Below, one piece after another: positions 1-64,000 of a stretch of 64,000 bases of DNA. The position numbers were made by a program, and so were the translations under genes. Source of the DNA: an uncultured Peptococcaceae bacterium. Its GTDB lineage: Bacteria; Bacillota; Dehalobacteriia; UBA4068; UBA4997. Each line of letters opens with the position of its first letter. Positions within the stretch are counted from its first letter, which is position 1. The stretch spans positions 3,995 through 67,994 of the forward strand of contig CAZMTO010000001.1 in the NCBI GenBank assembly GCA_964569265.1. Reading direction: 5' to 3'. The notes below the pieces were generated by a model. It did not search any database, was not told the DNA's origin, and saw only the letters and a list, made by a program, of their open reading frames with translations.

Positions 1-80
1 TTGCAGCCGCAATTTTTACGTTTTTCACCCGCCCAAATTGCAATTTTTGCAAATTAGTTGTACAAAAAGCAAAAAAATTC

Positions 81-109
81 TTGACAAGCGGCGTAGCATA
101 CGATATATT
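81..109 (+). promoter_or_regulatory. sigma-70-like promoter (TTGACA-17-TATATT) upstream of 139..681
   Basis: TTGACA at 81-86, a 17-nt spacer, and TATATT at 104-109, about 30 nt upstream of the RBS AAGGAG and ATG at 139. Confidence 0.4.
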
Positions 110-138
110 TAGGCTACAATTATATAAGGAGTGATGTT

Positions 139-681
139 ATGAACCCCGTAAACCCCGAAGCTATTGGCTTGTTTGGGCTTATTGCCACCGTGTTCTGCTT
201 TGGTTTGGAACAGGTTGGTGTTGGTGTAAAAGGCGCCGACCACGCAAAGCTTACCAAGTCGCTGGGCTTCATCGCCATTCTGTTTGGCGGCTGCGCGCAG
301 CTCTTCACCGCTCTGGCTATGTACCTTTTTTCCGTCGGCCACGATCACAGCATCTTTTTAGGCACCGTATTCGGCTTTTTCGGCCTGTTCTGGGTGCTGG
401 TGGGCCTGTTCTTTTTAAAGGGAGGCGATAAAAAGGTAATGGCACATTTTTTTGCCACCGGCCTGGTTTTGTGCCTTGGCTTTACGCTAAAGGCTTTTCA
501 GGAAGGTCTGGTTTGGCCCCTGGGCATTGATCTTATCGTGATTGATGTTCTGCTGGCTACGCTTATACCGGCATGGTATACCGGCAGCCCGGCTTTAACC
601 AAGCTGGCCGGCTGCTGCAATTTGGCTATTGGTGTAATTTCTCTGTTTTTGCTGTTCCCGGCAATAGGCATTAGCCTGTAA
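139..681 (+). CDS. GPR1/FUN34/YaaH (SatP-like) family membrane protein, putative acetate/succinate channel
   Basis: 180 aa with six hydrophobic segments. The N-terminal NPxxxGLxG motif and the FGGxAQxF and FxGxFWxxxG blocks align with E. coli YaaH/SatP. RBS AAGGAG lies 7 nt before the ATG. Confidence 0.65.
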   Translation: MNPVNPEAIGLFGLIATVFCFGLEQVGVGVKGADHAKLTKSLGFIAILFGGCAQLFTALAMYLFSVGHDHSIFLGTVFGFFGLFWVLVGLFFLKGGDKKVMAHFFATGLVLCLGFTLKAFQEGLVWPLGIDLIVIDVLLATLIPAWYTGSPALTKLAGCCNLAIGVISLFLLFPAIGISL

Positions 682-789
682 ACATATTAGCCAAACATTA
701 TTGGGGCGCGCAGGCGCCCCTTTTGCTGCCTTTTGGGCAGATAATTGTTACATATTTTTTGGTTTGCACAAATTTTTTATAAAAAGCTG

Positions 790-818
790 TTGACAATTTG
801 ACCGATTTTGAGTATAAT
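790..818 (+). promoter_or_regulatory. consensus sigma-70 promoter (TTGACA-17-TATAAT) for the tRNA cluster
   Basis: TTGACA at 790-795, a 17-nt spacer, and TATAAT at 813-818, about 35 nt upstream of the first tRNA. Confidence 0.6.
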
Positions 819-853
819 AATCAATGCGTAATTAAAGACCGTCTAAAAACCGT

Positions 854-942
854 GGAGAGGTACCGAAGCGGTCATAACGGAGCGGTCTTGAAAACCGTCG
901 CACAGAAATGTGTCGTGGGTTCGAATCCCACCCTCTCCGCCA
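854..942 (+). tRNA. tRNA-Ser (anticodon TGA)
   Basis: 7-bp acceptor stem GGAGAGG/CCTCTCC, anticodon loop cTTGAaa, long variable arm, TTCGAATCC T-loop, and encoded CCA. Confidence 0.9.
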
Positions 943-971
943 TAATTTAGGCGGGCAAATGGCATTGACAT

Positions 972-1066
972 GGAGAGTTGGCCGAGTCGGTCGAAGGCGC
1001 TCGCCTGCTAAGCGAGTATACGGGCAAAAACCTGTATCGGGGGTTCGAATCCCCTGCTCTCCGCCA
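972..1066 (+). tRNA. tRNA-Ser (anticodon GCT)
   Basis: Acceptor GGAGAGT/GCTCTCC, anticodon loop ctGCTaa, long variable arm, TTCGAATCC T-loop, and encoded CCA. Confidence 0.9.
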
Positions 1067-1086
1067 TAGCTTTTTTAATTTAATAT

Positions 1087-1163
1087 GTGCTACTAGCTCA
1101 GCTGGATAGAGCGTCTGGCTACGGACCAGAAGGTCGGGGGTTCGAATCCCTCGTAGCACGCCA
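1087..1163 (+). tRNA. tRNA-Arg (anticodon ACG)
   Basis: Acceptor GTGCTAC/GTAGCAC, D-loop AGCTCAGCTGGATAGAGC, anticodon stem TCTGG/CCAGA with loop ctACGga, and encoded CCA. Confidence 0.9.
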
Positions 1164-1332
1164 AAAATGCACTCGTCAATTTATTGGCGGGTGCATTATT
1201 TCTTGCGTCTGATTATAACCAAAAAAATAACGCCCACCTGCGTAAAGTGTTGCGTTATTTTTAAGAAAATAAAAATACTATTGCATAACCGTTTAAGGTC
1301 TTGCCTTTTTTTATCTATATTATATGGCTGGA

Positions 1333-1509
1333 TTATATGGCTGGCAAAGCCTTTTTTAGCCGACAATAACCGCGCTGCTGCCCTGCCTGCGGTTTTTCTT
1401 CGGCCACATATGCCAGTATTTGCTGCAAAACGTATTCCTGATCTTGCAGCATTAAAAATTCGTTTACCCGCTTGCCAATGTGCAGGTCAGCCAAATGTAA
1501 AAATTTCAT
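1333..1509 (-). pseudogene. sbcD: sbcD/Mre11-family nuclease N-terminal remnant (58 codons)
   Basis: Minus-strand translation MKFLHLADLHIGKRVNEFLMLQDQEYVLQQILAYVAEEKPQAG matches the metallophosphoesterase N-terminus of SbcD (motif ADLHLGK, EEKPD). The reading frame stops after 58 aa although SbcD is about 380 aa. RBS AAGGAG is intact. The ORF is below the 60-aa cutoff of the ORF track. Confidence 0.5.
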
Positions 1510-1707
1510 CGCAGGCTCCTTGTATAATATTTACATTTATTGGTATAAAAATTCAATGCTGTGTGGCGCCGCAGCACCCGCCCCAAACAGCGCAGAACAA
1601 ATTTATTGCCGTATTTTGCAGTTTTAAGCAAATTAAGCAACCTGCGCATTAGCACAAAATAGCGCCTAATTTGCCCGATAATGTGGTGTTGGCGGTATTT
1701 AAACAGC

Positions 1708-1826
1708 CTTTTATCACCACCCGTGCAAAGTTTTCCACAATTAAAAAGCTTTTTCCACCGACTTTTCCACATAAGGTGGATTTTCTACAAAGCCCACAGC
1801 AACGGCATTTTTCGTAACTTTTCTAC
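1708..1826 (+). promoter_or_regulatory. cluster of DnaA-box-like 9-mers (TTTTCCACA/TTTTCCACC/TTTTCTACA) in a 900-nt non-coding region
   Basis: Direct copies at 1731, 1751, 1764, 1781 and 1818, plus TTATCACCA at 1711. The same TTTTCCACA variant occurs just upstream of dnaA at 40084. Confidence 0.4.
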
Positions 1827-2084
1827 CGCCGGCAACAAAAAATCCACCGTTTAAACCACAGGGTTTTCAACTTTTCCCCTATCGGCAGGCCATACACAAA
1901 ATTTGCATAGCAGCCACAGCATACTGTTGCTGTATGTATAGTTTAGCACCACAGCACACAGCTTGTCAAACACCGGCGCTATTGCATTACAGCGCGAATT
2001 ATGTTAATATAAAGAAGATAGACGGTTAAATTGGATAACACCTTTTAAACCGGTACATACTCCATAAACAGGGAGGCGAATATT

Positions 2085-2459
2085 ATGCAGATCAGAGAAT
2101 CCGCCGAAGATTACTTAGAAGCCATATTGGTGCTGAAGCAGCTAAACGGCAACGTGCGCGCCATAGATATTGCACATCATTTGGGGTTTTCACGCCCGTC
2201 TGTCAGTATCGCGATGAAGAACCTGAGAGAAAGCGGCTATATCAGCGTATCAGACGATTCACTGATCACGCTGACCGAAGAAGGCACCCGCATTGCCGAA
2301 AAGGTTTACGAACGCCACCGCATACTTACGGATTTTTTACGGCGGCTGGGAGTATCGGAGGCTGCCGCCAAAGCCGATGCCTGCCGCATAGAACACGCCC
2401 TGAGCGAAGAAAGCTTTGCCGGCATAAAGGCATTTTATTTGCAAAATTTTAGCGAATAA
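2085..2459 (+). CDS. DtxR/MntR-family metal-dependent transcriptional repressor
   Basis: 124 aa with an N-terminal winged HTH (AEDYLEAI...RAIDIAHHLGFSRPSVSIAMKNL) and a dimerisation region typical of DtxR/MntR. RBS GGGAGG. Confidence 0.8.
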   Translation: MQIRESAEDYLEAILVLKQLNGNVRAIDIAHHLGFSRPSVSIAMKNLRESGYISVSDDSLITLTEEGTRIAEKVYERHRILTDFLRRLGVSEAAAKADACRIEHALSEESFAGIKAFYLQNFSE

Positions 2460-2510
2460 TTTATTTATTATAACAAAACAAGCGATTTTATAAACCGGGG
2501 GAATACACCA

Positions 2511-4193
2511 ATGGAAACTTTGTCCGAAACTTTAAAAGAAACTGAAGAAAAAACTATGGCCGGCAATTTTATTCACGATGAAATAGAAGCCGACCTGAGC
2601 GAGGGTAAATGTGGAGAAACTGTGCATACACGCTTTCCTCCGGAGCCTAACGGCTACCTGCATATTGGCCACGCCAAAAGTATTTGCTTAAACTTTGGCA
2701 CTGCCAAAAAATACAAGGGCATTTGCAACCTGCGCTTTGACGATACCAACCCCGCCAAGGAAGAACAGGAATTTATGGATGCCATTAAGGCCGACATACA
2801 CTGGCTGGGCTTTGACTGGGGCGACAACCTGTGCTTTGCTTCGGATTATTTTGAACAACTGTATCAGTTTGCCGTGCAGCTTATAAAAGACGGCAAAGCC
2901 TACGTTTGTCAGCTATCTGCCGACCAGATGCGCGAATATCGCGGTTCTATCGGCGTGCCGGCTCAATCTCCGTGGCGTGACCGCCCCATTGAAGAAAGCC
3001 TTGACCTGTTTGCACGTATGCGCGCCGGTGAATTTGCCGACGGTGAATATACTCTGCGTGCCAAAATAGATCTGGCATCGCCTAACTTTGTTATGCGTGA
3101 CCCGGTTATTTACCGTATACAGCACAGCACCCACAACCGCACCGGCGATGATTGGTGCATCTACCCGATGTACGACTTTGCCCACCCGCTGTCTGATTCG
3201 TTAGAGGGCATTACCCATTCTGTTTGTACTATGGAATTTGAAATTCATCGCCCGCTGTATGAATGGCTGATAGAAAACACCAACTGCCCCACCAAAAGCC
3301 GTCAGATTGAGTTTGCGCGCCTTAATTTAACCCACACCGTTATGAGCAAGCGGTTTTTGCGCCGTCTGGTAGAAGAAGGCTATGTATCCGGCTGGGATGA
3401 CCCGCGTATGCCTACGCTTTCCGGCTTGCGCCGCCGCGGCTACACACCGGAATCTATCCGCGATTTTTGTGAGCGCATTGGTGTGGCCAAAGCTGAAAGT
3501 ATGGTAGACAGTGCCCTGCTGGAGCATTGCCTGCGCGAGGATTTAAACACCAAGGCCGACCGCGTTATGTGCGTGTTAGACCCCATAAAGCTGGTAATTA
3601 CCAATTACCCCGATGACGGACGCGAAATGCTGCCCATTGATAATAACCCGGAACGCCCGGAGCGCGGCAAACGTCTGGTATCTTTCAGTAAAGAGCTTTA
3701 TATTGAACGCAGCGATTTTATGGAAAACCCGCCAAAGAAGTTCTTCCGTCTGTGTCCGGGCGGCGAGGTTCGCTTAAAATCGGCTTATATAATTAAATGT
3801 GAAGAAGTTGTTAAAGACGAGGCCGGCAATATTACCGAAATTCGCTGCACTTATGACCCCGAAACAAAATCCGGCGGCAGCAGCACCAAAAAGGTAAAAG
3901 CCACCATACACTGGGTAAACGCCCGCGAATGTAAGGATGCCGAGGTGCGCCTGTATGATTACCTGTTTACGGCCGATGACCCCTATGATATGCCCGAAGG
4001 CGGCGATTTTATCGACAATTTAAACCCCGACAGCCTGGAGGTAAAGCAGGCCAAAATAGAACCCCTGCTGCCTATGCCCGGCGAACGTTTTCAGTTTTTG
4101 CGCCACGGTTATTTTGTTACCGACCCCGATACAGAAAACGACCTGCCGGTGTTTAACCGCATAGTTTCTCTTAAAAGCAACTACAAGGGTTAG
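2511..4193 (+). CDS. glnS: glutaminyl-tRNA synthetase
   Basis: 560 aa class I aaRS with HIGH motif [12 protein letters not shown] and KMSKS motif VMSKR. The N-terminal block [24 protein letters not shown]...NLRFDDTNP is near-identical to E. coli GlnRS. Confidence 0.92.
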
Positions 4194-4201
4194 GTGATAT
4201 T

Positions 4202-4402
4202 ATGAAAAAGCTTTATAGATCCCGTAAAAACAGCAAGCTGTTTGGCGTTTGCGGCGGCATTGCCGAATATTTTGACACTGACCCCACGATAATTCGCCTT
4301 ATAGCTGTTATTGCTCTGTTTCTGTCGTTTGGCTGGGCGCTGCTTATTTATCTGGCTGCTGCCTTTATTATGCCGCAGGATGACGGCTTTATTGATGTGT
4401 GA
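4202..4402 (+). CDS. PspC-domain small membrane protein
   Basis: 66 aa. KLYRSRKNSKLFGVCGGIAEYFDTDPTIIRL is the PspC-domain signature, followed by one TM helix. Its stop overlaps the next start (TGATGA). Confidence 0.75.
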   Translation: MKKLYRSRKNSKLFGVCGGIAEYFDTDPTIIRLIAVIALFLSFGWALLIYLAAAFIMPQDDGFIDV

Positions 4403-5487
4403 TGACCGACAACGACAACAACAGGTTAAGCCCTCTGTATAAGCTTAACCTTAAAATACTGGCCAAAAAGCTGCCCGGCTATAATCTGGCGGATATTTTG
4501 GGCCGCGATGCCAACGGCAGGGTTCACCATGGGTCGGGCTGGTTTTACTTTTTGCCGCATATTTACGGCAAACAACTGCTAAGCAACGATGTCGACAAAG
4601 CTGTGGGGACGCACGCCGTGCGCCTGCGCAGCGGGCTTATGCATAAGCTGTATCTTACGCTGGGGCAGTTGTTTTTTGAAGGCCACCGGCAGATAATCGT
4701 AAAAAAAGAGCCGCTGCCCCAAAGCAACCGGCCCCTTATATTTACGCCTACGCATTATTTTATGTTAGACCCGCTTTCCAGCATTATGCTGGCCGAAAAG
4801 CACGCGTATCTGGTGTTTGGCACCCTGCCGCACTTTTTTAACACCTTTTACGGCCCCGAAGCCTACTTAAACGGCTCTATTTTACTTAACCGGCGTGATA
4901 AAGCCAACCGCCACGCCGTAATAGAAAAAGCCGTGCGCGTTATTGAACAGGGCTCCGGCATCATAATTTTTCCGGAGGGCGGCTGGAACAAAAGCCCCAA
5001 CAGTCTGGTGCTGCCGCTGTGGCGCGGCGTATATACCATTGCCAGGCGCACCAATGCTCTGGTTGTGCCCATGGCTCATTTGCTGCGCGGTAAAAAAATC
5101 TATTCGTCACGGTTGGCACCGTTTGATATTTGCGCCTATGACAATGATCAGGCTGCACTCAGCGACCTGCGGGATACTATGGCCACCGGGCTTTGGCAGC
5201 TTATGGAACAGTTTGCCCCGCAAAGCCGCACCCAAATGCTGGGCGATTGTGCCACTATGCACGAATACTGCGAAAAGGTAGTCAGTGAACAGGCTAAAAC
5301 CTCCGGCTATTACTATGATTATTCTACCGAGGCCGGCGATAAAGGCAGTGATTTACGGCTGCCTGGCGCACCCCACGCGGCTGATGTCTGGCGGGACATT
5401 GGCGATATGGAGGTTTCTGCACAAAATATCCACCATATAAAGCACGCCAAGCGCCTGCACGACGAAGATTATCAGCGGCGGTTTTAA
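4402..5487 (+). CDS. PlsC-like lysophospholipid acyltransferase family protein
   Basis: HX4D motif (THYFMLD) and FPEGG motif (IIFPEGGWNK) of the glycerol-3-phosphate/1-acylglycerol-3-phosphate acyltransferase family. The ATG overlaps the PspC stop, so the start is 3 nt inside the listed ORF. Confidence 0.6.
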   Translation: MTDNDNNRLSPLYKLNLKILAKKLPGYNLADILGRDANGRVHHGSGWFYFLPHIYGKQLLSNDVDKAVGTHAVRLRSGLMHKLYLTLGQLFFEGHRQIIVKKEPLPQSNRPLIFTPTHYFMLDPLSSIMLAEKHAYLVFGTLPHFFNTFYGPEAYLNGSILLNRRDKANRHAVIEKAVRVIEQGSGIIIFPEGGWNKSPNSLVLPLWRGVYTIARRTNALVVPMAHLLRGKKIYSSRLAPFDICAYDNDQAALSDLRDTMATGLWQLMEQFAPQSRTQMLGDCATMHEYCEKVVSEQAKTSGYYYDYSTEAGDKGSDLRLPGAPHAADVWRDIGDMEVSAQNIHHIKHAKRLHDEDYQRRF

Positions 5488-5545
5488 ATTGCTGCCCGGC
5501 TTTGTTGTGCTTTTAACTTATTAACTTATTATTAACAATTAACAT

Positions 5546-5574
5546 TTACAGGCACACAGCCTTTATGTTATACT
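5546..5574 (+). promoter_or_regulatory. putative extended -10 promoter (TGtTATACT) for a small peptide gene
   Basis: TGT at 5566-5568 plus TATACT at 5569-5574, with a weak -35 TTACAG at 5546-5551. Confidence 0.35.
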
Positions 5575-5640
5575 GTTTTTAAGGATCTGCCCATTATAAC
5601 GGTAGGCGGTTAGGCCCCTTGTAAAAAAGGGGGTGGTTTT

Positions 5641-5724
5641 ATGGTAACATACGAGGCTTTGTTTCTGTTCGTTACAATGCTTACATCTGTTGTTGCTCTT
5701 ATTTTCAAAATCACAAAAAAATAA
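5641..5724 (+). CDS. 27-aa hydrophobic peptide (MVTYEALFLFVTMLTSVVALIFKITKK), a candidate small membrane protein or type I toxin-like peptide
   Basis: Not in the ORF track because it is under 60 aa. The RBS-like GGGGGTGG lies 4-7 nt before the ATG, inside a CCCCTT/AAGGGG hairpin. It has a single predicted TM helix with a C-terminal KITKK and an immediately following intrinsic terminator. Confidence 0.4.
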   Translation: MVTYEALFLFVTMLTSVVALIFKITKK

Positions 5725-5760
5725 CCGCCCCATGTTCCAAGTGTCGGCGGTTATTTTTTA
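5722..5760 (+). terminator. intrinsic terminator (stem TAACCGCC/GGCGGTTA followed by a T-run)
   Basis: Hairpin at 5722-5753 followed by TTTTTTA. Confidence 0.6.
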
Positions 5761-5831
5761 ACTAAAGATACAAGGGAACCAACCGCTTATCGGGCAGTTC
5801 CTTTTCTGTATTTATTATATGCAATTATATG

Positions 5832-5864
5832 GCGTTTGTCAACCGTTGGCAAACGTCTTTTTTT
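5832..5864 (+). terminator. second intrinsic terminator-like hairpin (CGTTTGTCAAC/GTTGGCAAACG followed by T8)
   Basis: Roughly 10-bp stem with one G-U pair, followed by TCTTTTTTT. It lies 10 nt from the 3-prime end of the convergent DUF554 gene. Confidence 0.5.
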
Positions 5865-5873
5865 GCGGTGCTT

Positions 5874-6554
5874 TTACATAAACCGGCAAAAAATAATCGG
5901 CAAAAATATGGCCGGTATATAATTGGCTACTTTTATTTTGGTAACATTAAGCATATTAAATGCCAAGCCGATTATCAGCAGCGACCCCGCGCAGGACATT
6001 TCGGCCACCACGGCATCTGACAACAGCGGCTGAAGGCATTCTGCCAGCAAAACTATAGCCCCCTGATACACGCCCACCGCCAGCGCCGCAAACAACACCC
6101 CGGCACCCAAACTGCTGGCCAGCAGCACCGCCGCTATACCGTCTATTACCGATTTGGCAATAATTGTACTGTGATCACCTGCCAAACCGCTTTGCAGCGA
6201 CCCAACAATGGCCATAGCCCCCACGCAAAACAACATACTTGCCGACACAAAGCCTTCGGCCAGGGGGCTGCCGCCAAACACACCGCCCAGCTTGGCTTCT
6301 AACTTTTGGCCCAGCTTATTAAGCCCGCCGTCAATGTCCATAAGTTCGCCCAGCATACCGCCCAGCGCCACCGACAGAATAGTTATAAGCGTATTTTGGC
6401 CGCCCAAAGCACCGCTTATGCCGATATACAGCACGCAAAGCGCCAGCCCCACCATAACTGTATCGGCCACCCGTTTGGGGAACCGCCTGCCAAAAAACAA
6501 ACCTGCCGTGCCGCCGGCCACCACTGCCGCCATATTGATAACTACCGATATCAT
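5874..6554 (-). CDS. DUF554 (YqgA-family) membrane protein
   Basis: Collinear similarity to E. coli YqgA (for example GEL.D...G.N.LG, FCVG..AI.GS...GL.GD, ILDG..A..ASSLG.GVL.SAL). The start is set at the internal ATG at 6554, which has RBS AAGGGAG with 9-nt spacing. Confidence 0.75.
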   Translation of the reverse strand: MISVVINMAAVVAGGTAGLFFGRRFPKRVADTVMVGLALCVLYIGISGALGGQNTLITILSVALGGMLGELMDIDGGLNKLGQKLEAKLGGVFGGSPLAEGFVSASMLFCVGAMAIVGSLQSGLAGDHSTIIAKSVIDGIAAVLLASSLGAGVLFAALAVGVYQGAIVLLAECLQPLLSDAVVAEMSCAGSLLIIGLAFNMLNVTKIKVANYIPAIFLPIIFCRFM

Positions 6555-6896
6555 ACTACCATACTCCCTTTCTACCAAAAAACTTAAAAACTACCTAAAA
6601 AACTATCAATTAGTGCTGTTTTGATATCAGATCCTTTTATTTTGACACAAGCCTTAAATATTGTCAATATTTTATGGCAAAACTGCCGTTTGGGCGCAAC
6701 AATTATACCGGCAAGTATGAACATTTGTCCGCACCAGAGAGAATAACACTGTATACATAAGCTGAAAATATTGTATTGGGCATATGCTTTATGGTAAAAT
6801 TCTGTTATTAACAACAGCTTACGCAATAAACACAAACGGCAGCCCGCTGCCGATAAAATATTGAATTAAGCTGCATTTGAAGGAGGACTGAAAAAT

Positions 6897-8318
6897 ATGG
6901 AAGCAATGACATTTTCTGATTGGGTGAGCAAAATCGACGGCTGGATTTGGAATTGGCCAATGATGATACTGATTTTGGGTACCGGCCTGCTGTTAACCAT
7001 ACGCACCGGTTTTACACAGGTTTTTCACTTACCCAAGGCGCTGCGCTTTATGTTTAAAAACGAAGAAGACGGCGAAGGTGAGGTTACCAGCTTTGGTGCC
7101 CTGTGTACGGCACTTTCTGCCACCATTGGTACCGGTAATATTGTAGGTGTGGCCACAGCAATTTGTGCCGGCGGCCCGGGCGCTCTGTTCTGGATGTGGT
7201 TTGCGGCATTTTTAGGTATGGCTACCAAATATGCCGAAGGTCTGCTGGCTATTAAGTACCGCACCATAGACGAAACCGGCCACGTTTTGGGCGGCCCCTT
7301 TTATTACATAGAACGCGGTATGGGCAAAAACTGGCGCTGGCTGGCTAAAATGTTTGCCTTCTTTGGTGCTTCGGCCGGCGTGCTGGGCATTGGTACCGTA
7401 ACCCAGATAAACGGTATTGCCGGTGCGGTAGAACGTTTGTGCGACCCCAACAGGTCTAACATTGCTTTTACTATCGGTGAATACAGCTACACCTGGGCCA
7501 CCACCCTTACCGCTGTTATTGCAGCCGTATTGGTTGCTCTGGTAATTTTGGGCGGCATCAAGCGTATATCTTCTGTAGCAGAAAAAGTTGTACCGTTTAT
7601 GGCCGTATTTTACATCGTAGTTTGCGTAACTATCTTAATCAACAATGCTTCGGCTATCCCGATGGCATTCTCGCAGATCTTCCACGGTGCCTTTACCGGC
7701 ACGGCTGCTATGGGCGGTTTTGCCGGTGCTATGGTAAAGCAGGCTCTGCAAAACGGTATTGCCCGCGGTATCTTTTCTAACGAGGCCGGCTTAGGCTCGG
7801 CACCTATTGCCGCCGCTGCTGCTTCCACCAAGTCCTGCGCACGTCAGGGTCTGGTTTCTATGACCGGCGTATTTATCGATACCCTTATCATCTGCACCAT
7901 GACCGGCCTTACCATCGTTATCACCGGCGCATGGCATCAGGAAGGTATCACCGGTGTAGCCGTAACCTCTTACGCATTTAGCCAGGGTATGAGCTTTGCA
8001 CCGTTTATCGGTCAGGTATGTGTAACTTTAAGCTTGGCATTTTTTGCCTTTACCACCATTTTGGGCTGGGATTACTACGCCGAACGCTGCGTAGAATACC
8101 TTGTAAACGGCAATATGGGTATTGTTAAGGCTTACCGTTATCTGTGGATATTGGCCGTACTGGTTGGCCCCTTTTTGGCGCTGGATGTTGTTTGGAACAT
8201 TGCCGACGCGCTCAACGGCTGCATGGCATTCCCCAACCTTATTGCGCTGGTGGCATTGTCCGGTGTAGTTGCTAAGGAAACCAAAGAGTTCCATCAGAAT
8301 TTGGAGCTGCACAAGTAA
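6897..8318 (+). CDS. alanine/glycine:cation symporter (AGCS family)
   Basis: 473 aa with about 11 TM segments. The N-terminal WxWxxPMMILILGTGLLLTIRTGF and GTGNIVGVATAI blocks are typical of the sodium:alanine symporter family. Confidence 0.85.
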   Translation: MEAMTFSDWVSKIDGWIWNWPMMILILGTGLLLTIRTGFTQVFHLPKALRFMFKNEEDGEGEVTSFGALCTALSATIGTGNIVGVATAICAGGPGALFWMWFAAFLGMATKYAEGLLAIKYRTIDETGHVLGGPFYYIERGMGKNWRWLAKMFAFFGASAGVLGIGTVTQINGIAGAVERLCDPNRSNIAFTIGEYSYTWATTLTAVIAAVLVALVILGGIKRISSVAEKVVPFMAVFYIVVCVTILINNASAIPMAFSQIFHGAFTGTAAMGGFAGAMVKQALQNGIARGIFSNEAGLGSAPIAAAAASTKSCARQGLVSMTGVFIDTLIICTMTGLTIVITGAWHQEGITGVAVTSYAFSQGMSFAPFIGQVCVTLSLAFFAFTTILGWDYYAERCVEYLVNGNMGIVKAYRYLWILAVLVGPFLALDVVWNIADALNGCMAFPNLIALVALSGVVAKETKEFHQNLELHK

Positions 8319-8357
8319 TATAACAAGCCATGTTTAACAACTAAATAAAATAATCAA

Positions 8358-8392
8358 AATGCTGCCTGACTATTGGGCAGCATTTTTTTTGC
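8358..8392 (+). terminator. intrinsic terminator after the AGCS symporter
   Basis: AATGCTGCC/GGCAGCATT stem with a 9-nt loop, followed by TTTTTTTT. Confidence 0.8.
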
Positions 8393-8393
8393 T

Positions 8394-8885
8394 GTTTAAG
8401 CCGTCTAAAATCCTCTGTAAGCGTTTTTAGCTGCGCATATGACACAGACGTAAGCCGACACTGTTTAAACCGCTCAAAACGCCTCTAATCGCGTTTAAGA
8501 GCAAAGCACCTGCCTATGCAGCCGCCCATATTGTTTTACACGTGACCAGATATCATACATCTGTAAAAACATCAAAAGACATTTGTCTTTACACGGCAAA
8601 TATTTTGACCTGTAAGCCGTCTAAAACCGCCTGTAACGGGTTTTAGCCCACCAATGGGTATACCCGTTAGGGCAGGGCGCTTAAAACCCCTTAAAACGGC
8701 TTTTTGACAGCACCTCTTTAAAGTTTATCCGTCAGGACAGAGCTTGTACGCCACAGGCCGGGCAAATTTTTGCCGTGTAAGGGTGCTAAAAGCCTTTGTG
8801 AGCGCATATAATATGCCAAAGGATATCCCACTAAGGGGGTGGTGCTTACGACGGCTCAAAACGGCTTAAATCGCGTTTGCCCTCA
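8394..8885. repeat. cluster of at least 5 imperfect-palindromic short repeats (core ...GCCGTCTAAAAyC..CTGTAAgCG..TTTTAGC / GCTCAAAACGnCT.TAATCGCGTTT)
   Basis: Copies at about 8394-8433, 8447-8502, 8598-8649, 8772-8807 and 8849-8883. Each can fold as a CTAAAAC...GTTTTAG hairpin. There is no coding potential. Confidence 0.55.
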
Positions 8886-9019
8886 GGCGTGCATCGGCAG
8901 AGGCAAAAACCGCGGTAGCCAAGGCCACTGCTGCCCGGCACGCCAGCCGCCGCCGCATTTTTACCCAAAACCGCTGCCCCACAAAATTTGTACCTATTAT
9001 AATTGGTGTGCCGCCTGTT

Positions 9020-9672
9020 AAAACGTGTTTCTTCCTATTATAAATAGGCACTAAATTACAGCTTTTTTGCATTACGCCAAAACAGCGTCAAATTACGCAG
9101 GCAAATTGCTGGGCTGCGCCGGCGGTATGTTCGTTGGGCACGAACAAAATAACCGTGTTTCTACCTATTATAAATAGGCTGTAAAAAGCAGGTTTTTTTG
9201 TCCACGGCAAGCAGCCTGCGTTTATTGACAGTTTTTTTGGCTGTGCTGCAAATTTTATTCCTATTATATAAGCAGCGTTTGTTGGGTTTAAGCTGGCAGC
9301 CGATGCTAAAGGGGCGCCGTATTTAAACGTGTTTCTTCCTATTATAAATACACATTTATTTTGCCGTTTTGTATGTACGTCATTTCTTCCTATTAAAATT
9401 AGCTGCCAAATAAGCAGCAAACAGCCGCAGCCGCAGCGCACACTGCCCGGCAGGTAGCGCAGCCCCCGGTTGGCCGTACCACGGGCAAGTATTCTACCTA
9501 TTAAAGGAACGGCCAACTTGCAGCCCAAATGTATAATCGCGGCATTTTTGGCGGTCGGCAATCGTCGTTTCTTCCTATTAAAGAATTGCAAACAGTTAAA
9601 ACCGGGCGTTTAAATGTTTCTTCCTATTATAAAAGTGGTTTACACATTTATTCCTATTATAAAAAAGAAAAA
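9020..9672 (+). repeat. irregular array of about 9 direct repeats with consensus (GT)GTTTCTTCCTATTATAAA(TAGGC)
   Basis: Copies start near 9023, 9152, 9250, 9325, 9381, 9491, 9566, 9612 and 9644, all in the same orientation. Spacings are 129, 98, 75, 56, 110, 75, 46 and 32 nt. The first two copies contain a CCTAT-N5-ATAGG inverted repeat. ORF 9088..9591 is an artefact of this array. Confidence 0.7.
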
Positions 9673-9898
9673 AATTTTATTCACGTGTTTTCAGTTTTTT
9701 TGCATACGGCATTTAGGTGCCTGCAAGCAAGCTAAATGGGCATATATCCACATTTGGACACCCTGTATTAAATTGCACCGCGTTATATAGGGCTATTTGG
9801 CGAATTAAGGCATAACCTGACAAATGGGCCACAACAAAAGTAGCGTATATTTATACAAAAATACTGCATTAAACCCAAAAATCGTATGCAAAAATTGC

Positions 9899-9927
9899 TT
9901 GACAATCGACGAAAAATTAGGTACTAT
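9899..9927 (+). promoter_or_regulatory. sigma-70 promoter TTGACA-17-TACTAT for transporter copy 1
   Basis: TTGACA at 9899-9904, a 17-nt spacer, and TACTAT at 9922-9927. Confidence 0.6.
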
Positions 9928-10255
9928 TAACTTGATCGTATCGCAAACCTTTGCGCTGAGACGATTTGGCAGAAAAGCTTGTTGGCTGCAATGGCCAGCA
10001 GAAGCCCCGCCACCCAAAAAACCAATCGGTTTGCAGAGCATTTGGGCAAGGGGTATCTCGCCTACAGGCAGCCGGCATGGTCGTCCGCAAGCCAAGCCCG
10101 GGTATCAGGCGGGCAACAGCAGGCAAAGCCGATCAAGCCACGGCCCATCAACAGCAATTATTTTTTTATTTTTAGATTAGGCTGTGGATTGGTTGGGCAG
10201 AGCAAAGTTAAACGGCACGATACAAAAAAATCAAAAAAGAATCGAGGTTGCACTT
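9928..10255 (+). ncRNA. long 5-prime leader (about 320 nt) of transporter copy 1, a candidate cis-regulatory RNA of unknown riboswitch class
   Basis: Blockwise conserved with the leader of copy 2 (CTGAGACGA, GTTGGCTGCAA, CC(A)6CC..GGTTT.CAGAGCATTTGGG, CCTACAGGCAG.CGGC, TCGTCCGCA, CAGCAATTATTTTTTATTTT, TAGGCTGTGG..TTGGGCAG). Indels break any shared reading frame. Confidence 0.45.
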
Positions 10256-11689
10256 ATGAAAGACAAAAAGATCGTTAAGCTTATCACAATTGTTCTTTTC
10301 GTAGCGCTGTGTGCTTGGACGTTTACGTCTCTTTCCGGCATTACTCCTCCTGACGCCGCTGCTCTGGGCGGGGAAGAATCCGAGGCTTATGTAACTGCAT
10401 TGGCCGAATACGAGGATGCTTATCAGCACCAAACAGCACTTTTGACCTTGGGCGTTCTGGTTACCATCGCATTCGTATTTATTACTGAATCGTTCCCGAT
10501 CGCTCTGGCCGCAATGGTTATCCCCTGTTACTACTCTGTATCCGGCATTATGGGCTGGAAGAGCGCGTTCTCCGGTTTGATTGACTCCTCCGTACTTCTG
10601 TTCGGTGGTATGTTTATCGTAGGCGGCGCAATGTTCCAGACCGGCTTGGCTCAGAAGATCGGCCTTTCCTGCGTAAAGATCGCAGCAGGTTCTGAAACCA
10701 AGTTGCAGTTGGTTATCATGATCGTAACCGGCGCTCTGTCCTCTTGCTTGTCCAACACCGGTACTGTTGCAGTATTGCTGCCTGTTTGCTTGGGTATTGC
10801 TGATTCCGCCGGCATGAGCCGCGCTAAACTGTTGATGCCTCTGGCAATTATGGCTTCTTCCGGTGGTATGATCACCGTAGCCGGTACTCCTCCGAATATG
10901 TCCGCAAATGCTACCCTGGATATGGTTGGCTTGGCACTCGGCTTCTTCGACTTTGCCTGGTACGGCATCCCGGTATCTATCGCTTCTATCCTGTATGTAA
11001 TGCTCATTGGTAACAAGCTCATCCCCAACCGTAAATCTGATATCGTTGTTGAGGACGAAGAAGAAGGTAAAGTATACGATCCTAAGAAACAGATCATCGC
11101 CGGTGCAGTACTTATCGTATGTATCATCGGTATGGTAATCTCCGACACCATCGGTATTCCGCTGCAGGTTATCGCTATCATCGGCGGTATCACTTGTGTA
11201 TTCACCGGTTGTATGACCGATAAGGAAGCTTACGAGTCCATCGACTGGACCACCATCTTCCTGTTTGCAGGTGCTATCGGTTTGGCAAATGCAATGCAGT
11301 CCACCGGCGCAGGCGAATTGCTCTCCACCAAGGTTGTTGGTGTTCTGGGCGGTTCTCCCAACCCCTACGTTCTGTTGATCGTACTGTTCCTGCTGGCCGG
11401 CGGTCTTACTCAGTTTATGTCTAACACCGCTGCTGCTGCTCTGCTGTGCCCCATCGGCTTGTCCATCGCTCAGTCTCTGGGCGCTGACCCGACGGCTGTT
11501 GTACTGTCCATCGGTTTTGCTTGCTCCGCAGCATATGTAACTCCTGTAGCAACTCCTCCGAACACCATGGTATTCGGCCCTGCAGGTTTAACCTTTATGG
11601 ACTTTGTAAAAGTTGGTTTGCCGCTGTTCGTTATCGCATTTATCCTGGCAGTAGTAATCGTACCGATCGTATGGCCCTTCTTCCCGTGA
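10256..11689 (+). CDS. ion-transporter (ArsB/NhaD/CitMHS) superfamily permease, paralog 1
   Basis: 477 aa polytopic membrane protein with two hairpin-like GTPPN motifs (AGTPPNMSA, ATPPNTMVF). The start is at MKDKKIVKL, which has RBS GAGGT and is 72 nt inside ORF 10184..11689. It is about 85% identical to the downstream copy. Confidence 0.7.
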   Translation: MKDKKIVKLITIVLFVALCAWTFTSLSGITPPDAAALGGEESEAYVTALAEYEDAYQHQTALLTLGVLVTIAFVFITESFPIALAAMVIPCYYSVSGIMGWKSAFSGLIDSSVLLFGGMFIVGGAMFQTGLAQKIGLSCVKIAAGSETKLQLVIMIVTGALSSCLSNTGTVAVLLPVCLGIADSAGMSRAKLLMPLAIMASSGGMITVAGTPPNMSANATLDMVGLALGFFDFAWYGIPVSIASILYVMLIGNKLIPNRKSDIVVEDEEEGKVYDPKKQIIAGAVLIVCIIGMVISDTIGIPLQVIAIIGGITCVFTGCMTDKEAYESIDWTTIFLFAGAIGLANAMQSTGAGELLSTKVVGVLGGSPNPYVLLIVLFLLAGGLTQFMSNTAAAALLCPIGLSIAQSLGADPTAVVLSIGFACSAAYVTPVATPPNTMVFGPAGLTFMDFVKVGLPLFVIAFILAVVIVPIVWPFFP

Positions 11690-11740
11690 TAAAGCGCGTG
11701 TGGTAACGCAAGCTAAAACATAACTTAATTCAAAACCTTA

Positions 11741-11776
11741 AATACCCTCTGCTTAGGCAGGGGGTATTTTTTTGTG
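11741..11776 (+). terminator. intrinsic terminator after transporter copy 1
   Basis: TACCCTCTGC/GCAGGGGGTA stem followed by TTTTTTT. Confidence 0.75.
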
Positions 11777-12080
11777 CTGCTTTTGCCGGCGGCGTTTTTA
11801 CCCAGCAATTTGCTATGCCATATTATAATCAGTTACATTTGTGCCAAAATGTGCCGCAAAAATAAATTTTATAAAAAAATTTTATACACAAAATTTTTCG
11901 GGAATTTTTTCTGCAAAAAATGCCAAACTAAAAATTGCCCCAAAGCTTTATTAAACAGGCATTTGTCGAATTTTTGACACCTGCCGAAAATGTCGTTTGG
12001 GCGCCCCGGCAAGTATGCATAATTCTGCATTTATATACTAATATTTTGCATTAAACTAACAAGCCTATACAAAAATCTGC

Positions 12081-12109
12081 TTGACAATTATAAAAAAATA
12101 AGTTAACAT
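12081..12109 (+). promoter_or_regulatory. sigma-70 promoter TTGACA-17-TAACAT for transporter copy 2
   Basis: TTGACA at 12081-12086, a 17-nt spacer, and TAACAT at 12104-12109. The upstream context TAtaCAAAAATcTGCTTGACAAT is shared with the copy 1 promoter. Confidence 0.55.
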
Positions 12110-12451
12110 CAAAATTGTCGTGACAAAGGCTTATGTTCTGAGACGAATTTTGCGACTAAAAAACGCTGTTGGCTGCAAAGGATAGCAGGCACCTAACCCC
12201 AAAAAACCCACCCGGTTTACAGAGCATTTGGGAATTTGGTTCCTCACCTACAGGCAGTCGGCGAATTCGTCCGCAGGCCGCACCGGGGTTATTAGCCGGC
12301 AGGCGGCTGCAATGCCAAACAAACCACAACCCTTTTACAGCAATTATTTTTTATTTTACTGACTTATAGGCTGTGGGCGCTTGGGCAGTTCAAAAGGCTG
12401 CGCCGCGAACATCAAAAGAAAAGAATCTAAAAAAAGAATCGAGGTTGCACA
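12110..12451 (+). ncRNA. long 5-prime leader (about 340 nt) of transporter copy 2, homologous to the copy 1 leader
   Basis: Same conserved blocks as 9928-10255. It also ends in a U-rich tract (CAGCAATTATTTTTTATTTT) before the last roughly 90 nt and the RBS. Confidence 0.45.
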
Positions 12452-13891
12452 ATGAAAGACAAGAGAATTGTTAAGCTTATTACAGTTGTTCTTTTCCTGG
12501 CGCTGTGTGCTTGGACTTACACGTCCCTCTCCGGCATCACTGCACCCGACGCTGCTGCTCTGGGCGGGGAAGAGTCCGAGGCTTATGTAACTGCATTAGC
12601 CGAATACGAGGATGCTTATCAGCACCAAACCGCACTTTTAACTTTGGGTGTTTTGGTAGTAATTGCATTTGTATTTATTACTGAATCGTTCCCGATCGCT
12701 CTGGCTGCAATGGCCATCCCCTGTTACTACGCTGTTTCCGGCATTATGCCTTGGAAGTCCGCATTCAGTGGCTTGATCGACTCCTCCGTACTTCTGTTCG
12801 GCGGTATGTTTATCGTAGGCGGTGCAATGTTCCAGACCGGTTTGGCCCAGAAGATCGGCCTTTCCTGCGTAAAGATCGCTGCTGGTTCTGAAACCAAGTT
12901 GCAGATCGTTATCATGGTAGTAACCGGCGCTATGTCCGCGTTCCTGTCTAACACCGGTACTGTTGCAGTATTGCTGCCTGTTTGCTTGGGTATTGCTGAT
13001 TCTGCCGGCATGAGCCGCGCTAAGCTGTTGATGCCCCTGGCAATTATGGCTTCTTCCGGTGGTATGATCACCATGGCAGGTACTCCTCCGAATATGTCTG
13101 CTGCTGCTACCTTGCAGATGGCTGATATTCCGATCGGTTTCTTCGACTTTATCTGGTTCGGTCTGCCGATTTCCATCGTTTCTATTCTGTACGTAATGAC
13201 CATTGGTAACAAGCTAATCCCCAACCGTCAGTCTGACGTTGTTGTTGAGGACGAAGAAGAAGGCAAAGTATACGATCCCAAGAAGCAGATCATCGCCGGT
13301 TTTGTTCTGGCTGTATGTATCGTTGGTATGGCTGCTTCCGATGCTATTGGCATCCCGCTGCAGGTTATCGCTATCATCGGCGGTATCACTTGTGTATTCA
13401 CCGGTTGTATGACCGATAAGGAAGCTTACGAGTCCATCGACTGGACCACCATCTTCCTGTTTGCAGGTGCTATCGGTTTGGCAAATGCAATGCAGTCCAC
13501 CGGCGCAGGCGAATTGCTCTCCACCAAGGTTGTTGGTGTTCTGGGCGGTTCTCCCAACCCCTACGTTCTGTTGATCGTACTGTTCCTGCTGGCCGGCGGT
13601 CTTACTCAGTTTATGTCTAACACCGCTGCTGCTGCTCTGCTGTGCCCCATCGGCTTGTCCATCGCTCAGTCTCTGGGCGCTGACCCGACGGCTGTTGTAC
13701 TGTCCATCGGTTTTGCTTGCTCCGCAGCATATGTAACTCCTGTAGCAACTCCTCCGAACACCATGGTATTCGGCCCTGCAGGTTTAACCTTTATGGACTT
13801 TGTAAAAGTTGGTTTGCCGCTGTTCCTTATCACCGGCGTTCTGGCTTTGGTAGTTGTACCGATTGTATGGCCTTTCTTCCCGGGTGCTTAA
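12452..13891 (+). CDS. ion-transporter (ArsB/NhaD/CitMHS) superfamily permease, paralog 2
   Basis: 479 aa, collinear with paralog 1 (MKDKRIVKLITVVLF...), with RBS GAGGT. Confidence 0.75.
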   Translation: MKDKRIVKLITVVLFLALCAWTYTSLSGITAPDAAALGGEESEAYVTALAEYEDAYQHQTALLTLGVLVVIAFVFITESFPIALAAMAIPCYYAVSGIMPWKSAFSGLIDSSVLLFGGMFIVGGAMFQTGLAQKIGLSCVKIAAGSETKLQIVIMVVTGAMSAFLSNTGTVAVLLPVCLGIADSAGMSRAKLLMPLAIMASSGGMITMAGTPPNMSAAATLQMADIPIGFFDFIWFGLPISIVSILYVMTIGNKLIPNRQSDVVVEDEEEGKVYDPKKQIIAGFVLAVCIVGMAASDAIGIPLQVIAIIGGITCVFTGCMTDKEAYESIDWTTIFLFAGAIGLANAMQSTGAGELLSTKVVGVLGGSPNPYVLLIVLFLLAGGLTQFMSNTAAAALLCPIGLSIAQSLGADPTAVVLSIGFACSAAYVTPVATPPNTMVFGPAGLTFMDFVKVGLPLFLITGVLALVVVPIVWPFFPGA

Positions 13892-13920
13892 TCCGCTGAG
13901 ATTTGCTGACGTAAATACTA

Positions 13921-13955
13921 AAGACTCTCTGCTTTTAGCAGGGAGTCTTTTTTTA
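13921..13955 (+). terminator. intrinsic terminator after transporter copy 2
   Basis: GACTCTCTGC/GCAGGGAGTC stem with loop TTTTA, followed by TTTTTTT. Confidence 0.75.
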
Positions 13956-13995
13956 CAGCTACTGGATTTATTACGCCCGCTTTGCTATAATATTA

Positions 13996-14949
13996 GTGTT
14001 ACTAAGCGCGGAGGTTTTTACTGTGTCTACCATACAAATTTGCCACCCGGCCCCGGCAGATGTTGCGGCAATGCAAGCCCTATGGCAGGCGGCCTTTACC
14101 GAAGATGCCCACAGCGGCTATGTTACGTGGTATTTTGCCAACCGTTTTGCGGCAACAACCACCTGGCTGCTAAAGCTTAACGGCACTGCTGCGGCTATGG
14201 CTTTTGCGCCCACCCACACACTGCTGACACCGAACGGCCCCGTAGCCGTGCCCTACCTGCAAGGCATAGCCACCTTGCCCGACTTACAGGGGCGTGGGCT
14301 TTGCCACAAGCTGCTTAGCCGCGTTTTTGCTGATTTAACGGCGGCCAATTACCCCTGCTGCGTTTTAAAGCCATTTGATGCTGCTTTTTACGAACCGTTG
14401 GGTTTTAAGTTTTTTGCTTATTTACGGCAATATAAGCTAAATTTTGCCAACTGTTTTTTGCAGCCGCCCACCGATGATATAAGCTTTGTGCAACACCAAA
14501 GCTGTGCCGCGGCAGATGATGCTGCCCAAATATATGCGGCGTGGCTTAGCCAAATACCCTGCTATGCCCGGCGCACCCCGGCAGATTTTAAGCTGCTGCT
14601 GGCCGACCATTTTAATGACCGCGGCAACCTGCTAATGGCCTATGCCGGCAACCGGCCTGTGGCCTACGCACTTTACAGCGCCACCGCCAACGGTTTGTTT
14701 ATCCGCGAGCTGGCCTGCACCAACCCCCGTGCTGCTACCAATTTGCTGCGCCGTATTGCCGCCGATTACCGCGACACTGCCCCGTGTGCCCTGCTGATAG
14801 CGCCGGACGATTATCGGCTGTGTATGCCCCTGCCACAGACAACGGCCGGTTGGCAAGTTGTGCCTTTTGCTATGTATAAACCCTTGACGGCAGCACCGCA
14901 AGAATGTTACAATCAAATAAAAGATGCTTATTTTTACGAATATTTTTGA
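13996..14949 (+). CDS. GNAT-family N-acetyltransferase, Eis-like two-domain architecture
   Basis: Acetyl-CoA binding motif LQGRGLCHKLL (Q/RxxGxG/A), a length of about 310 aa and a second GNAT-like half. The start is uncertain: GTG at 13996 per the ORF track, or GTG at 14023 with RBS GGAGG. Confidence 0.5.
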   Translation: MLLSAEVFTVSTIQICHPAPADVAAMQALWQAAFTEDAHSGYVTWYFANRFAATTTWLLKLNGTAAAMAFAPTHTLLTPNGPVAVPYLQGIATLPDLQGRGLCHKLLSRVFADLTAANYPCCVLKPFDAAFYEPLGFKFFAYLRQYKLNFANCFLQPPTDDISFVQHQSCAAADDAAQIYAAWLSQIPCYARRTPADFKLLLADHFNDRGNLLMAYAGNRPVAYALYSATANGLFIRELACTNPRAATNLLRRIAADYRDTAPCALLIAPDDYRLCMPLPQTTAGWQVVPFAMYKPLTAAPQECYNQIKDAYFYEYF

Positions 14950-14985
14950 TACCATATGCCTTGCAATTTAAGAAAGGAGTAAGCT

Positions 14986-15633
14986 ATGCCCAAAAAACGG
15001 CGGCGTTTGCGGCAAGAAGCCGTGCTGATGATGTGTACGCTGGCAGTAATCGTCTGCGGCGTTATTTTGGTTGCCCCCACCCTGACCGATGACCGACAGA
15101 ATAAACTGCTTGATCAGGAGGTGCGGCAAAAAATGGTCGATGCCACCAATATCAGCGAGCTTTTAACCAGTAAAGACATCAATATCGGGGAATCTACCAA
15201 AATACGCAGCCTGCTGCGCGACAAACTGCCCGCCGGTTTGTTTTTAAGCACCTTTGACATAACGCTTGACAAGCTGACCGTAAAATATGCCCTTACCGAG
15301 CGCAGCGAAAGCACGCCCGAAGCCTACGCGGCCTTTTGGACGGAGGACAACTGCCAGCAGATAATTATGTATAACACGGCGGCTATGTTTGTTTTGGTGC
15401 GCAACTTAGAGGTTATTGAAATAAACGTGGAGGGCTACGATTACCCCACCGCTCTGGTTACGCGCGGGGCGGCCAATAAAATTTTTGCCACCGACCTTGC
15501 CGCTATTACGCAGGCCGATGTTTGGCAGCAAACGTTGATAACCGACGGTGTGTATAACGATGACAACCGCGCGGCGTTTTTTGCCGAGCGCCCGCTGGCC
15601 CCTAACGATGAATTGACCGAGCTTAATCAATAA
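14986..15633 (+). CDS. hypothetical membrane-anchored protein
   Basis: 215 aa with an N-terminal basic stretch plus one TM helix (MMCTLAVIVCGVILVAP) and no recognisable catalytic motif. Confidence 0.4.
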   Translation: MPKKRRRLRQEAVLMMCTLAVIVCGVILVAPTLTDDRQNKLLDQEVRQKMVDATNISELLTSKDINIGESTKIRSLLRDKLPAGLFLSTFDITLDKLTVKYALTERSESTPEAYAAFWTEDNCQQIIMYNTAAMFVLVRNLEVIEINVEGYDYPTALVTRGAANKIFATDLAAITQADVWQQTLITDGVYNDDNRAAFFAERPLAPNDELTELNQ

Positions 15634-15654
15634 ATAGCTGTAAAGAGGTGTTTT

Positions 15655-15894
15655 ATGGATTTTCGGGAAGCTATATCTATTGAGCTGCTGCGCCGTTGCC
15701 GAACCTGTGGGCTTACCCTGCCCGGTTTGGCCAAAAAAGCGCAGGTGCCGCTTTCTACCCTAAAAAATATTGTGTCCGGCCAAAGTGTCAACCCCGGCGT
15801 GCTTACGCTGGCTGCCCTGTGCGAGGGTTTGGATACTGATTTGGCGGACTTTATTGCGGCTGCCGAACAGGCGGCCAACAGCAACGTTGAATAA
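15655..15894 (+). CDS. XRE-family helix-turn-helix transcriptional regulator
   Basis: 79 aa. CGLTLPGLAKKAQVPLSTLKNIVSGQSVNPGVLTLAALCEGL is a Cro/C1-type HTH. Confidence 0.65.
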   Translation: MDFREAISIELLRRCRTCGLTLPGLAKKAQVPLSTLKNIVSGQSVNPGVLTLAALCEGLDTDLADFIAAAEQAANSNVE

Positions 15895-15921
15895 AAATCA
15901 GCTAAAAGGAGCTTATTTAAA

Positions 15922-16767
15922 ATGACAACCTTAAAATTTACTAAAATGCACGGCTGCGGCAACGATTTTATTATGCTTAACGGCTTTACGCAGGCCCTGC
16001 CGGCCGATATGGGGGCGCTGGCCGAACGCCTGTGCCACCGCAACTTTGGCATTGGTGCCGACGGTGTTATCGCTCTTACACCGGCCGATGGCTACGATTA
16101 CCAGATGCGACTTTTTCAGCCGGATGGATCTGAGGCGGAAATGTGCGGCAACGGCACACGCTGTGCGGCGCTGTTTGCCCACCGCGAGGGTATTTGCACC
16201 AAAGATGAGCTTACGATGCTGACTCTGGCCGGTACTATTCGCCCTACGGTTTTGCAGGCCGATGATACCGTTGGCACCGTGCGCGTAGATATGGGCGCAC
16301 CGCGCCTTAATGCGGCCGCCATACCCTGCAAGCTGGGCGGCGATACCGTAATTGATCAGTCGATAGAAGTTTTGGGTCGCGAATTTATATTTTGCGGCGT
16401 TTCGATGGGCAACCCGCACGCGGTAATTTTTTTGGACGTTGACCCCGACGGCTACCCGATTGCCACCTATGGCCCCCTGCTGGAAAAGCACGAGATTTTT
16501 CCGGCTAAGGCCAACATAGAATTTGCCCAAATTATTGACGAACACACCATAAAAATGCGCGTTTGGGAACGCGGCGTGGGCCAAACTTTGGCTTGCGGCA
16601 CCGGCGCCTGCGCTACGGCCGTGGCTGCTATTTTAACCGGGCGTGCCACCGCCCCGGTTTGCGTACAGTTGGCCGGCGGCAACCTTACCATAGACTGGCA
16701 ACAGGGCGGCCCCGTGTTTATGACCGGCCCCACAGCCGTAAGCTTTAGCGGAGAATTTACCCTTTGA
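15922..16767 (+). CDS. dapF: diaminopimelate epimerase
   Basis: Two active-site Cys motifs: FTKMHGCGNDF at the N-terminus and CGNGTRCAA, plus GNPH. 281 aa. Confidence 0.9.
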   Translation: MTTLKFTKMHGCGNDFIMLNGFTQALPADMGALAERLCHRNFGIGADGVIALTPADGYDYQMRLFQPDGSEAEMCGNGTRCAALFAHREGICTKDELTMLTLAGTIRPTVLQADDTVGTVRVDMGAPRLNAAAIPCKLGGDTVIDQSIEVLGREFIFCGVSMGNPHAVIFLDVDPDGYPIATYGPLLEKHEIFPAKANIEFAQIIDEHTIKMRVWERGVGQTLACGTGACATAVAAILTGRATAPVCVQLAGGNLTIDWQQGGPVFMTGPTAVSFSGEFTL

Positions 16768-17537
16768 GCGCGGCACAAAAAAAGCTGGGCATTGCCTTTG
16801 GCGGCGGTGGTGTGCGCGGTATGGCGCACGTTGGCCTTATCGAGGAGCTGGATAAACACGGTATCCGCGCCGATATGGTTGCCGGCACGTCTATAGGGTC
16901 GTTGGTGGCGGCGCTGTACGCCTGCGGCTACAAGGGCAGTTTTTTGGCCCGGTTGATGGAAAATATTAACCTTAAACAGCTTTTAGACATTAAACCTTCC
17001 TTCGATGGGTTGATGACGGGCAGTAATTACGCCGAATTTGCCCGTTTAATGACGAAAACCCGCAATATTGAAGATTTGCCGATGCCGCTGCGTATTGTGG
17101 CTACCGACTTGAACAACAGCGAAATGAAGGTTTTTGATAACGGCCCAATTTGGCGAGCCGTTCACGCTTCGTCTGCTATACCGGGCGTGTTTGTGCCGGT
17201 GGAATATCGCGGCGAAACCTATGTTGACGGTTGTCTGGTAGACAACTGCCCCTGCGCTGTTTTGCGTGATATGGGGGCCGATGTGATTATTGCGGTAGAT
17301 TTAGACACCGTACAAAACCGCGAGGCCGCACCGCCCACCAATTTGGTAAACATTTTGCAGCGTTCGGTGGACGTTATGGGCAAAAAAAACAGCAGTGCCC
17401 ATATGGCCGACATCTGCCTTACACCGATGACCGAATATATAACATCTGTTGACGTTAACCGCGCTGATTTTGCGCTGGAATGTGGCCGCACGGAGGCCGC
17501 CGCCCGCATTGACGAAATTTTGGAGCTGCTGAGATGA
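16764..17537 (+). CDS. patatin-like phospholipase
   Basis: Oxyanion GGGGVRG and nucleophile-elbow GTSIG (GxSxG) motifs. The ATG overlaps the dapF stop (ATGA). Confidence 0.85.
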   Translation: MSAAQKKLGIAFGGGGVRGMAHVGLIEELDKHGIRADMVAGTSIGSLVAALYACGYKGSFLARLMENINLKQLLDIKPSFDGLMTGSNYAEFARLMTKTRNIEDLPMPLRIVATDLNNSEMKVFDNGPIWRAVHASSAIPGVFVPVEYRGETYVDGCLVDNCPCAVLRDMGADVIIAVDLDTVQNREAAPPTNLVNILQRSVDVMGKKNSSAHMADICLTPMTEYITSVDVNRADFALECGRTEAAARIDEILELLR

Positions 17538-17608
17538 GCTGAATAACAACAAAAAAACGCCCCCTTGCGAAAAGGGGGCATTTGCAATTTTTGCATAAAT
17601 ATACAATT

Positions 17609-18676
<1,068 letters not shown>

Positions 18677-18760
18677 TTATTCTTATATAATACAACTATC
18701 TTGCTAAAAAAACAATATTATTTTTACAATTTTTGCATAAAAATACTGCATACAATATGA

Positions 18761-19156
18761 TTACAGACGGCCTATTATCCAACCTATAAGCATATTACAT
18801 ATAGATATTACAATGCTGGCCAAAATTGCCGCGCCAAAACCCATTACGTGGCAGCCCGGTATAAGCCAAACCACCAGCCACAGCATAAAACCGTTTAGCA
18901 CCAGCGCAAACAGCCCCAGTGTTAACACCGTAAGCGGCAGCGCCGCCAACTGCAACACCGGCTTTATGCTAAGGTTTAGCACCGTAAACAGCAGCGCCGC
19001 CACCAGCAGGCTAAACAGGCTGCTAAAATGCAAACCGCCAACCATACGTTCGGCTACCAGCAGCGATACCGCATTGGTAAGTGCCATTATAAGCAATTGC
19101 TGACGGCTGGCCTTGGGGTTTACGTAATTGCCCTTGTTATCAATGTAACCACCCAT
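18761..19156 (-). CDS. phage-holin-family-4 (DUF360)-like small membrane protein
   Basis: Four TM segments with the PLTVLTLGLFALVLNGFMLWLVVWLIPG pattern of the Phage_holin_4_2 family. The start is set at the ATG with RBS AGGGAAGGTGA (M17 of the listed ORF). Confidence 0.55.
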   Translation of the reverse strand: MGGYIDNKGNYVNPKASRQQLLIMALTNAVSLLVAERMVGGLHFSSLFSLLVAALLFTVLNLSIKPVLQLAALPLTVLTLGLFALVLNGFMLWLVVWLIPGCHVMGFGAAILASIVISICNMLIGWIIGRL

Positions 19157-19378
19157 AAAATCACCTTCCCTTAAAAATAAAGTAACCAACATACAACCAA
19201 ACACCCTGCGGTTTTAGCCAATTTATCATCTGCGCCAATTTATTTTGCTTTATTATACATATTAGGCCATTTGATGATTGTTTTTTGCACTAAAATTGGC
19301 TAAAATAAGTTTAGCATTAAATTTTATAAATTGCAATATGCGGCAAGCACCGCCGCACTTTTTAAGGAGGCATTTTTT

Positions 19379-20497
19379 ATGCAAGACCCCAGAATAACCC
19401 GTTTGGCGCAAAATCTGGTGCGCTATTCTACCAATATCCAACCCGGAGAAAAAGTTTTAATAGAGATAAACGGCGAAGCCAAAGAGCTTACCGTAGCCCT
19501 GATTAAAGAAGTTTATGCTGCCGGTGGGCTGCCGTTTGTTACCATTAAGCAGGAGGATATTAAAGAAGCCCTGCTAGGCGGCGCCACTGCCGAACAGCTA
19601 CAGCTTTGTGCCAAATACGAGGCCGAACGTATGCGCGATATGGATGCCTACATTGGTGTGCGTGCCGGTGACAACAGCTTTGCTATGGCCGATTTACCGC
19701 AGGACAAAGTGGATATGTTTAACCGCCTGTGGCAGCAGCCTGTGCATATGGACATTAGGGTGCCGCATACCAAGTGGGTAATTTTGCGCTACCCCAACCA
19801 TAGTATGGCACAGTTAGCCAAAATGCCCACACATCGCTTTGAGGATTATTATTTTGATGTGTGCAATTTAGACTACAGCAAAATGAGCCGCGAGATGGAT
19901 AAACTGGTGGAACTGATGAACCGCACCGACCGCGTAGAAATTAAGGGCAACGGCTGCGATCTTGCTTTTAGCATAAAGGGCATACCGGCGGTAAAATGCG
20001 CCGGCGAATGTAACATACCCGACGGCGAGGTTTATACCGCCCCGGTGCGCAATTCAATAAACGGCACCCTTAGCTACAATGCGCCGTCGCTGTACCAGGG
20101 CACCACCTTTGAAAACATCTGCTTTACCTTTAAAGACGGCAAAATTACCAGCGCCACCGCCGGTGAAAACACCGCCAAGCTGAACAAAATTTTGGATTCT
20201 GACGAGGGTGCCCGCTATATAGGCGAGTTTGCTTTGGGCGTAAACCCCAATGTTACCACGCCCATTTGCGATATTCTGTTTGATGAAAAAATTCGCGGCA
20301 GCTTCCATTTTACCCCCGGCGACTGCTACGAAGATGCCGACAACGGCAACCACAGCGCCATCCACTGGGATTTGGTAAAAATACAAACACCCGATTGGGG
20401 CGGCGGCGAAATCTGGTTTGACGGCACACTGGTGCGCAAAGACGGCCTGTTTGTGCTGCCGGAGCTTGCCGGCCTAAACCCCGAAAATCTGCTGTAA
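19379..20497 (+). CDS. M29-family aminopeptidase (AmpS/PepS-like)
   Basis: The N-terminal MQDPRITRLAQNLVRYSTNIQPGEKVLIE matches thermophilic-metalloprotease M29 openers. It is about 370 aa. RBS AAGGAGG lies 8 nt before this ATG. Confidence 0.75.
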   Translation: MQDPRITRLAQNLVRYSTNIQPGEKVLIEINGEAKELTVALIKEVYAAGGLPFVTIKQEDIKEALLGGATAEQLQLCAKYEAERMRDMDAYIGVRAGDNSFAMADLPQDKVDMFNRLWQQPVHMDIRVPHTKWVILRYPNHSMAQLAKMPTHRFEDYYFDVCNLDYSKMSREMDKLVELMNRTDRVEIKGNGCDLAFSIKGIPAVKCAGECNIPDGEVYTAPVRNSINGTLSYNAPSLYQGTTFENICFTFKDGKITSATAGENTAKLNKILDSDEGARYIGEFALGVNPNVTTPICDILFDEKIRGSFHFTPGDCYEDADNGNHSAIHWDLVKIQTPDWGGGEIWFDGTLVRKDGLFVLPELAGLNPENLL

Positions 20498-20523
20498 TTA
20501 TATAACGAGAGGGCGAACAACAG

Positions 20524-22188
20524 ATGACCCAACCAATTGATATAACCATTAGCTGGCATTATAACAACACCCACGGCCAAACGCAGGGGCAAGCCGGGCA
20601 AACCCTGTATCAGCTTATGCCCAAGGTAAAACCCGGCCAAATGCCCATAGTGGCGGCACTGTGCGGCAACCTTTTAAAAGACCTTTCTTATCCGCTGTTT
20701 TGTGATGCTGAAATTACGTGGTTAGACGGTGCCACACCCTTGGGGCGGCGCATACTGCAAAATTCGCTGGCTTTTTTGCTGGCAGTAGCCGCCCGTGAGA
20801 ATTTTCCGGAATATCGGCTGCATATCTTTCATTCGCTGCGCAACGGGCGTTTTTGTCGCCTTGTGCCCGGCAACGGTATGCCGCAATTATCTGCCAATGA
20901 TATTGAAAAGCTGCGGCAGGCAATGCTGGCTTTGGCCAAAGCCAACCTGCCCATAACCAAAACGCGCCTTACCCGCACCGATGCTGTAAACTATTTTCGG
21001 CAGGCAGGCGATACCTACAAGGCACAAACGCTGGCCGAACTGCCCGACAAGCAAATTACCCTGCATACCCTGCGCGGCGTAACGCGGCATATGTTCAGCA
21101 AGCTGGTGCCCAACACCGGCCTGCTTACCGATTTTAACCTTGCCCCCTTTGAGGACGGCTTTATTTTGGCTGATGCTGCCGCCCAACCGCTGGCCTACCC
21201 CAAAACGCTTAATGCCACCCTGCGTGACTACGATACCTGGATGCATACGCAGGGCGTGCGCTATTGCCCCGATTTAAATAACTATATACACCGCGACGAT
21301 TTTAACAGCCTGGTTATTATGGCCGAAAACAAACAAACCCGCAACTTGCAGGATATTGCCGATGATATAAGGGCGGCTTTTCCGCGGGTGCGGCTGGTGC
21401 TTATTGCCGGGCCAAGCAGCAGCGGCAAAACATCGTTTTGCAACCGTTTGGCCATAGAGCTGCGCAGCCTTGGTTTAAAGCCCATAACACTTTCTATGGA
21501 CAATTATTTTCGCAATAATGCCGATTTACCGCCTGCCGACGACGGTCTGCCGGACTTTGAAGCCGTAAGTGCCATAGATATTCCGCTGTTTAACCAACAA
21601 CTAAAGCAAATGCTGGCCAACCAACCGGTTAATATGCCCGTGTTTGATTTTTTGACCGGCAGCCGCAGCCAACGCACCATACCCGTGCAGCTTACCGACG
21701 ACCATATTTTGCTGGTGGAGGGCATACACGGCCTTAATGATACCCTTACCGACGAGATACCGGCCGCCAACAAGCTTAAAATTTATATATCCTGTATGAC
21801 GGCGCTTAATATGGATGACCTTACGTCGATTTCTACCAGCGATAACCGCGAAATACGCCGTTTGGTGCGCGATGTTAAGTTTAGGGGTATATCAGCCGAA
21901 AAAACCCTGCTTACCTGGCAAAAAGTGCGCCGAGGAGAAGAAAAAAACATCTTTCCGTATCAGGATGCGGCAGATTTTTACTTTAACACCTCGCTTGCCT
22001 ACGAATTTTCTCTGTTGGCGCCGCTTATAAAACCCAAGCTTACCGAAATAAGCGAACATAGCCCCGCTTACCCGGAGGCTCAGCGCCTGCTTAGTTTGGT
22101 AAACTGCTTTGCGGCCGGCAATGCCACCGCCGTGCCGGCGTATTCTCTGTTGCAGGAATTTTTAGGTAACAGCATTTTTGAGGTATAG
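20524..22188 (+). CDS. uridine/nucleoside kinase-family protein with a ThrRS-N-terminal-like (TGS/second-additional-domain-like) extension
   Basis: C-terminal P-loop LIAGPSSSGKTSF...LSMDNYF, as in Udk/PRK. The N-terminal roughly 270 aa resemble the ThrRS N-terminal region (...GRRILQNSLAFLLAVAARENFP...). Confidence 0.55.
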   Translation: MTQPIDITISWHYNNTHGQTQGQAGQTLYQLMPKVKPGQMPIVAALCGNLLKDLSYPLFCDAEITWLDGATPLGRRILQNSLAFLLAVAARENFPEYRLHIFHSLRNGRFCRLVPGNGMPQLSANDIEKLRQAMLALAKANLPITKTRLTRTDAVNYFRQAGDTYKAQTLAELPDKQITLHTLRGVTRHMFSKLVPNTGLLTDFNLAPFEDGFILADAAAQPLAYPKTLNATLRDYDTWMHTQGVRYCPDLNNYIHRDDFNSLVIMAENKQTRNLQDIADDIRAAFPRVRLVLIAGPSSSGKTSFCNRLAIELRSLGLKPITLSMDNYFRNNADLPPADDGLPDFEAVSAIDIPLFNQQLKQMLANQPVNMPVFDFLTGSRSQRTIPVQLTDDHILLVEGIHGLNDTLTDEIPAANKLKIYISCMTALNMDDLTSISTSDNREIRRLVRDVKFRGISAEKTLLTWQKVRRGEEKNIFPYQDAADFYFNTSLAYEFSLLAPLIKPKLTEISEHSPAYPEAQRLLSLVNCFAAGNATAVPAYSLLQEFLGNSIFEV

Positions 22189-22276
22189 ATAACAGGTGTT
22201 CCTCTAATAATAGGCTTAGACCAATTTTTTGACGGAATTTTCGGCAAACAGCTAACCTATATCAGGAGGACACATT

Positions 22277-22609
22277 ATGAAAAAGCTAACAAGCCTGCTG
22301 CTGGCTGCCCTGCTTGTGGGCGCACTGGCCGGCTGCGGCACCGATGACACTACCACCGGTGGTTCTACAGGCACCAACACCGGCACTATAAGCGGCAATT
22401 CTCTGCCTAACACCACCAACACCGGTATGAACACCGACAGTATGGGCGATTATCTTAATAATAACGCCCCTAACACCAAATACCGCGCAAATGGTATGGG
22501 CGCCGATTACGAACCCACCGGCAATGCGCTAACCGGCAAAAACTACGCCGACAGCGATTATCAGCACAGCGGCGTTACCGGGGCCAACAGTGTAAAGGCC
22601 GATATGTAA
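22277..22609 (+). CDS. small secreted lipoprotein, Thr/Gly/Asn-rich
   Basis: Signal peptide plus lipobox LAGC (MKKLTSLLLAALLVGALAGCG), followed by a low-complexity T/G/N region. Confidence 0.7.
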   Translation: MKKLTSLLLAALLVGALAGCGTDDTTTGGSTGTNTGTISGNSLPNTTNTGMNTDSMGDYLNNNAPNTKYRANGMGADYEPTGNALTGKNYADSDYQHSGVTGANSVKADM

Positions 22610-22640
22610 GCCGGTTTGCACGCCAAATTTAACGCAATTT

Positions 22641-22680
22641 AAAAGGCAGCCAACCCCGCTTGGGGGGCGCTGCCTTTTGT
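22641..22680. terminator. bidirectional intrinsic terminator between the lipoprotein gene (+) and ilvN (-)
   Basis: AAAAGGCAGC...GCTGCCTTTT stem containing an inner CCCCGCTTGGGG, with an A-run 5-prime and a T-run 3-prime. Confidence 0.65.
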
Positions 22681-22698
22681 ATATTTATGCATTTTTAA

Positions 22699-23202
22699 TT
22701 AAAGCTCGTCGGTAAAGCTTACCGGCAAAATGCTAAGGCTAATTTCACCGGTACGTATAATTTCAATAATGCCATACTTCTTCATCAGCTCGCAAAACGA
22801 GTCGATTTTTTTACTGTCGTTAGTTATTTCAATAACCATCGCTTCGGCATTAAAGTCTATAATACGGCCCATAAACACGTTTACCAGGCTCATAATTTCC
22901 TGTCGGTATTCGTCAGACGTGCGAATTTTTATCAGCGCCAGCTCACGGCTCATAGATGCTGCCTTAGACAAATGCACCACGCGGTATACCTGCACCAGCT
23001 TTTCTATCTGCGCCATTATCTGTTCAAGCTGCCAGTCCTCGTCTATCTGCACCACCAGCGATATCCGTGTGATATTGGGTTTTTCGGTTTTAGATGCCGC
23101 AATAGATTCGATATTGTAGCCACGGCGCGATATAAGGCCGGAAACGTGGGTTAAAACACCGGGGCTGTCTTCTACCAAAACGGCAAGCTGCTTTCTCTTC
23201 AT
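22699..23202 (-). CDS. ilvN: acetolactate synthase small (regulatory) subunit
   Basis: ACT domain opener LAVLVEDSPGVLTHVSGLISRRGYNIESI. The ATG overlaps the ilvB stop (TGATG). Confidence 0.9.
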   Translation of the reverse strand: MKRKQLAVLVEDSPGVLTHVSGLISRRGYNIESIAASKTEKPNITRISLVVQIDEDWQLEQIMAQIEKLVQVYRVVHLSKAASMSRELALIKIRTSDEYRQEIMSLVNVFMGRIIDFNAEAMVIEITNDSKKIDSFCELMKKYGIIEIIRTGEISLSILPVSFTDEL

Positions 23203-24887
23203 CAATAATCGCCCCCTTCAAACACCATTTCCGACAATGAGCTGCCGGGTGCCACCATAGGCATAACGTTTTCCATATCATCCACCAGCACCTCTATAAC
23301 CACCGGGCCGGGGGTAGCCTGCGCCTTTTTAAGGCCCGCTGCCACATCCTCGGGTTTTTCTATGGTTATACCGGTACAGCCCATAACCTCGCCCAAGGCG
23401 GCAAAGCTCATTTTAAATTCGTGCTTGCTGGCCGACATACGGTTGTTAAAAAACATACGCTGCCACTGGCGCACCATACCAAGGCCGCTGTTATTAAGCA
23501 CCAGCACCTTTACCGGCAGTTTTTCTTCGGCAAGGGTTGCCATTTCCTGGCAGTTCATCATAATGCTGCCGTCCGACGATATTATCCAAACCTCTTTATC
23601 ACCGGCAGCAAACGCTGCACCCATAGCAGCCGGCAAACCATAGCCCATAGTGCCAAGGCCGCCGCTGGTTAAAAAGGTACGCGGGTATTTAAAGTCCATA
23701 TATTGCGCCGTCCACATTTGATGCTGCCCAACGTCGGTGGCAATAATTGCTTCGCCGTGGCCGGTCAAATCATTAAGCGCCTGCAAAACAGCTTCGGGCT
23801 TAATAACACTGTCAGATGCTTCGTAGCTCATCGGGTGTTCGGCCTTCCACTTTTGGCAATTTGCGTGCCATTCGTCTAAATTGGCGGTTTTAGCCTCTTT
23901 AAGCAGCTCTAAAGACCATTTTAAGTCACCGGCCAGGCGGTAATCTACCCGCACATTTTTATTAAACTCGGCCGGGTCAACGTCTAAATGCACCACACGT
24001 GCCCCCGCCGCAAAGGTATTAAGCGTGCCGGTAACACGGTCATCAAAGCGCACACCCGCACCAATAAGCAAATCGGCGTGCTGCACTGCCATATTTGCCG
24101 CGTAGGTACCGTGCATACCCAGCATACCCAAATGCAGCTCATCTTGGGTGGGGTAGGCCGTTAAACCCATAAGGCTGGCCACCACCGGTATTTTGGTGCG
24201 GTTCACAAATTCGGCAATTTCTTCGGCGGCATTGGCGCTTATAACACCGCCGCCAATAAACAGCACCGGGCTGTGGCTGCGGCCGATAACGTCAATAATG
24301 GCCTGTAAATCGGCGATGCTGCCTTCTAATTTAGGCTGGTAGCTCCATTTTAAGTCGGCCAAATTCGTCGAATAATCAAATTCGCCCTCCTCCAGCAAAA
24401 TATCCTTGGGGATATCTACTACCACCGGGCCAGGGCGGCCGGTGCGGGCAATATAAAAGGCCTTTTTTAACACCAACGACAAATCGTTGACATCCTGCAC
24501 CAAAAAATTGTGCTTGGTTATAGGCGTGGTAATGCCCATAATATCAGCTTCCTGAAAACTGTCTTTACCGATAGAAGCCCGCGGCACCTGACAGGTTATG
24601 CACACCATCGGTATAGAATCCATATTGGCAGTGGCAATACCGGTTATAAGGTTGGTAGCCCCCGGGCCTGACGTTGATACGCAAACACCCACCTTGCCGC
24701 TGCTGCGCGCATAACCGTCGGCTGCGTGTACAGCGCCTTGTTCGTGGCGTGTTAAAACGTGCTTTAAACCACTGTCGTAAATTGCATCATACAAGGGCAA
24801 TGCCTGGCCGCCCGGATACCCGAAAATAGTTTCGATACCCTCGGCCTTTATTGCCTCTACTACCATTTTTGCACCGCTTAATCGCAT
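23202..24887 (-). CDS. ilvB: acetolactate synthase large subunit
   Basis: 561 aa TPP enzyme with IFGYPGG and GPGATN motifs. RBS AAGGAGG lies 7 nt upstream. The start lies inside the last codons of scfB. Confidence 0.92.
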   Translation of the reverse strand: MRLSGAKMVVEAIKAEGIETIFGYPGGQALPLYDAIYDSGLKHVLTRHEQGAVHAADGYARSSGKVGVCVSTSGPGATNLITGIATANMDSIPMVCITCQVPRASIGKDSFQEADIMGITTPITKHNFLVQDVNDLSLVLKKAFYIARTGRPGPVVVDIPKDILLEEGEFDYSTNLADLKWSYQPKLEGSIADLQAIIDVIGRSHSPVLFIGGGVISANAAEEIAEFVNRTKIPVVASLMGLTAYPTQDELHLGMLGMHGTYAANMAVQHADLLIGAGVRFDDRVTGTLNTFAAGARVVHLDVDPAEFNKNVRVDYRLAGDLKWSLELLKEAKTANLDEWHANCQKWKAEHPMSYEASDSVIKPEAVLQALNDLTGHGEAIIATDVGQHQMWTAQYMDFKYPRTFLTSGGLGTMGYGLPAAMGAAFAAGDKEVWIISSDGSIMMNCQEMATLAEEKLPVKVLVLNNSGLGMVRQWQRMFFNNRMSASKHEFKMSFAALGEVMGCTGITIEKPEDVAAGLKKAQATPGPVVIEVLVDDMENVMPMVAPGSSLSEMVFEGGDY

Positions 24888-26236
24888 AGCTCCGCCTCCT
24901 TAACTGCCAGCCAAATTGCACATTCTAAGCGCATTTGGCTAATTGCACAGCCCAGCTCGTAGGGCTGCATAATATCGTGATGAAACAAATCGGCATTAGC
25001 ATGACAGCCGCCGCTGCAAAAAAACCGCGCCCAACAGGTTTGGCAGGGCTTTTTGTTATAAACGTGCGCATTGCGGAACTTGTCTACCAGCTCTTTAGAG
25101 CCGGGCCACACGCCTTCATCTACCGTGCCCAGCTTATATTCTTCTCGGCCGACAAACTGGTGGCAGGGGTACAAATCACCCTCGGGTGTTACCACCATAT
25201 ATTCATAACCGGCACCGCAGCCGGTAAGCCGCTTGGGCAGGCACGGGCCATGCTTTAAATCTAACTTAAAGTGAAAGAAGTCAAACGGTTTGCCTGCCTC
25301 ACGTCTGTCCTCAAACAGGTGGGCCAGTTTCCAGTATTCTTCTTTAAGCTGCGGCAGATCATCTTCGGTAAGCTTGCGCGGGCCATAAAGCTCCACCGCC
25401 GGCTCCATAGAAAGCCGCGGAAAACCAAGCTCCAGCCAGTGTTCTATATCTGCACAAAAATCCTTGTTATATGCCGTGTAGGTGCCGCGCACAATGGCAT
25501 TGTTGCGGCTGTTCTGCGCCAAAAACGCCTTAATATTTTCCGTAACCTGCTCGTAGCTGCCGCTGCCGTCCGGGAACACCCTCTGGCGGTCGTGAACTTC
25601 GGGGCGGCCATCGTGGCTAAGCACCACGCTAACGGCGTTTTCTTCGGCCCAGGCGTCAATTTCGGGCGTTAAACCCACACAGTTGGTGGTAAAAGTAAAG
25701 CGGAAGGTTTTGCCATACTGCTTTTCGCGTTCTCGGCCGTAGGCCACCAGTTGCTTTACCACATCAATATTCAGCAGCGGTTCGCCGCCAAAAAAGTCTA
25801 TTTCTAAAAATTTCCGCAGGCCGCTGTGTTCCAAAACATAATCCAGCGCTTTAGCACCGGTTTCAAAGCTCATCATAGAACGGTGACCGCCAAAGCTGCC
25901 GGTAGAAGCAAAACAGTAACGGCAACGCAGGTCGCAATCGTGGCAAATATTTAAGCACAACGACTTTAATACCGGCGCCGGCGGAATATACTTGCCCTCG
26001 TAAGCATCATTGGTAAACAACAGTCCCTGCTCTTTTAATTCCAGCAGTTCAGCGGCAATTTCCTGCTCGTCGGCCGTCAGGGCTTCGGCCTGTGCCAGCT
26101 TGTTTAACACCGCCGCCGTTGCATCATCTATCCGCATAACCGAACCGCTGTTAATGTCCAGCAGCAGCCAACCGTCCGGCACGCTAAACCAGTGCAAAAG
26201 CTGCAAATCGTCCGGCTTTATCTGCGTATTATTCAT
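24878..26236 (-). CDS. scfB: radical SAM/SPASM peptide maturase (SCIFF maturase ScfB-type, thioether-forming)
   Basis: CxxxCxxC radical SAM motif (CHDCDLRCRYC), a C-terminal SPASM Cys cluster (CQTCWARFFCSGGCHANAD), and a position immediately downstream of a SCIFF precursor gene. Confidence 0.85.
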   Translation of the reverse strand: MNNTQIKPDDLQLLHWFSVPDGWLLLDINSGSVMRIDDATAAVLNKLAQAEALTADEQEIAAELLELKEQGLLFTNDAYEGKYIPPAPVLKSLCLNICHDCDLRCRYCFASTGSFGGHRSMMSFETGAKALDYVLEHSGLRKFLEIDFFGGEPLLNIDVVKQLVAYGREREKQYGKTFRFTFTTNCVGLTPEIDAWAEENAVSVVLSHDGRPEVHDRQRVFPDGSGSYEQVTENIKAFLAQNSRNNAIVRGTYTAYNKDFCADIEHWLELGFPRLSMEPAVELYGPRKLTEDDLPQLKEEYWKLAHLFEDRREAGKPFDFFHFKLDLKHGPCLPKRLTGCGAGYEYMVVTPEGDLYPCHQFVGREEYKLGTVDEGVWPGSKELVDKFRNAHVYNKKPCQTCWARFFCSGGCHANADLFHHDIMQPYELGCAISQMRLECAIWLAVKEAELCD

Positions 26237-26344
26237 AATATGTATCCCAACCTTACTTTAAATATCTTAAAAATATATAACCAAATTTTGGCCATAAAAA
26301 AGCAAACGAGGGCGCTTAAAGCACCCCCGCAGTTTCTGCAAAAG

Positions 26345-26485
26345 TTATTTTTCGCAGGCCTGATTGCCAACCGTGCAAGAGGTTTTGCAAGCAGACTGGC
26401 AGGAGCTTTGGCAGTTGCCGCAGCCGCCGTTTTTAGCGTTTTCCTGCAATTTCCCTTTAAAAATGACCTGAATATGCTTAGCCAT
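26345..26485 (-). CDS. scfA: six-cysteine peptide SCIFF (ranthipeptide precursor)
   Basis: The 46-aa product MAKHIQVIFKGKLQENAKNGGCGNCQSSCQSACKTSCTVGNQACEK matches the SCIFF signature GGCGxCQxSCQSACKTSCTVxNQxCE. RBS GGGAGGA lies 7 nt upstream. It is internal to the listed 77-aa ORF. A promoter TTGAAG-17-TATACT lies upstream and a hairpin plus T-run lies between scfA and scfB. Confidence 0.88.
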   Translation of the reverse strand: MAKHIQVIFKGKLQENAKNGGCGNCQSSCQSACKTSCTVGNQACEK

Positions 26486-26695
26486 GATCATTCCTCCCAT
26501 ATATTTGGGGGTAGCCCCCGCAAAATTTTGCCAACAAAGCCCCAAACGGGCAACTTTGTAGTAGATTAAGTATAACATAATTTTAAGGCGGCTTCAAGGG
26601 CTTTTGTGCGGTTTTTGTTATTTAGCCTGCACAGGCTTGGCAAATTATGCATAACCTGTACTATAAACCAAAAAAAACACAAGGAGGGCTTGATT

Positions 26696-26860
26696 ATGGC
26701 CTGTATAAATAACTGCCCGTGTAACTTTAATAGCTGTAATAACTGTAATAGTTGTAATAGCTGCGGCTGTGGCTGCAACCGCCGCCGTACCTGCGATTTT
26801 TCTAATCTGGGTATTTGGGGCAACACCTGGCCTATAGGCGGTGTTTGCTGTAGGCGTTAG
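26696..26860 (+). CDS. Cys-rich small protein 1 (54 aa, 12 Cys), unknown family
   Basis: MACINNCPCNFNSCNNCNSCNSCGCGCNRRRTCDFSNLGIWGNTWPIGGVCCRR. A strong RBS AAGGAGGG lies 7 nt before the ATG, with an upstream TTGGCA-17-TACTAT promoter. It is internal to listed ORF 26606..26860. Confidence 0.6.
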   Translation: MACINNCPCNFNSCNNCNSCNSCGCGCNRRRTCDFSNLGIWGNTWPIGGVCCRR

Positions 26861-26965
26861 GCATTATTTTTGGTAATAACAATGCCGGGCAGCAATTTGC
26901 TGGCACCAACAGGCGTTGTTGTTCATAAATATAACTAACAACAATATTAAAGGAGGTCACAAATT

Positions 26966-27229
26966 ATGCTTACCAATTCTATCTTCGGCTCTTGTAATTC
27001 CTGTGGGTGCGGCAGTTGCGGCAATAGCTGCGGCTGCAATAGCTGCGGCAACGGTGTTTTGGGCACCAACACCGGCAGTTGCGGGTGTGGCTGCGGCAGT
27101 TGGGGCGGCAACCTCGGCTGTTCGGCGTTTAACTTTGTAGGAGATTGGGTAAATATTGTGGTAACCTTAACCGTTTTGCAGAGCATTTTGGGTTTGGTGT
27201 GCAACTGGAACTGCGGCTGCAACAACTAA
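26966..27229 (+). CDS. Cys-rich small protein 2 (87 aa, 14 Cys), a paralog of protein 1
   Basis: CNSCGCGSCGNSCGCNSC and SCGCGCGS motifs shared with protein 1, plus a hydrophobic Trp-containing C-terminal segment and a terminal CNWNCGC. RBS AAAGGAGG lies 9 nt before the ATG. Confidence 0.6.
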   Translation: MLTNSIFGSCNSCGCGSCGNSCGCNSCGNGVLGTNTGSCGCGCGSWGGNLGCSAFNFVGDWVNIVVTLTVLQSILGLVCNWNCGCNN

Positions 27230-27307
27230 ACAATGCAAGGTTAGCTTAGCTTTGGGGGACGGCTGCCCACGCGGCCGCCCCTATTGCTTACAGAGGAGGA
27301 ATTTTTG

Positions 27308-28003
27308 ATGAACAAACAGGAGCTTATAGACTGCCTGCTGGATTGCAGCCGACGTTTGGCGCAGTTGGCCGAACATTTGCAAAATTGGCAGCCACCGGAC
27401 GAAGCTGCCCCCACCGATATTGCTGCCGACACCATAGCTAAAGCGGTTGCAGAAGCTGCGCCCGATGAAGCTGTTGATACTGTTAATGATGCTGTTATTG
27501 ATGTTAATACTATTGATGTTGATACAGCGGCACCGCCCGCCCCAACCGTAAGGGCCAGCGCAGCCAACCCGTTTGCCCGCCTGTTTGCCGGGCTAAACCC
27601 CGGCGGCACCAACCTGCCGACAGGCAGCAACCCGTTTAATCTGCTTAATATGCTGGGTGGCGGTATGCCCGGCCTTGGCAGCGGCAACCTGCCCACTACC
27701 CTGGCCGAACTGCACGACAACCCGCAAATTATGAACATTTTAAGCCAGGTAGCCGGTAACCCGCAAAGCCTTAATATGTTATCTTCGCTTACGGGGCAAA
27801 GCCCGGCAGCCCTGCAAGGGGCACTAAACAGCTTGCAGCCCACGGCAGCAGCTACACCGGCAGCAGCTACACCGGCAGCACCCGCGCCTATACCTGCGGC
27901 AGCGGCAGCCCCTATGCCGGCAGTACCATCGGCAACTGCCCACTTAGATAACCTGCTGGCCGAATGGCACTGGGGGCCATATGCCCGCGTTTGGGCACGC
28001 TAA
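27308..28003 (+). CDS. Ala/Pro/Asn-rich low-complexity protein, hypothetical
   Basis: 232 aa from the ATG at 27308 (RBS GGAGG). It has an N-terminal Cys pair (DCLLDC), a central NPF/GGxMPGLG repeat region and an Ala-Pro-rich tail. Its function cannot be assigned. Confidence 0.45.
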   Translation: MNKQELIDCLLDCSRRLAQLAEHLQNWQPPDEAAPTDIAADTIAKAVAEAAPDEAVDTVNDAVIDVNTIDVDTAAPPAPTVRASAANPFARLFAGLNPGGTNLPTGSNPFNLLNMLGGGMPGLGSGNLPTTLAELHDNPQIMNILSQVAGNPQSLNMLSSLTGQSPAALQGALNSLQPTAAATPAAATPAAPAPIPAAAAAPMPAVPSATAHLDNLLAEWHWGPYARVWAR

Positions 28004-28096
28004 ACCGCCGCGCAAGCCTTGGTCAGCCTATAAAAAACCACCGGCACAGCCCTTGCATAAAAGGCATACCGGTGGTTTTGTTGTGTTTTAAGCTTA

Positions 28097-29041
28097 TCAG
28101 TCTACCAATTTAGCCGCAGCCAACAGGGCAGCTTCGGCATCGGTGGCAATTTTAGCCATAATATCAGCTATTTTGCCGCCGCCGGTTATCAGGCCGGATA
28201 TTTGCCCGGCCATAAGGCAGCCGTTTTCCACATCGCCGCGCTTGGCTTTTAACAGGCCCTCTGCCGCCAAAGCATCACGCTCGGCCTCGGTGCCCGGTAT
28301 TTTTTCCAGCTCGGCATATTTAAGCACCATAGTATTTTTAAGCGACCTTACCACGTGCGACGTACCGCGCCCGGTAACAATAGTTTCAGTATCTATGGCG
28401 TTAATAATGCGCTGTTTAAAGGCATCGTCTATCGGACATTCATCGGCTACCATAAAGGCCGTGCCTATTTGCACACCCACGGCGCCCATAAGCAGCATAG
28501 CCGCCATAGCGTTGCCGCTGGCAATACCGCCTGCCGCCAAAACCGGTATATCTACTGCTGCCAAAACCTGCGGCAGCAGCGCAAGGGTAGTCATTTCGCC
28601 AACGTGCCCACCGGATTCCGTACCTTCGGCCACCACGGCGTAAGCACCGGCCTTAGCCGCCTTTACTGCGGCACGCACATTGGGTATAACCGGTATAACC
28701 TTTACACCGCCCGCCAAAAGCTCCGGCATATAGGGGGTGGGGTCTCCGGCACCGGTAGTAACCACCGGCACCTTATTTTCCACCACAATTTTTACCATCT
28801 CTTTTATTTCGGGCGTTTGCAGCATAAGGTTAACGCCAAAGGGTTTATCGGTAAGCTGCTTACAGCGTTTTACCTCGGCTTCTACCTGAGCAGCCGTAAG
28901 GCCGCTGCTGCATACCAAACCCAGCCCGCCGGCATTGCTGGCTGCTGCTGCCATTGCACCGTCGGTAATGTAGGCCATACCGCCGGAAAATATCGGGTAT
29001 TTAAGCCCTAAATCTTTACATAAAACACTGTTAATGCTCAT
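28097..29041 (-). CDS. nitronate monooxygenase / FabK-family FMN oxidoreductase
   Basis: 314 aa TIM-barrel flavoenzyme signature (IFSGGMAYITDGAMAAAASNAGGLGL, GAGDPTPY...). Confidence 0.8.
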   Translation of the reverse strand: MSINSVLCKDLGLKYPIFSGGMAYITDGAMAAAASNAGGLGLVCSSGLTAAQVEAEVKRCKQLTDKPFGVNLMLQTPEIKEMVKIVVENKVPVVTTGAGDPTPYMPELLAGGVKVIPVIPNVRAAVKAAKAGAYAVVAEGTESGGHVGEMTTLALLPQVLAAVDIPVLAAGGIASGNAMAAMLLMGAVGVQIGTAFMVADECPIDDAFKQRIINAIDTETIVTGRGTSHVVRSLKNTMVLKYAELEKIPGTEAERDALAAEGLLKAKRGDVENGCLMAGQISGLITGGGKIADIMAKIATDAEAALLAAAKLVD

Positions 29042-29083
29042 ATTATCTCCTTTTTATAAAAAAATTATAAAAATTTATAAAAA

Positions 29084-30358
29084 TCAGTCCTGTTTGGTAA
29101 TATATTCTATGCCGCCCATATACGGTACCAGAACATCGGGCACCTTTACGCTGCCATCGGGTTGCAGGTAATTTTCCAAGATTGCTGCTACTGTGCGGCC
29201 AACTGCCAAACCGGAACCATTAAGGGTGTGAACATATTCCGGTTTGCTTTTAGCGTCACGACGGAAGCGAATGTTAGCGCGGCGTGCCTGATAATCTTCA
29301 AAGTTAGAGCAGGAGGAGATTTCGCGGTAGATACCGGCGCCTGCCATATAAACCTCAATATCGTAGGTTTTGGCCGAACTAAAGCCTAAATCGCCGCCGC
29401 ACAAGGTAACCACCTGATAAGGCAGACCCAGCATTTGCAGCAGAACCTCGGCATCGTGGGTAAGAGATTCCAGCTCATCGTAGCTGTTTTCCGGCTGGCA
29501 GAATTTTACCAGTTCTACCTTGTTAAACTGGTGCTGACGAATAATACCGCGGGTGTCGCGCCCGGCAGAACCGGCCTCGGCACGGAAGCAGGCGGAATAT
29601 GCACAGTGATGAATAGGCAGCTTGTCGCCCTCTAAAATTTCATCCGCATACAAGTTGGTAACCGGTACTTCGGCAGTGGGTATCAAATAATAATCGGTGC
29701 CTTCAATATGAAACATATCTTCGGCAAACTTGGGCAACTGGCCGGTACCGGTCATAGCCTTGCTGTTTACCATATAAGGCGGAAAAATTTCAACGTAGGT
29801 TTTGCTGGTGTGGGTATCCAAAAAGAAATTGTAAACCGCACGCTCTAAACGCGCACCCAGCCCACGATAAACGGTAAAACGGGCACCGGCAATTTTAGCA
29901 GCACGTTCAAAGTCTAAAATATTCAGGTCAGTAGCAACATCCCAGTGGTTTTTGGGCTCTGCAATCTGCGGCAGCTCGCCCCAACGGCGCTGCACCGGGT
30001 TATCGGCATCGGAATTACCAAAGGGTACACTTTCATTAGGGATATTGGGAATCGCCAGCAGCTCTTTGCGTACAGTTTCTTCGGCCTCGCGTACTTTGTT
30101 GTCCAGCTCGCTGATAGTATCGCCCAAAGCGCGCATTTTATCCATAATTTCGGTAGCATCCTGGCCGCTTTTTTTCAGCATACCAACCTCTTTAGAGGCG
30201 GCATTTTTTTCGGCCTTCATAACTTCTACTTCCGCCAACAGCTCTTTGCGGGCAGCTTCGGCCTGCAAAAAACGGCTAAGGTCTACCTGAATGTTACGTT
30301 TTTTCAACTTTTCTACCACCAGTTCGGGGTTGGCAGCTACAAATTTAGCATCTAACAT
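29084..30358 (-). CDS. serS: seryl-tRNA synthetase
   Basis: 424 aa with an N-terminal coiled-coil arm and class II motifs (...[14 protein letters not shown]..., GSGLAVGRT). Confidence 0.92.
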
Positions 30359-30409
30359 AATAAAATACCTCCATAAATAACTTGTAACAATTTGTATAAA
30401 TATAAATAA

Positions 30410-31045
30410 TTATAATAATAACAATTTAGCCAATGCGTTAACATCTTCAACAAAAAAGTCCGGCTCGGCCTGCTTTAAAGTGGTGCCAAATACCCCCCAA
30501 CCTACACCAATAGTAGCCATACCGGCGGCCTTACCGCAGGCAATATCTACCGGGGCATCACCGATAAAAACCGCATTTTTGGGGTCTACTGCCATTTTTT
30601 GCAAAGCCAGCAGGGCCGGCTCAGCATCGGGTTTATGTTTAACAGAAGCATCACAACCCAAAACAGCGGTAAAATAATCTTTTATGCCTAAAAGCTCCAT
30701 CGACCAATCGGCACCCCACTGATGACGCGAGGTGACAATGGCCAGCGCTACGCCGGCCTGTTGCAGCTTGCTTAGCAGCGTAGGCACACCGGGAAAAGGC
30801 TTGATCATTTTGGGCATATAAAGCAGGTTAAATTCGCCAAAATTTTTAATGTACTCATCTTCTCGGCCGGGAGCAAAGCAGGCGGCAGTTTCGACAAGCG
30901 GCTTGCCGATAAAGGCTGATACTTCGTCTTTATTCCACGGCAAACCCATTTTTTTATGTGTTGATTCGGAGCTTTTTAAAATCATGGCCACACTGTCTGA
31001 CAATGTGCCGTCCAGATCGAAAACTATTCCGCTGAATTTAGGCAT
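30410..31045 (-). CDS. HAD-IA family hydrolase (phosphatase)
   Basis: Motif I FDLDGTL, motif III K, and motif IV GDAPVDI. It is immediately upstream of serS. Confidence 0.8.
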   Translation of the reverse strand: MPKFSGIVFDLDGTLSDSVAMILKSSESTHKKMGLPWNKDEVSAFIGKPLVETAACFAPGREDEYIKNFGEFNLLYMPKMIKPFPGVPTLLSKLQQAGVALAIVTSRHQWGADWSMELLGIKDYFTAVLGCDASVKHKPDAEPALLALQKMAVDPKNAVFIGDAPVDIACGKAAGMATIGVGWGVFGTTLKQAEPDFFVEDVNALAKLLLL

Positions 31046-31316
31046 AATATCATCCCCCTTAAACGCTCATACAATTTTATTTTATTTTTATGGATATTTA
31101 TACATTTTATGAAGCCCGCACCCTATATACCTTGGCAGGCATCCTTGATTAAAGCGGCGCGGATTTTGATTGAAATAACGAACCCAAAGTCAAGGAATTG
31201 CAAGAGTGGTACAGATGCAAGGAACAGAATTTCGAGTCAACAGAGGCGTACTTAATGTACGCCGACAAGCGAGAAATTATATGACACAGCAGATGGAGTG
31301 CTATTGGACTTCCGCT

Positions 31317-32255
31317 CTAAAAGGTGGAGTTAGGTAACAAAATAGCAATAATCCTCTCCAACTCCTCGTCGCCGTAATATTCCAGGGTAATTTTGCCGTG
31401 CGATTTTTTGCCGCCGGCTTTACCGATACGCTGCACGTTAACCTTGGTTTGCAGTTTATCGCGCAGCTTTTCTTCTACGGCTTGCAGCAGCAAATCTTCG
31501 GGCGGCGCCGGAGAAGGCGGCGTCAGCTTTAGCAGCTTTTTTTTGGCCAATTTGTGCAGCTCTTTGGGGTCTTTGGCCAGCGCTTCGGTTTGCCGCACCG
31601 ATAATCCCTCGTCCTGCACACGTTCGGCCAGCAGCAGTCTATCTTCGGCATTTTCCAACATCAACAGGGCACGCCCGTGGCCGGCGGTTAAATTGCCCTT
31701 AACTATCAGCGCCTGAATTTCGTCCGGCAGGGCCAAAAGCCGCAGGGTGTTAGCCACATACACACGTGATTTTCCCAGTTTTTCGGCCAGTTGCGCCTGT
31801 GTATAGCCGTAATTGTCCAAAAGCTCGCGGTAAGATGCTGCCTCCTCAAGGGGGTTAAGCTCCTGCCGCTGAATATTTTCAATCAACGCAACAGCCAACG
31901 TAACCTCGTCGGCCAGCTCTTTTACAATCGCCGGAACCGTCTTTAAACCGGCCAGCTTAGCCGCTCTGTAACGTCTTTCGCCGGCCACTATTTCAAAATT
32001 GCCGCTTTTGCCAACGGGGCGCACCAAAATAGGCTGCAAAACGCCCTGCTCTTTAATGCTTGCGGCCAGCTCGTTAAGCTTACCCTCGTCAAAACGGCGG
32101 CGCGGCTGATCCGGATTAGCAATGATTTTATCTAATTTTAGCTGCATAACGCGCTCGCCCGGTGTTTCCGTCTGCTGCACCTGCTGTATCGGTGCCATAT
32201 CACCAAACAAAGCGTTTACGCCGCTGCCCAAACCTTTTTTACCCATAGTGTTCAC
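31317..32255 (-). CDS. parB: chromosome partitioning protein ParB/Spo0J
   Basis: ParB N-terminal box (GERRYRAA), an HTH (TQAQLAEKLGKSRVYVANTLRLL), and its position after parA. Confidence 0.9.
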   Translation of the reverse strand: MNTMGKKGLGSGVNALFGDMAPIQQVQQTETPGERVMQLKLDKIIANPDQPRRRFDEGKLNELAASIKEQGVLQPILVRPVGKSGNFEIVAGERRYRAAKLAGLKTVPAIVKELADEVTLAVALIENIQRQELNPLEEAASYRELLDNYGYTQAQLAEKLGKSRVYVANTLRLLALPDEIQALIVKGNLTAGHGRALLMLENAEDRLLLAERVQDEGLSVRQTEALAKDPKELHKLAKKKLLKLTPPSPAPPEDLLLQAVEEKLRDKLQTKVNVQRIGKAGGKKSHGKITLEYYGDEELERIIAILLPNSTF

Positions 32256-32299
32256 TCCTGAATACTAAATATTCTTACAGATTTTATGTATTATTATGC

Positions 32300-33064
32300 T
32301 TATTCGGTGCGCTCTATAACCAGCCGGGCAAGCTGTTGATAGGTTTCGGCACCTTTGCTTTTAGGGTCGTAATAGCTTATCGGCATACCATGGCTTGGAG
32401 CTTCGGACAGGCGAACGTTACGCGGAATAAACACGTTAAAAACCAAATCGCCAAAATGCTCTTTTACCTGATCTACCACCTGCGCGGCCAAATTTACCCG
32501 CGAATCAAACATAGTTATAAGCACGCCCAAAATTTTTAACTGCGGGTTTAACCCCTGACGCACCTTCATAAAGCTGGAAAACAACTGCTGCAAGCCCTCT
32601 AAAGCGTAATATTCGGCCTGCACCGGTATAATTATACTGTCGGCCGCGGTAAGCGCGTTAATGGTAAGCAGCCCTAAAGAAGGCGGACAATCTATCAGCA
32701 GGTAATCGAACGCCGGCGCTACGTATTCCAGCCCCATAAGCAGGCGGCGTTCGCGCTGTTCCATAGTTACCAGCTCAATTTCGGCACCGGCCAGGTTAAT
32801 ATCTGCCGGCAAAACATAAAGCTCGCCAAATTCGGTCGGCAAAATAACATCTTCGGCCTTATCATCATCTACCAGCATAGTATAAATACTGCCGTTAAGC
32901 GTTCGGCGGTTTATGCCAAGGCCGCTGGTTGCATTGCCCTGCGGGTCTAAATCTACCACCAGCACTTTTTTGCCGGCCCGCACCAGCGCATCTGCCAAAT
33001 TGATGACCGTAGTGGTTTTAGCCACACCGCCCTTTTGATTGGTAACAGCAATAATTTGTCCCAT
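32300..33064 (-). CDS. parA: chromosome partitioning ATPase ParA/Soj
   Basis: Deviant Walker A KGGVAKTTT, 254 aa. Confidence 0.92.
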   Translation of the reverse strand: MGQIIAVTNQKGGVAKTTTVINLADALVRAGKKVLVVDLDPQGNATSGLGINRRTLNGSIYTMLVDDDKAEDVILPTEFGELYVLPADINLAGAEIELVTMEQRERRLLMGLEYVAPAFDYLLIDCPPSLGLLTINALTAADSIIIPVQAEYYALEGLQQLFSSFMKVRQGLNPQLKILGVLITMFDSRVNLAAQVVDQVKEHFGDLVFNVFIPRNVRLSEAPSHGMPISYYDPKSKGAETYQQLARLVIERTE

Positions 33065-33096
33065 AACGGCACCCTCTTTTTCCCAAAATCTACAAA

Positions 33097-33936
33097 TTAA
33101 AAAGGCTTACGTTTTATAGCACCACTGTTGCGCGGCAGTTCGCGGCGGCAGGGCACCACCTTTTTTATTTCTATTACAGCGCGGGCTTCGCCGTTGGGCA
33201 GCTTATATTCGGTAACACCTTCTAAGCGCCCACCCAGTTGAAATATCGCGTTTTCGGCAGCGTCTAATTCTTCCTTATAATTAGCACCTTTCATCGCCAA
33301 AAAGCTGCCGCCCATTTTTACCATCGGCATACAATATTCGGTAAGCACATTTAACGGTGCCACGGCGCGTGCCGTCGCAAAGTCAAATTTTTCGCGGTAA
33401 ATTACGCGGTGGCCGGCTTCTTCGGCCCTAAAGCGGCCAATAGCAATATTATTTACGTTGATATTGCCGCAGGCAAATTTAACAAATTCATAGCGCTTGT
33501 TCAGTGCCTCGATAACCGCAATTTTGTGCGCAGGGTGTGTAATTGCCAGCGGAATAGCCGGCATACCGGCGCCGGTGCCAACGTCCATAAGCATTTTGCG
33601 CGGGTAGTTTTCAATAAACGGCGACAACATCAGAGAATCTATAATATGCTTAATTGCAAATTCCTCAGCATCGGTGATGGCCGTAAGGTTAATGTTGGCA
33701 TTACTGCGCACTACCATTTCATAATAATCGGTAAGCTGCTCCAACATTTGTTCGTCAAAATCTACGCCGGTTTTGCCGATATGCTTTTGCACCACCTTAG
33801 CAAAGGTATCGCGGTCTATTTTTACGCCGTCTAAAGTAAGGTTTTCGTCCTGCGTGCCGCCTCTGTCTTCACCAAAAGTGTAGCTCGCCGGGGTTTTAAC
33901 CTGCTCGGTGCGGTTTTTCTTAAAAAAATCAAACAT
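33097..33936 (-). CDS. rsmG: 16S rRNA (guanine527-N7)-methyltransferase RsmG (GidB)
   Basis: SAM motif DVGTGAGMPAIPLAI and NLTAITD. It carries a roughly 40-aa N-terminal extension relative to typical RsmG, so the start is uncertain. Confidence 0.85.
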   Translation of the reverse strand: MFDFFKKNRTEQVKTPASYTFGEDRGGTQDENLTLDGVKIDRDTFAKVVQKHIGKTGVDFDEQMLEQLTDYYEMVVRSNANINLTAITDAEEFAIKHIIDSLMLSPFIENYPRKMLMDVGTGAGMPAIPLAITHPAHKIAVIEALNKRYEFVKFACGNINVNNIAIGRFRAEEAGHRVIYREKFDFATARAVAPLNVLTEYCMPMVKMGGSFLAMKGANYKEELDAAENAIFQLGGRLEGVTEYKLPNGEARAVIEIKKVVPCRRELPRNSGAIKRKPF

Positions 33937-33948
33937 TGCCCTCTCCTG

Positions 33949-33964
33949 TGTTCCACGTGAAACA
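33949..33964. promoter_or_regulatory. parS centromere site (TGTTCCACGTGAAACA)
   Basis: Perfect match to the Firmicute parS 16-mer palindrome, 12 nt upstream of rsmG. Confidence 0.85.
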
Positions 33965-34009
33965 TTGTTTTACATTATATTTTTATCGTATCTTAGATGT
34001 ATTCTACTT

Positions 34010-35926
34010 TTATGCTTTAACTTCCTGCTTTTGGCGCAGCCAAATCAACAAAACAGCAATATCCGCAGGAGAAACGCCGGTTATGCGCCCGGCCTGCCCC
34101 AGATTATCCGGTTTAACCTCGTTTAATTTTTGCCGTGCCTCCAGGCTGAGGCCCTCTATTTGCAGATAATCAACGTTTTGCGGCAAACGCTTGCCTTCTA
34201 ACTGCCTGAATTTTTCTACCTGAATTTGCTGCTTGGCAATGTAGCCGGCATATTTGGCGTCAACATCCAACTGTTCGGCAACATCGGCCACCACCGGTGT
34301 AAGGTTAAGCAGACGGCAAACCTGCGCATAGGTTATACCGGGACGGCACAAAAGCTCCCAGGCGCGTATACCGCCGTTAAGCTGCGGCATATTAAGCTCT
34401 TGCAGCAGCTCAGCCAAGCCGGGGGTATCGTTTTTAATTACTGCGGCCTGCAAATCGGCTTTTTCGGCAACAACCGCCGCCATTTTAGCCGACAACCGGT
34501 CAACATCGGCCTGCGGCACCAAACCAAGCCCGTGCGCCTTAGCCGTCAGACGTTGGTCGGCATTATCGTTGCGCAGCAGCAGGCGGTATTCCGCCAAAGA
34601 TGTAAACATACGGTAGGGCTCGGTAACACCCTTAGTCACCAGATCATCGATCAGCACGCCCAAATATGCTTCATCACGGCCCAGCAGCAGCGGCGGCCTC
34701 CCCAACAGGCTAAGCGCCGCATTGGCACCGGCATACAGGCCTTGCCCTGCGGCTTCTTCGTAGCCCGATGTACCGTTTATCTGGCCGGCGGTATAAAGCC
34801 CCGGCACCGTTTTTACCTCTAAGGTGCGCTTTAATTGCGTTGGGTATACAAAATCGTATTCTATGGCGTAAGCCGGGCGAATTATTTTGACGTTTTGCAT
34901 ACCGGGTATGGTGCGCATAAAGGCATACTGTACATCTTCGGGCAGGCTGGTAGACATACCCTGCACGTAATATTCGTTGGTATTAAGCCCTTCCGGCTCT
35001 AAAAACAACTGATGATGCGGATTATTGGGAAAACGCCGCAGTTTATCTTCTATCGATGGGCAATAGCGCGGCCCAATACCCTTAATCTGGCCGGAATACA
35101 GCGGGCATCTGTCCATATTATCTAAAATGGCCTTGTGTGTGTCGGCGTTGGTGTAAGTAAGCCAGCAACTGATGTTAGGACGCGGTGCTGCCAACTGCGG
35201 CTTGCTGTGCGAAAAATACAGCTCGCCCTCGTCACCTTTTTGCTCGCTCATACAGCTAAAGTCCAGCGTATCACGGTCTACACGCGCCGGGGTGCCGGTT
35301 TTAAACCGCCCCAGCTTTAAACCCAGCTTTTGCAGGCTATCTGACAAATAAGCTGCCGGTGGGTAGCCTGCCGGGCCGGACGGATAAGCGCAACTGCCCA
35401 TAATAACGCTGCCCTTTAAATAGGTGCCGCTTGTTATAACCAGCCTTTGGCATTTATAAACCGCGCCGGTTCTAAGGCGTATGCCGCTTACAGCACCGTC
35501 GGTTGTTAAAATATCAGTAACCTCGCCCTGCTTAATATCCAGCCCAGGTGTTTGCTGCAAATAGCTAAGCATAGCCTGTTGATACGCCTTTTTATCTATT
35601 TGGGCACGCAGAGCCTGCACTGCCGCGCCTTTGCTGGTATTAAGCCGCCGTATCTGAATTTGCGTTTGGTCGGTTATTTTGCCCATAGCACCGCCCATGG
35701 CGTCAATTTCTCGCACAATAACACCCTTGGCCGGCCCACCTATAGATGGATTGCACGGCGCCATAGCCACACTGTCCATAGACAGCGTTACCAGCAGTGT
35801 GCTTACACCAAGGCGCGCTGCCGCCAAAGCAGCTTCGCAGCCGGCGTGCCCGGCACCAATAACGGCTACATCATATTTGCCTGCAACAAAAATATCGCGG
35901 TCATTTTTTTCTGATAATTCTGTCAC
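34010..35926 (-). CDS. mnmG: tRNA uridine 5-carboxymethylaminomethyl modification enzyme MnmG (GidA)
   Basis: FAD motif YDVAVIGAGHAGCEAALAAARLG, 638 aa. Confidence 0.95.
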   Translation of the reverse strand: MTELSEKNDRDIFVAGKYDVAVIGAGHAGCEAALAAARLGVSTLLVTLSMDSVAMAPCNPSIGGPAKGVIVREIDAMGGAMGKITDQTQIQIRRLNTSKGAAVQALRAQIDKKAYQQAMLSYLQQTPGLDIKQGEVTDILTTDGAVSGIRLRTGAVYKCQRLVITSGTYLKGSVIMGSCAYPSGPAGYPPAAYLSDSLQKLGLKLGRFKTGTPARVDRDTLDFSCMSEQKGDEGELYFSHSKPQLAAPRPNISCWLTYTNADTHKAILDNMDRCPLYSGQIKGIGPRYCPSIEDKLRRFPNNPHHQLFLEPEGLNTNEYYVQGMSTSLPEDVQYAFMRTIPGMQNVKIIRPAYAIEYDFVYPTQLKRTLEVKTVPGLYTAGQINGTSGYEEAAGQGLYAGANAALSLLGRPPLLLGRDEAYLGVLIDDLVTKGVTEPYRMFTSLAEYRLLLRNDNADQRLTAKAHGLGLVPQADVDRLSAKMAAVVAEKADLQAAVIKNDTPGLAELLQELNMPQLNGGIRAWELLCRPGITYAQVCRLLNLTPVVADVAEQLDVDAKYAGYIAKQQIQVEKFRQLEGKRLPQNVDYLQIEGLSLEARQKLNEVKPDNLGQAGRITGVSPADIAVLLIWLRQKQEVKA

Positions 35927-35944
35927 CTTACGCCTCCATACTAA

Positions 35945-35960
35945 TGTTTCATGTGAAACA
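35945..35960. promoter_or_regulatory. parS-like site (TGTTTCATGTGAAACA, one mismatch)
   Basis: 15 of 16 positions match parS. It lies between mnmE and mnmG. Confidence 0.65.
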
Positions 35961-36075
35961 TTTTACCACAGCAACGCCCCATTTGCAATATCTGCACCAC
36001 GCCCCGCATAATAAAAATGCAGACCATACACAGCCTGCATTTTTGTAATATTTTGTAATATTTTTGCAAATATGC

Positions 36076-37452
36076 TTATTTACCCAAACAAAACCGAGAA
36101 AAAACCCGGTCAATAATATCATCGGCAGCAGCCTCACCGCTGATTTCGGCCAAAGCCTGCCACGCCGTTTGTAAATCAACGCTAAGCATATCCGCATCAA
36201 AATATTCGGTATGCGCGGCGGCATCCTGCATAGCACGGCGGGCGGTTAACAGTGCTGCCTGCTGGCGTTCGTTAAGCAAACAGGTAAGCGGCTCGCCACC
36301 GGAATTTTGCGCCAGCAAACCAACTATCTGCTGCTTCAGCTCGTCTAAGCCGCCGCCCTGCTTAGCCGATATTGTCAGCACACATATATGCGGTGCCTGC
36401 TGCTGTATGGCGACAAGCTGCCGCGCCTGCTCTGCCGGCGTACAAATATCCGCCTTGTTAAACAACACCAGCATTGGGCGGGCGGCGTTATCCTTTATAA
36501 TGTCCAGCCAAAAATCATCTATGGGGCGGGCAACATCAAGCAGCAACAACACCAAATCGGCCTGTGCCAAAACCCGTCGGCTGCGCTCAATGCCGGCCTG
36601 TTCCACAATATCATCGGTTTGGCGTATACCGGCGGTGTCCACCAGCTTCAGCGGCCAACCGTTAAGCGTATAGTATTCTTCTACGGTGTCGCGGGTGGTG
36701 CCGGCAACCTGCGTAACTATCGAACGTTCTACCTGCAAAAGGGCGTTAAGCAGGGTAGATTTACCGGCATTTGCCGGCCCGATAATGGCGGTAAGCACAC
36801 CGTCGCGCAGCAGCCTGCCCTCTTTGGCGCGGCTTAGCAGCTCATCTACCACCGCCTGCACATTAGCCAGCTTATCGGCCAGCCCAGCACCCGGCGCAGT
36901 GTCCTCGTGTTCCTCCGGGTAATCTATCAACAGCTCCAGCTCGGCCAGCATATCCAGCAGTTTATCTGCCGCCCGGGCAATTTGCTGCTTTAAGCTGCCT
37001 GCCAACTGCTGTTCGGCCGCCTTTAAACCTTCGGCAGTTTTAGCTTCTATAATATCTATCACCGCTTCGGCCTGGTCTAAAGACATTTTACCGTTAATAA
37101 ATGCCCGTGATGTAAATTCTCCGGGGCCGGCAGGGCACGCCCCCGCCGCAAACACCGCCGACAGAATTTCCCGGCAAACAACATAACCGCCGTGACACTG
37201 AATTTCTGCCACATCTTCACCGGTATAAGAATTAGGCCCGGGCATATACACAGCCAGCGCTTCATCTAAAATATCACCGGCAGCACTGTACACACGGCCA
37301 AGGTGCATATAGCGCGGCTTAAAGCTTTGGCCGCTGTGCGGCTTAAACACTGCCTGCAATACCGGCAGTGCATCGGTGCCGCTAATACGTATAACCCCAA
37401 TACCGCCGGTGCCCGGCGGCGTAGCTATGGCGGCAACAGTTTGGCCCAGCAT
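36076..37452 (-). CDS. mnmE: tRNA modification GTPase MnmE (TrmE)
   Basis: G1 motif GPANAGKSTLLNAL and a C-terminal CxGK (CLGK), 458 aa. Confidence 0.95.
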   Translation of the reverse strand: MLGQTVAAIATPPGTGGIGVIRISGTDALPVLQAVFKPHSGQSFKPRYMHLGRVYSAAGDILDEALAVYMPGPNSYTGEDVAEIQCHGGYVVCREILSAVFAAGACPAGPGEFTSRAFINGKMSLDQAEAVIDIIEAKTAEGLKAAEQQLAGSLKQQIARAADKLLDMLAELELLIDYPEEHEDTAPGAGLADKLANVQAVVDELLSRAKEGRLLRDGVLTAIIGPANAGKSTLLNALLQVERSIVTQVAGTTRDTVEEYYTLNGWPLKLVDTAGIRQTDDIVEQAGIERSRRVLAQADLVLLLLDVARPIDDFWLDIIKDNAARPMLVLFNKADICTPAEQARQLVAIQQQAPHICVLTISAKQGGGLDELKQQIVGLLAQNSGGEPLTCLLNERQQAALLTARRAMQDAAAHTEYFDADMLSVDLQTAWQALAEISGEAAADDIIDRVFSRFCLGK

Positions 37453-37505
37453 AAAATTCCCCCTATAAAAAGGCTGCCCCCAAGGAGCAGCCCAATTTGT
37501 TTTAT

Positions 37506-38129
37506 TTAGCGTGCCCGCTTAATAATAATTTTGCGGTACGGTTCTTCGCCTACGCTTACAGTCTTAATATCCTCATCATCCTGCAAGGCAATGTGGATAA
37601 TACGACGTTCGTGCGGGCTCATCGGCTCTAAAATAACGTCGCGGTCGGTGCGGCGTGCTTTATCAGCCATTTTTTTAGCCAGGTTGGTAAGTGTTCTTTC
37701 ACGCTCGGCACGGTAGTTTTCTACATCCAGCACAATGCGGGTTTTATCTTCAAACTGGCGGTTTACCGATAAATTGGTAAGATACTGCAAAGCATCAAGA
37801 GTTTCTCCGCGGCGGCCGATAATAGCACCCAAACCCTTGCCTCTAAAGGTTATCCAGATGATACCGTCTTTTTCTTCTACCTCGTGGGTAGGAATAACCT
37901 TTAAGCTTTTAAAAATAGGCTGCAAAAAGGCAATGGCATCACGTGCCGGGTCGTTTTCATTATAAGATACACGCACAACTGCATCTTTGCCGCCAAACAG
38001 ACCCAAAACACCCTTAGCGCCGGGGTCAATAACCTCTACCTCAACATCATTAAAACTGCAACCAAGCTCGGCTACGGCTAATTCTACAGCGGCATCCACA
38101 GTTTTTGCGGATTTTTCGATCACTTTCAT
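37506..38129 (-). CDS. jag: Jag/KhpB RNA-binding protein (KH + R3H domains)
   Basis: Conserved jag position after yidC. RBS GAGGAGG lies 7 nt upstream of MKVIEKS. Confidence 0.85.
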   Translation of the reverse strand: MKVIEKSAKTVDAAVELAVAELGCSFNDVEVEVIDPGAKGVLGLFGGKDAVVRVSYNENDPARDAIAFLQPIFKSLKVIPTHEVEEKDGIIWITFRGKGLGAIIGRRGETLDALQYLTNLSVNRQFEDKTRIVLDVENYRAERERTLTNLAKKMADKARRTDRDVILEPMSPHERRIIHIALQDDEDIKTVSVGEEPYRKIIIKRAR

Positions 38130-38171
38130 TATGTTACCTCCTCTGATTGCTTGTACAAGCAATGCAGGTAA

Positions 38172-39014
38172 TTACTTTCTGGTTCTGCGGCGGTGCTGCT
38201 TAGCTGCGGCAGGCTTAGCCTCAGCATCGGCTGCCTTATCTTCGGCGGCTTTTGCTTCTTTCAATTCTTTATTATGGCGGCGCTGCTCGCGGTTAGCTCT
38301 AACCTGCGCCTTAGAATTTTTGTTGGCCTGCTGCTCTAATTTTAAACGTTTTTCTTCGGTAAGCTCCTGCTGGCGTTTTTCCATACGGGCTTTTACGGGT
38401 TTGGTAACAACAATTTGCTGCAAAATACCAATAGCCGTAACAGAAAGCCAGTAAATACACAAAAACGCAGGGAACTTAGCAGCCATCCAGGCCATCATTG
38501 CCGGCATGGCAATTACCATATACCACTGCATAAACTGCTTTGGTCTGCCACTTATTACCAAACTTTGTATAAGTGTGCTGGCACCTACCAAAAATACCAT
38601 TATATAAGTGGTATCCACCTGCGCCAAATCAGGTATCCAAAAAAAGCGGTAATATTCCGGGTTAGAAGGTACAAAGTTGCTTAAGCCCCTGTATAAGCCG
38701 ATCAAAATAGGGAACTGAATAAGCATAGGCAAGCAGCCGGCCATAGGGTTAACACCGTAATCCTGATACAGCGTCATAGTTTTTTGCTGCATAACCTCGG
38801 GGTTGTTGGCATACTTGGCTCTTATTTCTTCTAACTGCGGCTGAATTTGCTGCATAGCAATGGTAGACTGCATTTGCTTAAAGTTTAGCGGCAGCAGCAA
38901 CATACGTATTACCACGGCAATTACGATAATTGCCACAGCATAGCTGGGAAACCCCAAACTCATAGTTATCTGAAAAAGTTTTTCCAGACAACCCGAAACA
39001 AATTCATCAAACAT
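38172..39014 (-). CDS. yidC: membrane protein insertase YidC/SpoIIIJ
   Basis: 280 aa Oxa1-family short form with five TM segments and a Lys-rich C-terminal tail. Confidence 0.88.
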   Translation of the reverse strand: MFDEFVSGCLEKLFQITMSLGFPSYAVAIIVIAVVIRMLLLPLNFKQMQSTIAMQQIQPQLEEIRAKYANNPEVMQQKTMTLYQDYGVNPMAGCLPMLIQFPILIGLYRGLSNFVPSNPEYYRFFWIPDLAQVDTTYIMVFLVGASTLIQSLVISGRPKQFMQWYMVIAMPAMMAWMAAKFPAFLCIYWLSVTAIGILQQIVVTKPVKARMEKRQQELTEEKRLKLEQQANKNSKAQVRANREQRRHNKELKEAKAAEDKAADAEAKPAAAKQHRRRTRK

Positions 39015-39079
39015 TAGTAAATTCCTTTTTATGTGTTACACTTTTAATGTAGCGATACTTTCAATTTAATAAAAAACAG

Positions 39080-39328
39080 CTATTTAACAGGGTCATACCC
39101 ACCTTTGTTAAAGGGATGACACCTTAATATGCGCCGAAAGGCCATCCACCCGCCCTTTAGCGGGCCATATTTGGTTATGGCATGTATGGCATAGGCCGAA
39201 CAGGTAGGATAAAACCTGCACCTTGCACCAATATACGGCGAAATAAACCACTGATAGCATTTTATCAGCAGTATCATTAAAAACTGTATAAGCCGCAACG
39301 GCGCGGCGATAATTTTTTTTAAGGGCAT
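39080..39328 (-). CDS. yidD: membrane protein insertion efficiency factor YidD
   Basis: [15 protein letters not shown]...HPF signature. Confidence 0.9.
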
Positions 39329-39364
39329 AGCAATTACCCCAAAGCCAAAAGCCGCTTTAAAGTG

Positions 39365-39709
39365 TTATCTGGGCTTTAGCCCGGCGGCATTTACCGCTTT
39401 TTTTATACGGTTGCGAAGGCTCTCCACTGTTTGCTCCTTCGCGGCCTGCCTTGCTATAAGTACATAATCATACCCCGGCACAAAAGCCGCAAGCTCTAAT
39501 CGGCAGGCTTCTCTCAGCCTTCTTTTTACAAGGTTGCGCTCCACGGCTTTGCCTATCTTTTTAGATACCGAAAAGCCTATGCGCATACCCTTTTTGGCAT
39601 ACGATTGCCTGTAGCATAACACAAAGGCCGGATTTTTCAGCGACTTTCCGCTTTTATATACCCGCCGAAAATCCTGCCTTCTTTTTAAACGGTTTTCCTG
39701 CTTTAACAT
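39365..39709 (-). CDS. rnpA: ribonuclease P protein component
   Basis: 114 aa basic protein containing LKRRQDFRRVYKSGKS, following rpmH. Confidence 0.9.
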   Translation of the reverse strand: MLKQENRLKRRQDFRRVYKSGKSLKNPAFVLCYRQSYAKKGMRIGFSVSKKIGKAVERNLVKRRLREACRLELAAFVPGYDYVLIARQAAKEQTVESLRNRIKKAVNAAGLKPR

Positions 39710-39754
39710 AGCTTACACTTCTCTATTAAACTGATTATAGCGGTTTGCCGGCAA

Positions 39755-39889
39755 TTAAGCAGACAAAACCTTGCGGCCCTTTGCACGGCGGCGGGCTAAA
39801 ACCTTGCGGCCGTTTTTGCTGCTCATTCTGGCCAAAAAGCCATGAACTCTTTTATGCACGCGGTTTTTCGGCTGATAAGTTCTTTTCAT
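39755..39889 (-). CDS. rpmH: 50S ribosomal protein L34
   Basis: Minus-strand translation [44 protein letters not shown] (44 aa). It is missed by the 60-aa ORF track. RBS GGAGGG is present, and an alternative ATG lies 3 nt upstream. Confidence 0.92.
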
Positions 39890-39892
39890 CAT

Positions 39893-40214
39893 CAATCCCT
39901 CCATTCTTTATGATGATCTTCCATAATTATCCCTGATATTGTGACTAAGCCCGGCTGTTGTTTGCGGCACATTTGCCATATTTGCCCACACTTGGCCATA
40001 GTAACAGGTAAATTATATCATAATCAAAAATATGCTTTTTGTCAAGACCATATTAAAAAAAGATAATTAAATTAGTTTTAACTTTTCCACAAAAATGCAT
40101 TGCAAAAGTGGATAATTTTTGGTATTATAAATAAGCAATTGATTTTGGGGCGGCATTTTGTCCCCAAAGTGGGGATTGTTTCCCCAATTTTGTTAATATT
40201 TACAGGTGATTATT
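39893..40214. promoter_or_regulatory. oriC upstream part (rpmH-dnaA intergenic) with DnaA boxes
   Basis: TTTTCCACA at 40084-40092 and AGTGGATAA (reverse) at 40106-40114, plus weaker boxes at 39968-39990. It includes the dnaA promoter region. Confidence 0.7.
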
Positions 40215-41564
40215 ATGAAGTACGAGCTTTGGCCGCAAATTTTGCAGGAACTTGCGGCACATTTAAGTCAGGAAACTATAAACCGCTGGTTTATGAACGT
40301 TATTGATGCGGAAAAAAACGGCAACACCTTATATCTAAAGGTACATACCGAAACCCAGGCCGACTGGATGATAAACCATTACACACCCTTTTTGCAGGAA
40401 AGTGTTAATAAGGTTGCCGGCGAATCTTTAGACATAAGCTACATAACCAACGATGATGCCGCAGCCGGCCGTATGGAGCCGGCGCAGCAAACGCCCATAT
40501 CCTTCAGCGACAGTTATTCTTTTGCGCAAAACAGCAACATAAGCCGCTTTAACCCGCGCTACACCTTTGAAAGCTTTGTGGTGGGCAGCAGCAACCGTTT
40601 TGCCCACGCCGCCGCTTTGGCCGTAGCCGATAAACCGGCCAAAAATTATAACCCGCTGTTTTTATATGGCGGCAGCGGCCTTGGCAAAACCCACCTTATG
40701 CACGCCATTGCACACCGCATATTGTCGGTTAGGCCCAACACCAACATTTTGTACACCTCTACCGAAACCTTTACCAACGACTTTATAGTTATGGTACGAG
40801 ACGGCAAAATGGACAACTTTAAAGACAAATATCGCTACACCGATATTCTGCTGATTGACGATATTCAGTTTTTGGCCGGCAAAGATAAAGTGCAGGAAGA
40901 ATTCTTCCACACCTTTAATGCTTTGTATGAACAGGGCAAGCAGATAGTTATCAGCTCGGATAGAAACCCCAAGGAAATTGCCACGCTGGAAGAACGTCTG
41001 CGTTCTCGCTTTGAAGGCGGCCTGATAACCGATATTCAACCGCCGGATTTAGAAACCCGTATTGCTATTTTGCAGTATAAAGCCAAAATGGAAAATCTTA
41101 AAATTACCGAAGATTCCATAAGCTACATTGCCAGCAATATTCCTTCTAACATCCGCGAGCTGGAGGGCGCACTTAACCGTGTAAAATATTATGCCATTGT
41201 CAACGAATCTAAAATTATTGATTTGGGACTTACGCAAAAGGCTATGGACGATATTTTGCCCAACAAAAAACGCCAGGCTCTAACCCCGGCGCTGATAAAA
41301 GACAGTGTTGCCAGCTACTTCAACATTCAAAGCAAAGACCTTGCATCGCCCCGGCGTGACCAGAGCATTACCAAGCCGCGGCACATTGCCATGTATCTGT
41401 GCCAGACGCTGCTTAATATGAGCCTAAACGAAATAGGGGAAAACTTTGGCAAGCGCGACCATACCACCGTGCTGCACGGCACCAAAAAAATTACCAACGA
41501 TTTGCAGACCGACGTTAACCTGCAAAAAAACATAAAAGAGCTTACCGAGCTGATAACCGGCTAA
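40215..41564 (+). CDS. dnaA: chromosomal replication initiator DnaA
   Basis: AAA+ Walker A GGSGLGKTHL and a C-terminal DNA-binding domain. The start is MKYELW, which has RBS AGGTGA and is 9 nt inside the listed ORF. Confidence 0.95.
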   Translation: MKYELWPQILQELAAHLSQETINRWFMNVIDAEKNGNTLYLKVHTETQADWMINHYTPFLQESVNKVAGESLDISYITNDDAAAGRMEPAQQTPISFSDSYSFAQNSNISRFNPRYTFESFVVGSSNRFAHAAALAVADKPAKNYNPLFLYGGSGLGKTHLMHAIAHRILSVRPNTNILYTSTETFTNDFIVMVRDGKMDNFKDKYRYTDILLIDDIQFLAGKDKVQEEFFHTFNALYEQGKQIVISSDRNPKEIATLEERLRSRFEGGLITDIQPPDLETRIAILQYKAKMENLKITEDSISYIASNIPSNIRELEGALNRVKYYAIVNESKIIDLGLTQKAMDDILPNKKRQALTPALIKDSVASYFNIQSKDLASPRRDQSITKPRHIAMYLCQTLLNMSLNEIGENFGKRDHTTVLHGTKKITNDLQTDVNLQKNIKELTELITG

Positions 41565-41586
41565 GCTGTTAACACCAAAATTTAAA

Positions 41587-41627
41587 AAAGCTTTTCATCT
41601 GGAAAACAGGTGAAAAGCTTTTTTTGT
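41587..41627 (+). terminator. intrinsic terminator after dnaA
   Basis: AAAAGCTTTTCA/TGAAAAGCTTTT 12-bp stem with a 13-nt loop, followed by TTTTT. Confidence 0.8.
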
Positions 41628-41631
41628 GCAG

Positions 41632-41988
41632 CAAAACAGTGTAAATATTAAAGGTTGTATTTTTTGGGGATATATAGTATAATAACCCTACAACGTTTTT
41701 GGTTATCCACAGAGTTTTTAACAATTCTGGAAAACTTTTAAACTTTACACGTTGATTTTTTGGGGATTATAAAATTCGGTGTTGGATAATTGATTTTTTT
41801 CAACAAAATGTTTATAATTTTTAACAGGCTTTTCCCAGCCGTCAAAGCCGCACGGTTTCTGGTTTTCCAGAGGTTTTAAACATTTTTAACAACACCTAAT
41901 ACTACTACTGCTAAACTTTATAATAATAATAATATATGCAGCGTAAATTTTACTTATTACCAATTACACAATTTTTAAGGAGACCGCT
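41632..41988. promoter_or_regulatory. oriC downstream part (dnaA-dnaN intergenic) with a perfect DnaA box and an AT-rich DUE
   Basis: TTATCCACA at 41703-41711, gTTGGATAA at 41781-41789, TTTTCCAGA at 41871, and an AT-rich tract at 41895-41940 (ACTACTACTGCTAAACTTTATAATAATAATAATATATG). Confidence 0.75.
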
Positions 41989-43098
41989 ATGAATTTTAAC
42001 TGCCAAAAGGAAGATCTGCTTTACGGCGTACAGATAATCGGCAAAGCCATATCTTCTAAAAACACCATGCCCATACTTAACGGTATATTGATTATTGCCG
42101 AAGACCAGCAAATTACACTTAGAGCAACCGACCTTGATATTGCTGTTCAATGTTCGGTACCGGCCGATGTAGCAGAGGAGGGCAAGCTGGTTATTGCCGA
42201 CGGCAAACGTTTTATTGACATTGTACGCCAGTTGCCTAACAACAATATCAACATAAGCCTGATAAACGACTGTGATATTAACATTAACTACGGCATTTCT
42301 TCTATCAATGTAAAAGGCTTTGAAAGTGAACAGTTTCCGCAGTTGCCCGATATGCAGGGTGATGTAAGCGGCACTATGCCGGGCAGCGTGTTTGCCCGCG
42401 TTACCAAGCAAACATCTATTGCTGCTGCCAATGATGATATTCAGCCGATACTTACCGGCATTATGATGGACATTAAAGGTGCCGATGTTAATTTTGTGGC
42501 AACCGATTTTCATCGCCTTACCATGACCAAAAGCGTATGGCAAACCGCCAACACCGCCGCAGTGCAGGTTATTGTTCCGGTAAAAACCATGTTAGAGGCT
42601 GCTGCCCTGGCAGACGGCGAAGAAGTTGTGGAGCTTACCATTAACCGCAGCAATATTTGCTTTACCATTGGTTCTACCATTATAATCTCGCGGCTTATCT
42701 CCGGTCAGTTCCCGGACTATATGTCGATTATACCCAAAGAGGAAATTCTGGTACACCGGATTTTTGTTGATAAAAACCTGCTTAACAGCTCGCTTAAACG
42801 TGCCAGCATTTTAAGCAAAGATGCCAACAATACCGTAAGGCTGGAATTTAAGCCCGAACAGATTATTATGACGGCCAACACCAGCGAAATCGGCAATATC
42901 AGAGAAATTATACCTGCTAACGTTGCCGGTGATGACCTGCTGGTTGGTTATAACCTTAAATATATTTTAGACTTTTTGCGTGTAAGCACCGGCGACGGCG
43001 TATACCTTAAGCTGTCCGGTAATCTTACCCCCGGCACTATGACTGAGGAAGATAACGAAGGCTTTGTTTATATTATTTTGCCTTTAAGATTGGTTTAA
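41989..43098 (+). CDS. dnaN: DNA polymerase III beta sliding clamp
   Basis: 369 aa with three-domain beta-clamp architecture. Confidence 0.93.
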   Translation: MNFNCQKEDLLYGVQIIGKAISSKNTMPILNGILIIAEDQQITLRATDLDIAVQCSVPADVAEEGKLVIADGKRFIDIVRQLPNNNINISLINDCDININYGISSINVKGFESEQFPQLPDMQGDVSGTMPGSVFARVTKQTSIAAANDDIQPILTGIMMDIKGADVNFVATDFHRLTMTKSVWQTANTAAVQVIVPVKTMLEAAALADGEEVVELTINRSNICFTIGSTIIISRLISGQFPDYMSIIPKEEILVHRIFVDKNLLNSSLKRASILSKDANNTVRLEFKPEQIIMTANTSEIGNIREIIPANVAGDDLLVGYNLKYILDFLRVSTGDGVYLKLSGNLTPGTMTEEDNEGFVYIILPLRLV

Positions 43099-43127
43099 TT
43101 AAAATATAATAGCGTTGGTGTAAAATT

Positions 43128-43349
43128 ATGCATAAAGTAACAGTTCAAAGGTTCCCCATAACGGTGGTGCAGTTTTTAAAGTGGGCCGGTGCGGTGTTAA
43201 CCGGCGGCGAAGCTAAAGAGCTGGTGAGAGAGGGTTACATAAAGGTTAACGGCAGCGTGTGCAGCGTTGCCGGGCATAAGCTGGCCCCCGGCGATACCGT
43301 AGAAATTTTGGGAGAAGAAGATATTTGCTATTTGGTGGCACAGGAATAA
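43128..43349 (+). CDS. yaaA: S4-domain RNA-binding protein (YaaA-like)
   Basis: 73 aa. FLKWAGAVLTGGEAKELVREGYIKVNG is an S4 fold. It sits in the conserved dnaN-recF position. Confidence 0.8.
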   Translation: MHKVTVQRFPITVVQFLKWAGAVLTGGEAKELVREGYIKVNGSVCSVAGHKLAPGDTVEILGEEDICYLVAQE

Positions 43350-43437
43350 AAAAAGTAGGCGTACAAGCTTTGTGCGCCTATTTGTTTCGGTAAAAATATA
43401 ATGTTTTACATAATATTTGGCAGAGGAGGAAGAAAGG

Positions 43438-44565
43438 TTGCTGCAATTAAATAATTTGCTGCTGCGTAATTTTCGCAATTATAAAGAACAGCAGCTTAAT
43501 TTTCATCCTAAGCTTAATATTATTTGCGGTGATAACGCTCAGGGCAAAACCAATTTGTTAGAAGCTATTGCCTATTTAAGCCTGGGATCATCGTTTAGAG
43601 AGCAAAGCGAGGATAAAATAAAAAACCGCAACAGTGACTTCTTTTTTTTAAAAGCCCTGCTTTGCACCAAAGACGGTGAACACAGCCTGTCGGCAGGGTA
43701 TCAGCGGCGGCAGCGCTTTTGGAAGAAGGACGAAGTTCCCTGTAAAAAAATAAGTGAAGTAGCCGGCTTGTTGCATACGGTGGTTTTTCAGCCGGAAGAT
43801 TTGGAGCTGGTTAAAAAAGGGCCGGAGATAAGGCGCCATTTTTTGGATAGGGAAATGATACAGCTTTACAGCGGCTACCATATTTATTTGGGCAATTATA
43901 AAAAAGCCCTGCTGCAACGCAACAATTTTTTAAAGCAGCTTGATTTTACCGTAAAAGATGCCGATGAGCAGCTTGCGGTTTGGGAAGAACAGCTTGCCAA
44001 AAACGGTGCCCAAATAATTTATCGGCGGCAAAAAATTATTGAAAGGCTGGGCCAAATAAGCCGGCAAATACACAGCGACCTTACCGGCGGTGCCGAAGAA
44101 TTGACCATAAAGTATGTTTGCGGTGCTGCGGATGTTGGTACACTGCCGATGCCGGCAGAACAAATTGCCGAAAACCTGCGGCAGGCGTATGCTGCCGGGC
44201 GGGATGAGGATAAGCGACGGCGTTTAACATTGCTTGGCCCGCACCGCGACGATTTTAGAATTTATATTAACGGCACAGATGCGCGCTACTTTGGTTCTCA
44301 GGGGCAGCAGCGCACGGCGGCTTTGGCCTTAAAGCTTTCGGAAGTTGAATTGGTGTGGCAGGAATCTGTCTATTACCCGCTGCTTTTGTTAGATGATGTG
44401 TTTTCGGAGTTGGATGCCGGCCGCCGCAAGGCACTTTTGCGGCTTATGCTTAATAAAGCACAGATATTTATAACCGCAACCGAAGCAGGCACCGATTTAA
44501 GCGCGGTGCCCAGTGTGGATTATTTTATGTTTAATGTGCAAAACGGGCTGGCAAGGCGTGTTTAA
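43438..44565 (+). CDS. recF: DNA replication and repair protein RecF
   Basis: Walker A GDNAQGKTNLLEA and a C-terminal SMC-like signature. The probable TTG start at 43438 lies 8 nt after GAGGAGG. The ORF track starts at an upstream TTG at 43417. Confidence 0.9.
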   Translation: MLQLNNLLLRNFRNYKEQQLNFHPKLNIICGDNAQGKTNLLEAIAYLSLGSSFREQSEDKIKNRNSDFFFLKALLCTKDGEHSLSAGYQRRQRFWKKDEVPCKKISEVAGLLHTVVFQPEDLELVKKGPEIRRHFLDREMIQLYSGYHIYLGNYKKALLQRNNFLKQLDFTVKDADEQLAVWEEQLAKNGAQIIYRRQKIIERLGQISRQIHSDLTGGAEELTIKYVCGAADVGTLPMPAEQIAENLRQAYAAGRDEDKRRRLTLLGPHRDDFRIYINGTDARYFGSQGQQRTAALALKLSEVELVWQESVYYPLLLLDDVFSELDAGRRKALLRLMLNKAQIFITATEAGTDLSAVPSVDYFMFNVQNGLARRV

Positions 44566-44685
44566 ATAAAGCTTTTACAGAGGTTTTAAACAGCAAGTAC
44601 AGGTAATTTACCGCAGTGGGCTGCTAAAAGCCGTTAAAAACAATTTTAGACACCTTAGCGGCGGTTAAAAACAAGTGGATAACTA

Positions 44686-44724
44686 AAAAAACCTTTGCCT
44701 TATTACAGACAAAGGTTTTTATTT
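44686..44724. terminator. bidirectional intrinsic terminator between recF (+) and the ABC ATPase gene (-)
   Basis: ACCTTTG/CAAAGGT stem with an A-run before and a T-run after. Confidence 0.65.
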
Positions 44725-44738
44725 GCTTTATTTACTGC

Positions 44739-45524
44739 TCAGCTTTTAAGCACCGAACGTAAAAAGCTTTTAAGCCGGTCGCTTTGCGGTGCATCAAATA
44801 TCTGCTGCGGTGTACCCTGTTCAACAATGCGGCCGTCGGCCATAAACAGTACACGGTCGGCAACTTCTTTGGCAAAGCCCATTTCGTGGGTAACAATTAT
44901 CATCGTCATTTCTTCTTTGGCCAGCTTTTTAATAACGCTAAGCACTTCGCCGGTAATTTCCGGGTCTAACGCCGAGGTCGGCTCGTCAAACAGCATTACA
45001 GTCGGGTTCATTGCCAGACCGCGGGCAATAGCCACACGCTGTTTTTGTCCGCCGCTTAGCTGGCCGGGATAAACATCGGCTTTATCAGCCAAATCTACCA
45101 TTGCCAGCAGGCGTTTTGCTTCTGCTTCGGCAGTGGCTTTATCCTGTTTTTTTACTTTTATGGGGGCATAGGTGATGTTTTTTAAGCAGGTCATATGCGG
45201 AAAAAGGTTAAAATGCTGAAAAATCATACCGATTTCACTGCAAATGCGGCGCACTTCTTTTTCCGGTGCATATTCGGCTTTACCGTTGGTTGATGTAACC
45301 ATAGCTTCGCCGTCAACGGTAATTTCGCCGCTGTCAATTTTTTCCAGATAATTAAGCGAGCGCAAAAAGGTGCTTTTGCCGCTGCCGGATGGCCCGATGA
45401 TAGCAATGGTTTCGCCGCGGTTAACGGTTAAAGAAACATCTTTAAGCACTGTTAAATCGCCAAAGCTTTTTACAATATTTTTGGCAGCTATAATCGGCTG
45501 ATTGCAATTTGCATTGTTGTTCAC
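44739..45524 (-). CDS. amino acid ABC transporter ATP-binding protein (GlnQ/HisP-like)
   Basis: Walker [10 protein letters not shown], signature LSGGQKQR and Walker [12 protein letters not shown]. Confidence 0.9.
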
Positions 45525-45537
45525 AGGCTCACCCCCC

Positions 45538-46227
45538 TTAATTATTGCGAACTTCGTGCTTGGAAAATTTCTTTTCCAGACGGTAAGAGTATTTGGTTAA
45601 AACTATGTTAAGGATAAGATATATAACGGCGGCCACCAAAAACGGCATAACGCTGCCGTCGCGGTTCATGGCCGAGCGAGAATTTTTCATCAAATCGGCT
45701 ACACCAATGGTAGAAACCAGCGCGGTATCTTTAACCAGCGTAATCATCTCGTTGGTTACGGCGGGCAGCACACGCTTTACAGTCTGCGGAATAATAATGC
45801 CGAACATTGTCTGACGTTGAGTTAAACCAAGGCAGGCTGCGGCTTCGTACTGGCCGCGCTCAATAGAGCCGATGCCGCCGCGGTAAATTTCGGAAAGATA
45901 AGCGGCATAGTTAAGCACAAAGGCAATAACGGCTGCGGTAAGCTCCGGCAGACGAATGTTAAAGTAAATGGGCAGCATAAAGTAGATGAAGAAAAGCTGC
46001 AACATAAGCGGTGTGCCGCGGAACAGGCAAACATAGCCGCGGCAAAACCAGCGCAGCGGCAAAAAACGTGAATCACTGCCCAGTGCCAGCGGTAAGCCCA
46101 GCGGTATAGAGAAAATAAGTGTCATAAAAAACACAACCAGCGTAATTTTTGTACCCGCCAACAGAGAAGGCAAAATCAGTGTAATGTAATCCAAAATATA
46201 TCCATCCTTAAAGCAATAATAAAGCAC
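45538..46227 (-). CDS. amino acid ABC transporter permease (polar amino acid, HisMQ family)
   Basis: 229 aa with five TM segments and the EAA-like loop motif. Confidence 0.85.
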
Positions 46228-46305
46228 CTACAGCAAGAATACGGCAAGGCTAATAAGCAGCCTTGCCGCAAGCTTGTTATTTAAATTTGTTTGGTATACC
46301 AAATG

Positions 46306-47121
46306 TTAGTCCTGCAAAATAACGATGTTGGTGCCGAACCATTTTTCGGAGATTTCGGCAGCGGTTCCGTTATCAATAAGGGTCTGAATAGCTTCGTTGA
46401 TCTTTTCGGCTACATCGGTTTCGCCCTTGCGGCAACCGATAGCATAAAAGTCATCGCCAAAGTCAAAGTTCATAACCTTCATAGTGCCGCCCATATTGGC
46501 GTTTTTGTATTCGCCCAAAACCTGGTCTACAACAATAGCCTGTACGCGGCCGCCCTGCATTGCCAAAATAGCTTCGTCATAGGTGGGCAGCTCTAATACG
46601 TTAGACTGGAAGTTTTCCCAGTTTTCAGCAGCCTGCATAGTTTCCAAAGCAGCACTGTCGGCCTGAGTACCTAAGGTTACGTTTACCAAATCTTCAGCAG
46701 AATTGATCTCCAGATTTTCGTCCAGGGTCATAATAACAATTTTGTTGTTAAGGTACTTTTTGGTCAGCGAGTAAGCTTCCTGACGTTCGGGGGTAGCCGA
46801 CATGCCGTTCCAGATGCAGTCAATGTTTTTGCTGGTAAGCTCCATATCCTTGGCATCCCAGTCAATAGGACTGAATTCTACATCTACACCCAAAACCTCA
46901 CCTGCGGCAGTTGCCAAATCAATGTCAAAGCCTACCAATTCATTGTTGGTATCGCGGAAGCCCATCGGTGCGAAGGTATCATCCAAGCCGATTACCAATG
47001 TACCCTTGTCGGCGATGTAATCCCAACCGGTAGAAGCATCATTGCCGGCAGAACCGCCGCAACCGGCCAGCATGGTAATTGTCATCAACATACAACCTAA
47101 AAGTGCTAAAAATTTCTTCAT
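46306..47121 (-). CDS. amino acid ABC transporter substrate-binding lipoprotein
   Basis: Signal peptide plus lipobox LAGCGGS and an SBP_bac_3 fold (...GFDIDLA...). Confidence 0.85.
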   Translation of the reverse strand: MKKFLALLGCMLMTITMLAGCGGSAGNDASTGWDYIADKGTLVIGLDDTFAPMGFRDTNNELVGFDIDLATAAGEVLGVDVEFSPIDWDAKDMELTSKNIDCIWNGMSATPERQEAYSLTKKYLNNKIVIMTLDENLEINSAEDLVNVTLGTQADSAALETMQAAENWENFQSNVLELPTYDEAILAMQGGRVQAIVVDQVLGEYKNANMGGTMKVMNFDFGDDFYAIGCRKGETDVAEKINEAIQTLIDNGTAAEISEKWFGTNIVILQD

Positions 47122-47315
47122 CTTAAACCTCTCCTTTTTTTGTAAAAAATTTAAATATTTAAGCGGCTTGTGTTTACCGCTTTACTACGCTAAAGTGATA
47201 ATAACATAAACAACAGTTAATGTCAATAGTTTTTTATAAAAAATTTTAAAAATAATGATTGCAAAGACAAATTTGTTGTGGTATAATTAAAAAGCTTGAT
47301 ACACAAGTTAATCTT

Positions 47316-47392
47316 CGAGGTGTGGCTCAGTTTGGTAGAGCGCTGCGTTCGGGACGCAGAGGCCGCAGGTTCGAATCCTGTCACCTCGACCA
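47316..47392 (+). tRNA. tRNA-Pro (anticodon CGG)
   Basis: Acceptor CGAGGTG/CACCTCG, anticodon stem CTGCG/CGCAG with loop ttCGGga, GGTTCGAATCC T-arm, and encoded CCA. A TTGCAA...TGGTATAAT promoter lies upstream. Confidence 0.9.
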
Positions 47393-47429
47393 CATAAAAC
47401 AGGCTCACTCCGTCAGGGGTGGGCTTATT

Positions 47430-47648
47430 TTATATTTCTTCGCCGGTGTCGTTCATTAAAAAACCGGCTTTATATGTGCAGTTTAATGCTTTGGCAATTT
47501 GCCTAAGGTCTTTTTCTGTAAAATTGTCACGGCTCATTTTGTTAGATAAATTTTGTCGTGATTGACCTATTTTTTCTGCTAATTCACCAAGTGTCATATT
47601 GCGGCGTTTTAACATAATGCGAATTTTTTCTCCCATCGTTAAAAACAT
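47430..47648 (-). CDS. XRE-family HTH transcriptional regulator (AT-rich islet)
   Basis: 72 aa. LGELAEKIGQSRQNLSNKMSR is a Cro/C1 HTH. RBS AAAGGAGA lies 8 nt before MFLTMGEK. Local GC is about 33%, against about 52% in the flanks. Confidence 0.7.
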   Translation of the reverse strand: MFLTMGEKIRIMLKRRNMTLGELAEKIGQSRQNLSNKMSRDNFTEKDLRQIAKALNCTYKAGFLMNDTGEEI

Positions 47649-47732
47649 TGCAGATGTCTCCTTTAGTCTAGTTAATATATTTACATTATACATTTTTTAA
47701 TGGAATTTAACAATAAATAATTATAATAGGTA

Positions 47733-47761
47733 TTGACAAATGAAACTTTAAAGTGTATAAT
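47733..47761 (+). promoter_or_regulatory. perfect consensus sigma-70 promoter TTGACA-17-TATAAT
   Basis: TTGACA at 47733-47738, a 17-nt spacer, and TATAAT at 47756-47761. It is divergent from the XRE gene. Confidence 0.6.
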
Positions 47762-47793
47762 CTAAATAAAAATTGTTTAGGTGGCGGTACTTT

Positions 47794-48051
47794 ATGGTTG
47801 AAAAATTTTCAATGTATAAGTTATCACAGTTAATTGAAGATATAAGCTGGTGTAAGTACGAAATAATTCAAATAAGGGCGCTAAATTTAGCTGTTGCACA
47901 ATCTTGTGAAATAAATAGTGTTGCATCAGAAGAATATGCCCCGGCGCTATATGCCATATATGATAAAATTGGTGATTTGTTAGAAAAGGTTACAGAAATT
48001 GGAGATAAAACTACAGATTATTTGTATATCAGTAATGATTTTTATTCATAA
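47794..48051 (+). CDS. hypothetical 85-aa protein (AT-rich islet)
   Basis: RBS AGGTGG lies 9 nt before the ATG. It has AT-rich codon usage and no recognisable motif. A terminator follows. Confidence 0.45.
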   Translation: MVEKFSMYKLSQLIEDISWCKYEIIQIRALNLAVAQSCEINSVASEEYAPALYAIYDKIGDLLEKVTEIGDKTTDYLYISNDFYS

Positions 48052-48060
48052 TTTACAAAC

Positions 48061-48100
48061 AAAGGCGATAGCTGCAAAAGCTACCGCCTTTAAATTTGTT
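48061..48100. terminator. bidirectional terminator between the islet ORF (+) and xfp (-)
   Basis: GGCGATAGC/GCTACCGCC stem with loop TGCAAAA, an A-run on one side and a T-run on the other. Confidence 0.6.
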
Positions 48101-48104
48101 GGGT

Positions 48105-50483
48105 TTACAGGCCGCGCATACTGTTTTCCCAAGTCCAGTCTAAAATCTCCGGCAGATCCTGGCCGTTTTGGTAGATGTACTGCTTGTGTTCTACCAGCTT
48201 ATCCTTCATATTTTGCACAAGGTAGGCACCGCGGTTGCCAAGCTTGGGCAGCAGGTTAACAGCATCCTGCACCAGATGAAAACGATCCAGCGAATTTTGT
48301 ACGCGCATATCAAAGGGGGTGGTTATGGTACCTTCTTCAATGTAGCCTTTTACCGTAAGGTTGCGGTTGTGCCGGCGGTACGTAAGCTCGCGTATAAGGC
48401 TGGGGTAGCCGTGGTAAGCAAACAAAATAGGCTTATCTTTGGTAAACAGCAGGTCATAGTCGGTGTCGCTAAGGCCGTGCGGGTGTTCAAAGTTGGGCTG
48501 CAATTTAAACAAATCTACCACATTTACCACACGTATTTTAATTTCCGGCAGGTTTTGCCGCAAAATAGATACCGCTGCCAAAACCTCTAAGGTGGGGGTA
48601 TCGCCGCAGCAGGCCATAACAATGTCGGGTTCTTCGCCGTTATCGTTGCCGGCCCATTGCCAAATACCAATGCCCTGTGCGCAGTGCTTAACGGCTTCGT
48701 CCATAGTAAGCCACTGCGGGCGTGGGTGCTTGCTGGCCACCAAAACATTAACATAGTTGCGGGTGCGTATGCAGTGATCAAAGCAGCTTAGCAGGCAGTT
48801 GGCATCCGGCGGCAGATAAACCCGTACAATATCCGCTTTTTTGTTGGCAACGTGATCGATAAAGCCGGGATCCTGATGTGTAAAGCCGTTATGATCCTGC
48901 TGCCATACGTGAGAAGAAAGTACAAAGTTAAGCGAGGCGATTTTTTGGCGCCAGGGCAGATTTTTGCAGACCTTTAACCACTTGGCGTGCTGGCTGAACA
49001 TTGAATCTACTATGCGGATAAAGGCTTCGTAGCTGTTAAAAAAGCCATGGCGGCCGGTAAGCAGGTAGCCTTCTAACATACCCTGACAAATATGCTCCGA
49101 CAGCATCGAGTCGATAACACGGCCATCGTTAGCCAAAAATTCGTCACTGTCGTTAATATCTGCACCAAATTGGCGGTTGGTGGCTTCAAAAACTGCACCA
49201 AGCCGGTTGCTCATGGTTTCGTCCGGCCCAAATATGCGGAAGTTGCGCTCCTCGGCGTTATCCCGCACAATGTCACGGACAAAATTACCCAAAACCAGCA
49301 TATCCTGGGCCATAACGCTGCCGTGTTCGGTAAATTTTACGGCATAATCGCGGTAATCCGGCAAACGCAGGTCTTTTAGCAGCAAGCCGCCGTTAGCCAC
49401 CGGGTTGGCGCCCATACGTTGTTTGCCGTCGGGGGCAAGCTCGGTTAAATAGGGCAATGGCCGCCCCTGCTCATCAAACAGCTCCTCCGGGTGATAACTC
49501 TTTAGCCAGGCTTCTAACACCGGCAGATTTTGCGGGTTTTGTTTGTTTACCAAAACCGGCACCTGATGCGAACGGAAGCTGCCTTCTATCTGTTTGCCGT
49601 CTACCTGTTTGGGCCCCGTCCAGCCTTTGGGGGTGCGCAAAACTATCATCGGCCAAACCGGGCGGCTGTTGTCTTGGGCGTTAAACTGCTGCTTTATGCC
49701 GTTAATGTCATCAAGCGCTGCATTAAGCGCGGCAGCCATTTGCTGGTGCATATCTTCCGGGTCATAACCTTCGACAAAATACGGCAGCCAACCGCAGCCC
49801 ATAAAAAACGATGTTAATTCTTCTTTGGAAATGCGGGCAAATATGGTGGGGTTGGCAATTTTAAAGCCGTTCAGGTGCAAAATAGGCAGCACTGTGCCGT
49901 CGGTTGCCGGGTTAAGCAGCTTGTTGGCCTGCCAGGCGGTGGCAAGGGCACCGGTTTCGGCCTCACCGTCGCCAACCACGCAGGCGGCTATCAGGGTGGG
50001 GTTATCTAACACGGCACCAAAGGCGTGCGCCAGAGAATACCCCAGTTCGCCGCCCTCGTTGATAGAGCCGGGAGTTTCGGGCGCTACGTGGCTGGATATA
50101 CCGCCGGGAAAGCTGAAGCGCTTAAACATTTTTTGCATACCGGCTTCATCACGGGTAATATCGGGGTAAATTTCGGTATACGAGCCATCTAACCAGTCGT
50201 TGGCAACCATAGCCTGCCCGCCGTGCCCCGGGCCGCTTATATATATCATATTAAGATTATTTTGCTTTATAAGCCGGTTAAGGTGGGCATAAATAAAGTT
50301 TTGGCCGGGCGCAGTTCCCCAGTGGCCAACCACATTGGGCTTTATGTGTTCCATTTTAAGCGGCTGCTTAAGCAGTGGGTTAGCACGCAAATAAAGCTGC
50401 CCTACAGATAAATAATTGCAGGCGCGCCAATAGGCGTCTATTACTTTTAGCTGATGTTGGTCAAGCGGTTTGTTGTCAGTCAT
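48105..50483 (-). CDS. xfp: xylulose-5-phosphate/fructose-6-phosphate phosphoketolase
   Basis: 792 aa with the N-terminal XFP signature ([28 protein letters not shown]) and TPP motifs. Confidence 0.92.
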
Positions 50484-50589
50484 AATAAAAACCTCCTTTG
50501 GCTGATATTTTTACGGTGTTTTGTTGGCAATAAAATACATCACAATTTTTAAATAAAAATAAATTCATATTTTTGAGCGAAACAGGGCG

Positions 50590-50630
50590 GTATAATAAAA
50601 CAGTATGGCTTAAAAAAACCATACTGTTTA
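50590..50630 (-). terminator. intrinsic terminator after the amidase gene
   Basis: AACAGTATGG/CCATACTGTT stem. On the minus strand it is followed by TTTTATTATA. Confidence 0.6.
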
Positions 50631-50639
50631 TAATATGCA

Positions 50640-51956
50640 CTATTTGGCGGCAAAATAATCGTTTATACCGGCAGCAATGGCAGCAGCCAGGGTATCCTGA
50701 TAAGCTTCGTCGGTTATTTTGGCGCACTCATCCGCATTGGTCATAAAACCGATTTCTACCAGGGCGGCCGGGGCAGGGTTATGCGTAAGTACAACCAGCT
50801 TAGACGTTTTAACGCCGCGGTCTTTGGCGGCAGTGGCGGCAATAAGCTGCTTTTGCAGACAACCGGCCAGCTCGGCATCGTCGGTATCATCGGGGGCGGC
50901 ATAGGTTTCTATACCGTTGGCGGTGGGTATGTTTTCGGCCGCATTGCAGTGTATGCTTACAAATACAGGCGCATCATATTCTTCGGTAAGGGCGGCACGG
51001 TCGGTAAGGGCAATATATGTATCATCTGTGCGCGACATTATAACCTCAAAGTCATCGTCCAGCAAAAGGGCTTCTACCTTTAAGGCTACGGCCAGGGTGA
51101 TTTCTTTTTCTTCATAGCCGCTGCCGTTGGTGCCGGGGTCGTCACCGCCGTGGCCGGCATCTATTATCACCCGTCGATACATATTACCGTCGGCATCAAG
51201 GCCGGGCGGTGCAGCGGTTTCGGTATCATCATCGGGTATAACCGGCGGTATAATATCCACATTACGCAGCGCGGCATCGTAGTTTACTGTGGCGGCAAGG
51301 TTTTCTGAAACAAAGCGAATCGGTACCATAGTGCGGGCTGCGCCGTTGTAGTTGGCCAAAGCTACACTTACATTGTCCGGAACATTAACCGTTTGCCCGT
51401 TTACCAGCGCTGTGCTTTGCCCAATGGTAAGTATAATGGTCTGGTCATTAAGGGTTATGGTAACGGTGTTGTCTTCTTTATGCCAGTCTACGGCAGCATT
51501 AAGGCTTTCACTTATAATGCGCACCGGTACCAAAGTGCGGCCCGATACAGCCGCTGCCGGCACATCACTGACAAGGTACTGCCCGTTTAAAGACAAGCTT
51601 ACCGGGGTTACGGTCTGGTTTTGCATTTTGCCGGTGGCTGCATCATAAAACTGCATAGCAAGGCTTTGGGGCAGCTCCGGCTGGGGCAGGGGCTCCGTAT
51701 TATTAACGGTGCTGTCATCGCTGTCGGCCGGTTGCTCCGGTGTTTCGGCTTCTGCCGGGTCGGTTTGGTCAGTGCCGTTTACATCTTCATCGGCTGCACT
51801 GTCGGTGTTGGTGCTGCCAAAATCGGTTTCTTCATCTTCTACCGGCGTAACGGTTGCAAGCTCTCTTGTCGGGGTGCTGTCGGCAAAAACTGCGGTCGGC
51901 AAACAAACCAGCAGCAGGCACAGCAGCAGCGGCAAAATAAAACGCTTTTTTAACAC
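50640..51956 (-). CDS. N-acetylmuramoyl-L-alanine amidase (Amidase_3) with N-terminal copper-amine-oxidase-like domains
   Basis: Signal peptide, two Cu_amine_oxidN1-like repeats (VSGRTLVPVRIISE.., GAARTMVPIRFVSE..) and the C-terminal amidase_3 motif VIIDAGHGGDDPG. Confidence 0.85.
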   Translation of the reverse strand: MLKKRFILPLLLCLLLVCLPTAVFADSTPTRELATVTPVEDEETDFGSTNTDSAADEDVNGTDQTDPAEAETPEQPADSDDSTVNNTEPLPQPELPQSLAMQFYDAATGKMQNQTVTPVSLSLNGQYLVSDVPAAAVSGRTLVPVRIISESLNAAVDWHKEDNTVTITLNDQTIILTIGQSTALVNGQTVNVPDNVSVALANYNGAARTMVPIRFVSENLAATVNYDAALRNVDIIPPVIPDDDTETAAPPGLDADGNMYRRVIIDAGHGGDDPGTNGSGYEEKEITLAVALKVEALLLDDDFEVIMSRTDDTYIALTDRAALTEEYDAPVFVSIHCNAAENIPTANGIETYAAPDDTDDAELAGCLQKQLIAATAAKDRGVKTSKLVVLTHNPAPAALVEIGFMTNADECAKITDEAYQDTLAAAIAAGINDYFAAK

Positions 51957-52002
51957 AATAATACCTCCACAAAAAAACTATAGCTATATCACAAACAAAT
52001 TA

Positions 52003-53175
52003 TCAGTGGTGGAACAAACGCACACCGGTAAAGGCCATGGCAATGTTATATTTATCGCAGGTTTCTATAACATTATCATCACGCACCGAACCGCCGGCCT
52101 GAGCAATATAAGCTACGCCGCTTTTGTGGGCGCGCTCAATGTTGTCACCAAAGGGGAAGAACGCATCGGAGCCTAAGGCCACACCGGTCATTTGGCTTAA
52201 CCATTCGCGCTTTTCTGCCGGGGTAAGGGGCTGGGGCTGTTCGGTAAAAAACTGCTGCCAGGCGCCGTCTTTAATAACATCTTCGTATTCGTCGGATATA
52301 TAAACGTCGATGGTGTTGTCACGGTCGGGGCGGCGAATATCTTCTTTAAAGGGCAGCGCCAAAACCCTGGGGTGCTGGCGCATAAACCAGACATCGGCCT
52401 TGTTGCCGGCCAAACGGGTACAGTGTATGCGCGACTGCTGCCCGGCACCGATACCGATAGCCTGCCCGCCAAAGGCATAGCATACCGAATTGGACTGGGT
52501 GTATTTTAAGGTTATAAGCGCAATAATCAAATCGCGGGCGGCTTCAGCCGGTATATCCTTGTTTTGGGTGGGACGGTTTTGCAGCAGGGTTTCGTCAATT
52601 TTTACGTTGTTGCGCTGCTGTTCAAAGGTTACGCCAAAAACCTCTTTGGTTTCCAAATCAGCCGGTACATAATCGGTGTCCATTTGCAGCACCAGATAGC
52701 TGCCCTTGCGCTTTTGCTTTAAAATTTCCAGCGCTTTGGGGGTGTAAGAAGGTGCAATAATGCCGTCGGAAACTTCTCGCAGCAAAAAGCCGGCGGTCTG
52801 TTCGTCACATTCATCCGACAAAGCAACAAAATCACCGTAAGACGACATTCTGTCGGCACCGCGGGCACGGATATAAGCGGTAGCAACAGGAGAAAGCTCT
52901 ATGCCTTCGACAAAATATATCTGCTGCAAAACCGGCGTAAGCGGCACGGCTACTGCTGCGCCTGCCGGGCTTACGTGTTTAAACGAGGCTGCTGCTGGCA
53001 AACCGGTGGCGGCTTTAAGCTCCTGTACAAGCTGCCAACTGTTTAAAGCGTCTAAAAGGTTAATGTAGCCGGGGCGGCCATTTAAAACGGTAAAAGGCAA
53101 TTCTCCCTGCTTACTGAAAACACGGGCGGGCTGCTGGTTGGGGTTGCAGCCGTATTTTAAAGCTAATTCCTGCAT
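52003..53175 (-). CDS. purH: AICAR transformylase-domain protein (PurH-like, lacking the N-terminal MGS/IMP-cyclohydrolase domain)
   Basis: 390 aa alignable with the PurH AICARFT domain (...FKHVSPAGAAV..., C-terminal MAFTGVRLFHH). No approximately 200-aa MGS domain precedes it. Confidence 0.7.
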   Translation of the reverse strand: MQELALKYGCNPNQQPARVFSKQGELPFTVLNGRPGYINLLDALNSWQLVQELKAATGLPAAASFKHVSPAGAAVAVPLTPVLQQIYFVEGIELSPVATAYIRARGADRMSSYGDFVALSDECDEQTAGFLLREVSDGIIAPSYTPKALEILKQKRKGSYLVLQMDTDYVPADLETKEVFGVTFEQQRNNVKIDETLLQNRPTQNKDIPAEAARDLIIALITLKYTQSNSVCYAFGGQAIGIGAGQQSRIHCTRLAGNKADVWFMRQHPRVLALPFKEDIRRPDRDNTIDVYISDEYEDVIKDGAWQQFFTEQPQPLTPAEKREWLSQMTGVALGSDAFFPFGDNIERAHKSGVAYIAQAGGSVRDDNVIETCDKYNIAMAFTGVRLFHH

Positions 53176-53246
53176 AATTCATCCTCCTGAATGTTAATGT
53201 GGTTTATGTTAAATGGCAAAAATAAAAAATCAAGCAAAAATTTATA

Positions 53247-53786
53247 TTACGGCAAATACTGAACCTGCTTTTGCATATAAAGCTTGCCGGCAACGGCCAT
53301 GGTGGCGGTTTTTACCAAATATGCCTTGGGGTGGGTAGATTCTAACTGGCCGGCATCGGGCGGCAAATTTTCGGAAAACACCGACTTAAGGGCAAGCTCC
53401 AGCGCATCGCAAAAATAATTGTACGCCTGTTCTATGGGGCAGGCATCTATTTGCAGGCGAATAAGCTTGCAAATATCGGCAATGGGCAATATCTGCTTTA
53501 GTACGCAAACCACCAGCAGATAAGCCAGATGATTGCGGTTATAGCGCTTTTTTTGCGGCGGGCTGACAATGCCCTGCTTTACATAGTTGTTTATCATGGT
53601 AGAGGTTATAAGCTTTTCCTTACCGGGGGGTGCAAATGGGGCAAGGGCTTGTTCCAGCACCTTTAACACCTGGTCCATATAAAGCTCTACCTGAGGAAAA
53701 TCGGCATAGCGCGGGCACCTGAACTGCAAAATTTCGGCCGTACAGGTGCTAAAATCATCTTGTGGGGTTAAAACATTTTCGTTCAT
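53247..53786 (-). CDS. DUF1836 domain protein
   Basis: ITSTMINNYVKQGIV...YNRNHLAYLLVVCVLKQIL is the DUF1836 core. Confidence 0.6.
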   Translation of the reverse strand: MNENVLTPQDDFSTCTAEILQFRCPRYADFPQVELYMDQVLKVLEQALAPFAPPGKEKLITSTMINNYVKQGIVSPPQKKRYNRNHLAYLLVVCVLKQILPIADICKLIRLQIDACPIEQAYNYFCDALELALKSVFSENLPPDAGQLESTHPKAYLVKTATMAVAGKLYMQKQVQYLP

Positions 53787-53976
53787 AAAATCACCTCGGT
53801 ATAGCCGGCATTATGCTGCCGACACAGCCCGGCACGCAGGGCGGGCAAGCTAAATTAAGCCTGTTTATACTGATAATAATAGCAGGACAAACGGCAGAAG
53901 TCAATTATTTTGCGCAGCCTGGCCAAACAAAATTGCAACAGGTGGTTTTTAAAACAAAATTAGCCGGCTTAGCCGG

Positions 53977-55020
53977 CTAACAGTTGGTATCGGTTATTTC
54001 ATCAAGGCGTTTTTTAAACATTTGCTGCCAAAAATTTATAATATCATCGGCAGTTTTGGGGGTATAACAGTCGGCTCCCGGCTCTTTAAACAGGTCGGCG
54101 GCTGCTGTGGCAGCTTCTTCGGCAGACAGCATACCCCAGTTTATCTGGTCTACAAGGTGTGCCAGCAGCGATGTTTTGGTCACCAGACTGTCATCTTGCG
54201 CCAAACGGTTAACAACATCTGCCGGGTAGGCGGCAAAATCGTCTGCCTTAACGCCAAAACGGCACATTCGGTGCAGCGCATTATGCTGAAATTCAGCGTC
54301 AAGGTCGGTCTGCAAAAACAGCGCCTGTTTAAGCGCGGGCATAACCACCCGGCCAATAGCTTCGCCCAGCTTATAGTGTTTGCCGGCGTTGGTAAGCAGG
54401 GTGGGGCTGTCTTCGGCGGCCACAATTACTGTGCCGTCGGTACCGCTGCCGGTGGCAATGCCGTTAGAATACACACTGGGGCAAATAAGCTCTTGCATAA
54501 CGGCACATTTGGCTTCGGCGCAGGTGGTAAGTGCCTGCAACATAGCTTCGTCGGTAAGGCGGGCGTTTATAAACAGCATAATATTGATGGTGCCGGGCGG
54601 CGGGGCAGCAACGGTAAGCCCGTTTTGCTCGTGCCATTCGGCGGTATCACCTACGCGGCCGCCGTTTTTATCTATCCCGGCAGTTACCAGCGCCGTTACC
54701 GTAAAATTATCGTAGCTAAGCTCGCGGATAACGGCATTTTGCATATCGGCAGCGGTGGTAAGCCCTGCCGCAAACTGCGGGTTTAAGCCAATGCGGCGTA
54801 TAAGCTCGGCCATATGTTCGGCCATGGTGGGGCCATACATACGGCAAAAATTATCCTCTGCGGATTTAGCATCGTTGTTAAACACCCAGCGCAGGTGGCG
54901 GGTTAGGCCGCCGTTGGGCGGCGATGTACAAAGCACCAGCCTTGGCCCGCAAAAGGTGGTTATAAGTGACCGGTTTTTGTGTTCTATAATGTCACCGCCG
55001 GGCAAACGATAAAAAACCAT
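53977..55020 (-). CDS. hypothetical protein, weakly CbiZ (adenosylcobinamide amidohydrolase)-like
   Basis: 348 aa from the ATG with RBS AGGAG. The GTINIM and ATGSGTDG blocks are reminiscent of CbiZ. The assignment is tentative. Confidence 0.35.
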   Translation of the reverse strand: MVFYRLPGGDIIEHKNRSLITTFCGPRLVLCTSPPNGGLTRHLRWVFNNDAKSAEDNFCRMYGPTMAEHMAELIRRIGLNPQFAAGLTTAADMQNAVIRELSYDNFTVTALVTAGIDKNGGRVGDTAEWHEQNGLTVAAPPPGTINIMLFINARLTDEAMLQALTTCAEAKCAVMQELICPSVYSNGIATGSGTDGTVIVAAEDSPTLLTNAGKHYKLGEAIGRVVMPALKQALFLQTDLDAEFQHNALHRMCRFGVKADDFAAYPADVVNRLAQDDSLVTKTSLLAHLVDQINWGMLSAEEAATAAADLFKEPGADCYTPKTADDIINFWQQMFKKRLDEITDTNC

Positions 55021-55042
55021 AGTAATGCTCCTGTAAAGGCTT

Positions 55043-55933
55043 TTAAGTGGTTGTTTGTGACTTTGGTGCAAGGTTAAGCATAACAGCCGCCGCAAATATC
55101 AGTAAAATACCGGCAGCCTTATCCGCCGAAAGCGGGTCGTGATAAAGCAAAACACTGAACAGCGCCGCCACTGCCGGTTCTATGGTGGCCAAAACGGCGG
55201 CCTTGCCGGCTTCGGCCTTGTTTAAGCCGCGGGTATAAAGCACAAACGGCACCACGCAGCACAGCACGCCAATGCCCAGCGTATAAAGCCAGGTTTGCGG
55301 CAGTGCATAAGCCGGGTGCCAGCCTTCGGCCAAAATAAAGGGCACCGAGCCTGCCGCGCCAAAAATAAAGGTGTGGGCGTTTACGGTAAGCGGCGGGTAT
55401 TTGGCCAGGGCAAATTTGCCGAAAATGCTGTAAAGTGCATAGCCAAAGCCGCTGCCCAAACCCAACAGCACCGCTATGGGCGATATTCGGGCGTTAGCTG
55501 CACCGAAAATGCCGGTTACCAATATGCAGCCTGCCATTGTAAGCAGCAGCGGCGGCAGCTTTTTAAGTGTCAGCTTTTCTCCTAAAAAAAGGGCAGCCAG
55601 CAGGGTTATCCAAATGGGCGATGTATACAGCAAAATTGCCGCTACCGCCAAAGATGAGCGGTTGATGGCGTTAAAATAGCACCAGTTAAAAAATATAAGG
55701 CTGAAAACGCCGGTACCCACAAAATAAAACGAATCTTTAGGGTTTATTTTCAGCAGGGATAATTGCCCGGTGGCCGCCAGATACAGCGTAAAAGCAGCGG
55801 CAGCCATAAGCATACGCAGGGCCACTATTTGCATAGGGGATAACCCCAGCGCCGACAGAGAATTAAAAAATACACCGATAAGCCCCCATAAGGCGGCCGC
55901 AGCCATAATATCAAGGTAGGCGCGGTTAAGCAT
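55043..55933 (-). CDS. EamA/DMT-family transporter
   Basis: About 10 TM helices in two EamA repeats. The start is set at MLNRAYL and overlaps the ywlG stop. Confidence 0.75.
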   Translation of the reverse strand: MLNRAYLDIMAAAALWGLIGVFFNSLSALGLSPMQIVALRMLMAAAAFTLYLAATGQLSLLKINPKDSFYFVGTGVFSLIFFNWCYFNAINRSSLAVAAILLYTSPIWITLLAALFLGEKLTLKKLPPLLLTMAGCILVTGIFGAANARISPIAVLLGLGSGFGYALYSIFGKFALAKYPPLTVNAHTFIFGAAGSVPFILAEGWHPAYALPQTWLYTLGIGVLCCVVPFVLYTRGLNKAEAGKAAVLATIEPAVAALFSVLLYHDPLSADKAAGILLIFAAAVMLNLAPKSQTTT

Positions 55934-56492
55934 ATTGGGCTCTTTCTCCGCCAATAAGCGGCGGACGCGTGTAAGCAGCAGTGATAATGGCACCGCCCCA
56001 ATGTGTTTTAGACAAACGCAGCGGCACTGCCACGCGCTTTAAATGCATACCTATCAAGGTCTGGCCAATGTCTAAGGCACAGTCGGCAGCCACCGATTCT
56101 ACCAGCACAGGGTCGCAAAGGCGTGTGTAAAAGGCGGCGGCAAAGCTGCCGCCGGCATGGGGCTTGGGCACAGCACTTACAATGCTAAGGTTGTGCTTTT
56201 CGGCAGTGGCGCGTTCGCACACCAATGCCCGGTTAAGATGTTCGCAGCACTGGGCAAGCGGTATAAGCCCGGCAGCGTTGGCAGCAGCAATAAATTCGTC
56301 GGCAATAAGCTCACCCAAATCGGGAGAGCCTGCCTTGCCGATGTGCCCGCCTAAAATTTCGCTGGTGGAACAGCCGATTACCCAAAGCCCGCCGGCGCGG
56401 GTGTGCGGCGCCACAGCGGCGGCAAATTCGGCCAGCAAATCTTTTATTTCCTGATGTACAGCAGCCGGTTCGGCAGATATTTGCGTACTCAT
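55926..56492 (-). CDS. ywlG: UPF0340/DUF436 protein (YwlG-like)
   Basis: IGCSTSE motif, 188 aa, and a conserved position next to rpiB-ywlE-ywlC, as in Bacillus. Confidence 0.7.
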   Translation of the reverse strand: MSTQISAEPAAVHQEIKDLLAEFAAAVAPHTRAGGLWVIGCSTSEILGGHIGKAGSPDLGELIADEFIAAANAAGLIPLAQCCEHLNRALVCERATAEKHNLSIVSAVPKPHAGGSFAAAFYTRLCDPVLVESVAADCALDIGQTLIGMHLKRVAVPLRLSKTHWGGAIITAAYTRPPLIGGERAQYA

Positions 56493-56983
56493 TTTGTGTT
56501 CTCCTGTACCATTTTGGCCAGCTCCTCGGCACGTTCTACCGCCATAGTGTCTTCTATGCTGGTAATTTTATCAATGCGGCGTTGGTGGCGGCCACCTTCA
56601 AATTCGGTAGTAAGCCAAACATCAACTATTTTTAGGGCCAGCTCGGTATCAATAACACGCGCACCCATAGTTAAAATGTTGGCGTTGTTGTGCTGGCGGC
56701 AGGCTTCGGCCGAAAAAAGGTCGTGGCAAAGTGCTGCACGCACACCGGGAATTTTGTTGGCGGCAATACCAATGCCAATGCCGGTACCGCACAGCAAAAT
56801 GCCGCGTTCGGCTTCGCCGTTTACTACGGCTTTGCCTACAAAAAACGCGTAATCCGGGTAATCTACCGATGCTTCATCAAAGGTACCAAAATCGTGTACC
56901 TCGTGGCCAAGTGCCTCAATATGTTCTTTTACTGCATTTTTAAGCTGATACGCCGCGTGATCGCAGCCCAAAGCGATTTTCAT
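56489..56983 (-). CDS. rpiB: ribose-5-phosphate isomerase B
   Basis: MKIALGCDHAAYQLK... with the catalytic Cys region GTGIGI. 164 aa. Confidence 0.9.
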   Translation of the reverse strand: MKIALGCDHAAYQLKNAVKEHIEALGHEVHDFGTFDEASVDYPDYAFFVGKAVVNGEAERGILLCGTGIGIGIAANKIPGVRAALCHDLFSAEACRQHNNANILTMGARVIDTELALKIVDVWLTTEFEGGRHQRRIDKITSIEDTMAVERAEELAKMVQENTK

Positions 56984-57089
56984 AAAAACTGCCTCCTGAT
57001 AAAATAAGTTATTTAATTATAAAAAGCCGCAAAAAAGCAGCGAATAAAGTATTCGCTGCCAAGGTTAAATATCCTTTTTTATTTGACGT

Positions 57090-57536
57090 TTATTCGGCGG
57101 CTATCCTGGCCGCGGCTTTTTCTACCAGAGCGTTTATCTGTGCGGCACAGGCGGCGTATTCTTCGGCATCACCGCCAAAGGGGTCGGCAATATCCTGCTC
57201 GTCACCGGCGTATTCGCCCAGCGTAAACACTTTATCGGCAAGCTCCGGCAGTGCCGAAACTATAGTCTGCTTGTGGCTTTGGCTCATACACAGCACCAAA
57301 TCGGCATCGGCCAGCAGATAAGACGAAAGCTGGCGGCTGCGGTGGTTATCCAAATTAAGGCCGTAAGTATCCATTGCATCTATGGCACCAATGCTGGCAG
57401 GTAACCCCGGCACAGTGGCCAGCCCCGCCGATGATACCGCCAGATCAGGCATTTTGTCAGCCAAAAGAACTTCGGCCATAGGGCTGCGGCAGGTGTTGCC
57501 GCTGCAAACAAAAAGTACGGATTTCATAGTTTTCAC
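57090..57536 (-). CDS. ywlE: low-molecular-weight protein arginine/tyrosine phosphatase
   Basis: CX5R P-loop VLFVCSGNTCRSPMAE plus a DPY-like DPF loop. Confidence 0.9.
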   Translation of the reverse strand: MKTMKSVLFVCSGNTCRSPMAEVLLADKMPDLAVSSAGLATVPGLPASIGAIDAMDTYGLNLDNHRSRQLSSYLLADADLVLCMSQSHKQTIVSALPELADKVFTLGEYAGDEQDIADPFGGDAEEYAACAAQINALVEKAAARIAAE

Positions 57537-57596
57537 GCTTTCTTACACTTCTTTATTATAAGACAAAATTTGTTTTTATCACAGCAGTAACAACTT

Positions 57597-58628
57597 TTAT
57601 CTGTCCGGAACACCGGCGGCCTTTTTCAGGCGGTTCATCAGTGCTATGCCAATGCCTTTTTCGGCAAAGGTTTCGGCAATTACCAGGTCAGCACCAATCT
57701 CGTCAGTCCAGCGCAGGGCCGCAAACAGATTTTGCGCGGCGTGTTCGGCGGTTTCGCCCAGCAAAAAGCAGTTTTCGGCCTGTGCAAGGCCACACAGCCC
57801 CTGCATAGAAGCCAGCACCGCAATTTTAGGCTCATCAATACCGCTGTTTAGCAGGCGTTGATATTCCTGCCGGTAGGTTTGGTAAATATCGGCAGGCGGG
57901 CACAGCAGCACACGGGCTTTGGGCGCATAGTGGCGATACTTCATACCGGGGGCACGGGCAATGCCGCCGTCGGCAAGGCGGGTTTCTTCGGATAAACCGG
58001 GGATAAATTCGGCCAGATCGGCAGCGGTTATAACACCGGGGCGCAATATGGCAGGTACGGGGCTGGCAAGGTCTAACACAGTACTTTCCAGCCCGGCAGC
58101 AGCCTCGCCGCCGTCAATTATCATCGGTATTTTGCCGTTTAAATCGTGGTTAACGTGTGCCGCCGATGTAGGGCTGGGGCGGCCGCTTAAATTGGCACTG
58201 GGCGCCGCTATGGGCACGCCTGCCGCCTTTATAAGCGCCAATGCCGCCGGGTGTGCGGGCATACGTATACCTACGGTATCTAAGCCGCCGGTGGTTTGTT
58301 TGGGCAAAAGCGGCTTGGTCGGCAGCACCAGCGTAAGCGGGCCGGGCCAAAAGGCTGCCATTAACTGCCGCGCAACAGGAGAAACCTCGGCCAGAGTATC
58401 GGCGGTGGCTTCGTCGGCTATGTGTACTATCAGGGGGTTATCTGACGGGCGCCCCTTTACCTGATATATTTTGGCAGCGGCGTCAGCATCAAGGGCATTG
58501 CCGCCCAGACCGTAAACTGTTTCGGTAGCAAAGGCCACCAACTCACCGGCGCGTATAAGCTCGCCGGCCTGTTTAAATGCACCGTTTAAGTCCGGCTCGC
58601 AAAAATAGTCGATAATTTTGGTTTCCAC
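57597..58628 (-). CDS. tsaC: threonylcarbamoyl-AMP synthase (TsaC/Sua5/YwlC, with Sua5 C-terminal domain)
   Basis: YrdC motif TETVYGLG...KGRPSDNPLIVH. 343 aa implies the Sua5-type extension. Confidence 0.9.
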   Translation of the reverse strand: METKIIDYFCEPDLNGAFKQAGELIRAGELVAFATETVYGLGGNALDADAAAKIYQVKGRPSDNPLIVHIADEATADTLAEVSPVARQLMAAFWPGPLTLVLPTKPLLPKQTTGGLDTVGIRMPAHPAALALIKAAGVPIAAPSANLSGRPSPTSAAHVNHDLNGKIPMIIDGGEAAAGLESTVLDLASPVPAILRPGVITAADLAEFIPGLSEETRLADGGIARAPGMKYRHYAPKARVLLCPPADIYQTYRQEYQRLLNSGIDEPKIAVLASMQGLCGLAQAENCFLLGETAEHAAQNLFAALRWTDEIGADLVIAETFAEKGIGIALMNRLKKAAGVPDR

Positions 58629-58649
58629 GGCGCACCCCCTAAGTTGGTT

Positions 58650-59147
58650 TTAAATTTTGGTATGTATGGTTTGTATGTATTCAAAGGTGTTGGTATCAAA
58701 CTGGCGGCATAAATCACCGAAAAACGCCGGTGCTCCGGCAATTTCTTCGGCGTTGGGGTGACCTTTGCGGCGGCCCCCCACCAGCGAAAACGGGAAGAAG
58801 CTGTAATGGCCGCGGCAGCCGTAAACGCCTAAAATATGCGCGCCTTTGCGGTCAATAATTTCTTTTATGGCTTTAAAGCGGGCCGCACCCGGCGCCCCGG
58901 ACGAAAACAGCAGAAACAGCTTTTTGTCGGCAGGTACGTATTTTTCGGCAAACTGTAAAATGGGCTTGTAAAATTTTTCCATCCATACGCCGGACGCTAT
59001 ACCGACAACATCGTAGGCTTGCCAGTCGATATCGCCGGTAAGCTCGTAAACATTAAAAATATCCACCGGGTATTCGGCGGCAATGGCATCTACCAGCTTT
59101 TTGGTGTTGCCTTTATGGCGCGAACAGTAAACAATAGCAGCTTTCAT
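58650..59147 (-). CDS. flavodoxin-like fold protein
   Basis: 165 aa with an MKAAIVYCSRHKGNTKKL opener, as in flavodoxin/NAD(P)H-dependent FMN reductase-like proteins. Confidence 0.55.
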   Translation of the reverse strand: MKAAIVYCSRHKGNTKKLVDAIAAEYPVDIFNVYELTGDIDWQAYDVVGIASGVWMEKFYKPILQFAEKYVPADKKLFLLFSSGAPGAARFKAIKEIIDRKGAHILGVYGCRGHYSFFPFSLVGGRRKGHPNAEEIAGAPAFFGDLCRQFDTNTFEYIQTIHTKI

Positions 59148-59240
59148 TTGTGATACTCCTTTGTAATTAGCCTTTTTTGGGTTTTAACAGGGTCGGTCAT
59201 AAATCGGAAGTTGTTATATGTATAAATAATAAAAATTATG

Positions 59241-60065
59241 TTACGGCCTTTGGGCCTGCACCCAGCGGTCTAAGCCGGCAAGGTCTTGCCCGTGAATACA
59301 GTTTATAAAGCCCTGTGCTGTAAGCAAAGTTTTTACCGCGTCTGCCTGCTCACAGCCAATTTCTACCAGCAGATAAGCACCGCTTTTTAAATAACGCGGG
59401 GTATCGGCGGCCAAACGGCGGTAAAAATCCAGTCCGTCTGTGCCGCCAAACAGTGCTAATGGCGGCTCCTGCATAACGTCGGCGGGCAGCTTGGCATCGT
59501 TGCGTATATAGGGCGGGTTGCTTACTATCAGGTCATATTGATCATCAGGCAGGGCGGCGGTCATATCTCCCTGCCTAAAATCTATTGTCAGGTTATATTT
59601 TGCGGCATTAAGCCTGGCAACAGCCAAAGCCGGTGCGCTGATGTCGGTTGCCGTTACAGCAGCCTGCGGGCGTTCGTGCTTTATGGTTAGGGCATAAGCG
59701 CCGCTGCCGGTACAAATATCGGCTACACGGCAGGGCGTGCCTTTGGGCAGCAGACTGATTGCCTGTTCTGCTACCGGTTCACTGTCCCAGCGTGGTATAA
59801 GCACTGCGGGGGTAACTATCAGGTCAAAGTCCCAAAAGGGCTGCAACCCCGTAATGTATTGCAGCGGTTCGCCGCTTTGCCGGCGCTTAACGGCCCGGTA
59901 AAGCTCGTTTGCCAAAGCTTTGCTTACGGTATCGCCGCGGTGCAGCGGCAGCTCGCTTTTGCGCAAATTAAGATAATGTGCCGCCAGCCAGTCAACCTCG
60001 TGATGAGCGGCGGGCAGGGCAGCATAAAGGTCATTCAGCAGGTGTGCCAGCTTAATGTCTGCCAT
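59241..60065 (-). CDS. prmC: release factor glutamine methyltransferase PrmC (HemK)
   Basis: SAM motif DICTGSGA and NPPY motif (VSNPPYI), adjacent to prfA. Confidence 0.9.
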   Translation of the reverse strand: MADIKLAHLLNDLYAALPAAHHEVDWLAAHYLNLRKSELPLHRGDTVSKALANELYRAVKRRQSGEPLQYITGLQPFWDFDLIVTPAVLIPRWDSEPVAEQAISLLPKGTPCRVADICTGSGAYALTIKHERPQAAVTATDISAPALAVARLNAAKYNLTIDFRQGDMTAALPDDQYDLIVSNPPYIRNDAKLPADVMQEPPLALFGGTDGLDFYRRLAADTPRYLKSGAYLLVEIGCEQADAVKTLLTAQGFINCIHGQDLAGLDRWVQAQRP

Positions 60066-60068
60066 AGC

Positions 60069-61136
60069 TTAGTCCACCGCTTTCAGCTTTTCTGCCTGGT
60101 CGGTGGTTATAAGGGCTTCAATCAGCTCGTCGATAAAGCCTTGCAAAATGGTGTCTAACTTGTGCAGCGTTAAACCTATGCGGTGATCGGTAACGCGCCC
60201 CTGCGGAAAGTTATAGGTGCGTATGCGTTCACTGCGGTCGCCGCTGCCCACCATAGATTTACGCTGTTCGGCTTCGTTGCCGTGAGCTTCCTGCTGCATT
60301 TTTTCCAGCACGCGGGCACGCAGAACCTTTTCAGCCTGTTCGCGGTTTTTATGCTGATTTTTTTCGTCCTGGCAGCTTACCACAATGCCGGTGGGTATGT
60401 GGGTTAAGCGCACGGCGCTTTGTGTGGTGTTTACGCACTGGCCGCCGGGGCCGCTGGCACAAAACAGGTCAACACGGATATCGCCGGGGGCAAATTCCAG
60501 CTCAACTTCTTCGGCTTCGGGCAAAACTGCTACCGTGGCGGCAGATGTATGGATACGCCCGCCTGATTCGGTTTCCGGCACACGCTGTACGCGGTGTACA
60601 CCGCTTTCAAACTTAAGCTTGCTGTAGGCGCCTTTGCCTTCTATCAGTATTACCATTTCCTTAATGCCGCCCAAATCGGTGTAGCTGCTGGACAAAATTT
60701 CCTGCCGCCAGCCCTGACGTTCGGCGTAACGGCTGTACATTTTTTGCAGGTCACCGGCAAACAGGCCGGCTTCTTCACCGCCGGTACCGGCTCTTATTTC
60801 CAGAATAACGTTTTTATCATCGTTGGGGTCTTTGGGCAGCAGCAATATTTTAAGCTGCTGCTCCAGATTATCGGCATTTTCTTTCTGCTCGTCCAGCTCG
60901 GCCTGCGCCAGCTCGCGCATTTCGGGGTCTTTTTCTTCGGCCAGCAGCTCTTTGGCATCTTCTATACCGCTAAGTGCGGCGGCATATTGGCGGTAGCAGC
61001 TTACTACCGGTTCAAGGTCGGCGTGAGCCTTCATCAGCTTTTGCCAGTTGGTCTGGTCGGCAATAACCTCCGGGTCAGATATCTGTGCCGTAAGGGTGTC
61101 GTATTTTTCTGCCAGTGCGGCAAGTTTTTCCAGCAT
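60069..61136 (-). CDS. prfA: peptide chain release factor 1
   Basis: GGQ motif ([11 protein letters not shown]) and PxT-type decoding region. 355 aa. Confidence 0.95.
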
Positions 61137-62143
61137 TACAGTTCCTCCGTTATAACAGTTGGCGTAGTATTTGCGGCAGTTTGATCGTTTAAAGCTGCCT
61201 GTTCCAAAGCGGCTTCTTCAGCCAGCAATTCTTCTTCGGTAATAACATTAGGCGGCAGGGGGTTATCGGCAGCCCCGGGGAACCCCGGCACCGAAAGCAG
61301 TGCTGCCAGACCAACCTCTATCTCATCGTCGGCAGGCTCGCGGGTGGTAAGACGTTGCAGCCACAGGCCCGGTGTTACCAAAAACTTGACAATGGGGTTG
61401 TTGGGGTATTTAAGCGGCAGCCTGAAAACCTCGTAGGATATACCCATTACCGCCGGCATAGCAACAAGCTTGGTTATTATGCGGCCCACAACAGTGGTGT
61501 TGCCGATAAAAGTAAAGATGATTACCATCATTACCAGGCTCATCATAATAAAGCTGGTACCGCAGCGGCAGTTTATGCGCGATTGCGCCTTAACGTTTTC
61601 TACCGTCAGCGGCAGGCCGGCTTCCCACGCATTTATGGATTTATGCTCGGCCCCGTGGTATTCAAACACCCGGGCAATATCCGGCACTTTGCTTATGGCT
61701 ACCACATAGCCTAAAAACAGGCTTACGCGTATAACACCTTCTACCAAACTGCGGCCAAAGGCGCCAAGGTAATCCAGCGTAAAGCTGGCCAAAAATACCG
61801 GCAGTATAACAAAAAACACTGCGGTAATAACCAGTGCCAGCCCAATGGCAAGCACCATATCCTTCCACGTCAGCTTTTCTTCTTCATCTTCTCCGGCCTG
61901 GAAGGCTGCCCAGGTTAATGCCGACATACCCACATACATAGATTCGATAAACGAAACCACACCGCGTATAAGCGGCAGGCTTAAAATTTTATGGCGGCTT
62001 CTAACGGTGTCACGCTTGCCCTGCTTTACCACAATACGTCCGTCGGCAAGGCGGGCAGCCATGGCATAACCTTTGGTGCCCTGCATCATTACACCTTCTA
62101 TAAGGGCCTGGCCGCCAAAGTATTCGGTTGGTTGTTTCTTCAT
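61136..62143 (-). CDS. DUF1385 domain protein
   Basis: [15 protein letters not shown] signature. The start is set at MKKQP, which has RBS AGGGGGT. It is commonly found upstream of prfA in Firmicutes. Confidence 0.7.
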
Positions 62144-62224
62144 ATTATAATACCCCCTGCGGATAACCCGCAAAAAGCTATGCACTATCGGTTATTTTAT
62201 TAAACCTTTGTTAAATATATTTAA

Positions 62225-62270
62225 ATATTATTGAAAGAGCGGTGAAGCCGCAAACCGCAGCATCACCGCC
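62225..62270 (-). terminator. intrinsic terminator after rpmE
   Basis: GCGGTGA/TCACCGC stem, followed on the minus strand by TCTTTCAATAATATTT. A second upstream hairpin CTCAAGGCC/GGCTTTGAG is present. Confidence 0.5.
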
Positions 62271-62317
62271 CCTCAGGCTCAAAGCCCGCCGGGGCCTTGA
62301 GGAAATTCGCTTAAAAA

Positions 62318-62521
62318 TTACTTCAAGCCGTACTTTTTCTTGAACTTATCAACTCTGCCGCCGGCTTCTACCATCAAACGCTTGCTGCCGGTGTAGAAGG
62401 GATGACATTTGGAGCAAACTTCTACCTTGATAGAATCAATAGTAGAGCCACAGGTAAATTTGTTACCGCAGGCGCAAGTTACTTCAACCTCTTTGTACTG
62501 AGGATGGATACCTTCCTTCAT
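62318..62521 (-). CDS. rpmE: 50S ribosomal protein L31 (Zn-ribbon C+ type)
   Basis: MKEGIHPQY opener and Cys pairs CACG...[10 protein letters not shown]. 67 aa. Confidence 0.95.
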
Positions 62522-62960
62522 CAGTGTTCACCTCTTTCTCTGTTTCTCGCTTTTGCTGGCGCGGGGGTTAGCTTCCGCACCGCTTCCTCAAAACAAACGC
62601 ACCCCAAGGGGCACGCCTATACTTTAATAGCCTATAAATTATACCACACGCAAAGCCTTATGTAAAGGGCAAAGTGCAAGTTTTTAAAGTTTTTTAACAG
62701 TTTTTTAACAGGTATTTTTTTATAACGGCCGGCTTATGTATCACAATGACGGTTATCCACCGGTTAAGCACCAAATTTTTGACAAAAACTTAACATTGTC
62801 GCAAAATTTTTTGCTTAAACTATGGAAATATTTTTATATAAGTGGTATTATTTATAGTAAAGATACAAGATAAAAACTGGGGTGATAGCACCCTTTTGGC
62901 AATATATCCTTTAGAGTGTAAATTATTTTTATATAATTTTTTAAGGGAGGTGCGTTTTAT

Positions 62961-64000
62961 ATGCTTTTGGGTTTGGTTCTGCTGCCGTTTGCAGCGGCTG
63001 TTGTTATGCCACTGCTTAGCAAGATACTGAAAGACAAAGTTGGTTGGGTTGCTTCGGCAGTGCCGCTGGTGCTGTTTGCGTCTTTTTTGAGCCTGCTGCC
63101 AAAAGTAAACGCCGGGGAACAAGTTGCTTATAGCTTATCATGGATACCTACTTTGGGGGTAGACCTTTCAGTAAAGCTGGATGGTTTATCGCTGCTGTTT
63201 GTGCTGTTGATAAGCGGTATTGGTTTGGCGGTAATGGTGTACTCCATCTTTTACCTGCACAAAAATGAACGGCTGGGTAATTTTTATACCTTTATTATGC
63301 TGTTTATGGGTGCTATGCTGGGTGTCTGCACCGCGTCTAACCTGGTGGTTATGTATTTGTTCTGGGAGCTTACCTCGGTTTCGTCGTTTTTGCTTATCGG
63401 CTTTTGGTACGAGAAGGAAAACCCGCGCCTTGGTGCGCAAAAGGCTTTGTTGGTAACAATGTTGGGCGGCCTGTGCATTTTGGCAGGCATATTTATGCTG
63501 CATTATGTTGGCGGCAGCTTTGTTATAAGTGACCTTGTTGCCAACGCCGATGTTATCAAAGCCAGCCCGCTGTATCCGGCCATTGTTATTTTGCTGCTTA
63601 TCGGTGCGTTTTCTAAAAGCGCGCAGGTGCCGCTGCATATTTGGCTGCCTACCGCAATGGAAGCTCCTACGCCTATTAGCTGCTACTTACATTCGGCCAC
63701 AATGGTAAAGGCCGGTATTTATCTTATTGCCAGAATGACCCCTGTTTTGGGTGCAACGGCACTTTGGGGCGGCATTATTACAGTTGTAGGCTTAACCTCG
63801 CTGGCCTTTGGTTCTATGATGGCGGTTCGTCAGTTTGATATGAAGGGTATTCTGGCATATTCCACCATCAGTCAGTTGGGTCTTATAATTGCCCTGTTGG
63901 GCTTTGGTACCGAAGCGGCCATTGTGGGCGCTTTGTTCCACCTGCTTAACCATTCGGCATTTAAAGGCAGCCTGTTTTTAATGACGGGTATTGTTGATCA
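62961..64000 (+). CDS. NuoL/MrpA-family proton-conducting membrane transporter subunit (Na+/H+ antiporter subunit A-like), 5-prime partial
   Basis: An open frame from the ATG at 62961 runs to the window end. It has multiple TM helices and the MrpA/NuoL motifs WLPTAMEAPTPISCYLHSATMVKAGIYL. RBS AGGGAGG is upstream. Confidence 0.8.
   Translation, partial: MLLGLVLLPFAAAVVMPLLSKILKDKVGWVASAVPLVLFASFLSLLPKVNAGEQVAYSLSWIPTLGVDLSVKLDGLSLLFVLLISGIGLAVMVYSIFYLHKNERLGNFYTFIMLFMGAMLGVCTASNLVVMYLFWELTSVSSFLLIGFWYEKENPRLGAQKALLVTMLGGLCILAGIFMLHYVGGSFVISDLVANADVIKASPLYPAIVILLLIGAFSKSAQVPLHIWLPTAMEAPTPISCYLHSATMVKAGIYLIARMTPVLGATALWGGIITVVGLTSLAFGSMMAVRQFDMKGILAYSTISQLGLIIALLGFGTEAAIVGALFHLLNHSAFKGSLFLMTGIVD

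Follow-up and report, generated by a model that had tools for sequence, protein, structure and literature searches.

A cluster of ten short same-strand repeats upstream of SLC13/CitMHS-type permease genes: putative sites for a DNA-binding regulator in an uncultured Bacillota clade

The window, as the whole 64-kb stretch of DNA analysed in this study is called, contained a gene-free tract at approximately 8397 to 10255, which held the repeat array described below. Its left border was formed by a Na+/alanine symporter gene with its terminator (6897-8396, + strand; gene, 6897-8318; terminator, 8356-8396), and the array was followed downstream by the gene for an SLC13/CitMHS-type permease (paralog 1; 10256-11689, + strand) and by a second permease gene (paralog 2; 12452-13891), 91% identical to paralog 1. 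The transporter promoter that a preliminary description of this DNA had placed at 9899 was recovered as a sigma-70-type element of paralog 1, TTGACA-17-TACTAT (9899-9927, + strand), which was conserved in relatives, and the array was located about 240-910 bp upstream of it. This was the only promoter obtained in a sigma-70-like consensus scan of 8200-10400 (3.7 were expected from shuffles), and canonical sigma-70 promoters at each motif copy were not found in the scan. The sequences at 9852-10253 and 12034-12450 were 69% identical, indicating that the promoter and a leader of ~330 nt are common to both paralogs and lie outside the array. A long hairpin was also seen at 8590-8712, and words similar to TTTTCCACA occurred in a run at 1728-1880.

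Of the ~60 ORFs in the window with a length of 90 aa or more, 50 were covered by Pfam scans (those left out, about 14, were mostly short). Core genes among the scanned ORFs were glnS, the symporter gene, dapF, ilvBN, serS, parAB, rsmG, mnmGE, dnaA, and dnaN, and no cas, rep, plasmid par, integrase, transposase, or phage gene was detected among them, the window being 64 kb of a 106-kb NCBI contig. The array locus is part of the conserved core chromosome. The genes of the origin region were also present (parB, parA, rsmG, mnmG, mnmE, jag, yidC, rnpA, dnaA (40206-41564), dnaN, and recF), and the GC skew changed sign at ~40 kb, so that the window contains oriC, ~31 kb from the array. The DnaA box is TTATCCACA, and a single 8/9 match to it was found near the array, at 9744; since oriC is at ~40 kb, the array is not the origin, and an oriC/DnaA-box cluster was set aside. 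The nearest regulator gene, and the sole one near the locus, was MntR/DtxR-like (2085-2459). The region upstream of this gene did not contain the motif, and a role as the cognate regulator is therefore unsupported speculation.

The leader of paralog 1 (9928-10255, + strand), which is not part of the array, and its counterpart at 12108-12454 belonged to a structured 5' element conserved in seven sequences from six loci. RNAalifold predicted 39 pairs, 23 of them with compensatory changes, including pairs between the invariant 5' GATCGTATCG and GGCACGATAC, which immediately precedes the ribosome-binding region. No Rfam family matched the leader (~330 nt), which is a candidate for an undescribed riboswitch or regulatory leader; it may be a more novel object than the array, and a more useful lead.

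The array consisted of ten copies of a motif with the core consensus TTCT(T/A)CCTATTA(T/A)A, all on the + strand at 8986-9663, and this motif was essentially absent from the rest of the 64 kb. The array is confirmed as a genuine observation: using the core TTCTTCCTATTA with up to 2 mismatches, 15 matches were detected in the window versus 4.26 expected, and 0 of 100 dinucleotide shuffles reached 15. Ten of the 15 matches started, on the + strand, at 8988, 9029, 9159, 9255, 9333, 9384, 9492, 9569, 9618, and 9648. Approximately 0.05 matches are expected per 700 bp, which gives a Poisson probability of ten or more of ~1e-20. The information content of the window copies was 2 bits at ~10 core positions versus 0.2-0.5 bits in the flanks, and the invariant part of the motif was CCTATTA.

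Copy 1 (8986-9003, ATTTGTACCTATTATAAT) was degenerate, with the core match TTGTACCTATTA at 8988, and lay ahead of the point at which the preliminary description had begun its array of about nine same-orientation repeats; the orientation was correct, and the count is ten. Its progressive decay of the copies was not found either, since the exact 18-mer GTTTCTTCCTATTATAAA recurred at 9027, 9331, and 9616, i.e., in copy 2 (9027-9044), copy 5 (9331-9348), and copy 9 (9616-9633). Copy 3 (9157-9174) read GTTTCTACCTATTATAAA, copy 4 (9253-9270) TTTTATTCCTATTATATA, and copy 6 (9382-9399) ATTTCTTCCTATTAAAAT. Copy 7 (9490-9507, TATTCTACCTATTAAAGG) was flanked by inverted arms of 12 nt (9469-9480 and 9506-9517), and the last 2 nt of its 18-mer fell within the right arm; copy 8 (9567-9584, GTTTCTTCCTATTAAAGA) was of a TTCTT-N7-AAGAA subtype. 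Copy 10 (9646-9663, ATTTATTCCTATTATAAA) is probably the ancestral copy because it adjoins a conserved upstream module, AAAAAAATTTTATTCAC...CAGTTTTTTTGCATAC (9668-9707, + strand), which recurred in four related loci (L161, L168, L208, and L217) and before paralog 2 (~11866-11915).

The start-to-start spacings were irregular (41, 130, 96, 78, 51, 108, 77, 49, and 30), in agreement with the widely variable spacing noted before, and the spacers between copies (~12 to 112 bp) had no period, the conserved part being only 12-18 bp. Helical phasing at 10.5 bp was not significant by the Rayleigh test (R = 0.08 in the window by itself; p = 0.10 when all arrays were pooled), and the 41-bp spacing was seen again in related arrays, in pairs that are orthologous and thus not independent. 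The window copies arose via local duplications of 30-130 bp: a repeat finder detected a 48-nt duplication family at 9021, 9151, and 9325 (77-83% identical), to which copy 3 belongs, and TRF detected a single tandem duplication (period 30, 1.9 copies, 9608-9664), of which copy 9 forms unit one. The inverted repeat CCTAT-N5-ATAGG described previously was also present, as the palindrome CCTATTATAAATAGG at 9034-9048 (spanned from copy 2) and 9164-9178 (from copy 3), twice in the window. Most window copies were direct-orientation half-sites. The recurring CAG-T tracts were likewise borne out, with three exact matches to CAG-N-T6-G (9059, 9229, and 9692) versus 0.45 expected.

The statement that the tract has no ORF was literally incorrect, since an ORF of 167 aa (9088-9591, - strand) ran through five motif copies, with IIGRN repeats; four consecutive motif spacings in it were multiples of 3. 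The tract is nevertheless gene-free, and a protein-coding repeat was rejected: the ORF had no Pfam family, a 1-nt insertion after 9462 shifted its frame in a 98%-identical strain (L002), in which no gene was called, and tblastx to relatives detected the motif only. Short + strand peptides beginning with (G/A)TG-TTT-CTT-CCT (MFLPII...) were also set aside, as judged from their sequence, having no RBS, lengths of 9-58 aa, and no conservation. No Rfam family matched at gathering thresholds, only noise was obtained at E <= 5 in 8300-10300, and no tRNA was found. No significant pseudogene remnant was obtained in the window tract by blastx. The earlier proposal of a MITE insertion hotspot found no support in the DNA covered: neither an inverted-repeat element (TIR-bounded unit) nor any dispersed copy outside the tract was seen in the 64 kb or in the flanks of related loci.

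In viral contigs, the 18-mer gave 38 single matches, most of which fell at one homologous coding site within a single phage family. Matches in GTDB genome contigs were also single (at least 119) and mainly coding (VSSYYK, EFLPIIKE) or due to chance, with no arrays among the matches listed. A two-copy motif pattern gave 1 match in viral and 34 in metagenome contigs; almost all were other regular tandem repeats, and a few pairs with an identical GTGTTTCTTCCTATTATA word (L173, L178, L194, and L184) were unrelated, with non-homologous neighbours. A literature search with the motif strings returned eukaryotic primer or barcode matches only. Since the 18-mer alone was uninformative in large collections, relatives were gathered via homologs of the flanking symporter and permease genes, and the comparison with related strains that had been proposed at the outset was made in this way.

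Two loci (L001 and L003) were identical to the window, with ten motif copies, and L002 was 98% identical over the tract (98.1%), with ten copies, two of which had a changed base. Seven copies on the same strand were found in the clade with a 93% identical symporter (L161 and L208-213), and 1 + 5 copies in L168 (symporter, 91%). A single good copy was present in L165 (82%), in which the locus is inverted, and one copy in L217 (permease, 77%); L163, L169, and L214 (symporter, 84-86%) had none. Thus, close relatives had 6-10 copies, and distant relatives one or none, and the link to the permease was kept: wherever found in these relatives, the motif was upstream of SLC13/CitMHS permease genes and on the same strand as them, in five lineages, one of them rearranged. 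Permease copy number itself shifted quickly (one, two, or more paralogs), with within-genome pairs being 91% and 96% identical.

The 93% clade had a 1.8-kb gap equivalent to that of the window, which aligned only at its ends and at the motif copies; copy 2 of the window, for example, was orthologous to 7593-7615 of L161, with 23/23 identical positions. Three copies in this clade were perfect or near-perfect palindromes, CCTATTA(T/A)AATAGG (CCTATTATAATAGG or CCTATTAAAATAGG, up to three per array), and neither these nor CCTATTATAAATAGG occurred elsewhere among 216 loci. In a four-way alignment of the orthologous arrays (A1), 56 of 72 motif columns (78%) were invariant across three lineages versus 83 of 208 spacer columns (40%); the Fisher p value was 2.5e-8, although the aligner may anchor on repeats. 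In L168, an extra permease paralog followed the symporter, and the single motif copy abutted the -35 of a predicted promoter (ATGACA-18-CATAAT), the five further copies being ahead of the next permease paralog. The single copy of L165 (GTTTCTACCTATTATATA) was on the strand of the permease, ~370 nt upstream of its ATG, and that of L217 (CTTTTCCTATTAAAAATA) directly preceded an A7T4...TTTTCTGCA module, which is the module found after the last copy in the window (9668-9707), L161, and L168. L163 and L169 kept the promoter and leader without the motif, suggesting that the motif is dispensable for basal expression; L214 lacked the motif, and there was no permease gene on that contig.

These results led us to favour, with a probability of about 0.5, the array as a cluster of repeated sites through which a putative dimeric DNA-binding protein would regulate the permease genes, with amplification of the sites in this lineage; the multi-site operator suggested in the preliminary description is the same reading, and this preference derives from sequence comparison. 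What was observed directly is that the copies cluster on one strand, are linked to permease genes, are conserved and partly palindromic, and multiplied by duplication. The motif was sharply bounded (12-18 bp), intergenic, upstream of a promoter, and conserved at orthologous genes while its surroundings diverged, and its partial dyad symmetry is compatible with an oligomeric DNA-binding protein and typical of dimeric regulators; together with the permease linkage and the duplications, these features point to a putative recognition site. That a protein binds here, which protein it is, and whether it raises or lowers transcription are matters of inference. The full site of the putative dimeric factor would be the palindrome CCTATTA-(0/1)-TAATAGG, of which TTCT(T/A)CCTATTA would be the half-site, and the cluster would belong to the regulatory DNA that precedes the SLC13/CitMHS permease genes. 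Ancestrally, there was probably one site beside the A/T-tract module, 200-280 bp upstream of the sigma-A promoter, and at one paralog the site immediately adjoins the -35 box. In the window lineage, local duplications of 30-130 bp would have raised the number of copies to 6-10, after which the copies were presumably kept and the spacers decayed. Many weak sites or half-sites may permit the cooperative loading of several protein molecules, resulting in a sharper response of the permease promoter or a buffered concentration of free regulator; the extra copies may thus serve cooperative loading, looping, or regulator titration.

On the other hand, 240-910 bp is far from the promoter for classical bacterial activation or repression, and the irregular spacing, lack of significant helical phasing, and absence of the motif from some relatives weaken the binding-site reading. 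Binding-site clusters ahead of regulated transporter genes are a known kind of feature, the motif itself being undescribed, and 6-10 copies over 0.3-0.7 kb, differing between close relatives, are unusual for bacteria. If this reading is correct, the array would provide a high-information binding motif (TTCTTCCTATTA/CCTATTATAATAGG) from an uncultured gut/rumen-type Bacillota clade and a natural series of 0, 1, 6, 7, and 10 sites in close relatives, which could reveal how repeated-site clusters originate by local duplication and how extra sites affect a promoter. The practical value is limited, in part because the organism is uncultured.

The duplications may also have left a neutral relic, i.e., debris from repeated duplication and loss of a permease paralog and its upstream region, in which the copies are recent or homogenised by gene conversion and the array has no function. 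We regard this as unlikely: such debris is consistent with the rapid change in permease copy number, the 48-nt family and period-30 duplication in the window, the varying motif number among close relatives (10, 7, 6 (1 + 5), 1, and 0), and the weak collinear blastx matches in the L161 tract to the C-terminal part of a permease on the opposite strand (E = 0.28-5), but does not fit a sharp-edged 12-18 bp block inside duplicates whose flanks have diverged to randomness, the twofold higher conservation of motif columns than of spacers across orthologous arrays, the one copy kept in distant relatives, or a window tract without a significant pseudogene trace. It is somewhat more doubtful that the copies are -10 elements (TATTAT, TATAAA, and TATAAT on the + strand; TATAAT then AGGAAGAAAC on the - strand), so that the tract would be a series of promoters, weak or alternative-sigma, or a 'promoter island' that traps RNA polymerase. 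Neither strand had a conserved -35 at a distance of 16-18 bp, the consensus scan gave fewer promoters than shuffles, only that at 9899, and there is nothing downstream on the - strand to express. TATAAT did occur on the - strand in seven of the ten copies and on both strands in palindromic copies, the single copy of L168 had a perfect TATAAT ~150 nt upstream of a permease ATG, and, among the matches listed, many unrelated single 18-mer matches in other Firmicutes were intergenic and promoter-like; however, the invariant element is CCTATTA and not the -10 hexamer, and TATAAT is disrupted in three copies of the window, where the sequence is CCTATTAAA(A/G).

A long shot is that the array, instead of a conventional operator, represents a rapidly expanding origin-proximal sink, either a DNA titration locus, which would buffer a putative metabolic regulator in a datA-like manner, or a - strand RNA with ten SD-like AGGAAG elements, the transcript of which would sponge an RNA-binding protein or ribosomes; to our knowledge, neither type of sink has a described counterpart in Clostridia-like Firmicutes. 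Even less probable is a repeat acting at the RNA level, in which the - strand would carry ten SD-like UAAUAGGAAGAA elements and, like CsrB, sponge a GGA-binding protein or 30S subunits, or the + strand would carry CU-rich anti-SD elements. The - strand (8970-9720) folded better than shuffles (z = -2.69; 0 of 20 were as good), versus a z of only -1.16 for the + strand, some copies fell in the loop enclosed by an inverted repeat (e.g., 9469-9517), and the TTCTT-CCTATTA-AAGAA subtype could form a 5-bp stem with the core in a 7-nt loop. A structured RNA was not convincingly indicated: the core would be in the stem in the CCTAT-N5-ATAGG copies and in the loop in others, which are structurally incompatible classes, GGA is changed to GGU in the TTCTACC copies, no bracketing promoter or convincing terminator was found around the array on either strand, Rfam gave no match, and perfect DNA palindromes favour the recognition of duplex DNA. 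We consider it very improbable that the array belongs, as a relic or as active sites, to a mobile or segregating replicon (as iterons, a plasmid-type centromere, or arm-type integrase or recombinase sites), which includes the decayed plasmid or phage iteron set proposed earlier. Same-orientation short repeats, some palindromic, resemble iteron and centromere arrays, their copy number was unstable, and the array is near the origin (~31 kb from dnaA), but the neighbours are core genes, with no rep, plasmid par, integrase, transposase, or phage gene among the scanned ORFs, and blastn gave no match in 50,697 phage and 72,556 plasmid records. The two-copy scans of viral and metagenome contigs yielded only tandem repeats that were regular and unrelated, plus a few pairs that were unrelated too, the spacing was irregular and not about 11 or 22 bp, the motif is unlike parS or DnaA boxes, and it remained with the permease genes even in the inverted locus.

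CRISPR arrays have repeats of constant length (about 21-48 bp) and spacers of nearly constant length. The present array shares with them short same-orientation repeats, unique sequence between the repeats, and a gene-free setting; its exclusion from this class in the preliminary description was upheld, since the conserved part is 12-18 bp, neither repeats nor spacers (~12 to 112 bp) are of constant length, TRF found only the 1.9-copy period-30 duplication, no leader was present and no cas gene was among the scanned ORFs, and the copies came from local duplication. Plasmid iterons and centromeres (RK2 oriV, R1 parC, and pBtoxis tubC) are regularly phased arrays adjoining rep or par genes on a mobile replicon. 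They are similar in consisting of short direct repeats (12-22 bp, 7-12 copies) bound by one protein, and differ from the array, which is spaced at 30-130 bp on the core chromosome with no rep or plasmid par gene among the nearby ORFs scanned. datA of E. coli is a chromosomal cluster of DnaA boxes that functions as a titration locus. Like datA, the array is an origin-proximal non-coding site cluster that could buffer the free concentration of one protein; however, its motif is not a DnaA box, oriC and the DnaA boxes are at ~40 kb, and the motif is tied to one gene family.

Two regulators offer parallels in the arrangement of their sites. The repressor of Bacillus phage phi105 has six 14-bp asymmetric direct-repeat operator sites with variable spacing; these sites, in one orientation, non-palindromic, variably spaced, and bound by one repressor, resemble most copies of the array, which differs in having more copies, some of them palindromic, and no phage genes, repressor gene, or phage similarity. 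In B. subtilis, four MntR dimers bind cooperatively to weak 18-bp sites upstream of mneP and activate this gene, the four sites being contiguous, within 84 bp, and overlapping the -35 (PMC11275975). The comparison with MntR is one of site layout: the array has ten sites, mostly direct half-sites, irregularly spread across 680 bp at a distance of 240-910 bp from the promoter, and in this respect differs from the sites at mneP. As at the mneP/mneS promoters, a transporter gene would be preceded by multiple weak versions of a single recognition sequence, and the palindromes of the array would fit a dimeric regulator of the kind that, through the MntR sites, gives a cooperative, switch-like response.

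Both SLC13/CitMHS-type permease paralogs in the window were preceded by a 5' leader of approximately 330 nt (9928-10255 and 12108-12454), and this leader was conserved in relatives: at the related loci L161 (8897-9222), L168 (4915-5237), and L163 (7668-8006), on the minus strand of L165 (2030-2385) and L169 (2563-2955), and in L217, a relative with a permease 77% identical to that of the window (about 560-900). The consensus fold obtained with RNAalifold contained 39 pairs, 23 of which showed compensatory changes; in this fold, the invariant 5' GATCGTATCG paired with GGCACGATAC, which adjoins the ribosome-binding region AAAAAGAATCGAGGTTGCA on its upstream side. No family in Rfam matched the leader. 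It is a candidate riboswitch or regulatory leader, so far undescribed.

A conserved module, AAAAAAATTTTAT(T/A)CAC ... TTTTT(T/C)TGCA(T/A)A, directly followed the last copy of the repeated motif and preceded the permease promoters by about 200-280 nt: at 9668-9707 and about 11866-11915 in the window, 8616-8655 in L161, 4635-4674 in L168, and about 300-345 in L217. It may serve as a binding site for a second protein, as a stretch of curved DNA, or as a weak alternative promoter. Other short repeats were also present in the left half of the gene-free tract (8397-8900): GCCGTCTAAAAYC..CTGTAA..GTTTTTAGC at 8397 and 8613, and CTCAAAACG.CT..AATCGCGTTT at 8469 and 8851. L161 and L168 also kept the word CTTAAAACGGCT of this region, and a long imperfect hairpin was located at 8590-8712 (fold z = -2.65 on the plus strand and -3.75 on the minus strand).

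Permease copy number changes fast, with turnover seen in the window (10256-13891), L165 (600-4182), L168, L217, and L220. Since the within-genome pairs were 91% (window) and 96% (L165) identical, versus 63-80% for orthologs across lineages, these sequence comparisons imply independent recent duplications or gene conversion. In L219, one strain of a relative with a 70% permease, a large serine recombinase gene (Resolvase/Recombinase/Zn_ribbon_recom/DUF4368; 7015-8434, minus strand) was found in place of the PALP gene that follows the permease pair in sister contigs. Such a replacement points to a mobile-element insertion at the permease locus. About three tandem units, each of ~80 nt and consisting of a terminator-like hairpin (AACCGGCTGCCCACAACGCAGTCGGTT) and a T-rich tail, were observed upstream of the permease region in L165, the relative with an 82% identical symporter (4700-4950, minus strand).

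The window also contained the chromosomal origin region (34010-44565), with the gene order mnmG, mnmE, jag/khpB, yidC, and rnpA, then dnaA (40206-41564), dnaN, and recF; parB, parA, and rsmG were located at 31317-33936. DnaA boxes were found at 37592, 40083, 40107, and 41703, and the sign of the GC skew switched at about 40 kb. Separately, a run of about six DnaA-box-like words (TTTTCCACA twice, TTTTCCACC, TTTTCTACA, TTTTCTACC, and TTTTCAAC) was noted at 1728-1880, within a gap of 430 bp that precedes an MntR/DtxR-like repressor gene (2085-2459). They may represent DnaA boxes clustered outside oriC or, alternatively, sites of another regulator.

Follow-up and report, generated by a model that had tools for sequence, protein, structure and literature searches.

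A covarying leader RNA upstream of tandem DASS-family permease genes in an uncultured gut Bacillota lineage, a riboswitch candidate

The stretch of DNA analyzed (the window, 64,000 nucleotides) carries two tandem permease genes on the forward strand, permease A at 10256..11689 (477 aa) and permease B at 12452..13891 (479 aa). Both were assigned to the DASS/SLC13 family from their open reading frames and profile matches. In a profile search each matched PF03600 and PF00939, and each matched TIGR00785 above its cutoff. The proteins are 90.8% identical to one another, and the closest solved structure to permease A was VcINDY (E = 1.4e-37). Genes near the permease concern amino-acid metabolism and include a diaminopropionate ammonia-lyase.

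A first-pass annotation, made from the DNA letters, had described the two paralogs as separate units with their own promoters, their own terminators and long leaders, and all of these elements were confirmed in place. Promoter A was predicted at 9899..9927 (+; -35 TTGACA, 17-nt spacer, -10 TACTAT), giving a predicted transcription start at ∼9933-9935, and promoter B at 12081..12109 (+; TTGACA-17-TAACAT). These were the two best promoter matches in the region, each scoring 10/12 in the promoter scan. The intrinsic terminator of unit A was located by terminator scan at 11740..11769 (+). That of unit B at 13923..13954 (+), a 10-bp stem GACUCUCUGC/GCAGGGAGUC (13923-13947) followed by U7, was omitted by the consensus scan and was identified by inspection of the DNA. 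Immediately 5' of promoter A is a repeat array, potentially a binding site for a transcription factor. An open reading frame of 167 aa at 9088-9591 on the reverse strand was rejected as an artefact of a DNA repeat.

Leader A is 328 nt and leader B 342 nt in length. Their identity was measured as 65-72%, close to the ∼65% first estimated, and the conserved blocks listed in the first-pass annotation were all found in the same order in both. Indels of 5, 1, 3, 1, 9 and 1 nt between the window leaders leave no common reading frame. The earlier view that the conservation is not that of a uORF was borne out in 13 leaders: the longest open reading frames cross the invariant CAGAGC in all three frames and encode unrelated peptides. 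Leader-peptide attenuation was rejected on the same grounds, there being no conserved uORF.

Conservation outside the genome pair had been named beforehand as the point on which the idea of a regulatory RNA would stand or fall. Eleven further homologous leaders were found, giving 13 with the window pair; all come from uncultured gut Bacillota, and the gene that follows always belongs to the same permease subfamily. Conservation reaches other species at ∼50% identity, base pairs being preserved by compensatory change. The promoter was present in 11/11 leaders examined, with a perfect -35, a TAnnAT -10 and GAUCGU starting 9-10 nt past the -10. Leader-bearing copies share an invariant ribosome-binding block, in common form GAAUCGAGGUU, and leaderless paralogs carry AAAGGAGGA. 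Among tandem paralogs in the relatives some have the leader and some do not, which suggests differential regulation. Leaderless orthologs adjoin a gene for a MalT/LuxR-type activator, and the permease is therefore regulated, probably inducibly, in other lineages. A genome scan with the permease returned only three close relatives. A metagenome scan with the pattern CACGRTAC-N3-15-RARGAATCGAGGTT returned two stretches, both chance matches without leader homology. Scanning with the covariance model CM R1, which failed to recover L003a, L003b and L004b, the three that have diverged furthest, gave no extra leader copy in the window or in 14 loci. As far as searched, the leader family is restricted to one uncultured gut Bacillota lineage.

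The leaders share one architecture, in which a helix P1 (P1a/P1b) closes a four-way junction with the arms Domain I, P5 and P6. In P1 the initial ∼25 nt of the transcript are paired with a segment that precedes the ribosome-binding site by 15-45 nt. Domain I is an arm of ∼130 nt that comprises P2 and P3 together with an internal loop (AA/ACAG) and a CAGAGCA bulge that is invariant.

In leader A (all coordinates +) the P1a 5' strand AUCGUAUCG occupies 9935..9943, at the very start of the predicted transcript, and pairs in the MFE fold with the 3' strand CGGCACGAU at 10213..10221. The P1b strands are CUUUGCGCUG (9949..9958) and CAGAGCAAAG (10198..10207), the latter placed by MFE fold and covariation. 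Domain I, placed in the same way, spans 9960..10085, with P2 formed by 9960-9967 and 10078-10085 and P3 by 9980-9989 and 10068-10077. Beyond P3 lie an internal loop (AAU / UACAG) and then a long arm, with the invariant CAGAGCA bulge at 10034-10040 on the 3' side of the terminal hairpin. The P5 hairpin was predicted by folding at 10087..10124. The long hairpin P6 follows at 10128..10197, its terminal loop (10146-10179) containing the conserved ACAGCAAUUAUUUUUUUAUUUUU tract. An A-rich linker, the ribosome-binding block GAAUCGAGGUUGC with GAGG at 10244-10247 and the AUG at 10256 make up 10224..10258. When the 5' strand was withheld from folding, the P1a 3' strand formed an alternative weak hairpin with AUCGAGGUU, close to the Shine-Dalgarno sequence (SD).

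Leader B (all coordinates +) retains P1b, with strands UUAUGUUCUG at 12131..12140 and CAGUUCAAAA at 12386..12395 placed from the covariation alignment. The P1a 5' strand upstream of P1b is degenerate (UGUCGUGACA), and the CACGAUAC block that forms the P1a 3' strand is missing downstream. Domain I was located at 12142..12271 by folding and by the CM and block alignments (z = -2.61), with P2 at 12142-12149 and 12264-12271, P3 at 12167-12176 and 12254-12263 and the CAGAGCA bulge at 12220-12226. P5 was predicted at 12273..12310 and P6 at 12313..12385, with an AU-rich loop at 12332-12369. The block GAAUCGAGGUUGC, with GAGG at 12441-12444, and the AUG at 12452 occupy 12436..12454. Folded at full length, leader B was no better than shuffles (z = +0.11).

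Support for the shared fold comes from covariation, which had also been proposed as a check at the outset. The arms vary in length, so on entire leaders MAFFT with RNAalifold yielded no more than P1a, part of P2 and P3; a CM alignment and a block alignment were therefore used. The block alignment was anchored by hand and N-padded and contained all 13 leaders, which are phylogenetically related and represent ∼8 lineages; in it 91.3% of cells in the four anchored helices were paired, and sliding the partner lowered this to 36-49%. Both sides had changed in 24/33 pairs, and the covariation score of 0.390 (0.162 for shuffles) was reached by 0/500 shuffles. By helix, compensatory pairs numbered 7/8 in P2, 7/10 in P3 and 5/5 in the stem flanking CAGAGCA. 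P1b had 87% of cells paired, with both-side changes in 5/10 pairs. In the independent CM-derived alignment of real sequence P2 and P3 were 94.8% paired, with 10/17 pairs compensatory. The model was already fixed when two of the 13 leaders were retrieved, and both conform to it. Domain I folded alone gave the same MFE shape in 10 leaders (z = -2.4 to -5.0). These results uphold the original reading of the leader as a conserved, structured cis RNA, with homologs inside and outside this genome and with covarying helices.

They also bear on whether conservation might lie at the level of DNA only, as a residue of tandem duplication or gene conversion or as operator sites with no functional RNA. The paralogs do share an identical tract of 471 nt, indicating ongoing gene conversion, and the repeat array upstream of promoter A may be a set of transcription factor sites. 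The conversion tract sits in the 3' half of the coding region, however, and no part of the duplicated unit has diverged more than the leaders (65-72% identity, against 79-100% for the coding regions). Pairs kept by compensatory change at ∼50% identity in other species, and the covariation counts themselves, contradict this explanation, which is considered extremely improbable.

The remaining elements are conserved in other ways. The P1a core AUCGU/ACGAU is kept in 12/13 leaders with wobble changes only, which is consistent with a putative pairing without covariation support. P5 is a hairpin at the same position in every leader, with sequences unrelated between subgroups. In P6 the hairpin and the AGCWAUUAU loop motif are kept, and the stem sequences are wholly different between subgroups. 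Three further pairings were tried and rejected. Pairing of the CAGAGCA bulge with the 5' block UUUGCGCUG has a central mismatch in most leaders and loses its register in L006, L080c and L078c; a helix between the U-rich loop of P6 and the A-rich linker that precedes the SD fails in L003a and L003b, where the linker is U-rich; and for a helix between GCAAUU in the P6 loop and GGUUGC at the SD, the GCUAUU loop variants are not compensated. The segments GGGGTATCTCGCC and CGGGTATCAGGCG, at first cited as an example of paired changes, do not pair with one another: GGGGTATCTCGCC forms the 3' side of the arm of Domain I, and CGGGTATCAGGCG belongs to the separate P5 hairpin.

The position of the U-tract speaks against a further early suggestion, that transcription terminates prematurely there in a terminator/antiterminator switch. 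A run of 6-7 U is indeed conserved in an AU-rich tract in the middle of every leader. The tract is nevertheless the terminal loop of P6 and not the tail of a hairpin, so the idea is unsupported; no G+C-rich stem lies directly upstream of it, consensus scans of the window, L049 and L001 found no intrinsic terminator within a leader, and the relatives have an SD-sequestering module instead. Such a switch is regarded as very unlikely. An internal promoter in the AU-rich tract was not flagged by the promoter scan.

The leader was compared with known families. An Rfam 15 scan of the whole window returned 4 tRNAs only, and a permissive Rfam search of 9700-12500 (E <= 10) returned only terminator-like noise outside the leaders. 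Rfam 15 at E <= 1 on eight related loci gave nothing in the leaders, in agreement with the initial failure to place them in a known class. The T-box core patterns GGUGG.ACC and UGG.ACC[GA]CG were absent from 13/13 leaders, RF00230 was unmatched, and no AG-bulge consensus of T-box Stem I was found at a conserved place in the leaders. Neither the PyrR loop consensus UCCAGAGAGG nor at least five (G/U)AG repeats of the TRAP type were found in the leaders; CCAGAGCA resembles the PyrR motif over six bases only, and RF00515 was unmatched. Ribosomal-leader families were likewise unmatched by the leaders, and literature searches returned no description of this leader motif. The leader is a covariation-supported structured domain of the 5' UTR, one of the generic marks of a riboswitch. 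It is described as a new family of cis-regulatory leader RNA and a credible riboswitch candidate.

Evidence on the read-out comes from the relatives. In seven of them the best complement of the SD (the anti-SD, ACCUCG) has a fixed location, preceding the SD by 33-52 nt, and is significant against shuffles (z = -2.0 to -4.3). L004b is a compensatory case, with ACCUCU opposite AGAGGU. In these seven leaders the stretch from P6 to the P1 3' strand contains the anti-SD and a hairpin, P7, and P7 and P1b compete for one strand. The predicted unpaired probability of the SD was 0.00-0.20 in five of the seven, 0.40 in L005b and 0.47 in L004b. No significant anti-SD was present in either window leader or in L048, L001a or L080c (z = -0.13 to +1.6), and SD complements in the 5' 32 nt were not significant in any leader. 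In window-type leaders the SD was predicted to be about half open with or without an available 5' strand. Judged from sequence, predicted SD sequestration was the only read-out module detectable, in the relatives, and both window copies are without it. The topological competition between the anti-SD and P1 in the seven relatives points to translational control with P1 closure as the ON state; lacking a significant anti-SD, the window copies do not allow this read-out to be demonstrated.

On balance, the leader is probably a 5' UTR cis-regulatory RNA of ∼300 nt in which P1, closed by a signal, acts as an anti-sequestrator. The signal would stabilize the junction and P1, and is most likely a small molecule related to the anionic substrate of the permease, or else a trans-acting factor. 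In the seven relatives an open P1 would allow the anti-SD to pair with the SD and turn translation off; a closed P1 would exclude the nested anti-SD:SD pairing and turn translation on. Anti-SD:SD pairing and P1 could in principle coexist as a pseudoknot. The window leaders would represent a subgroup that lost, or never had, the anti-SD/P7 module. Leader A, which keeps P1a and P1b, could act only via the weak hairpin GGCACGAU:AUCGAGGUU or by hiding the 5' end of the mRNA, with an effect on stability. Leader B has lost both P1a strands and may be largely constitutive.

The state of the window leaders also suits a structure that is real yet senses nothing, namely a constitutive element for mRNA stabilization or processing. 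Its paired 5' end would shield the mRNA from those RNases of Bacillota that depend on a 5' end, and the AU-rich loop of P6 would be where an endonuclease cuts. P1a begins within a few nt of the predicted 5' end, and the window-type leaders have no detectable switch module, their SD being predicted to be about half open either way. A four-way junction of 300 nt with covarying arms and invariant loops nevertheless exceeds the needs of a 5' stabilizer, and the competing structures of the relatives (P7 against P1b, anti-SD against SD), together with the differential regulation suggested by leader-bearing and leaderless tandem paralogs, argue against it. It is judged unlikely.

It is tentatively proposed that the leader belongs to a new riboswitch class, in which the junction binds the DASS/SLC13 substrate or a related metabolite, closes the 5'-3' helix and switches the permease ON, the window copies being variants that shed the SD-sequestering platform. 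As ligand, an organic di- or tricarboxylate comes into question, as does an anion derived from an amino acid and connected with the neighboring diaminopropionate ammonia-lyase. A large RNA with few invariant unpaired bases, tied to a single gene family, would fit a protein-binding leader equally well. The leader could accordingly dock a trans-acting macromolecule (an RNA-binding protein, tRNA or sRNA) that sets translation or stability. Long irregular arms in an RNA of ∼300 nt, the few invariant unpaired motifs (CAGAGCA, ACAG, AGCWAUUAU) and the narrow lineage would all suit such docking, and the three conserved single-stranded loops containing ACAG may resemble a repeated protein-recognition motif. 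Against this, no candidate regulator gene was consistently linked to the leader in the loci seen, and the known protein- and tRNA-binding leaders (T-box, PyrR, TRAP-type repeats and ribosomal leaders) were unmatched. Docking of a macromolecule is considered somewhat unlikely.

The favored reading, that of a signal-closed anti-sequestrator, has a close parallel in the Vibrio vulnificus add adenine riboswitch, a translational ON type in which P1 closure frees the ribosome-binding site. As in add-type riboswitches, the element lies in the 5' UTR, a helix with its 3' strand beside the expression platform closes an aptamer-like junction, and in seven relatives the SD would be paired with the anti-SD as long as P1 is unformed. 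The present leader differs in being about four times larger with a different fold, in the lack of an anti-SD in the window copies and in having no sequence or Rfam relationship. The yybP-ykoY (Mn2+) and czcD (NiCo) ion riboswitches are four-way junctions upstream of transporter genes and likewise combine a P1-closed junction of four helices with conserved internal loops in long arms and membrane transporter genes downstream. Their Rfam models were nevertheless unmatched (E <= 10 on the leader region, E <= 1 on the eight related loci), the conserved motifs of the leader (CAGAGCA, ACAG and AGCWAUUAU) are different from theirs, and the gene encodes a DASS organic-anion permease and not a metal exporter. 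With T-boxes (RF00230) the leader shares a length of >300 nt in Bacillota and an irregular first arm of ∼130 nt whose internal loops are conserved; translational control through SD sequestration is found in some T-boxes, and the genes nearby here concern amino-acid metabolism. Unlike in T-boxes, the whole leader RNA is closed by a 5'-3' helix, and there was no RF00230 match and no T-box core or UGGN-ACC in 13/13 leaders. To our knowledge, no riboswitch has been described for DASS organic-anion permeases. Orphan riboswitch candidates upstream of transporters have been found by comparative genomics (PMC7266159), and the leader resembles these in its conserved structure, covariation, fixed position before one gene class and lack of an assigned ligand. 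It differs from them in being absent from the families curated in Rfam 15 and in its restriction, as far as searched, to one uncultured gut Bacillota lineage.

Should the leader prove to be a protein-binding or stabilizing element, it would still be a new structured RNA family, of more ordinary interest. The family offers a natural experiment in the evolution of expression platforms, as some members have a clear anti-SD, the window members have none, some paralogs are leaderless and orthologs of other lineages lie beside a MalT-like regulator. If it is a riboswitch, a new fold and probably a new ligand class would be added to the known set, and knowledge of what the RNA binds would indicate what the permease transports, providing an experimental handle on this subfamily in uncultured gut Bacillota.

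The permease A and permease B genes of the window (10256-11689 and 12452-13891) were assigned by family matches to DASS/SLC13-type permeases, and a structure-relative search gave VcINDY as the nearest solved structure. The two proteins are 90.8% identical. The near-consensus promoters A (9899-9927) and B (12081-12109) were the two top promoter matches of the region. Unit A ends in a terminator located by terminator scan at 11740-11769, and unit B in one read from the sequence at 13923-13947 followed by a U-run. The arrangement described in the first-pass annotation, two tandem permeases each with its own promoter, terminator and long leader (328 nt and 342 nt), was confirmed, and every conserved block it had listed was found in the same order in both leaders. 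The leaders are 65-72% identical to each other and the coding regions 79-100%. A 471-nt tract in the 3′ halves of the genes (11159-11629 and 13355-13825) is 100% identical, against 79-92% in the 5′ halves and 65-72% in the leaders; this pattern of sequence identity indicates recent gene conversion, confined to the coding region.

Permease homologs were followed to their contigs and to three MAGs; the named records are goat-caecum MAGs of Bacillota and a rabbit MAG labelled Peptococcaceae. Homolog loci were searched with nhmmer, using the window leaders and then a profile. Leaders were matched at the related loci L001, L003 (two), L004, L005, L006, L048, L049 and L058, and further leaders were found later in L078/L079 and L080, giving 13 distinct leaders with a mean identity of ∼50%. 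Each immediately precedes the gene of a ∼477-aa permease from the same subfamily. In 11/11 leaders examined, a perfect TTGACA is separated by 17-18 nt from a TAnnAT -10 element. In all 11 the conserved GAUCGU starts 9-10 nt past the -10 element, so the conserved RNA begins at the predicted transcript 5′ end.

Paralogs or orthologs without a leader were found at L049a, L058a, L004a, L005a, L052, L064, L069 and L073 (suffix letters denote individual copies at a locus). The ribosome-binding site of the leaderless copies is a strong AAAGGAGGA; all copies with a leader have the block GAAUCGAGGUU instead. Leader homology was also absent from the ∼300-nt regions L078:1293-1608 and L080:985-1286, upstream of the permease copies nearest to window copy A (80-81% identical), although these leaderless copies keep the GGAATCGAGGTG ribosome-binding block. 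As a third, downstream copy in L078/L080 bears the full leader, leaders seem to have been gained or lost copy by copy. Three leaderless orthologs are preceded by 1.0-2.2 kb of DNA without called genes (L052:1935-3001, L064:1602-3001 and L069:782-3001), in which leader homology was not found.

Independent MFE folds of the leaders converged on one architecture, a four-way junction closed by P1a (5′ AUCGU(A)UCG with 3′ CGG(C)ACGAU) and P1b (5′ UUUUGCGCUG with 3′ CAGNGCAAA). In the first arm, Domain I (∼130 nt), P2 and an optional side hairpin precede P3, which leads through the internal loop AA(N)/(N)ACAG into a long arm. An invariant CAGAGCA bulge follows the terminal hairpin of this arm and sits within a short flanking stem. 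The second arm is the hairpin P5. The third is the long hairpin P6, whose loop opens with a conserved ACAGCWAUUAU followed by an AU-rich tract. Domain I alone folded to the same shape in ten leaders (z = -2.4 to -5.0). The full-length fold of leader A was better than shuffles (z = -2.6); that of leader B was not (z = +0.11).

A Domain I covariance model aligned eight distinct leaders; on this alignment P2 and P3 were 94.8% paired, compared with 27-57% with slid partners, and both sides had changed in 10/17 pairs. As MAFFT cannot align the variable arms, a block alignment was built in which four helices were excised at fixed distances from conserved anchors and the rest padded with N. Blocks were checked to be in order in the real sequences and rows to be left untouched by the aligner. 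With 11 leaders, 93.2% of cells were paired and 19/33 pairs were compensatory. With 13, hand-anchored and related to one another as they are, 91.3% of cells were paired (36-49% slid), 24/33 pairs were compensatory (P2 7/8, P3 7/10, flanking stem 5/5, P1b 5/10), and the covariation score was 0.390 against 0.162 in shuffles, with 0/500 shuffles attaining any measure. The last two leaders, fetched once the model was fixed, fitted it. P5 and P6 showed a few compensatory pairs, inside subgroups; more telling is that both hairpins persist though their sequences are unrelated between subgroups. P1a is conserved with wobble changes only, which is consistent with pairing but does not prove it. Of the segments previously quoted as paired changes, one proved to lie on the 3′ side of the Domain I arm and the other in P5, a separate element.

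The earlier view that the leader fits no known riboswitch class was borne out: no Rfam 15 family was matched in the window or in eight related loci, permissive thresholds included, other than the window's tRNA genes (a cluster of three at 854-1160 and one at 47316-47389). The leaders contained no T-box core, PyrR motif or TRAP-type repeats. A conserved uORF was likewise absent, and the first-pass annotation had argued against one. Given the RNA evidence, the ORFs overlapping leaders in gene calls and ORF lists are most likely spurious, for example the 159-aa 'genes' L003:537-1016 (+) and L058:4341-4820 (-) and a GTG-extended 501-aa permease A ORF (10184-11689). A terminator/antiterminator switch at the internal U-tract was not supported; no intrinsic terminator was found within the leaders of the window, L049 and L001, and the U-tract forms the terminal loop of P6.

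Leaders were split into two groups by their read-out region. In group 2 (L005b, L006, L049b, L058b, L003a, L003b and L004b) the segment separating P6 from the P1 3′ strands contains a complement of the Shine-Dalgarno sequence (SD), the anti-SD ACCUCG, and a hairpin, P7. The P7 3′ strand is also the strand with which the 5′ block pairs in P1b. The top SD complement of each leader falls at this fixed place and stands out significantly from dinucleotide-shuffled sequences (z = -2.0 to -4.3). In L004b both sides are altered, ACCUCU lying opposite AGAGGU. Folding predicts a mostly paired SD in this group. Because the nested anti-SD:SD helix crosses P1, P1 closure should free the SD, as in an ON switch. 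The relatives support such a translational read-out; in the two copies of the window it cannot be demonstrated.

Group 1 comprises both window leaders, L048, L001a, L080c and L078c, and here the P1b 3′ strand directly follows P6. Neither the 60 nt preceding the SD (z = -0.13 to +1.6) nor the 5′ strand contained a significant SD complement, and whole-leader duplex scans gave no positionally conserved site. The sole alternative structure was a weak hairpin of GGCACGAU, the P1a 3′ strand, with AUCGAGGUU; leader B has besides lost both P1a strands. The window leaders could act through this hairpin or by mRNA 5′-end protection, or could have lost switching. Leader B carries a local duplication by the ribosome-binding site (12405-12445; AAGAAUCU then AAGAAUCG), and two AACGAUAC copies flank the P7 hairpin of L004b (L004:5120-5175). 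Both may be traces of expression platform remodelling.

Just upstream of promoter A lies ∼1.6 kb without a convincing ORF (8320-9899). It holds nine same-strand copies of the 16-30-nt motif GTTTCTTCCTATTATAAATAGG (8988, 9029, 9159, 9255, 9333, 9384, 9569, 9618 and 9648; 10 matches in the window against 0.5 expected by chance) and five copies of a second motif (8399-8878). The closest relatives likewise have GTTTCTTCCTATTATAAATAGG arrays ahead of the leader promoter (L078:3319-3542, L079:1750-1973, L080:1143 and 2839-3072). The array could represent transcription-factor sites or repeated promoter-like elements. A 167-aa ORF at 9088-9591 (-) had no family match and is almost certainly no gene; its repeated low-complexity 'IIGRN' peptides arise because it runs antisense through the array.

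Downstream of the permease pair, relatives carry a gene of the diaminopropionate ammonia-lyase family (NF006058, 445 bits, cutoff 276) and after it ACT_7 (absent in some), LPG_synthase_C-like and GNAT genes (L001:4350-7214, L048:2012-4860, L049:5051-7440), with a 611-nt gap (4440-5051) ahead of the lyase gene in L049. Only the GNAT gene directly follows the permeases in the window (13996-14949), and the intervening genes are therefore missing at that position. Leaderless orthologs (L052, L064 and L069) have a 784-aa MalT/LuxR-type regulator gene downstream, which suggests that regulation may fall to a protein activator in those lineages. The gene context fits an inducible uptake system, without itself identifying the signal. 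The leader is a genuine cis-regulatory RNA, unclassified and supported by covariation, and represents a new family of an established kind, the structured 5′ leaders and riboswitch candidates.

Follow-up and report, generated by a model that had tools for sequence, protein, structure and literature searches.

What are two small, extremely cysteine-rich proteins doing beside, and divergent from, the SCIFF radical-SAM genes of an uncultured Peptococcaceae bacterium? The 64,000-nucleotide stretch that we analyzed (the window) had received a first-pass annotation, which offered three roles for the pair: extra radical-SAM substrates, metal-binding peptides, or spore coat or exosporium components. 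We favor the third, because an AC-N17-CATA promoter precedes these genes in all 27 cases examined and because their composition and lineage restriction resemble those of CdeC and CdeM. Spore-surface components are, on the evidence given below, more likely than additional substrates of the SCIFF enzyme.

Gene content and distribution of the locus

ORF1, ORF2, and ORF3 lie on one strand (Table 1). The lengths, positions, and cysteine contents first given for ORF1 (54 aa, 22% Cys) and ORF2 (87 aa, 16% Cys) were reproduced, as were the near-consensus ribosome-binding site before each and the placement of ORF3 downstream of ORF2 on the same strand. The divergent scfA and scfB genes are about 0.2 to 0.5 kb away; we treat them as neighbors and do not claim them as members of the ORF1-ORF2-ORF3 unit. 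No other radical-SAM protein was found among the ~45 window ORFs scanned, in keeping with the earlier view of scfB as the sole enzyme of this type.

Table 1. Positions in the window of the genes, putative promoters, and other elements discussed in the text.
Feature	Position	Strand	Details
scfB, SCIFF radical-SAM/SPASM maturase	24878..26236	-	TIGR03974, 519.8 bits (cut-off 425)
scfA, SCIFF precursor	26345..26485	-	46 aa; PF13165, 80 bits, E = 1e-22; TIGR03973, 76 bits (cut-off 50)
Putative scfA promoter, sigma-A type	26569..26597	-	TTGAAG-N17-TATACT with TG extension
Putative ORF1 promoter	26629..26666	+	-35 GCAC (26629..26632), 17-nt variable spacer, invariant block CATAACCTGTACTATAA (26650..26666)
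ORF1 ribosome-binding site	26681..26688	+	AAGGAGGG, 7 nt before ATG; GGAGG-type equivalents precede all orthologs
ORF1	26696..26860	+	54 aa, 12 Cys (22%)
9-bp tandem repeat within ORF1	26722..26763	+	TGTAATAGC-like, encodes C-N-S/C-N-N; Tandem Repeats Finder, period 9/18
Putative ORF2 promoter	26903..26935	+	-35 GCACC (26903..26907), 17-nt variable spacer, CATAAATATAAC (26924..26935)
ORF2 ribosome-binding site	26949..26956	+	AAAGGAGG
ORF2	26966..27229	+	87 aa, 14 Cys (16%), no Lys or Arg
Codons for invariant F-V-G-D-W-V-N-I-V-V-T-L-T-V-L-Q-S-I-L-G-L-V-C-N-W-N-C (residues 57-83)	27134..27214	+	
GC-rich hairpin between ORF2 and ORF3	27254..27281	+	predicted -31 kcal/mol, z = -2.45
ORF3	27308..28003	+	231-aa modular protein, same strand after ORF2

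ORF1 and ORF2 have the marks of genuine genes under strong, distinct selection. For ORF2 we conclude this because the family has about 47 homologs, every one unnamed, and because variation over 21 codons is synonymous only. For ORF1 it is because positional orthologs with a ribosome-binding site and an ATG occur in 12 of 15 species and because the length difference between strains is an in-frame 27 bp. By our searches, ORF1, ORF2, and ORF3 are orphan families confined to one clade. None of the three scored above noise against Pfam, NCBIfam, or PHROGs. An NCBIfam scan of ORF2 with 28 aligned relatives returned no model at E <= 1, and when 1.84 billion representatives were searched exhaustively with the ORF2 profile, the five sequences found were all family members and none a remote relative. 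The ORF2 family occurs only in uncultured “Peptococcaceae”/Ca. Avidehalobacter-type metagenome-assembled genomes of the GTDB order UBA4068. A word-indexed homolog search of a 15-billion-protein collection with ORF1 gave zero candidates, ORF1 itself included, and its orthologs were located by position within related loci. Thus, the description of these genes as unannotated holds for ORF1; ORF2 and ORF3 have been called, without names, in NCBI and Logan records. Gene finders almost never call ORF1, and an antisense ORF is sometimes called there instead.

The genes keep their chromosomal place near oriC from species to species. Searches of phage and plasmid sequences by tblastn gave no match and hence no mobile copies, and an origin in a mobile element was rejected. 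An RNA element was likewise rejected, as Rfam gave no credible match at the locus.

ORF1 orthologs span 54 to 477 aa with 15 to 36% Cys. They start with MAC(I/C)NN and run into hypervariable Cys/Asn repeats of the C-N-S/C-N-N/C-D kind, and they share one conserved motif, F-x-x-L-G-I-W/F-G-x-x-W/F-P-L/I-G-G (residues 35 to 49 here). Two other strains of the species in the window, L001 and L002, have three extra repeat units (+27 bp, in frame).

ORF2 opens with a conserved MLxNSI(F/Y)G; after it come a hypervariable head rich in Cys, Gly, and Asn, then the invariant hydrophobic helix, and last a short tail with Cys (CGCNN). In the AF2 model, residues 1 to 51 are disordered and residues 52 to 82 helical. 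Twenty-one residues of the helix are identical in 14 species, with two to five synonymous codons in use at almost every position; this invariance in the face of saturated synonymous change indicates what is probably a packing constraint at the protein level. For 19-mers, Kyte-Doolittle hydropathy peaks at 1.96 (residues 61 to 79), the hydrophobic moment is about 0.1, and about six residues follow the hydrophobic segment. The segment is therefore transmembrane-like by these predictions and sits near the C terminus in a tail-anchor-like position. It has no charged flanks that would define its topology.

The two proteins had been taken for paralogs of one family. The profiles do not bear this out, and we rejected paralogy: the hhalign profile-profile probability is 0.5%, and the pairwise BLASTP similarity is limited to a low-complexity C/N/S/G stretch. 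Each family has a separate conserved motif, and outside these motifs the cysteine positions cannot be aligned even between orthologs.

ORF3 had been described as an Ala/Pro-rich, low-complexity protein. Ala/Pro linkers are present, together with acidic ones, and they vary in length; what they join are three strongly conserved modules, so low complexity is not the whole description. From the N terminus, ORF3 has a helix (MNKQELI..LAEHL), NPFARL/NPFNLLNML motifs, and a unit of four helices (NLPxTLAELHDNPQ...LTGQ..LQ.ALQSLQP); its C terminus is an invariant HLD.LLAEWHW.PYARVW. Stems equivalent to the hairpin between ORF2 and ORF3, of the form GGCGGCCGG...CCGGCCGCC and mostly followed by a T-run, are present in seven further loci (L008, L009, L010, L011, L017, L018, and L019). 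The ORF3 ribosome-binding site is directly 3' of the hairpin, and in L011 there is no space for a promoter between them. This terminator-like hairpin is a putative intrinsic terminator or attenuator; where such an element is followed by the ribosome-binding site of the next gene, as here, the usual pairing is of an abundant structural protein with a rarer partner.

Promoters of ORF1, ORF2, and scfA

Upstream of each of the 12 ORF1 orthologs are the same two blocks, separated by exactly 17 nt, and GCAC(C)-N17-CATAAATATAA(A/C)TATC is kept upstream of all 15 ORF2 orthologs. The pattern (G)CAC-N17-CATA(A) is thereby found in 27 of 27 ORF1 and ORF2 promoters. Scanning 262 kb of DNA from the clade for the pattern gave 30 matches, 24 of which were the ORF1 and ORF2 promoters themselves. 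Sigma-K promoters of C. difficile and B. subtilis have a -35 AC and a -10 CATA(TAAT), with a -35 ATA being the mark of sigma-E (PMC3789822). The ORF1 and ORF2 promoters appear to be of the sigma-K type and would be recognized by sigma-K, with the qualification that their -10 regions agree with CATA but fall short of the complete CATA---TA/CATATAAT consensus. The invariant 17-nt block of ORF1 exceeds a -10 element and may include the site of a regulator. A metagenome scan with this block gave 81 matches, two of them in the clade and both at ORF1 loci, and it found no further regulon members.

The first-pass annotation had placed a sigma-70 promoter, TTGGCA-17-TACTAT, before ORF1. On scanning, its spacer is 16 nt and 9 of 12 positions match. 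No other species conserves TTGGCA; it falls in the non-conserved spacer, while GCAC-N17-CATAACCTGTACTATAA is conserved, and the sigma-70 pair was rejected as the main ORF1 promoter. An extended -10 reading of TGTACTAT was also a poor fit.

Upstream of scfA, TTGAAG/TTGCCG-N17-(TG)TATAAT is present in L006, L009, L010, L011, L017, L018, and L019. The promoter of scfA thus appears to be of a housekeeping, sigma-A class, different from the class to which those of ORF1 and ORF2 seem to belong.

A candidate spore-surface module and its rivals

We propose that ORF1-ORF2-ORF3 is a clade-specific late mother-cell module that supplies spore coat or exosporium material, a proposal to which we give about an even chance. 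Its closest parallels in composition are CdeC and CdeM of the C. difficile exosporium. These have 9% and 8.7% Cys, no conserved domains, a lineage-restricted distribution, and strain-level indels, with repeats of NGNNGGNNNNC and CNCCNCCRK in CdeM and NPC repeats plus CNECC in CdeC (PMC6101409). ORF1 and ORF2 likewise combine high Cys with short Asn/Gly/Cys repeats, a likeness that extends more broadly to B. subtilis CotY/CotZ and B. cereus group ExsY/CotY; they too have no recognizable domains, a narrow lineage, and indels between strains. Late mother-cell control would be a further shared trait, suggested here by the AC-N17-CATA promoter only. The differences are also clear. No sequence or profile similarity to CdeC or CdeM is detectable, the Cys density of ORF1 and ORF2 is two to four times higher, and the shortest ORF1 has 54 aa. 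The transmembrane-like C-terminal helix of ORF2 is found in none of CdeC, CdeM, CotY, CotZ, or ExsY, which counts against the coat reading. Across Pfam, NCBIfam, profile, and fold searches, these families showed no sequence or fold similarity to known coat proteins.

The spore surface protein BclA has collagen-like repeats that are polymorphic in length. ORF1 shows a comparable in-frame variation in repeat copy number between strains, its 27 bp being three 9-bp units. The repeats differ, C-N-S/C-N-N in ORF1 as opposed to GXX triplets in BclA, and ORF1 has no collagen-like or C1q-like domain.

From promoters, composition, and predicted structure, we infer expression in sporulating cells, a spore-surface location, cross-linking, and roles for the helix and ORF3. 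The sigma-K-type promoters would drive transcription of ORF1, ORF2, and ORF3 late in sporulation in the mother cell. Through its conserved motif ORF1 would dock to a partner, with its numerous cysteines free to enter disulfide (or metal-bridged) cross-links. The disordered Cys/Gly/Asn head of ORF2 would share this chemistry, and its invariant helix would insert in a membrane, as a tail anchor does, or pack into a homo-oligomeric assembly. Read-through of the hairpin would yield ORF3 at lower levels, and ORF3, with its modular build, might aid assembly as a helper or adaptor.

We assume that members of order UBA4068 are able to sporulate. No sporulation gene was recognizable among the ~45 window proteins, 10 proteins of related loci, and small intergenic ORFs. 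Ca. Avidehalobacter has been placed in order UBA4068 of class Dehalobacteriia (PMC8035907; PMC10327494), a class in which a cultured member forms spores and encodes the complete sporulation gene set (PMC5597755). The literature that we found on sporulation in UBA4068/Dehalobacteriia covers only the cultured Dehalobacterium.

The helix of ORF2 can also be explained in another way. ORF2, with ORF3, might be a non-structural membrane protein of the sporulation stage, such as a tail-anchored organizer, a channel, or a mother-cell lysis factor, with ORF1 being a separate coat protein. The model for this would be the YjcZ-family sporulation proteins of Bacillus, which have a tiny Gly/Cys-rich head and one hydrophobic helix. 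Compared by description only, ORF2 has a similar order of parts, the Gly/Cys-rich portion being short and N-terminal and the one hydrophobic helix coming after it. It is longer than YjcZ and has ORF1 and ORF3 as partners, and its helix is invariant and unrelated in sequence. The hydrophobicity and low moment of the segment meet transmembrane criteria, and its absolute invariance suggests specific intramembrane packing. The helices of ORF3, which are rich in Met, Leu, Asn, and Gln, gave Pfam matches to STI1/XPC-binding domains at E of about 0.03, and domains of this kind bind hydrophobic segments. However, these matches are far below threshold: neither an STI1/DP nor an XPC-binding domain reached the Pfam gathering threshold in ORF3, and fold searches gave nothing significant. 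Also against a membrane protein, ORF2 matched nothing in NCBIfam, a library that presumably includes a YjcZ-family model, and its segment is without topology-defining charges. The chemistry of its head is the same as that of ORF1, which argues for a shared structural matrix. We consider this explanation unlikely.

Cysteine at 16 to 36% of residues, abundant Cys-X-Cys and Cys-X-X-Cys spacing, and the C-terminal end CCCCHDHHHHHCD of the L014-type ORF1 ortholog would fit metallothionein-like metal or redox buffers that sequester Zn, Cu, Cd, or Fe and have nothing to do with spores. Such buffers would be expected to form a defined metal cluster, with which the hypervariable length and repeat number of these proteins are at odds. 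No metallothionein (SmtA/BmtA type) or other metal-binding model in Pfam or NCBIfam matched ORF1 or ORF2, and the unit has no metal-responsive operator or regulator genes. A metal buffer would leave the invariant helix without a role and sits poorly with a conserved sporulation-type promoter. We regard it as very unlikely.

We rate as slighter still the chance that ORF1 or ORF2, or both, are substrates of ScfB or another radical-SAM enzyme, that is, ranthipeptide- or sactipeptide-like precursors with thioether cross-links. The pair is divergent beside scfAB in 11 of 15 species, both proteins are very rich in Cys, and ORF2 is RiPP-like in having conserved flanks around a hypervariable Cys-rich middle. 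In being small and Cys-rich and, in most species, beside a radical-SAM/SPASM maturase, they resemble SCIFF (ScfA), ranthipeptides, sactipeptides, and CcpA-type and CXXX-repeat peptides. The link to sporulation need not be absent either: as summarized in PMC8102284, disruption of the SCIFF genes in C. beijerinckii lowers sporulation-gene expression (Chen et al. 2020), which makes a loose connection of SCIFF with sporulation conceivable.

The link to SCIFF that had been stressed at first nevertheless proved weak. Co-occurrence is frequent and not constant, as 4 of the 15 species (L004/L020, L013, L014, and L022) have the pair with no scfAB within 8 to 10 kb. In L022 the pair keeps its window neighbors PRK, M29 peptidase, and dnaA. 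Adjacency to scfAB is dispensable for the ORF1-ORF2 pair, and synteny shared across a narrow clade explains it equally well, because ilvBN is just as “linked.” The promoter classes differ, sigma-K type for ORF1 and ORF2 versus sigma-A type for scfA. None of 29 ORF2-family members matched a RiPP-precursor model, and neither ORF1 nor ORF2 matched the SCIFF models PF13165/TIGR03973 at E <= 1. ScfB scores as a dedicated SCIFF equivalog whose own substrate is present. Orthologs of ORF1 reach 477 aa, which is not peptide-like, and the unit differs from RiPP systems in having no dedicated maturase, protease, exporter, or leader-recognition gene. The suggested analogy to sactipeptide hairpins found no support; the C-terminal half of ORF2 is predicted to be one hydrophobic helix, transmembrane-like in character.

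A functional version of the scfAB arrangement, a long shot in our estimation, is that ScfB or SCIFF itself modifies these Cys-rich proteins in sporulating cells and installs thioether cross-links in a spore-surface matrix anchored by the ORF2 helix. If true, this would assign SCIFF, which is widespread but obscure in function, a definite task in building the spore envelope, and it would mark out structural proteins cross-linked by radical-SAM enzymes as a class of protein-sized products. In a weaker version, the invariant V/I/T/L-rich segment of ORF2 may form a self-assembling, possibly amyloid-like, hydrophobic spore-surface layer chaperoned by ORF3.

Finally, a Cys-rich bacteriocin, or another secreted or membrane-active antimicrobial peptide or toxin, would account for the small size, hydrophobic helix, Cys-rich variable region, and narrow distribution of ORF2 (and perhaps ORF1) but is highly improbable, given no signal or leader peptide, no double-glycine motif, no genes for immunity, transport, or processing, no copies on phages or plasmids, a stable near-oriC position that is not island-like, and a hydrophobic helix that is the most conserved part where bacteriocin cores usually diversify.

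Meaning for the clade

Spore-surface proteins are notoriously lineage-specific and hidden from homology-based annotation. They shape the persistence, transmission, and host interaction of gut anaerobes. From this locus come three orphan families of an uncultured gut clade, order UBA4068 of the Dehalobacteriia. It also carries a caution, in that a Cys-rich ORF beside a radical-SAM enzyme is not automatically a RiPP precursor. ORF2 is unusual in design, joining a hypervariable head of Cys, Gly, and Asn to a hydrophobic helix that is absolutely invariant, and it merits structural work. Searching these genomes with the conserved promoter signature could reveal the remaining members of the late-sporulation regulon.

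Cysteine-rich genes beside the SCIFF locus

The first-pass annotation described two unannotated, cysteine-rich genes (ORF1 and ORF2) next to the SCIFF locus, with a third gene (ORF3) following. Coordinates, lengths, Cys counts, and ribosome-binding sites were as claimed, and both scfA, the SCIFF precursor gene, and scfB, its radical SAM (rSAM)/SPASM maturase gene, were confirmed. No family in Pfam, NCBIfam, or PHROG scans matched ORF1, ORF2, or ORF3. The description “unannotated” held for ORF1, which is absent from a 15-billion-sequence collection, but ORF2 and ORF3 are called, though without a name, in NCBI and Logan records.

Features of the window and their coordinates
Feature	Position	Strand	Remarks
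ORF1	26696..26860	+	54 aa, 12 Cys; strong GGAGG-type ribosome-binding site upstream
ORF2	26966..27229	+	87 aa, 14 Cys; strong GGAGG-type ribosome-binding site upstream
Hairpin	27254..27281		conserved, GC-rich; between ORF2 and ORF3; -31 kcal/mol
ORF3	27308..28003	+	next gene after ORF2
scfA	26345..26485	-	Pfam and NCBIfam matches
scfA, Logan call	26345..26578	-	77 aa from upstream ATG
scfB	24878..26236	-	Pfam and NCBIfam; SCIFF-maturase equivalog, 519.8 bits (cut-off 425)
scfB stop/ilvB start	24878..24887	-	10-base overlap
ilvB/ilvN	23202..23205		overlap
ORF1 antisense ORF	26566..26826	-
Lipoprotein gene (predicted)	22277..22609	+	110 aa; LAGC lipobox; Thr/Gly/Asn-rich low-complexity body; no family assignment; between PRK-family gene and ilvN
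DASS-family anion symporter genes	10184..11689, 12452..13891	+	tandem paralogs, close-set
yidC/spoIIIJ-like	38172..39014	-
Replication origin region	39015..44565
dnaA	40206..41564
dnaN	41989..43098
recF	43417..44565

A word-indexed protein search with ORF1 returned zero word-sharing candidates, ORF1 itself included; since it is missing from the protein collection, gene callers overlook it. In 12 of 15 species, ORF1 orthologs at related loci occupy the same strand and position, immediately 5' of the ORF2 homolog, in every case with a GGAGG site and an ATG. They start MAC(C)NN or MANNN, range from 54 to 477 aa with 15 to 36% Cys, and share a single conserved motif, F-x-x-(L/C/W)-G-I-(W/F)-G-..-(W/F)-P-(L/I)-G-G. 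The window copy carries an internal 9-bp tandem repeat coding C-N-S, and in two strains of the same species ORF1 is exactly three repeat units apart from it (+27 bp, in frame) with near-identical flanks. ORF1 and ORF2 are real genes.

The longest ortholog (L006:4486-5919, +; 477 aa, 19% Cys, 26% Asn) has repeated modules DDDDTFTVTRNYNGQTWNFSRNNDNDDDCDCDNCRCRCRNCDCDDCC...GNNGNNGN, and one from another species (L019:1965-2585, +; 206 aa) has related TLTITV.../VKFTITRE modules; in both, a small beta-strand-like module lies between Cys/Asp-rich spacers. The most extreme (L014:7657-7833, +; 58 aa, 36% Cys) ends in ...CRCCRCCCCQCCCCRQCCCCHDHHHHHCD and is identical at L086 and L067, the source of this sub-lineage being a fermentation metagenome, not gut; its Cys4 runs and natural His5 stretch suggest metal binding. 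ORF1 codon repeats also produce long antisense ORFs, in the window and at L004:4669-5094 (-), where the public gene call is a 141-aa antisense ORF in place of the Cys-rich sense ORF. Antisense calling is a systematic annotation artifact of this family. As for scfA, SCIFF models span only the last 46 residues of the 77-aa call, the internal ATG at 26485 has a GGAGG site of its own, and the gene is uncalled at L002 and L006.

We found 47 ORF2 homologs, all unnamed, in a 5.8-billion-cluster protein collection. Their alignment has a conserved MLxNSI(F/Y)G start, a Cys/Gly/Asn region variable in both length and sequence, and a near-invariant block, ...LGNxAFxF(V/I)G(D/E)WVNIVVTLT(I/V)LQSILGLVCNWNC, followed by a short Cys tail. 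Across 14 species, nearly all positions of this block use two to five synonymous codons while amino acid changes are limited to I/V and D/E; thus, extreme purifying selection acts on the protein and not on the DNA. The AF2 model has residues 1 to 51 disordered and a single helix at 52 to 82 (pLDDT reaching about 79). The helix has a low hydrophobic moment, and its hydrophobicity would suffice to cross a membrane (Kyte-Doolittle 19-mer, 1.96). It sits six residues from the C terminus of a protein without Lys or Arg. In one database protein (P0039, 114 aa), a YjeF_N-like N terminus (PF03853) is fused to the block; the ENA contig is only 946 bases, and an artifact of gene calling or assembly is a far likelier source than a genuine domain fusion.

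The proposal that ORF1 and ORF2 are paralogs did not stand. Profile-profile comparison gave a probability of 0.5%, and pairwise BLASTP alignment was confined to a low-complexity C/N/S/G stretch. The two share composition, with ancestry undetectable and paralogy not demonstrable from their sequences.

Homologs of ORF3 number only 29; none has a name, and all come from the clade that carries the ORF2 family. The protein has a confident N-terminal helix, a small four-helix unit, and an invariant C-terminal motif (HLD.LLAEWHW.PYARVW), joined by variable acidic and Ala/Pro linkers.

Distribution and the link to scfAB

When one genome per GTDB species was scanned, just 13 species carried the ORF2 family. 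Each is represented by an uncultured MAG recovered from the gut of rabbit, goat, mouse, chicken, or human, under the title “uncultured Peptococcaceae bacterium,” “Bacillota bacterium,” or Candidatus Avidehalobacter gallistercoris. The latter genus belongs to GTDB order UBA4068, family UBA5755 (PMC8035907), in class Dehalobacteriia (PMC10327494). Exhaustive HMMER searching of 1.84 billion representatives with the ORF2 profile recovered five proteins, none outside the family, and phage and plasmid searches found no copies.

The order ilvB<-scfB<-scfA / ORF1->ORF2->ORF3 is kept in the window and at seven related loci (L006, L009, L015, L016, L017, L018, and L019), and L010, L011, and L012 retain scfA beside ORF2-ORF3 with ORF1 missing. 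The scfAB neighborhood is not constant: at L004/L020, L013, L014, and L022, the ORF1-ORF2 pair is present with no scfAB within 8 to 10 kb. The L022 pair has the same PRK-family and M29-peptidase neighbors, near dnaA, as the window, with ilvBN-scfAB missing. Adjacency to scfAB is therefore frequent yet dispensable; ilvBN is at least as strongly “linked,” and shared synteny inside a narrow clade explains the adjacency. Because scfB overlaps ilvB and ilvB overlaps ilvN, scfB appears to be translationally coupled into a predicted scfA-scfB-ilvB-ilvN transcription unit, an arrangement shared by at least six related species.

The chromosomal replication origin region lies within the window, flanked on one side by yidC/spoIIIJ-like, jag, mnmE, mnmG, rsmG, parA, and a noc/parB-like gene and on the other by dnaA, dnaN, and recF. 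The module lies about 12 kb from oriC, a position retained at L006 and L022. Apart from the origin, the window holds housekeeping genes; no sporulation genes were found in it or among ten more proteins from related loci.

Promoters and transcript structure

All ORF1 orthologs are preceded by (G)CAC, exactly 17 nonconserved bases, and an invariant CATAACCTGTACTATAA (CATATCTTG... in two species), and all ORF2 orthologs by GCAC(C), exactly 17 nonconserved bases, and CATAAATATAA(A/C)TATC. Two conserved blocks kept a constant distance apart by a variable spacer are characteristic of a functional two-element promoter. Of 30 matches to [GT]CAC[CA]-N16-CATA[AT] in 262 kb of clade DNA, 24 were ORF1/ORF2 promoters. 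AC-N17-CATA is the sigma-K pattern (e.g., AC / CATATAAT [PMC3789822]); the -10 elements of these putative sigma-K promoters match CATA but not the full sigma-K consensus. The sigma-70 promoter (TTGGCA/TACTAT) proposed for ORF1 in the first-pass annotation found no support; TTGGCA sits in the variable spacer and is conserved nowhere. The scfA promoter is of the housekeeping class (conserved TTGAAG-N17-(TG)TATAAT/TATACT), so ORF1 and ORF2 are probably not under the same regulation as scfAB.

In most species a T-run follows the ORF2-ORF3 hairpin, and the ORF3 ribosome-binding site is directly 3' of it, leaving no space for a promoter at L011. The simplest account of this arrangement is that read-through past the hairpin would yield ORF3 in smaller amounts than ORF2.

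A candidate spore-surface module

With middling confidence, we favor the reading that ORF1-ORF2-ORF3 may form a late mother-cell spore-surface module, because promoter, Cys content, evolution, and narrow range resemble those of outer-layer morphogenetic proteins. Shared features are the predicted sigma-K-type promoter, extreme Cys content in Asn/Gly/Ser/Asp-Cys repeats, lack of recognizable domains, fast length and repeat evolution (strain level included), and confinement to a narrow clade. Clostridioides difficile CdeC (9% Cys, NPC repeats, CNECC) and CdeM (8.7% Cys, repeats NGNNGGNNNNC and CNCCNCCRK) lack conserved domains, are both needed for exosporium assembly, and are limited to Peptostreptococcaceae and C. 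difficile, respectively; self-assembly of CotY/CotZ and ExsY is accompanied by disulfide cross-linking (PMC6101409). Unlike these analogues, ORF2 has a transmembrane-like helix. ORF1 and the ORF2 head could supply a cross-linkable Cys-rich matrix, which the invariant helix would anchor or oligomerize, with ORF3 as a putative lower-abundance assembly partner.

A close variant, in which ORF2 and ORF3 have a nonstructural membrane role in sporulation, we consider unlikely. Metallothionein-like buffering is improbable, as neither the promoter, nor the invariant helix, nor the gene neighborhood fits it well. That ORF1 and ORF2 are extra rSAM substrates would accord with reduced sporulation-gene expression reported upon SCIFF-gene disruption in Clostridium beijerinckii (Chen et al. 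2020, via PMC8102284), but scfAB adjacency is dispensable, the promoter class is unlike that of scfA, no RiPP-precursor model matched, and ORF1 orthologs reach 477 aa; we hold this very improbable. A bacteriocin or toxin, which fits poorly with the same promoter, helix, and neighborhood, we likewise consider very improbable.

ORF1, ORF2, and ORF3 are new as sequence families, ORF1 being largely unannotated; lineage-specific Cys-rich spore-surface proteins, the most similar kind of protein, are already known. What is distinctive is the hypervariable Cys/Gly/Asn head of ORF2 joined to an invariant C-terminal hydrophobic helix, together with a predicted co-transcribed ORF3. The module offers a useful lead on spore biology in a gut clade that is uncultured, and it counsels care in RiPP mining.
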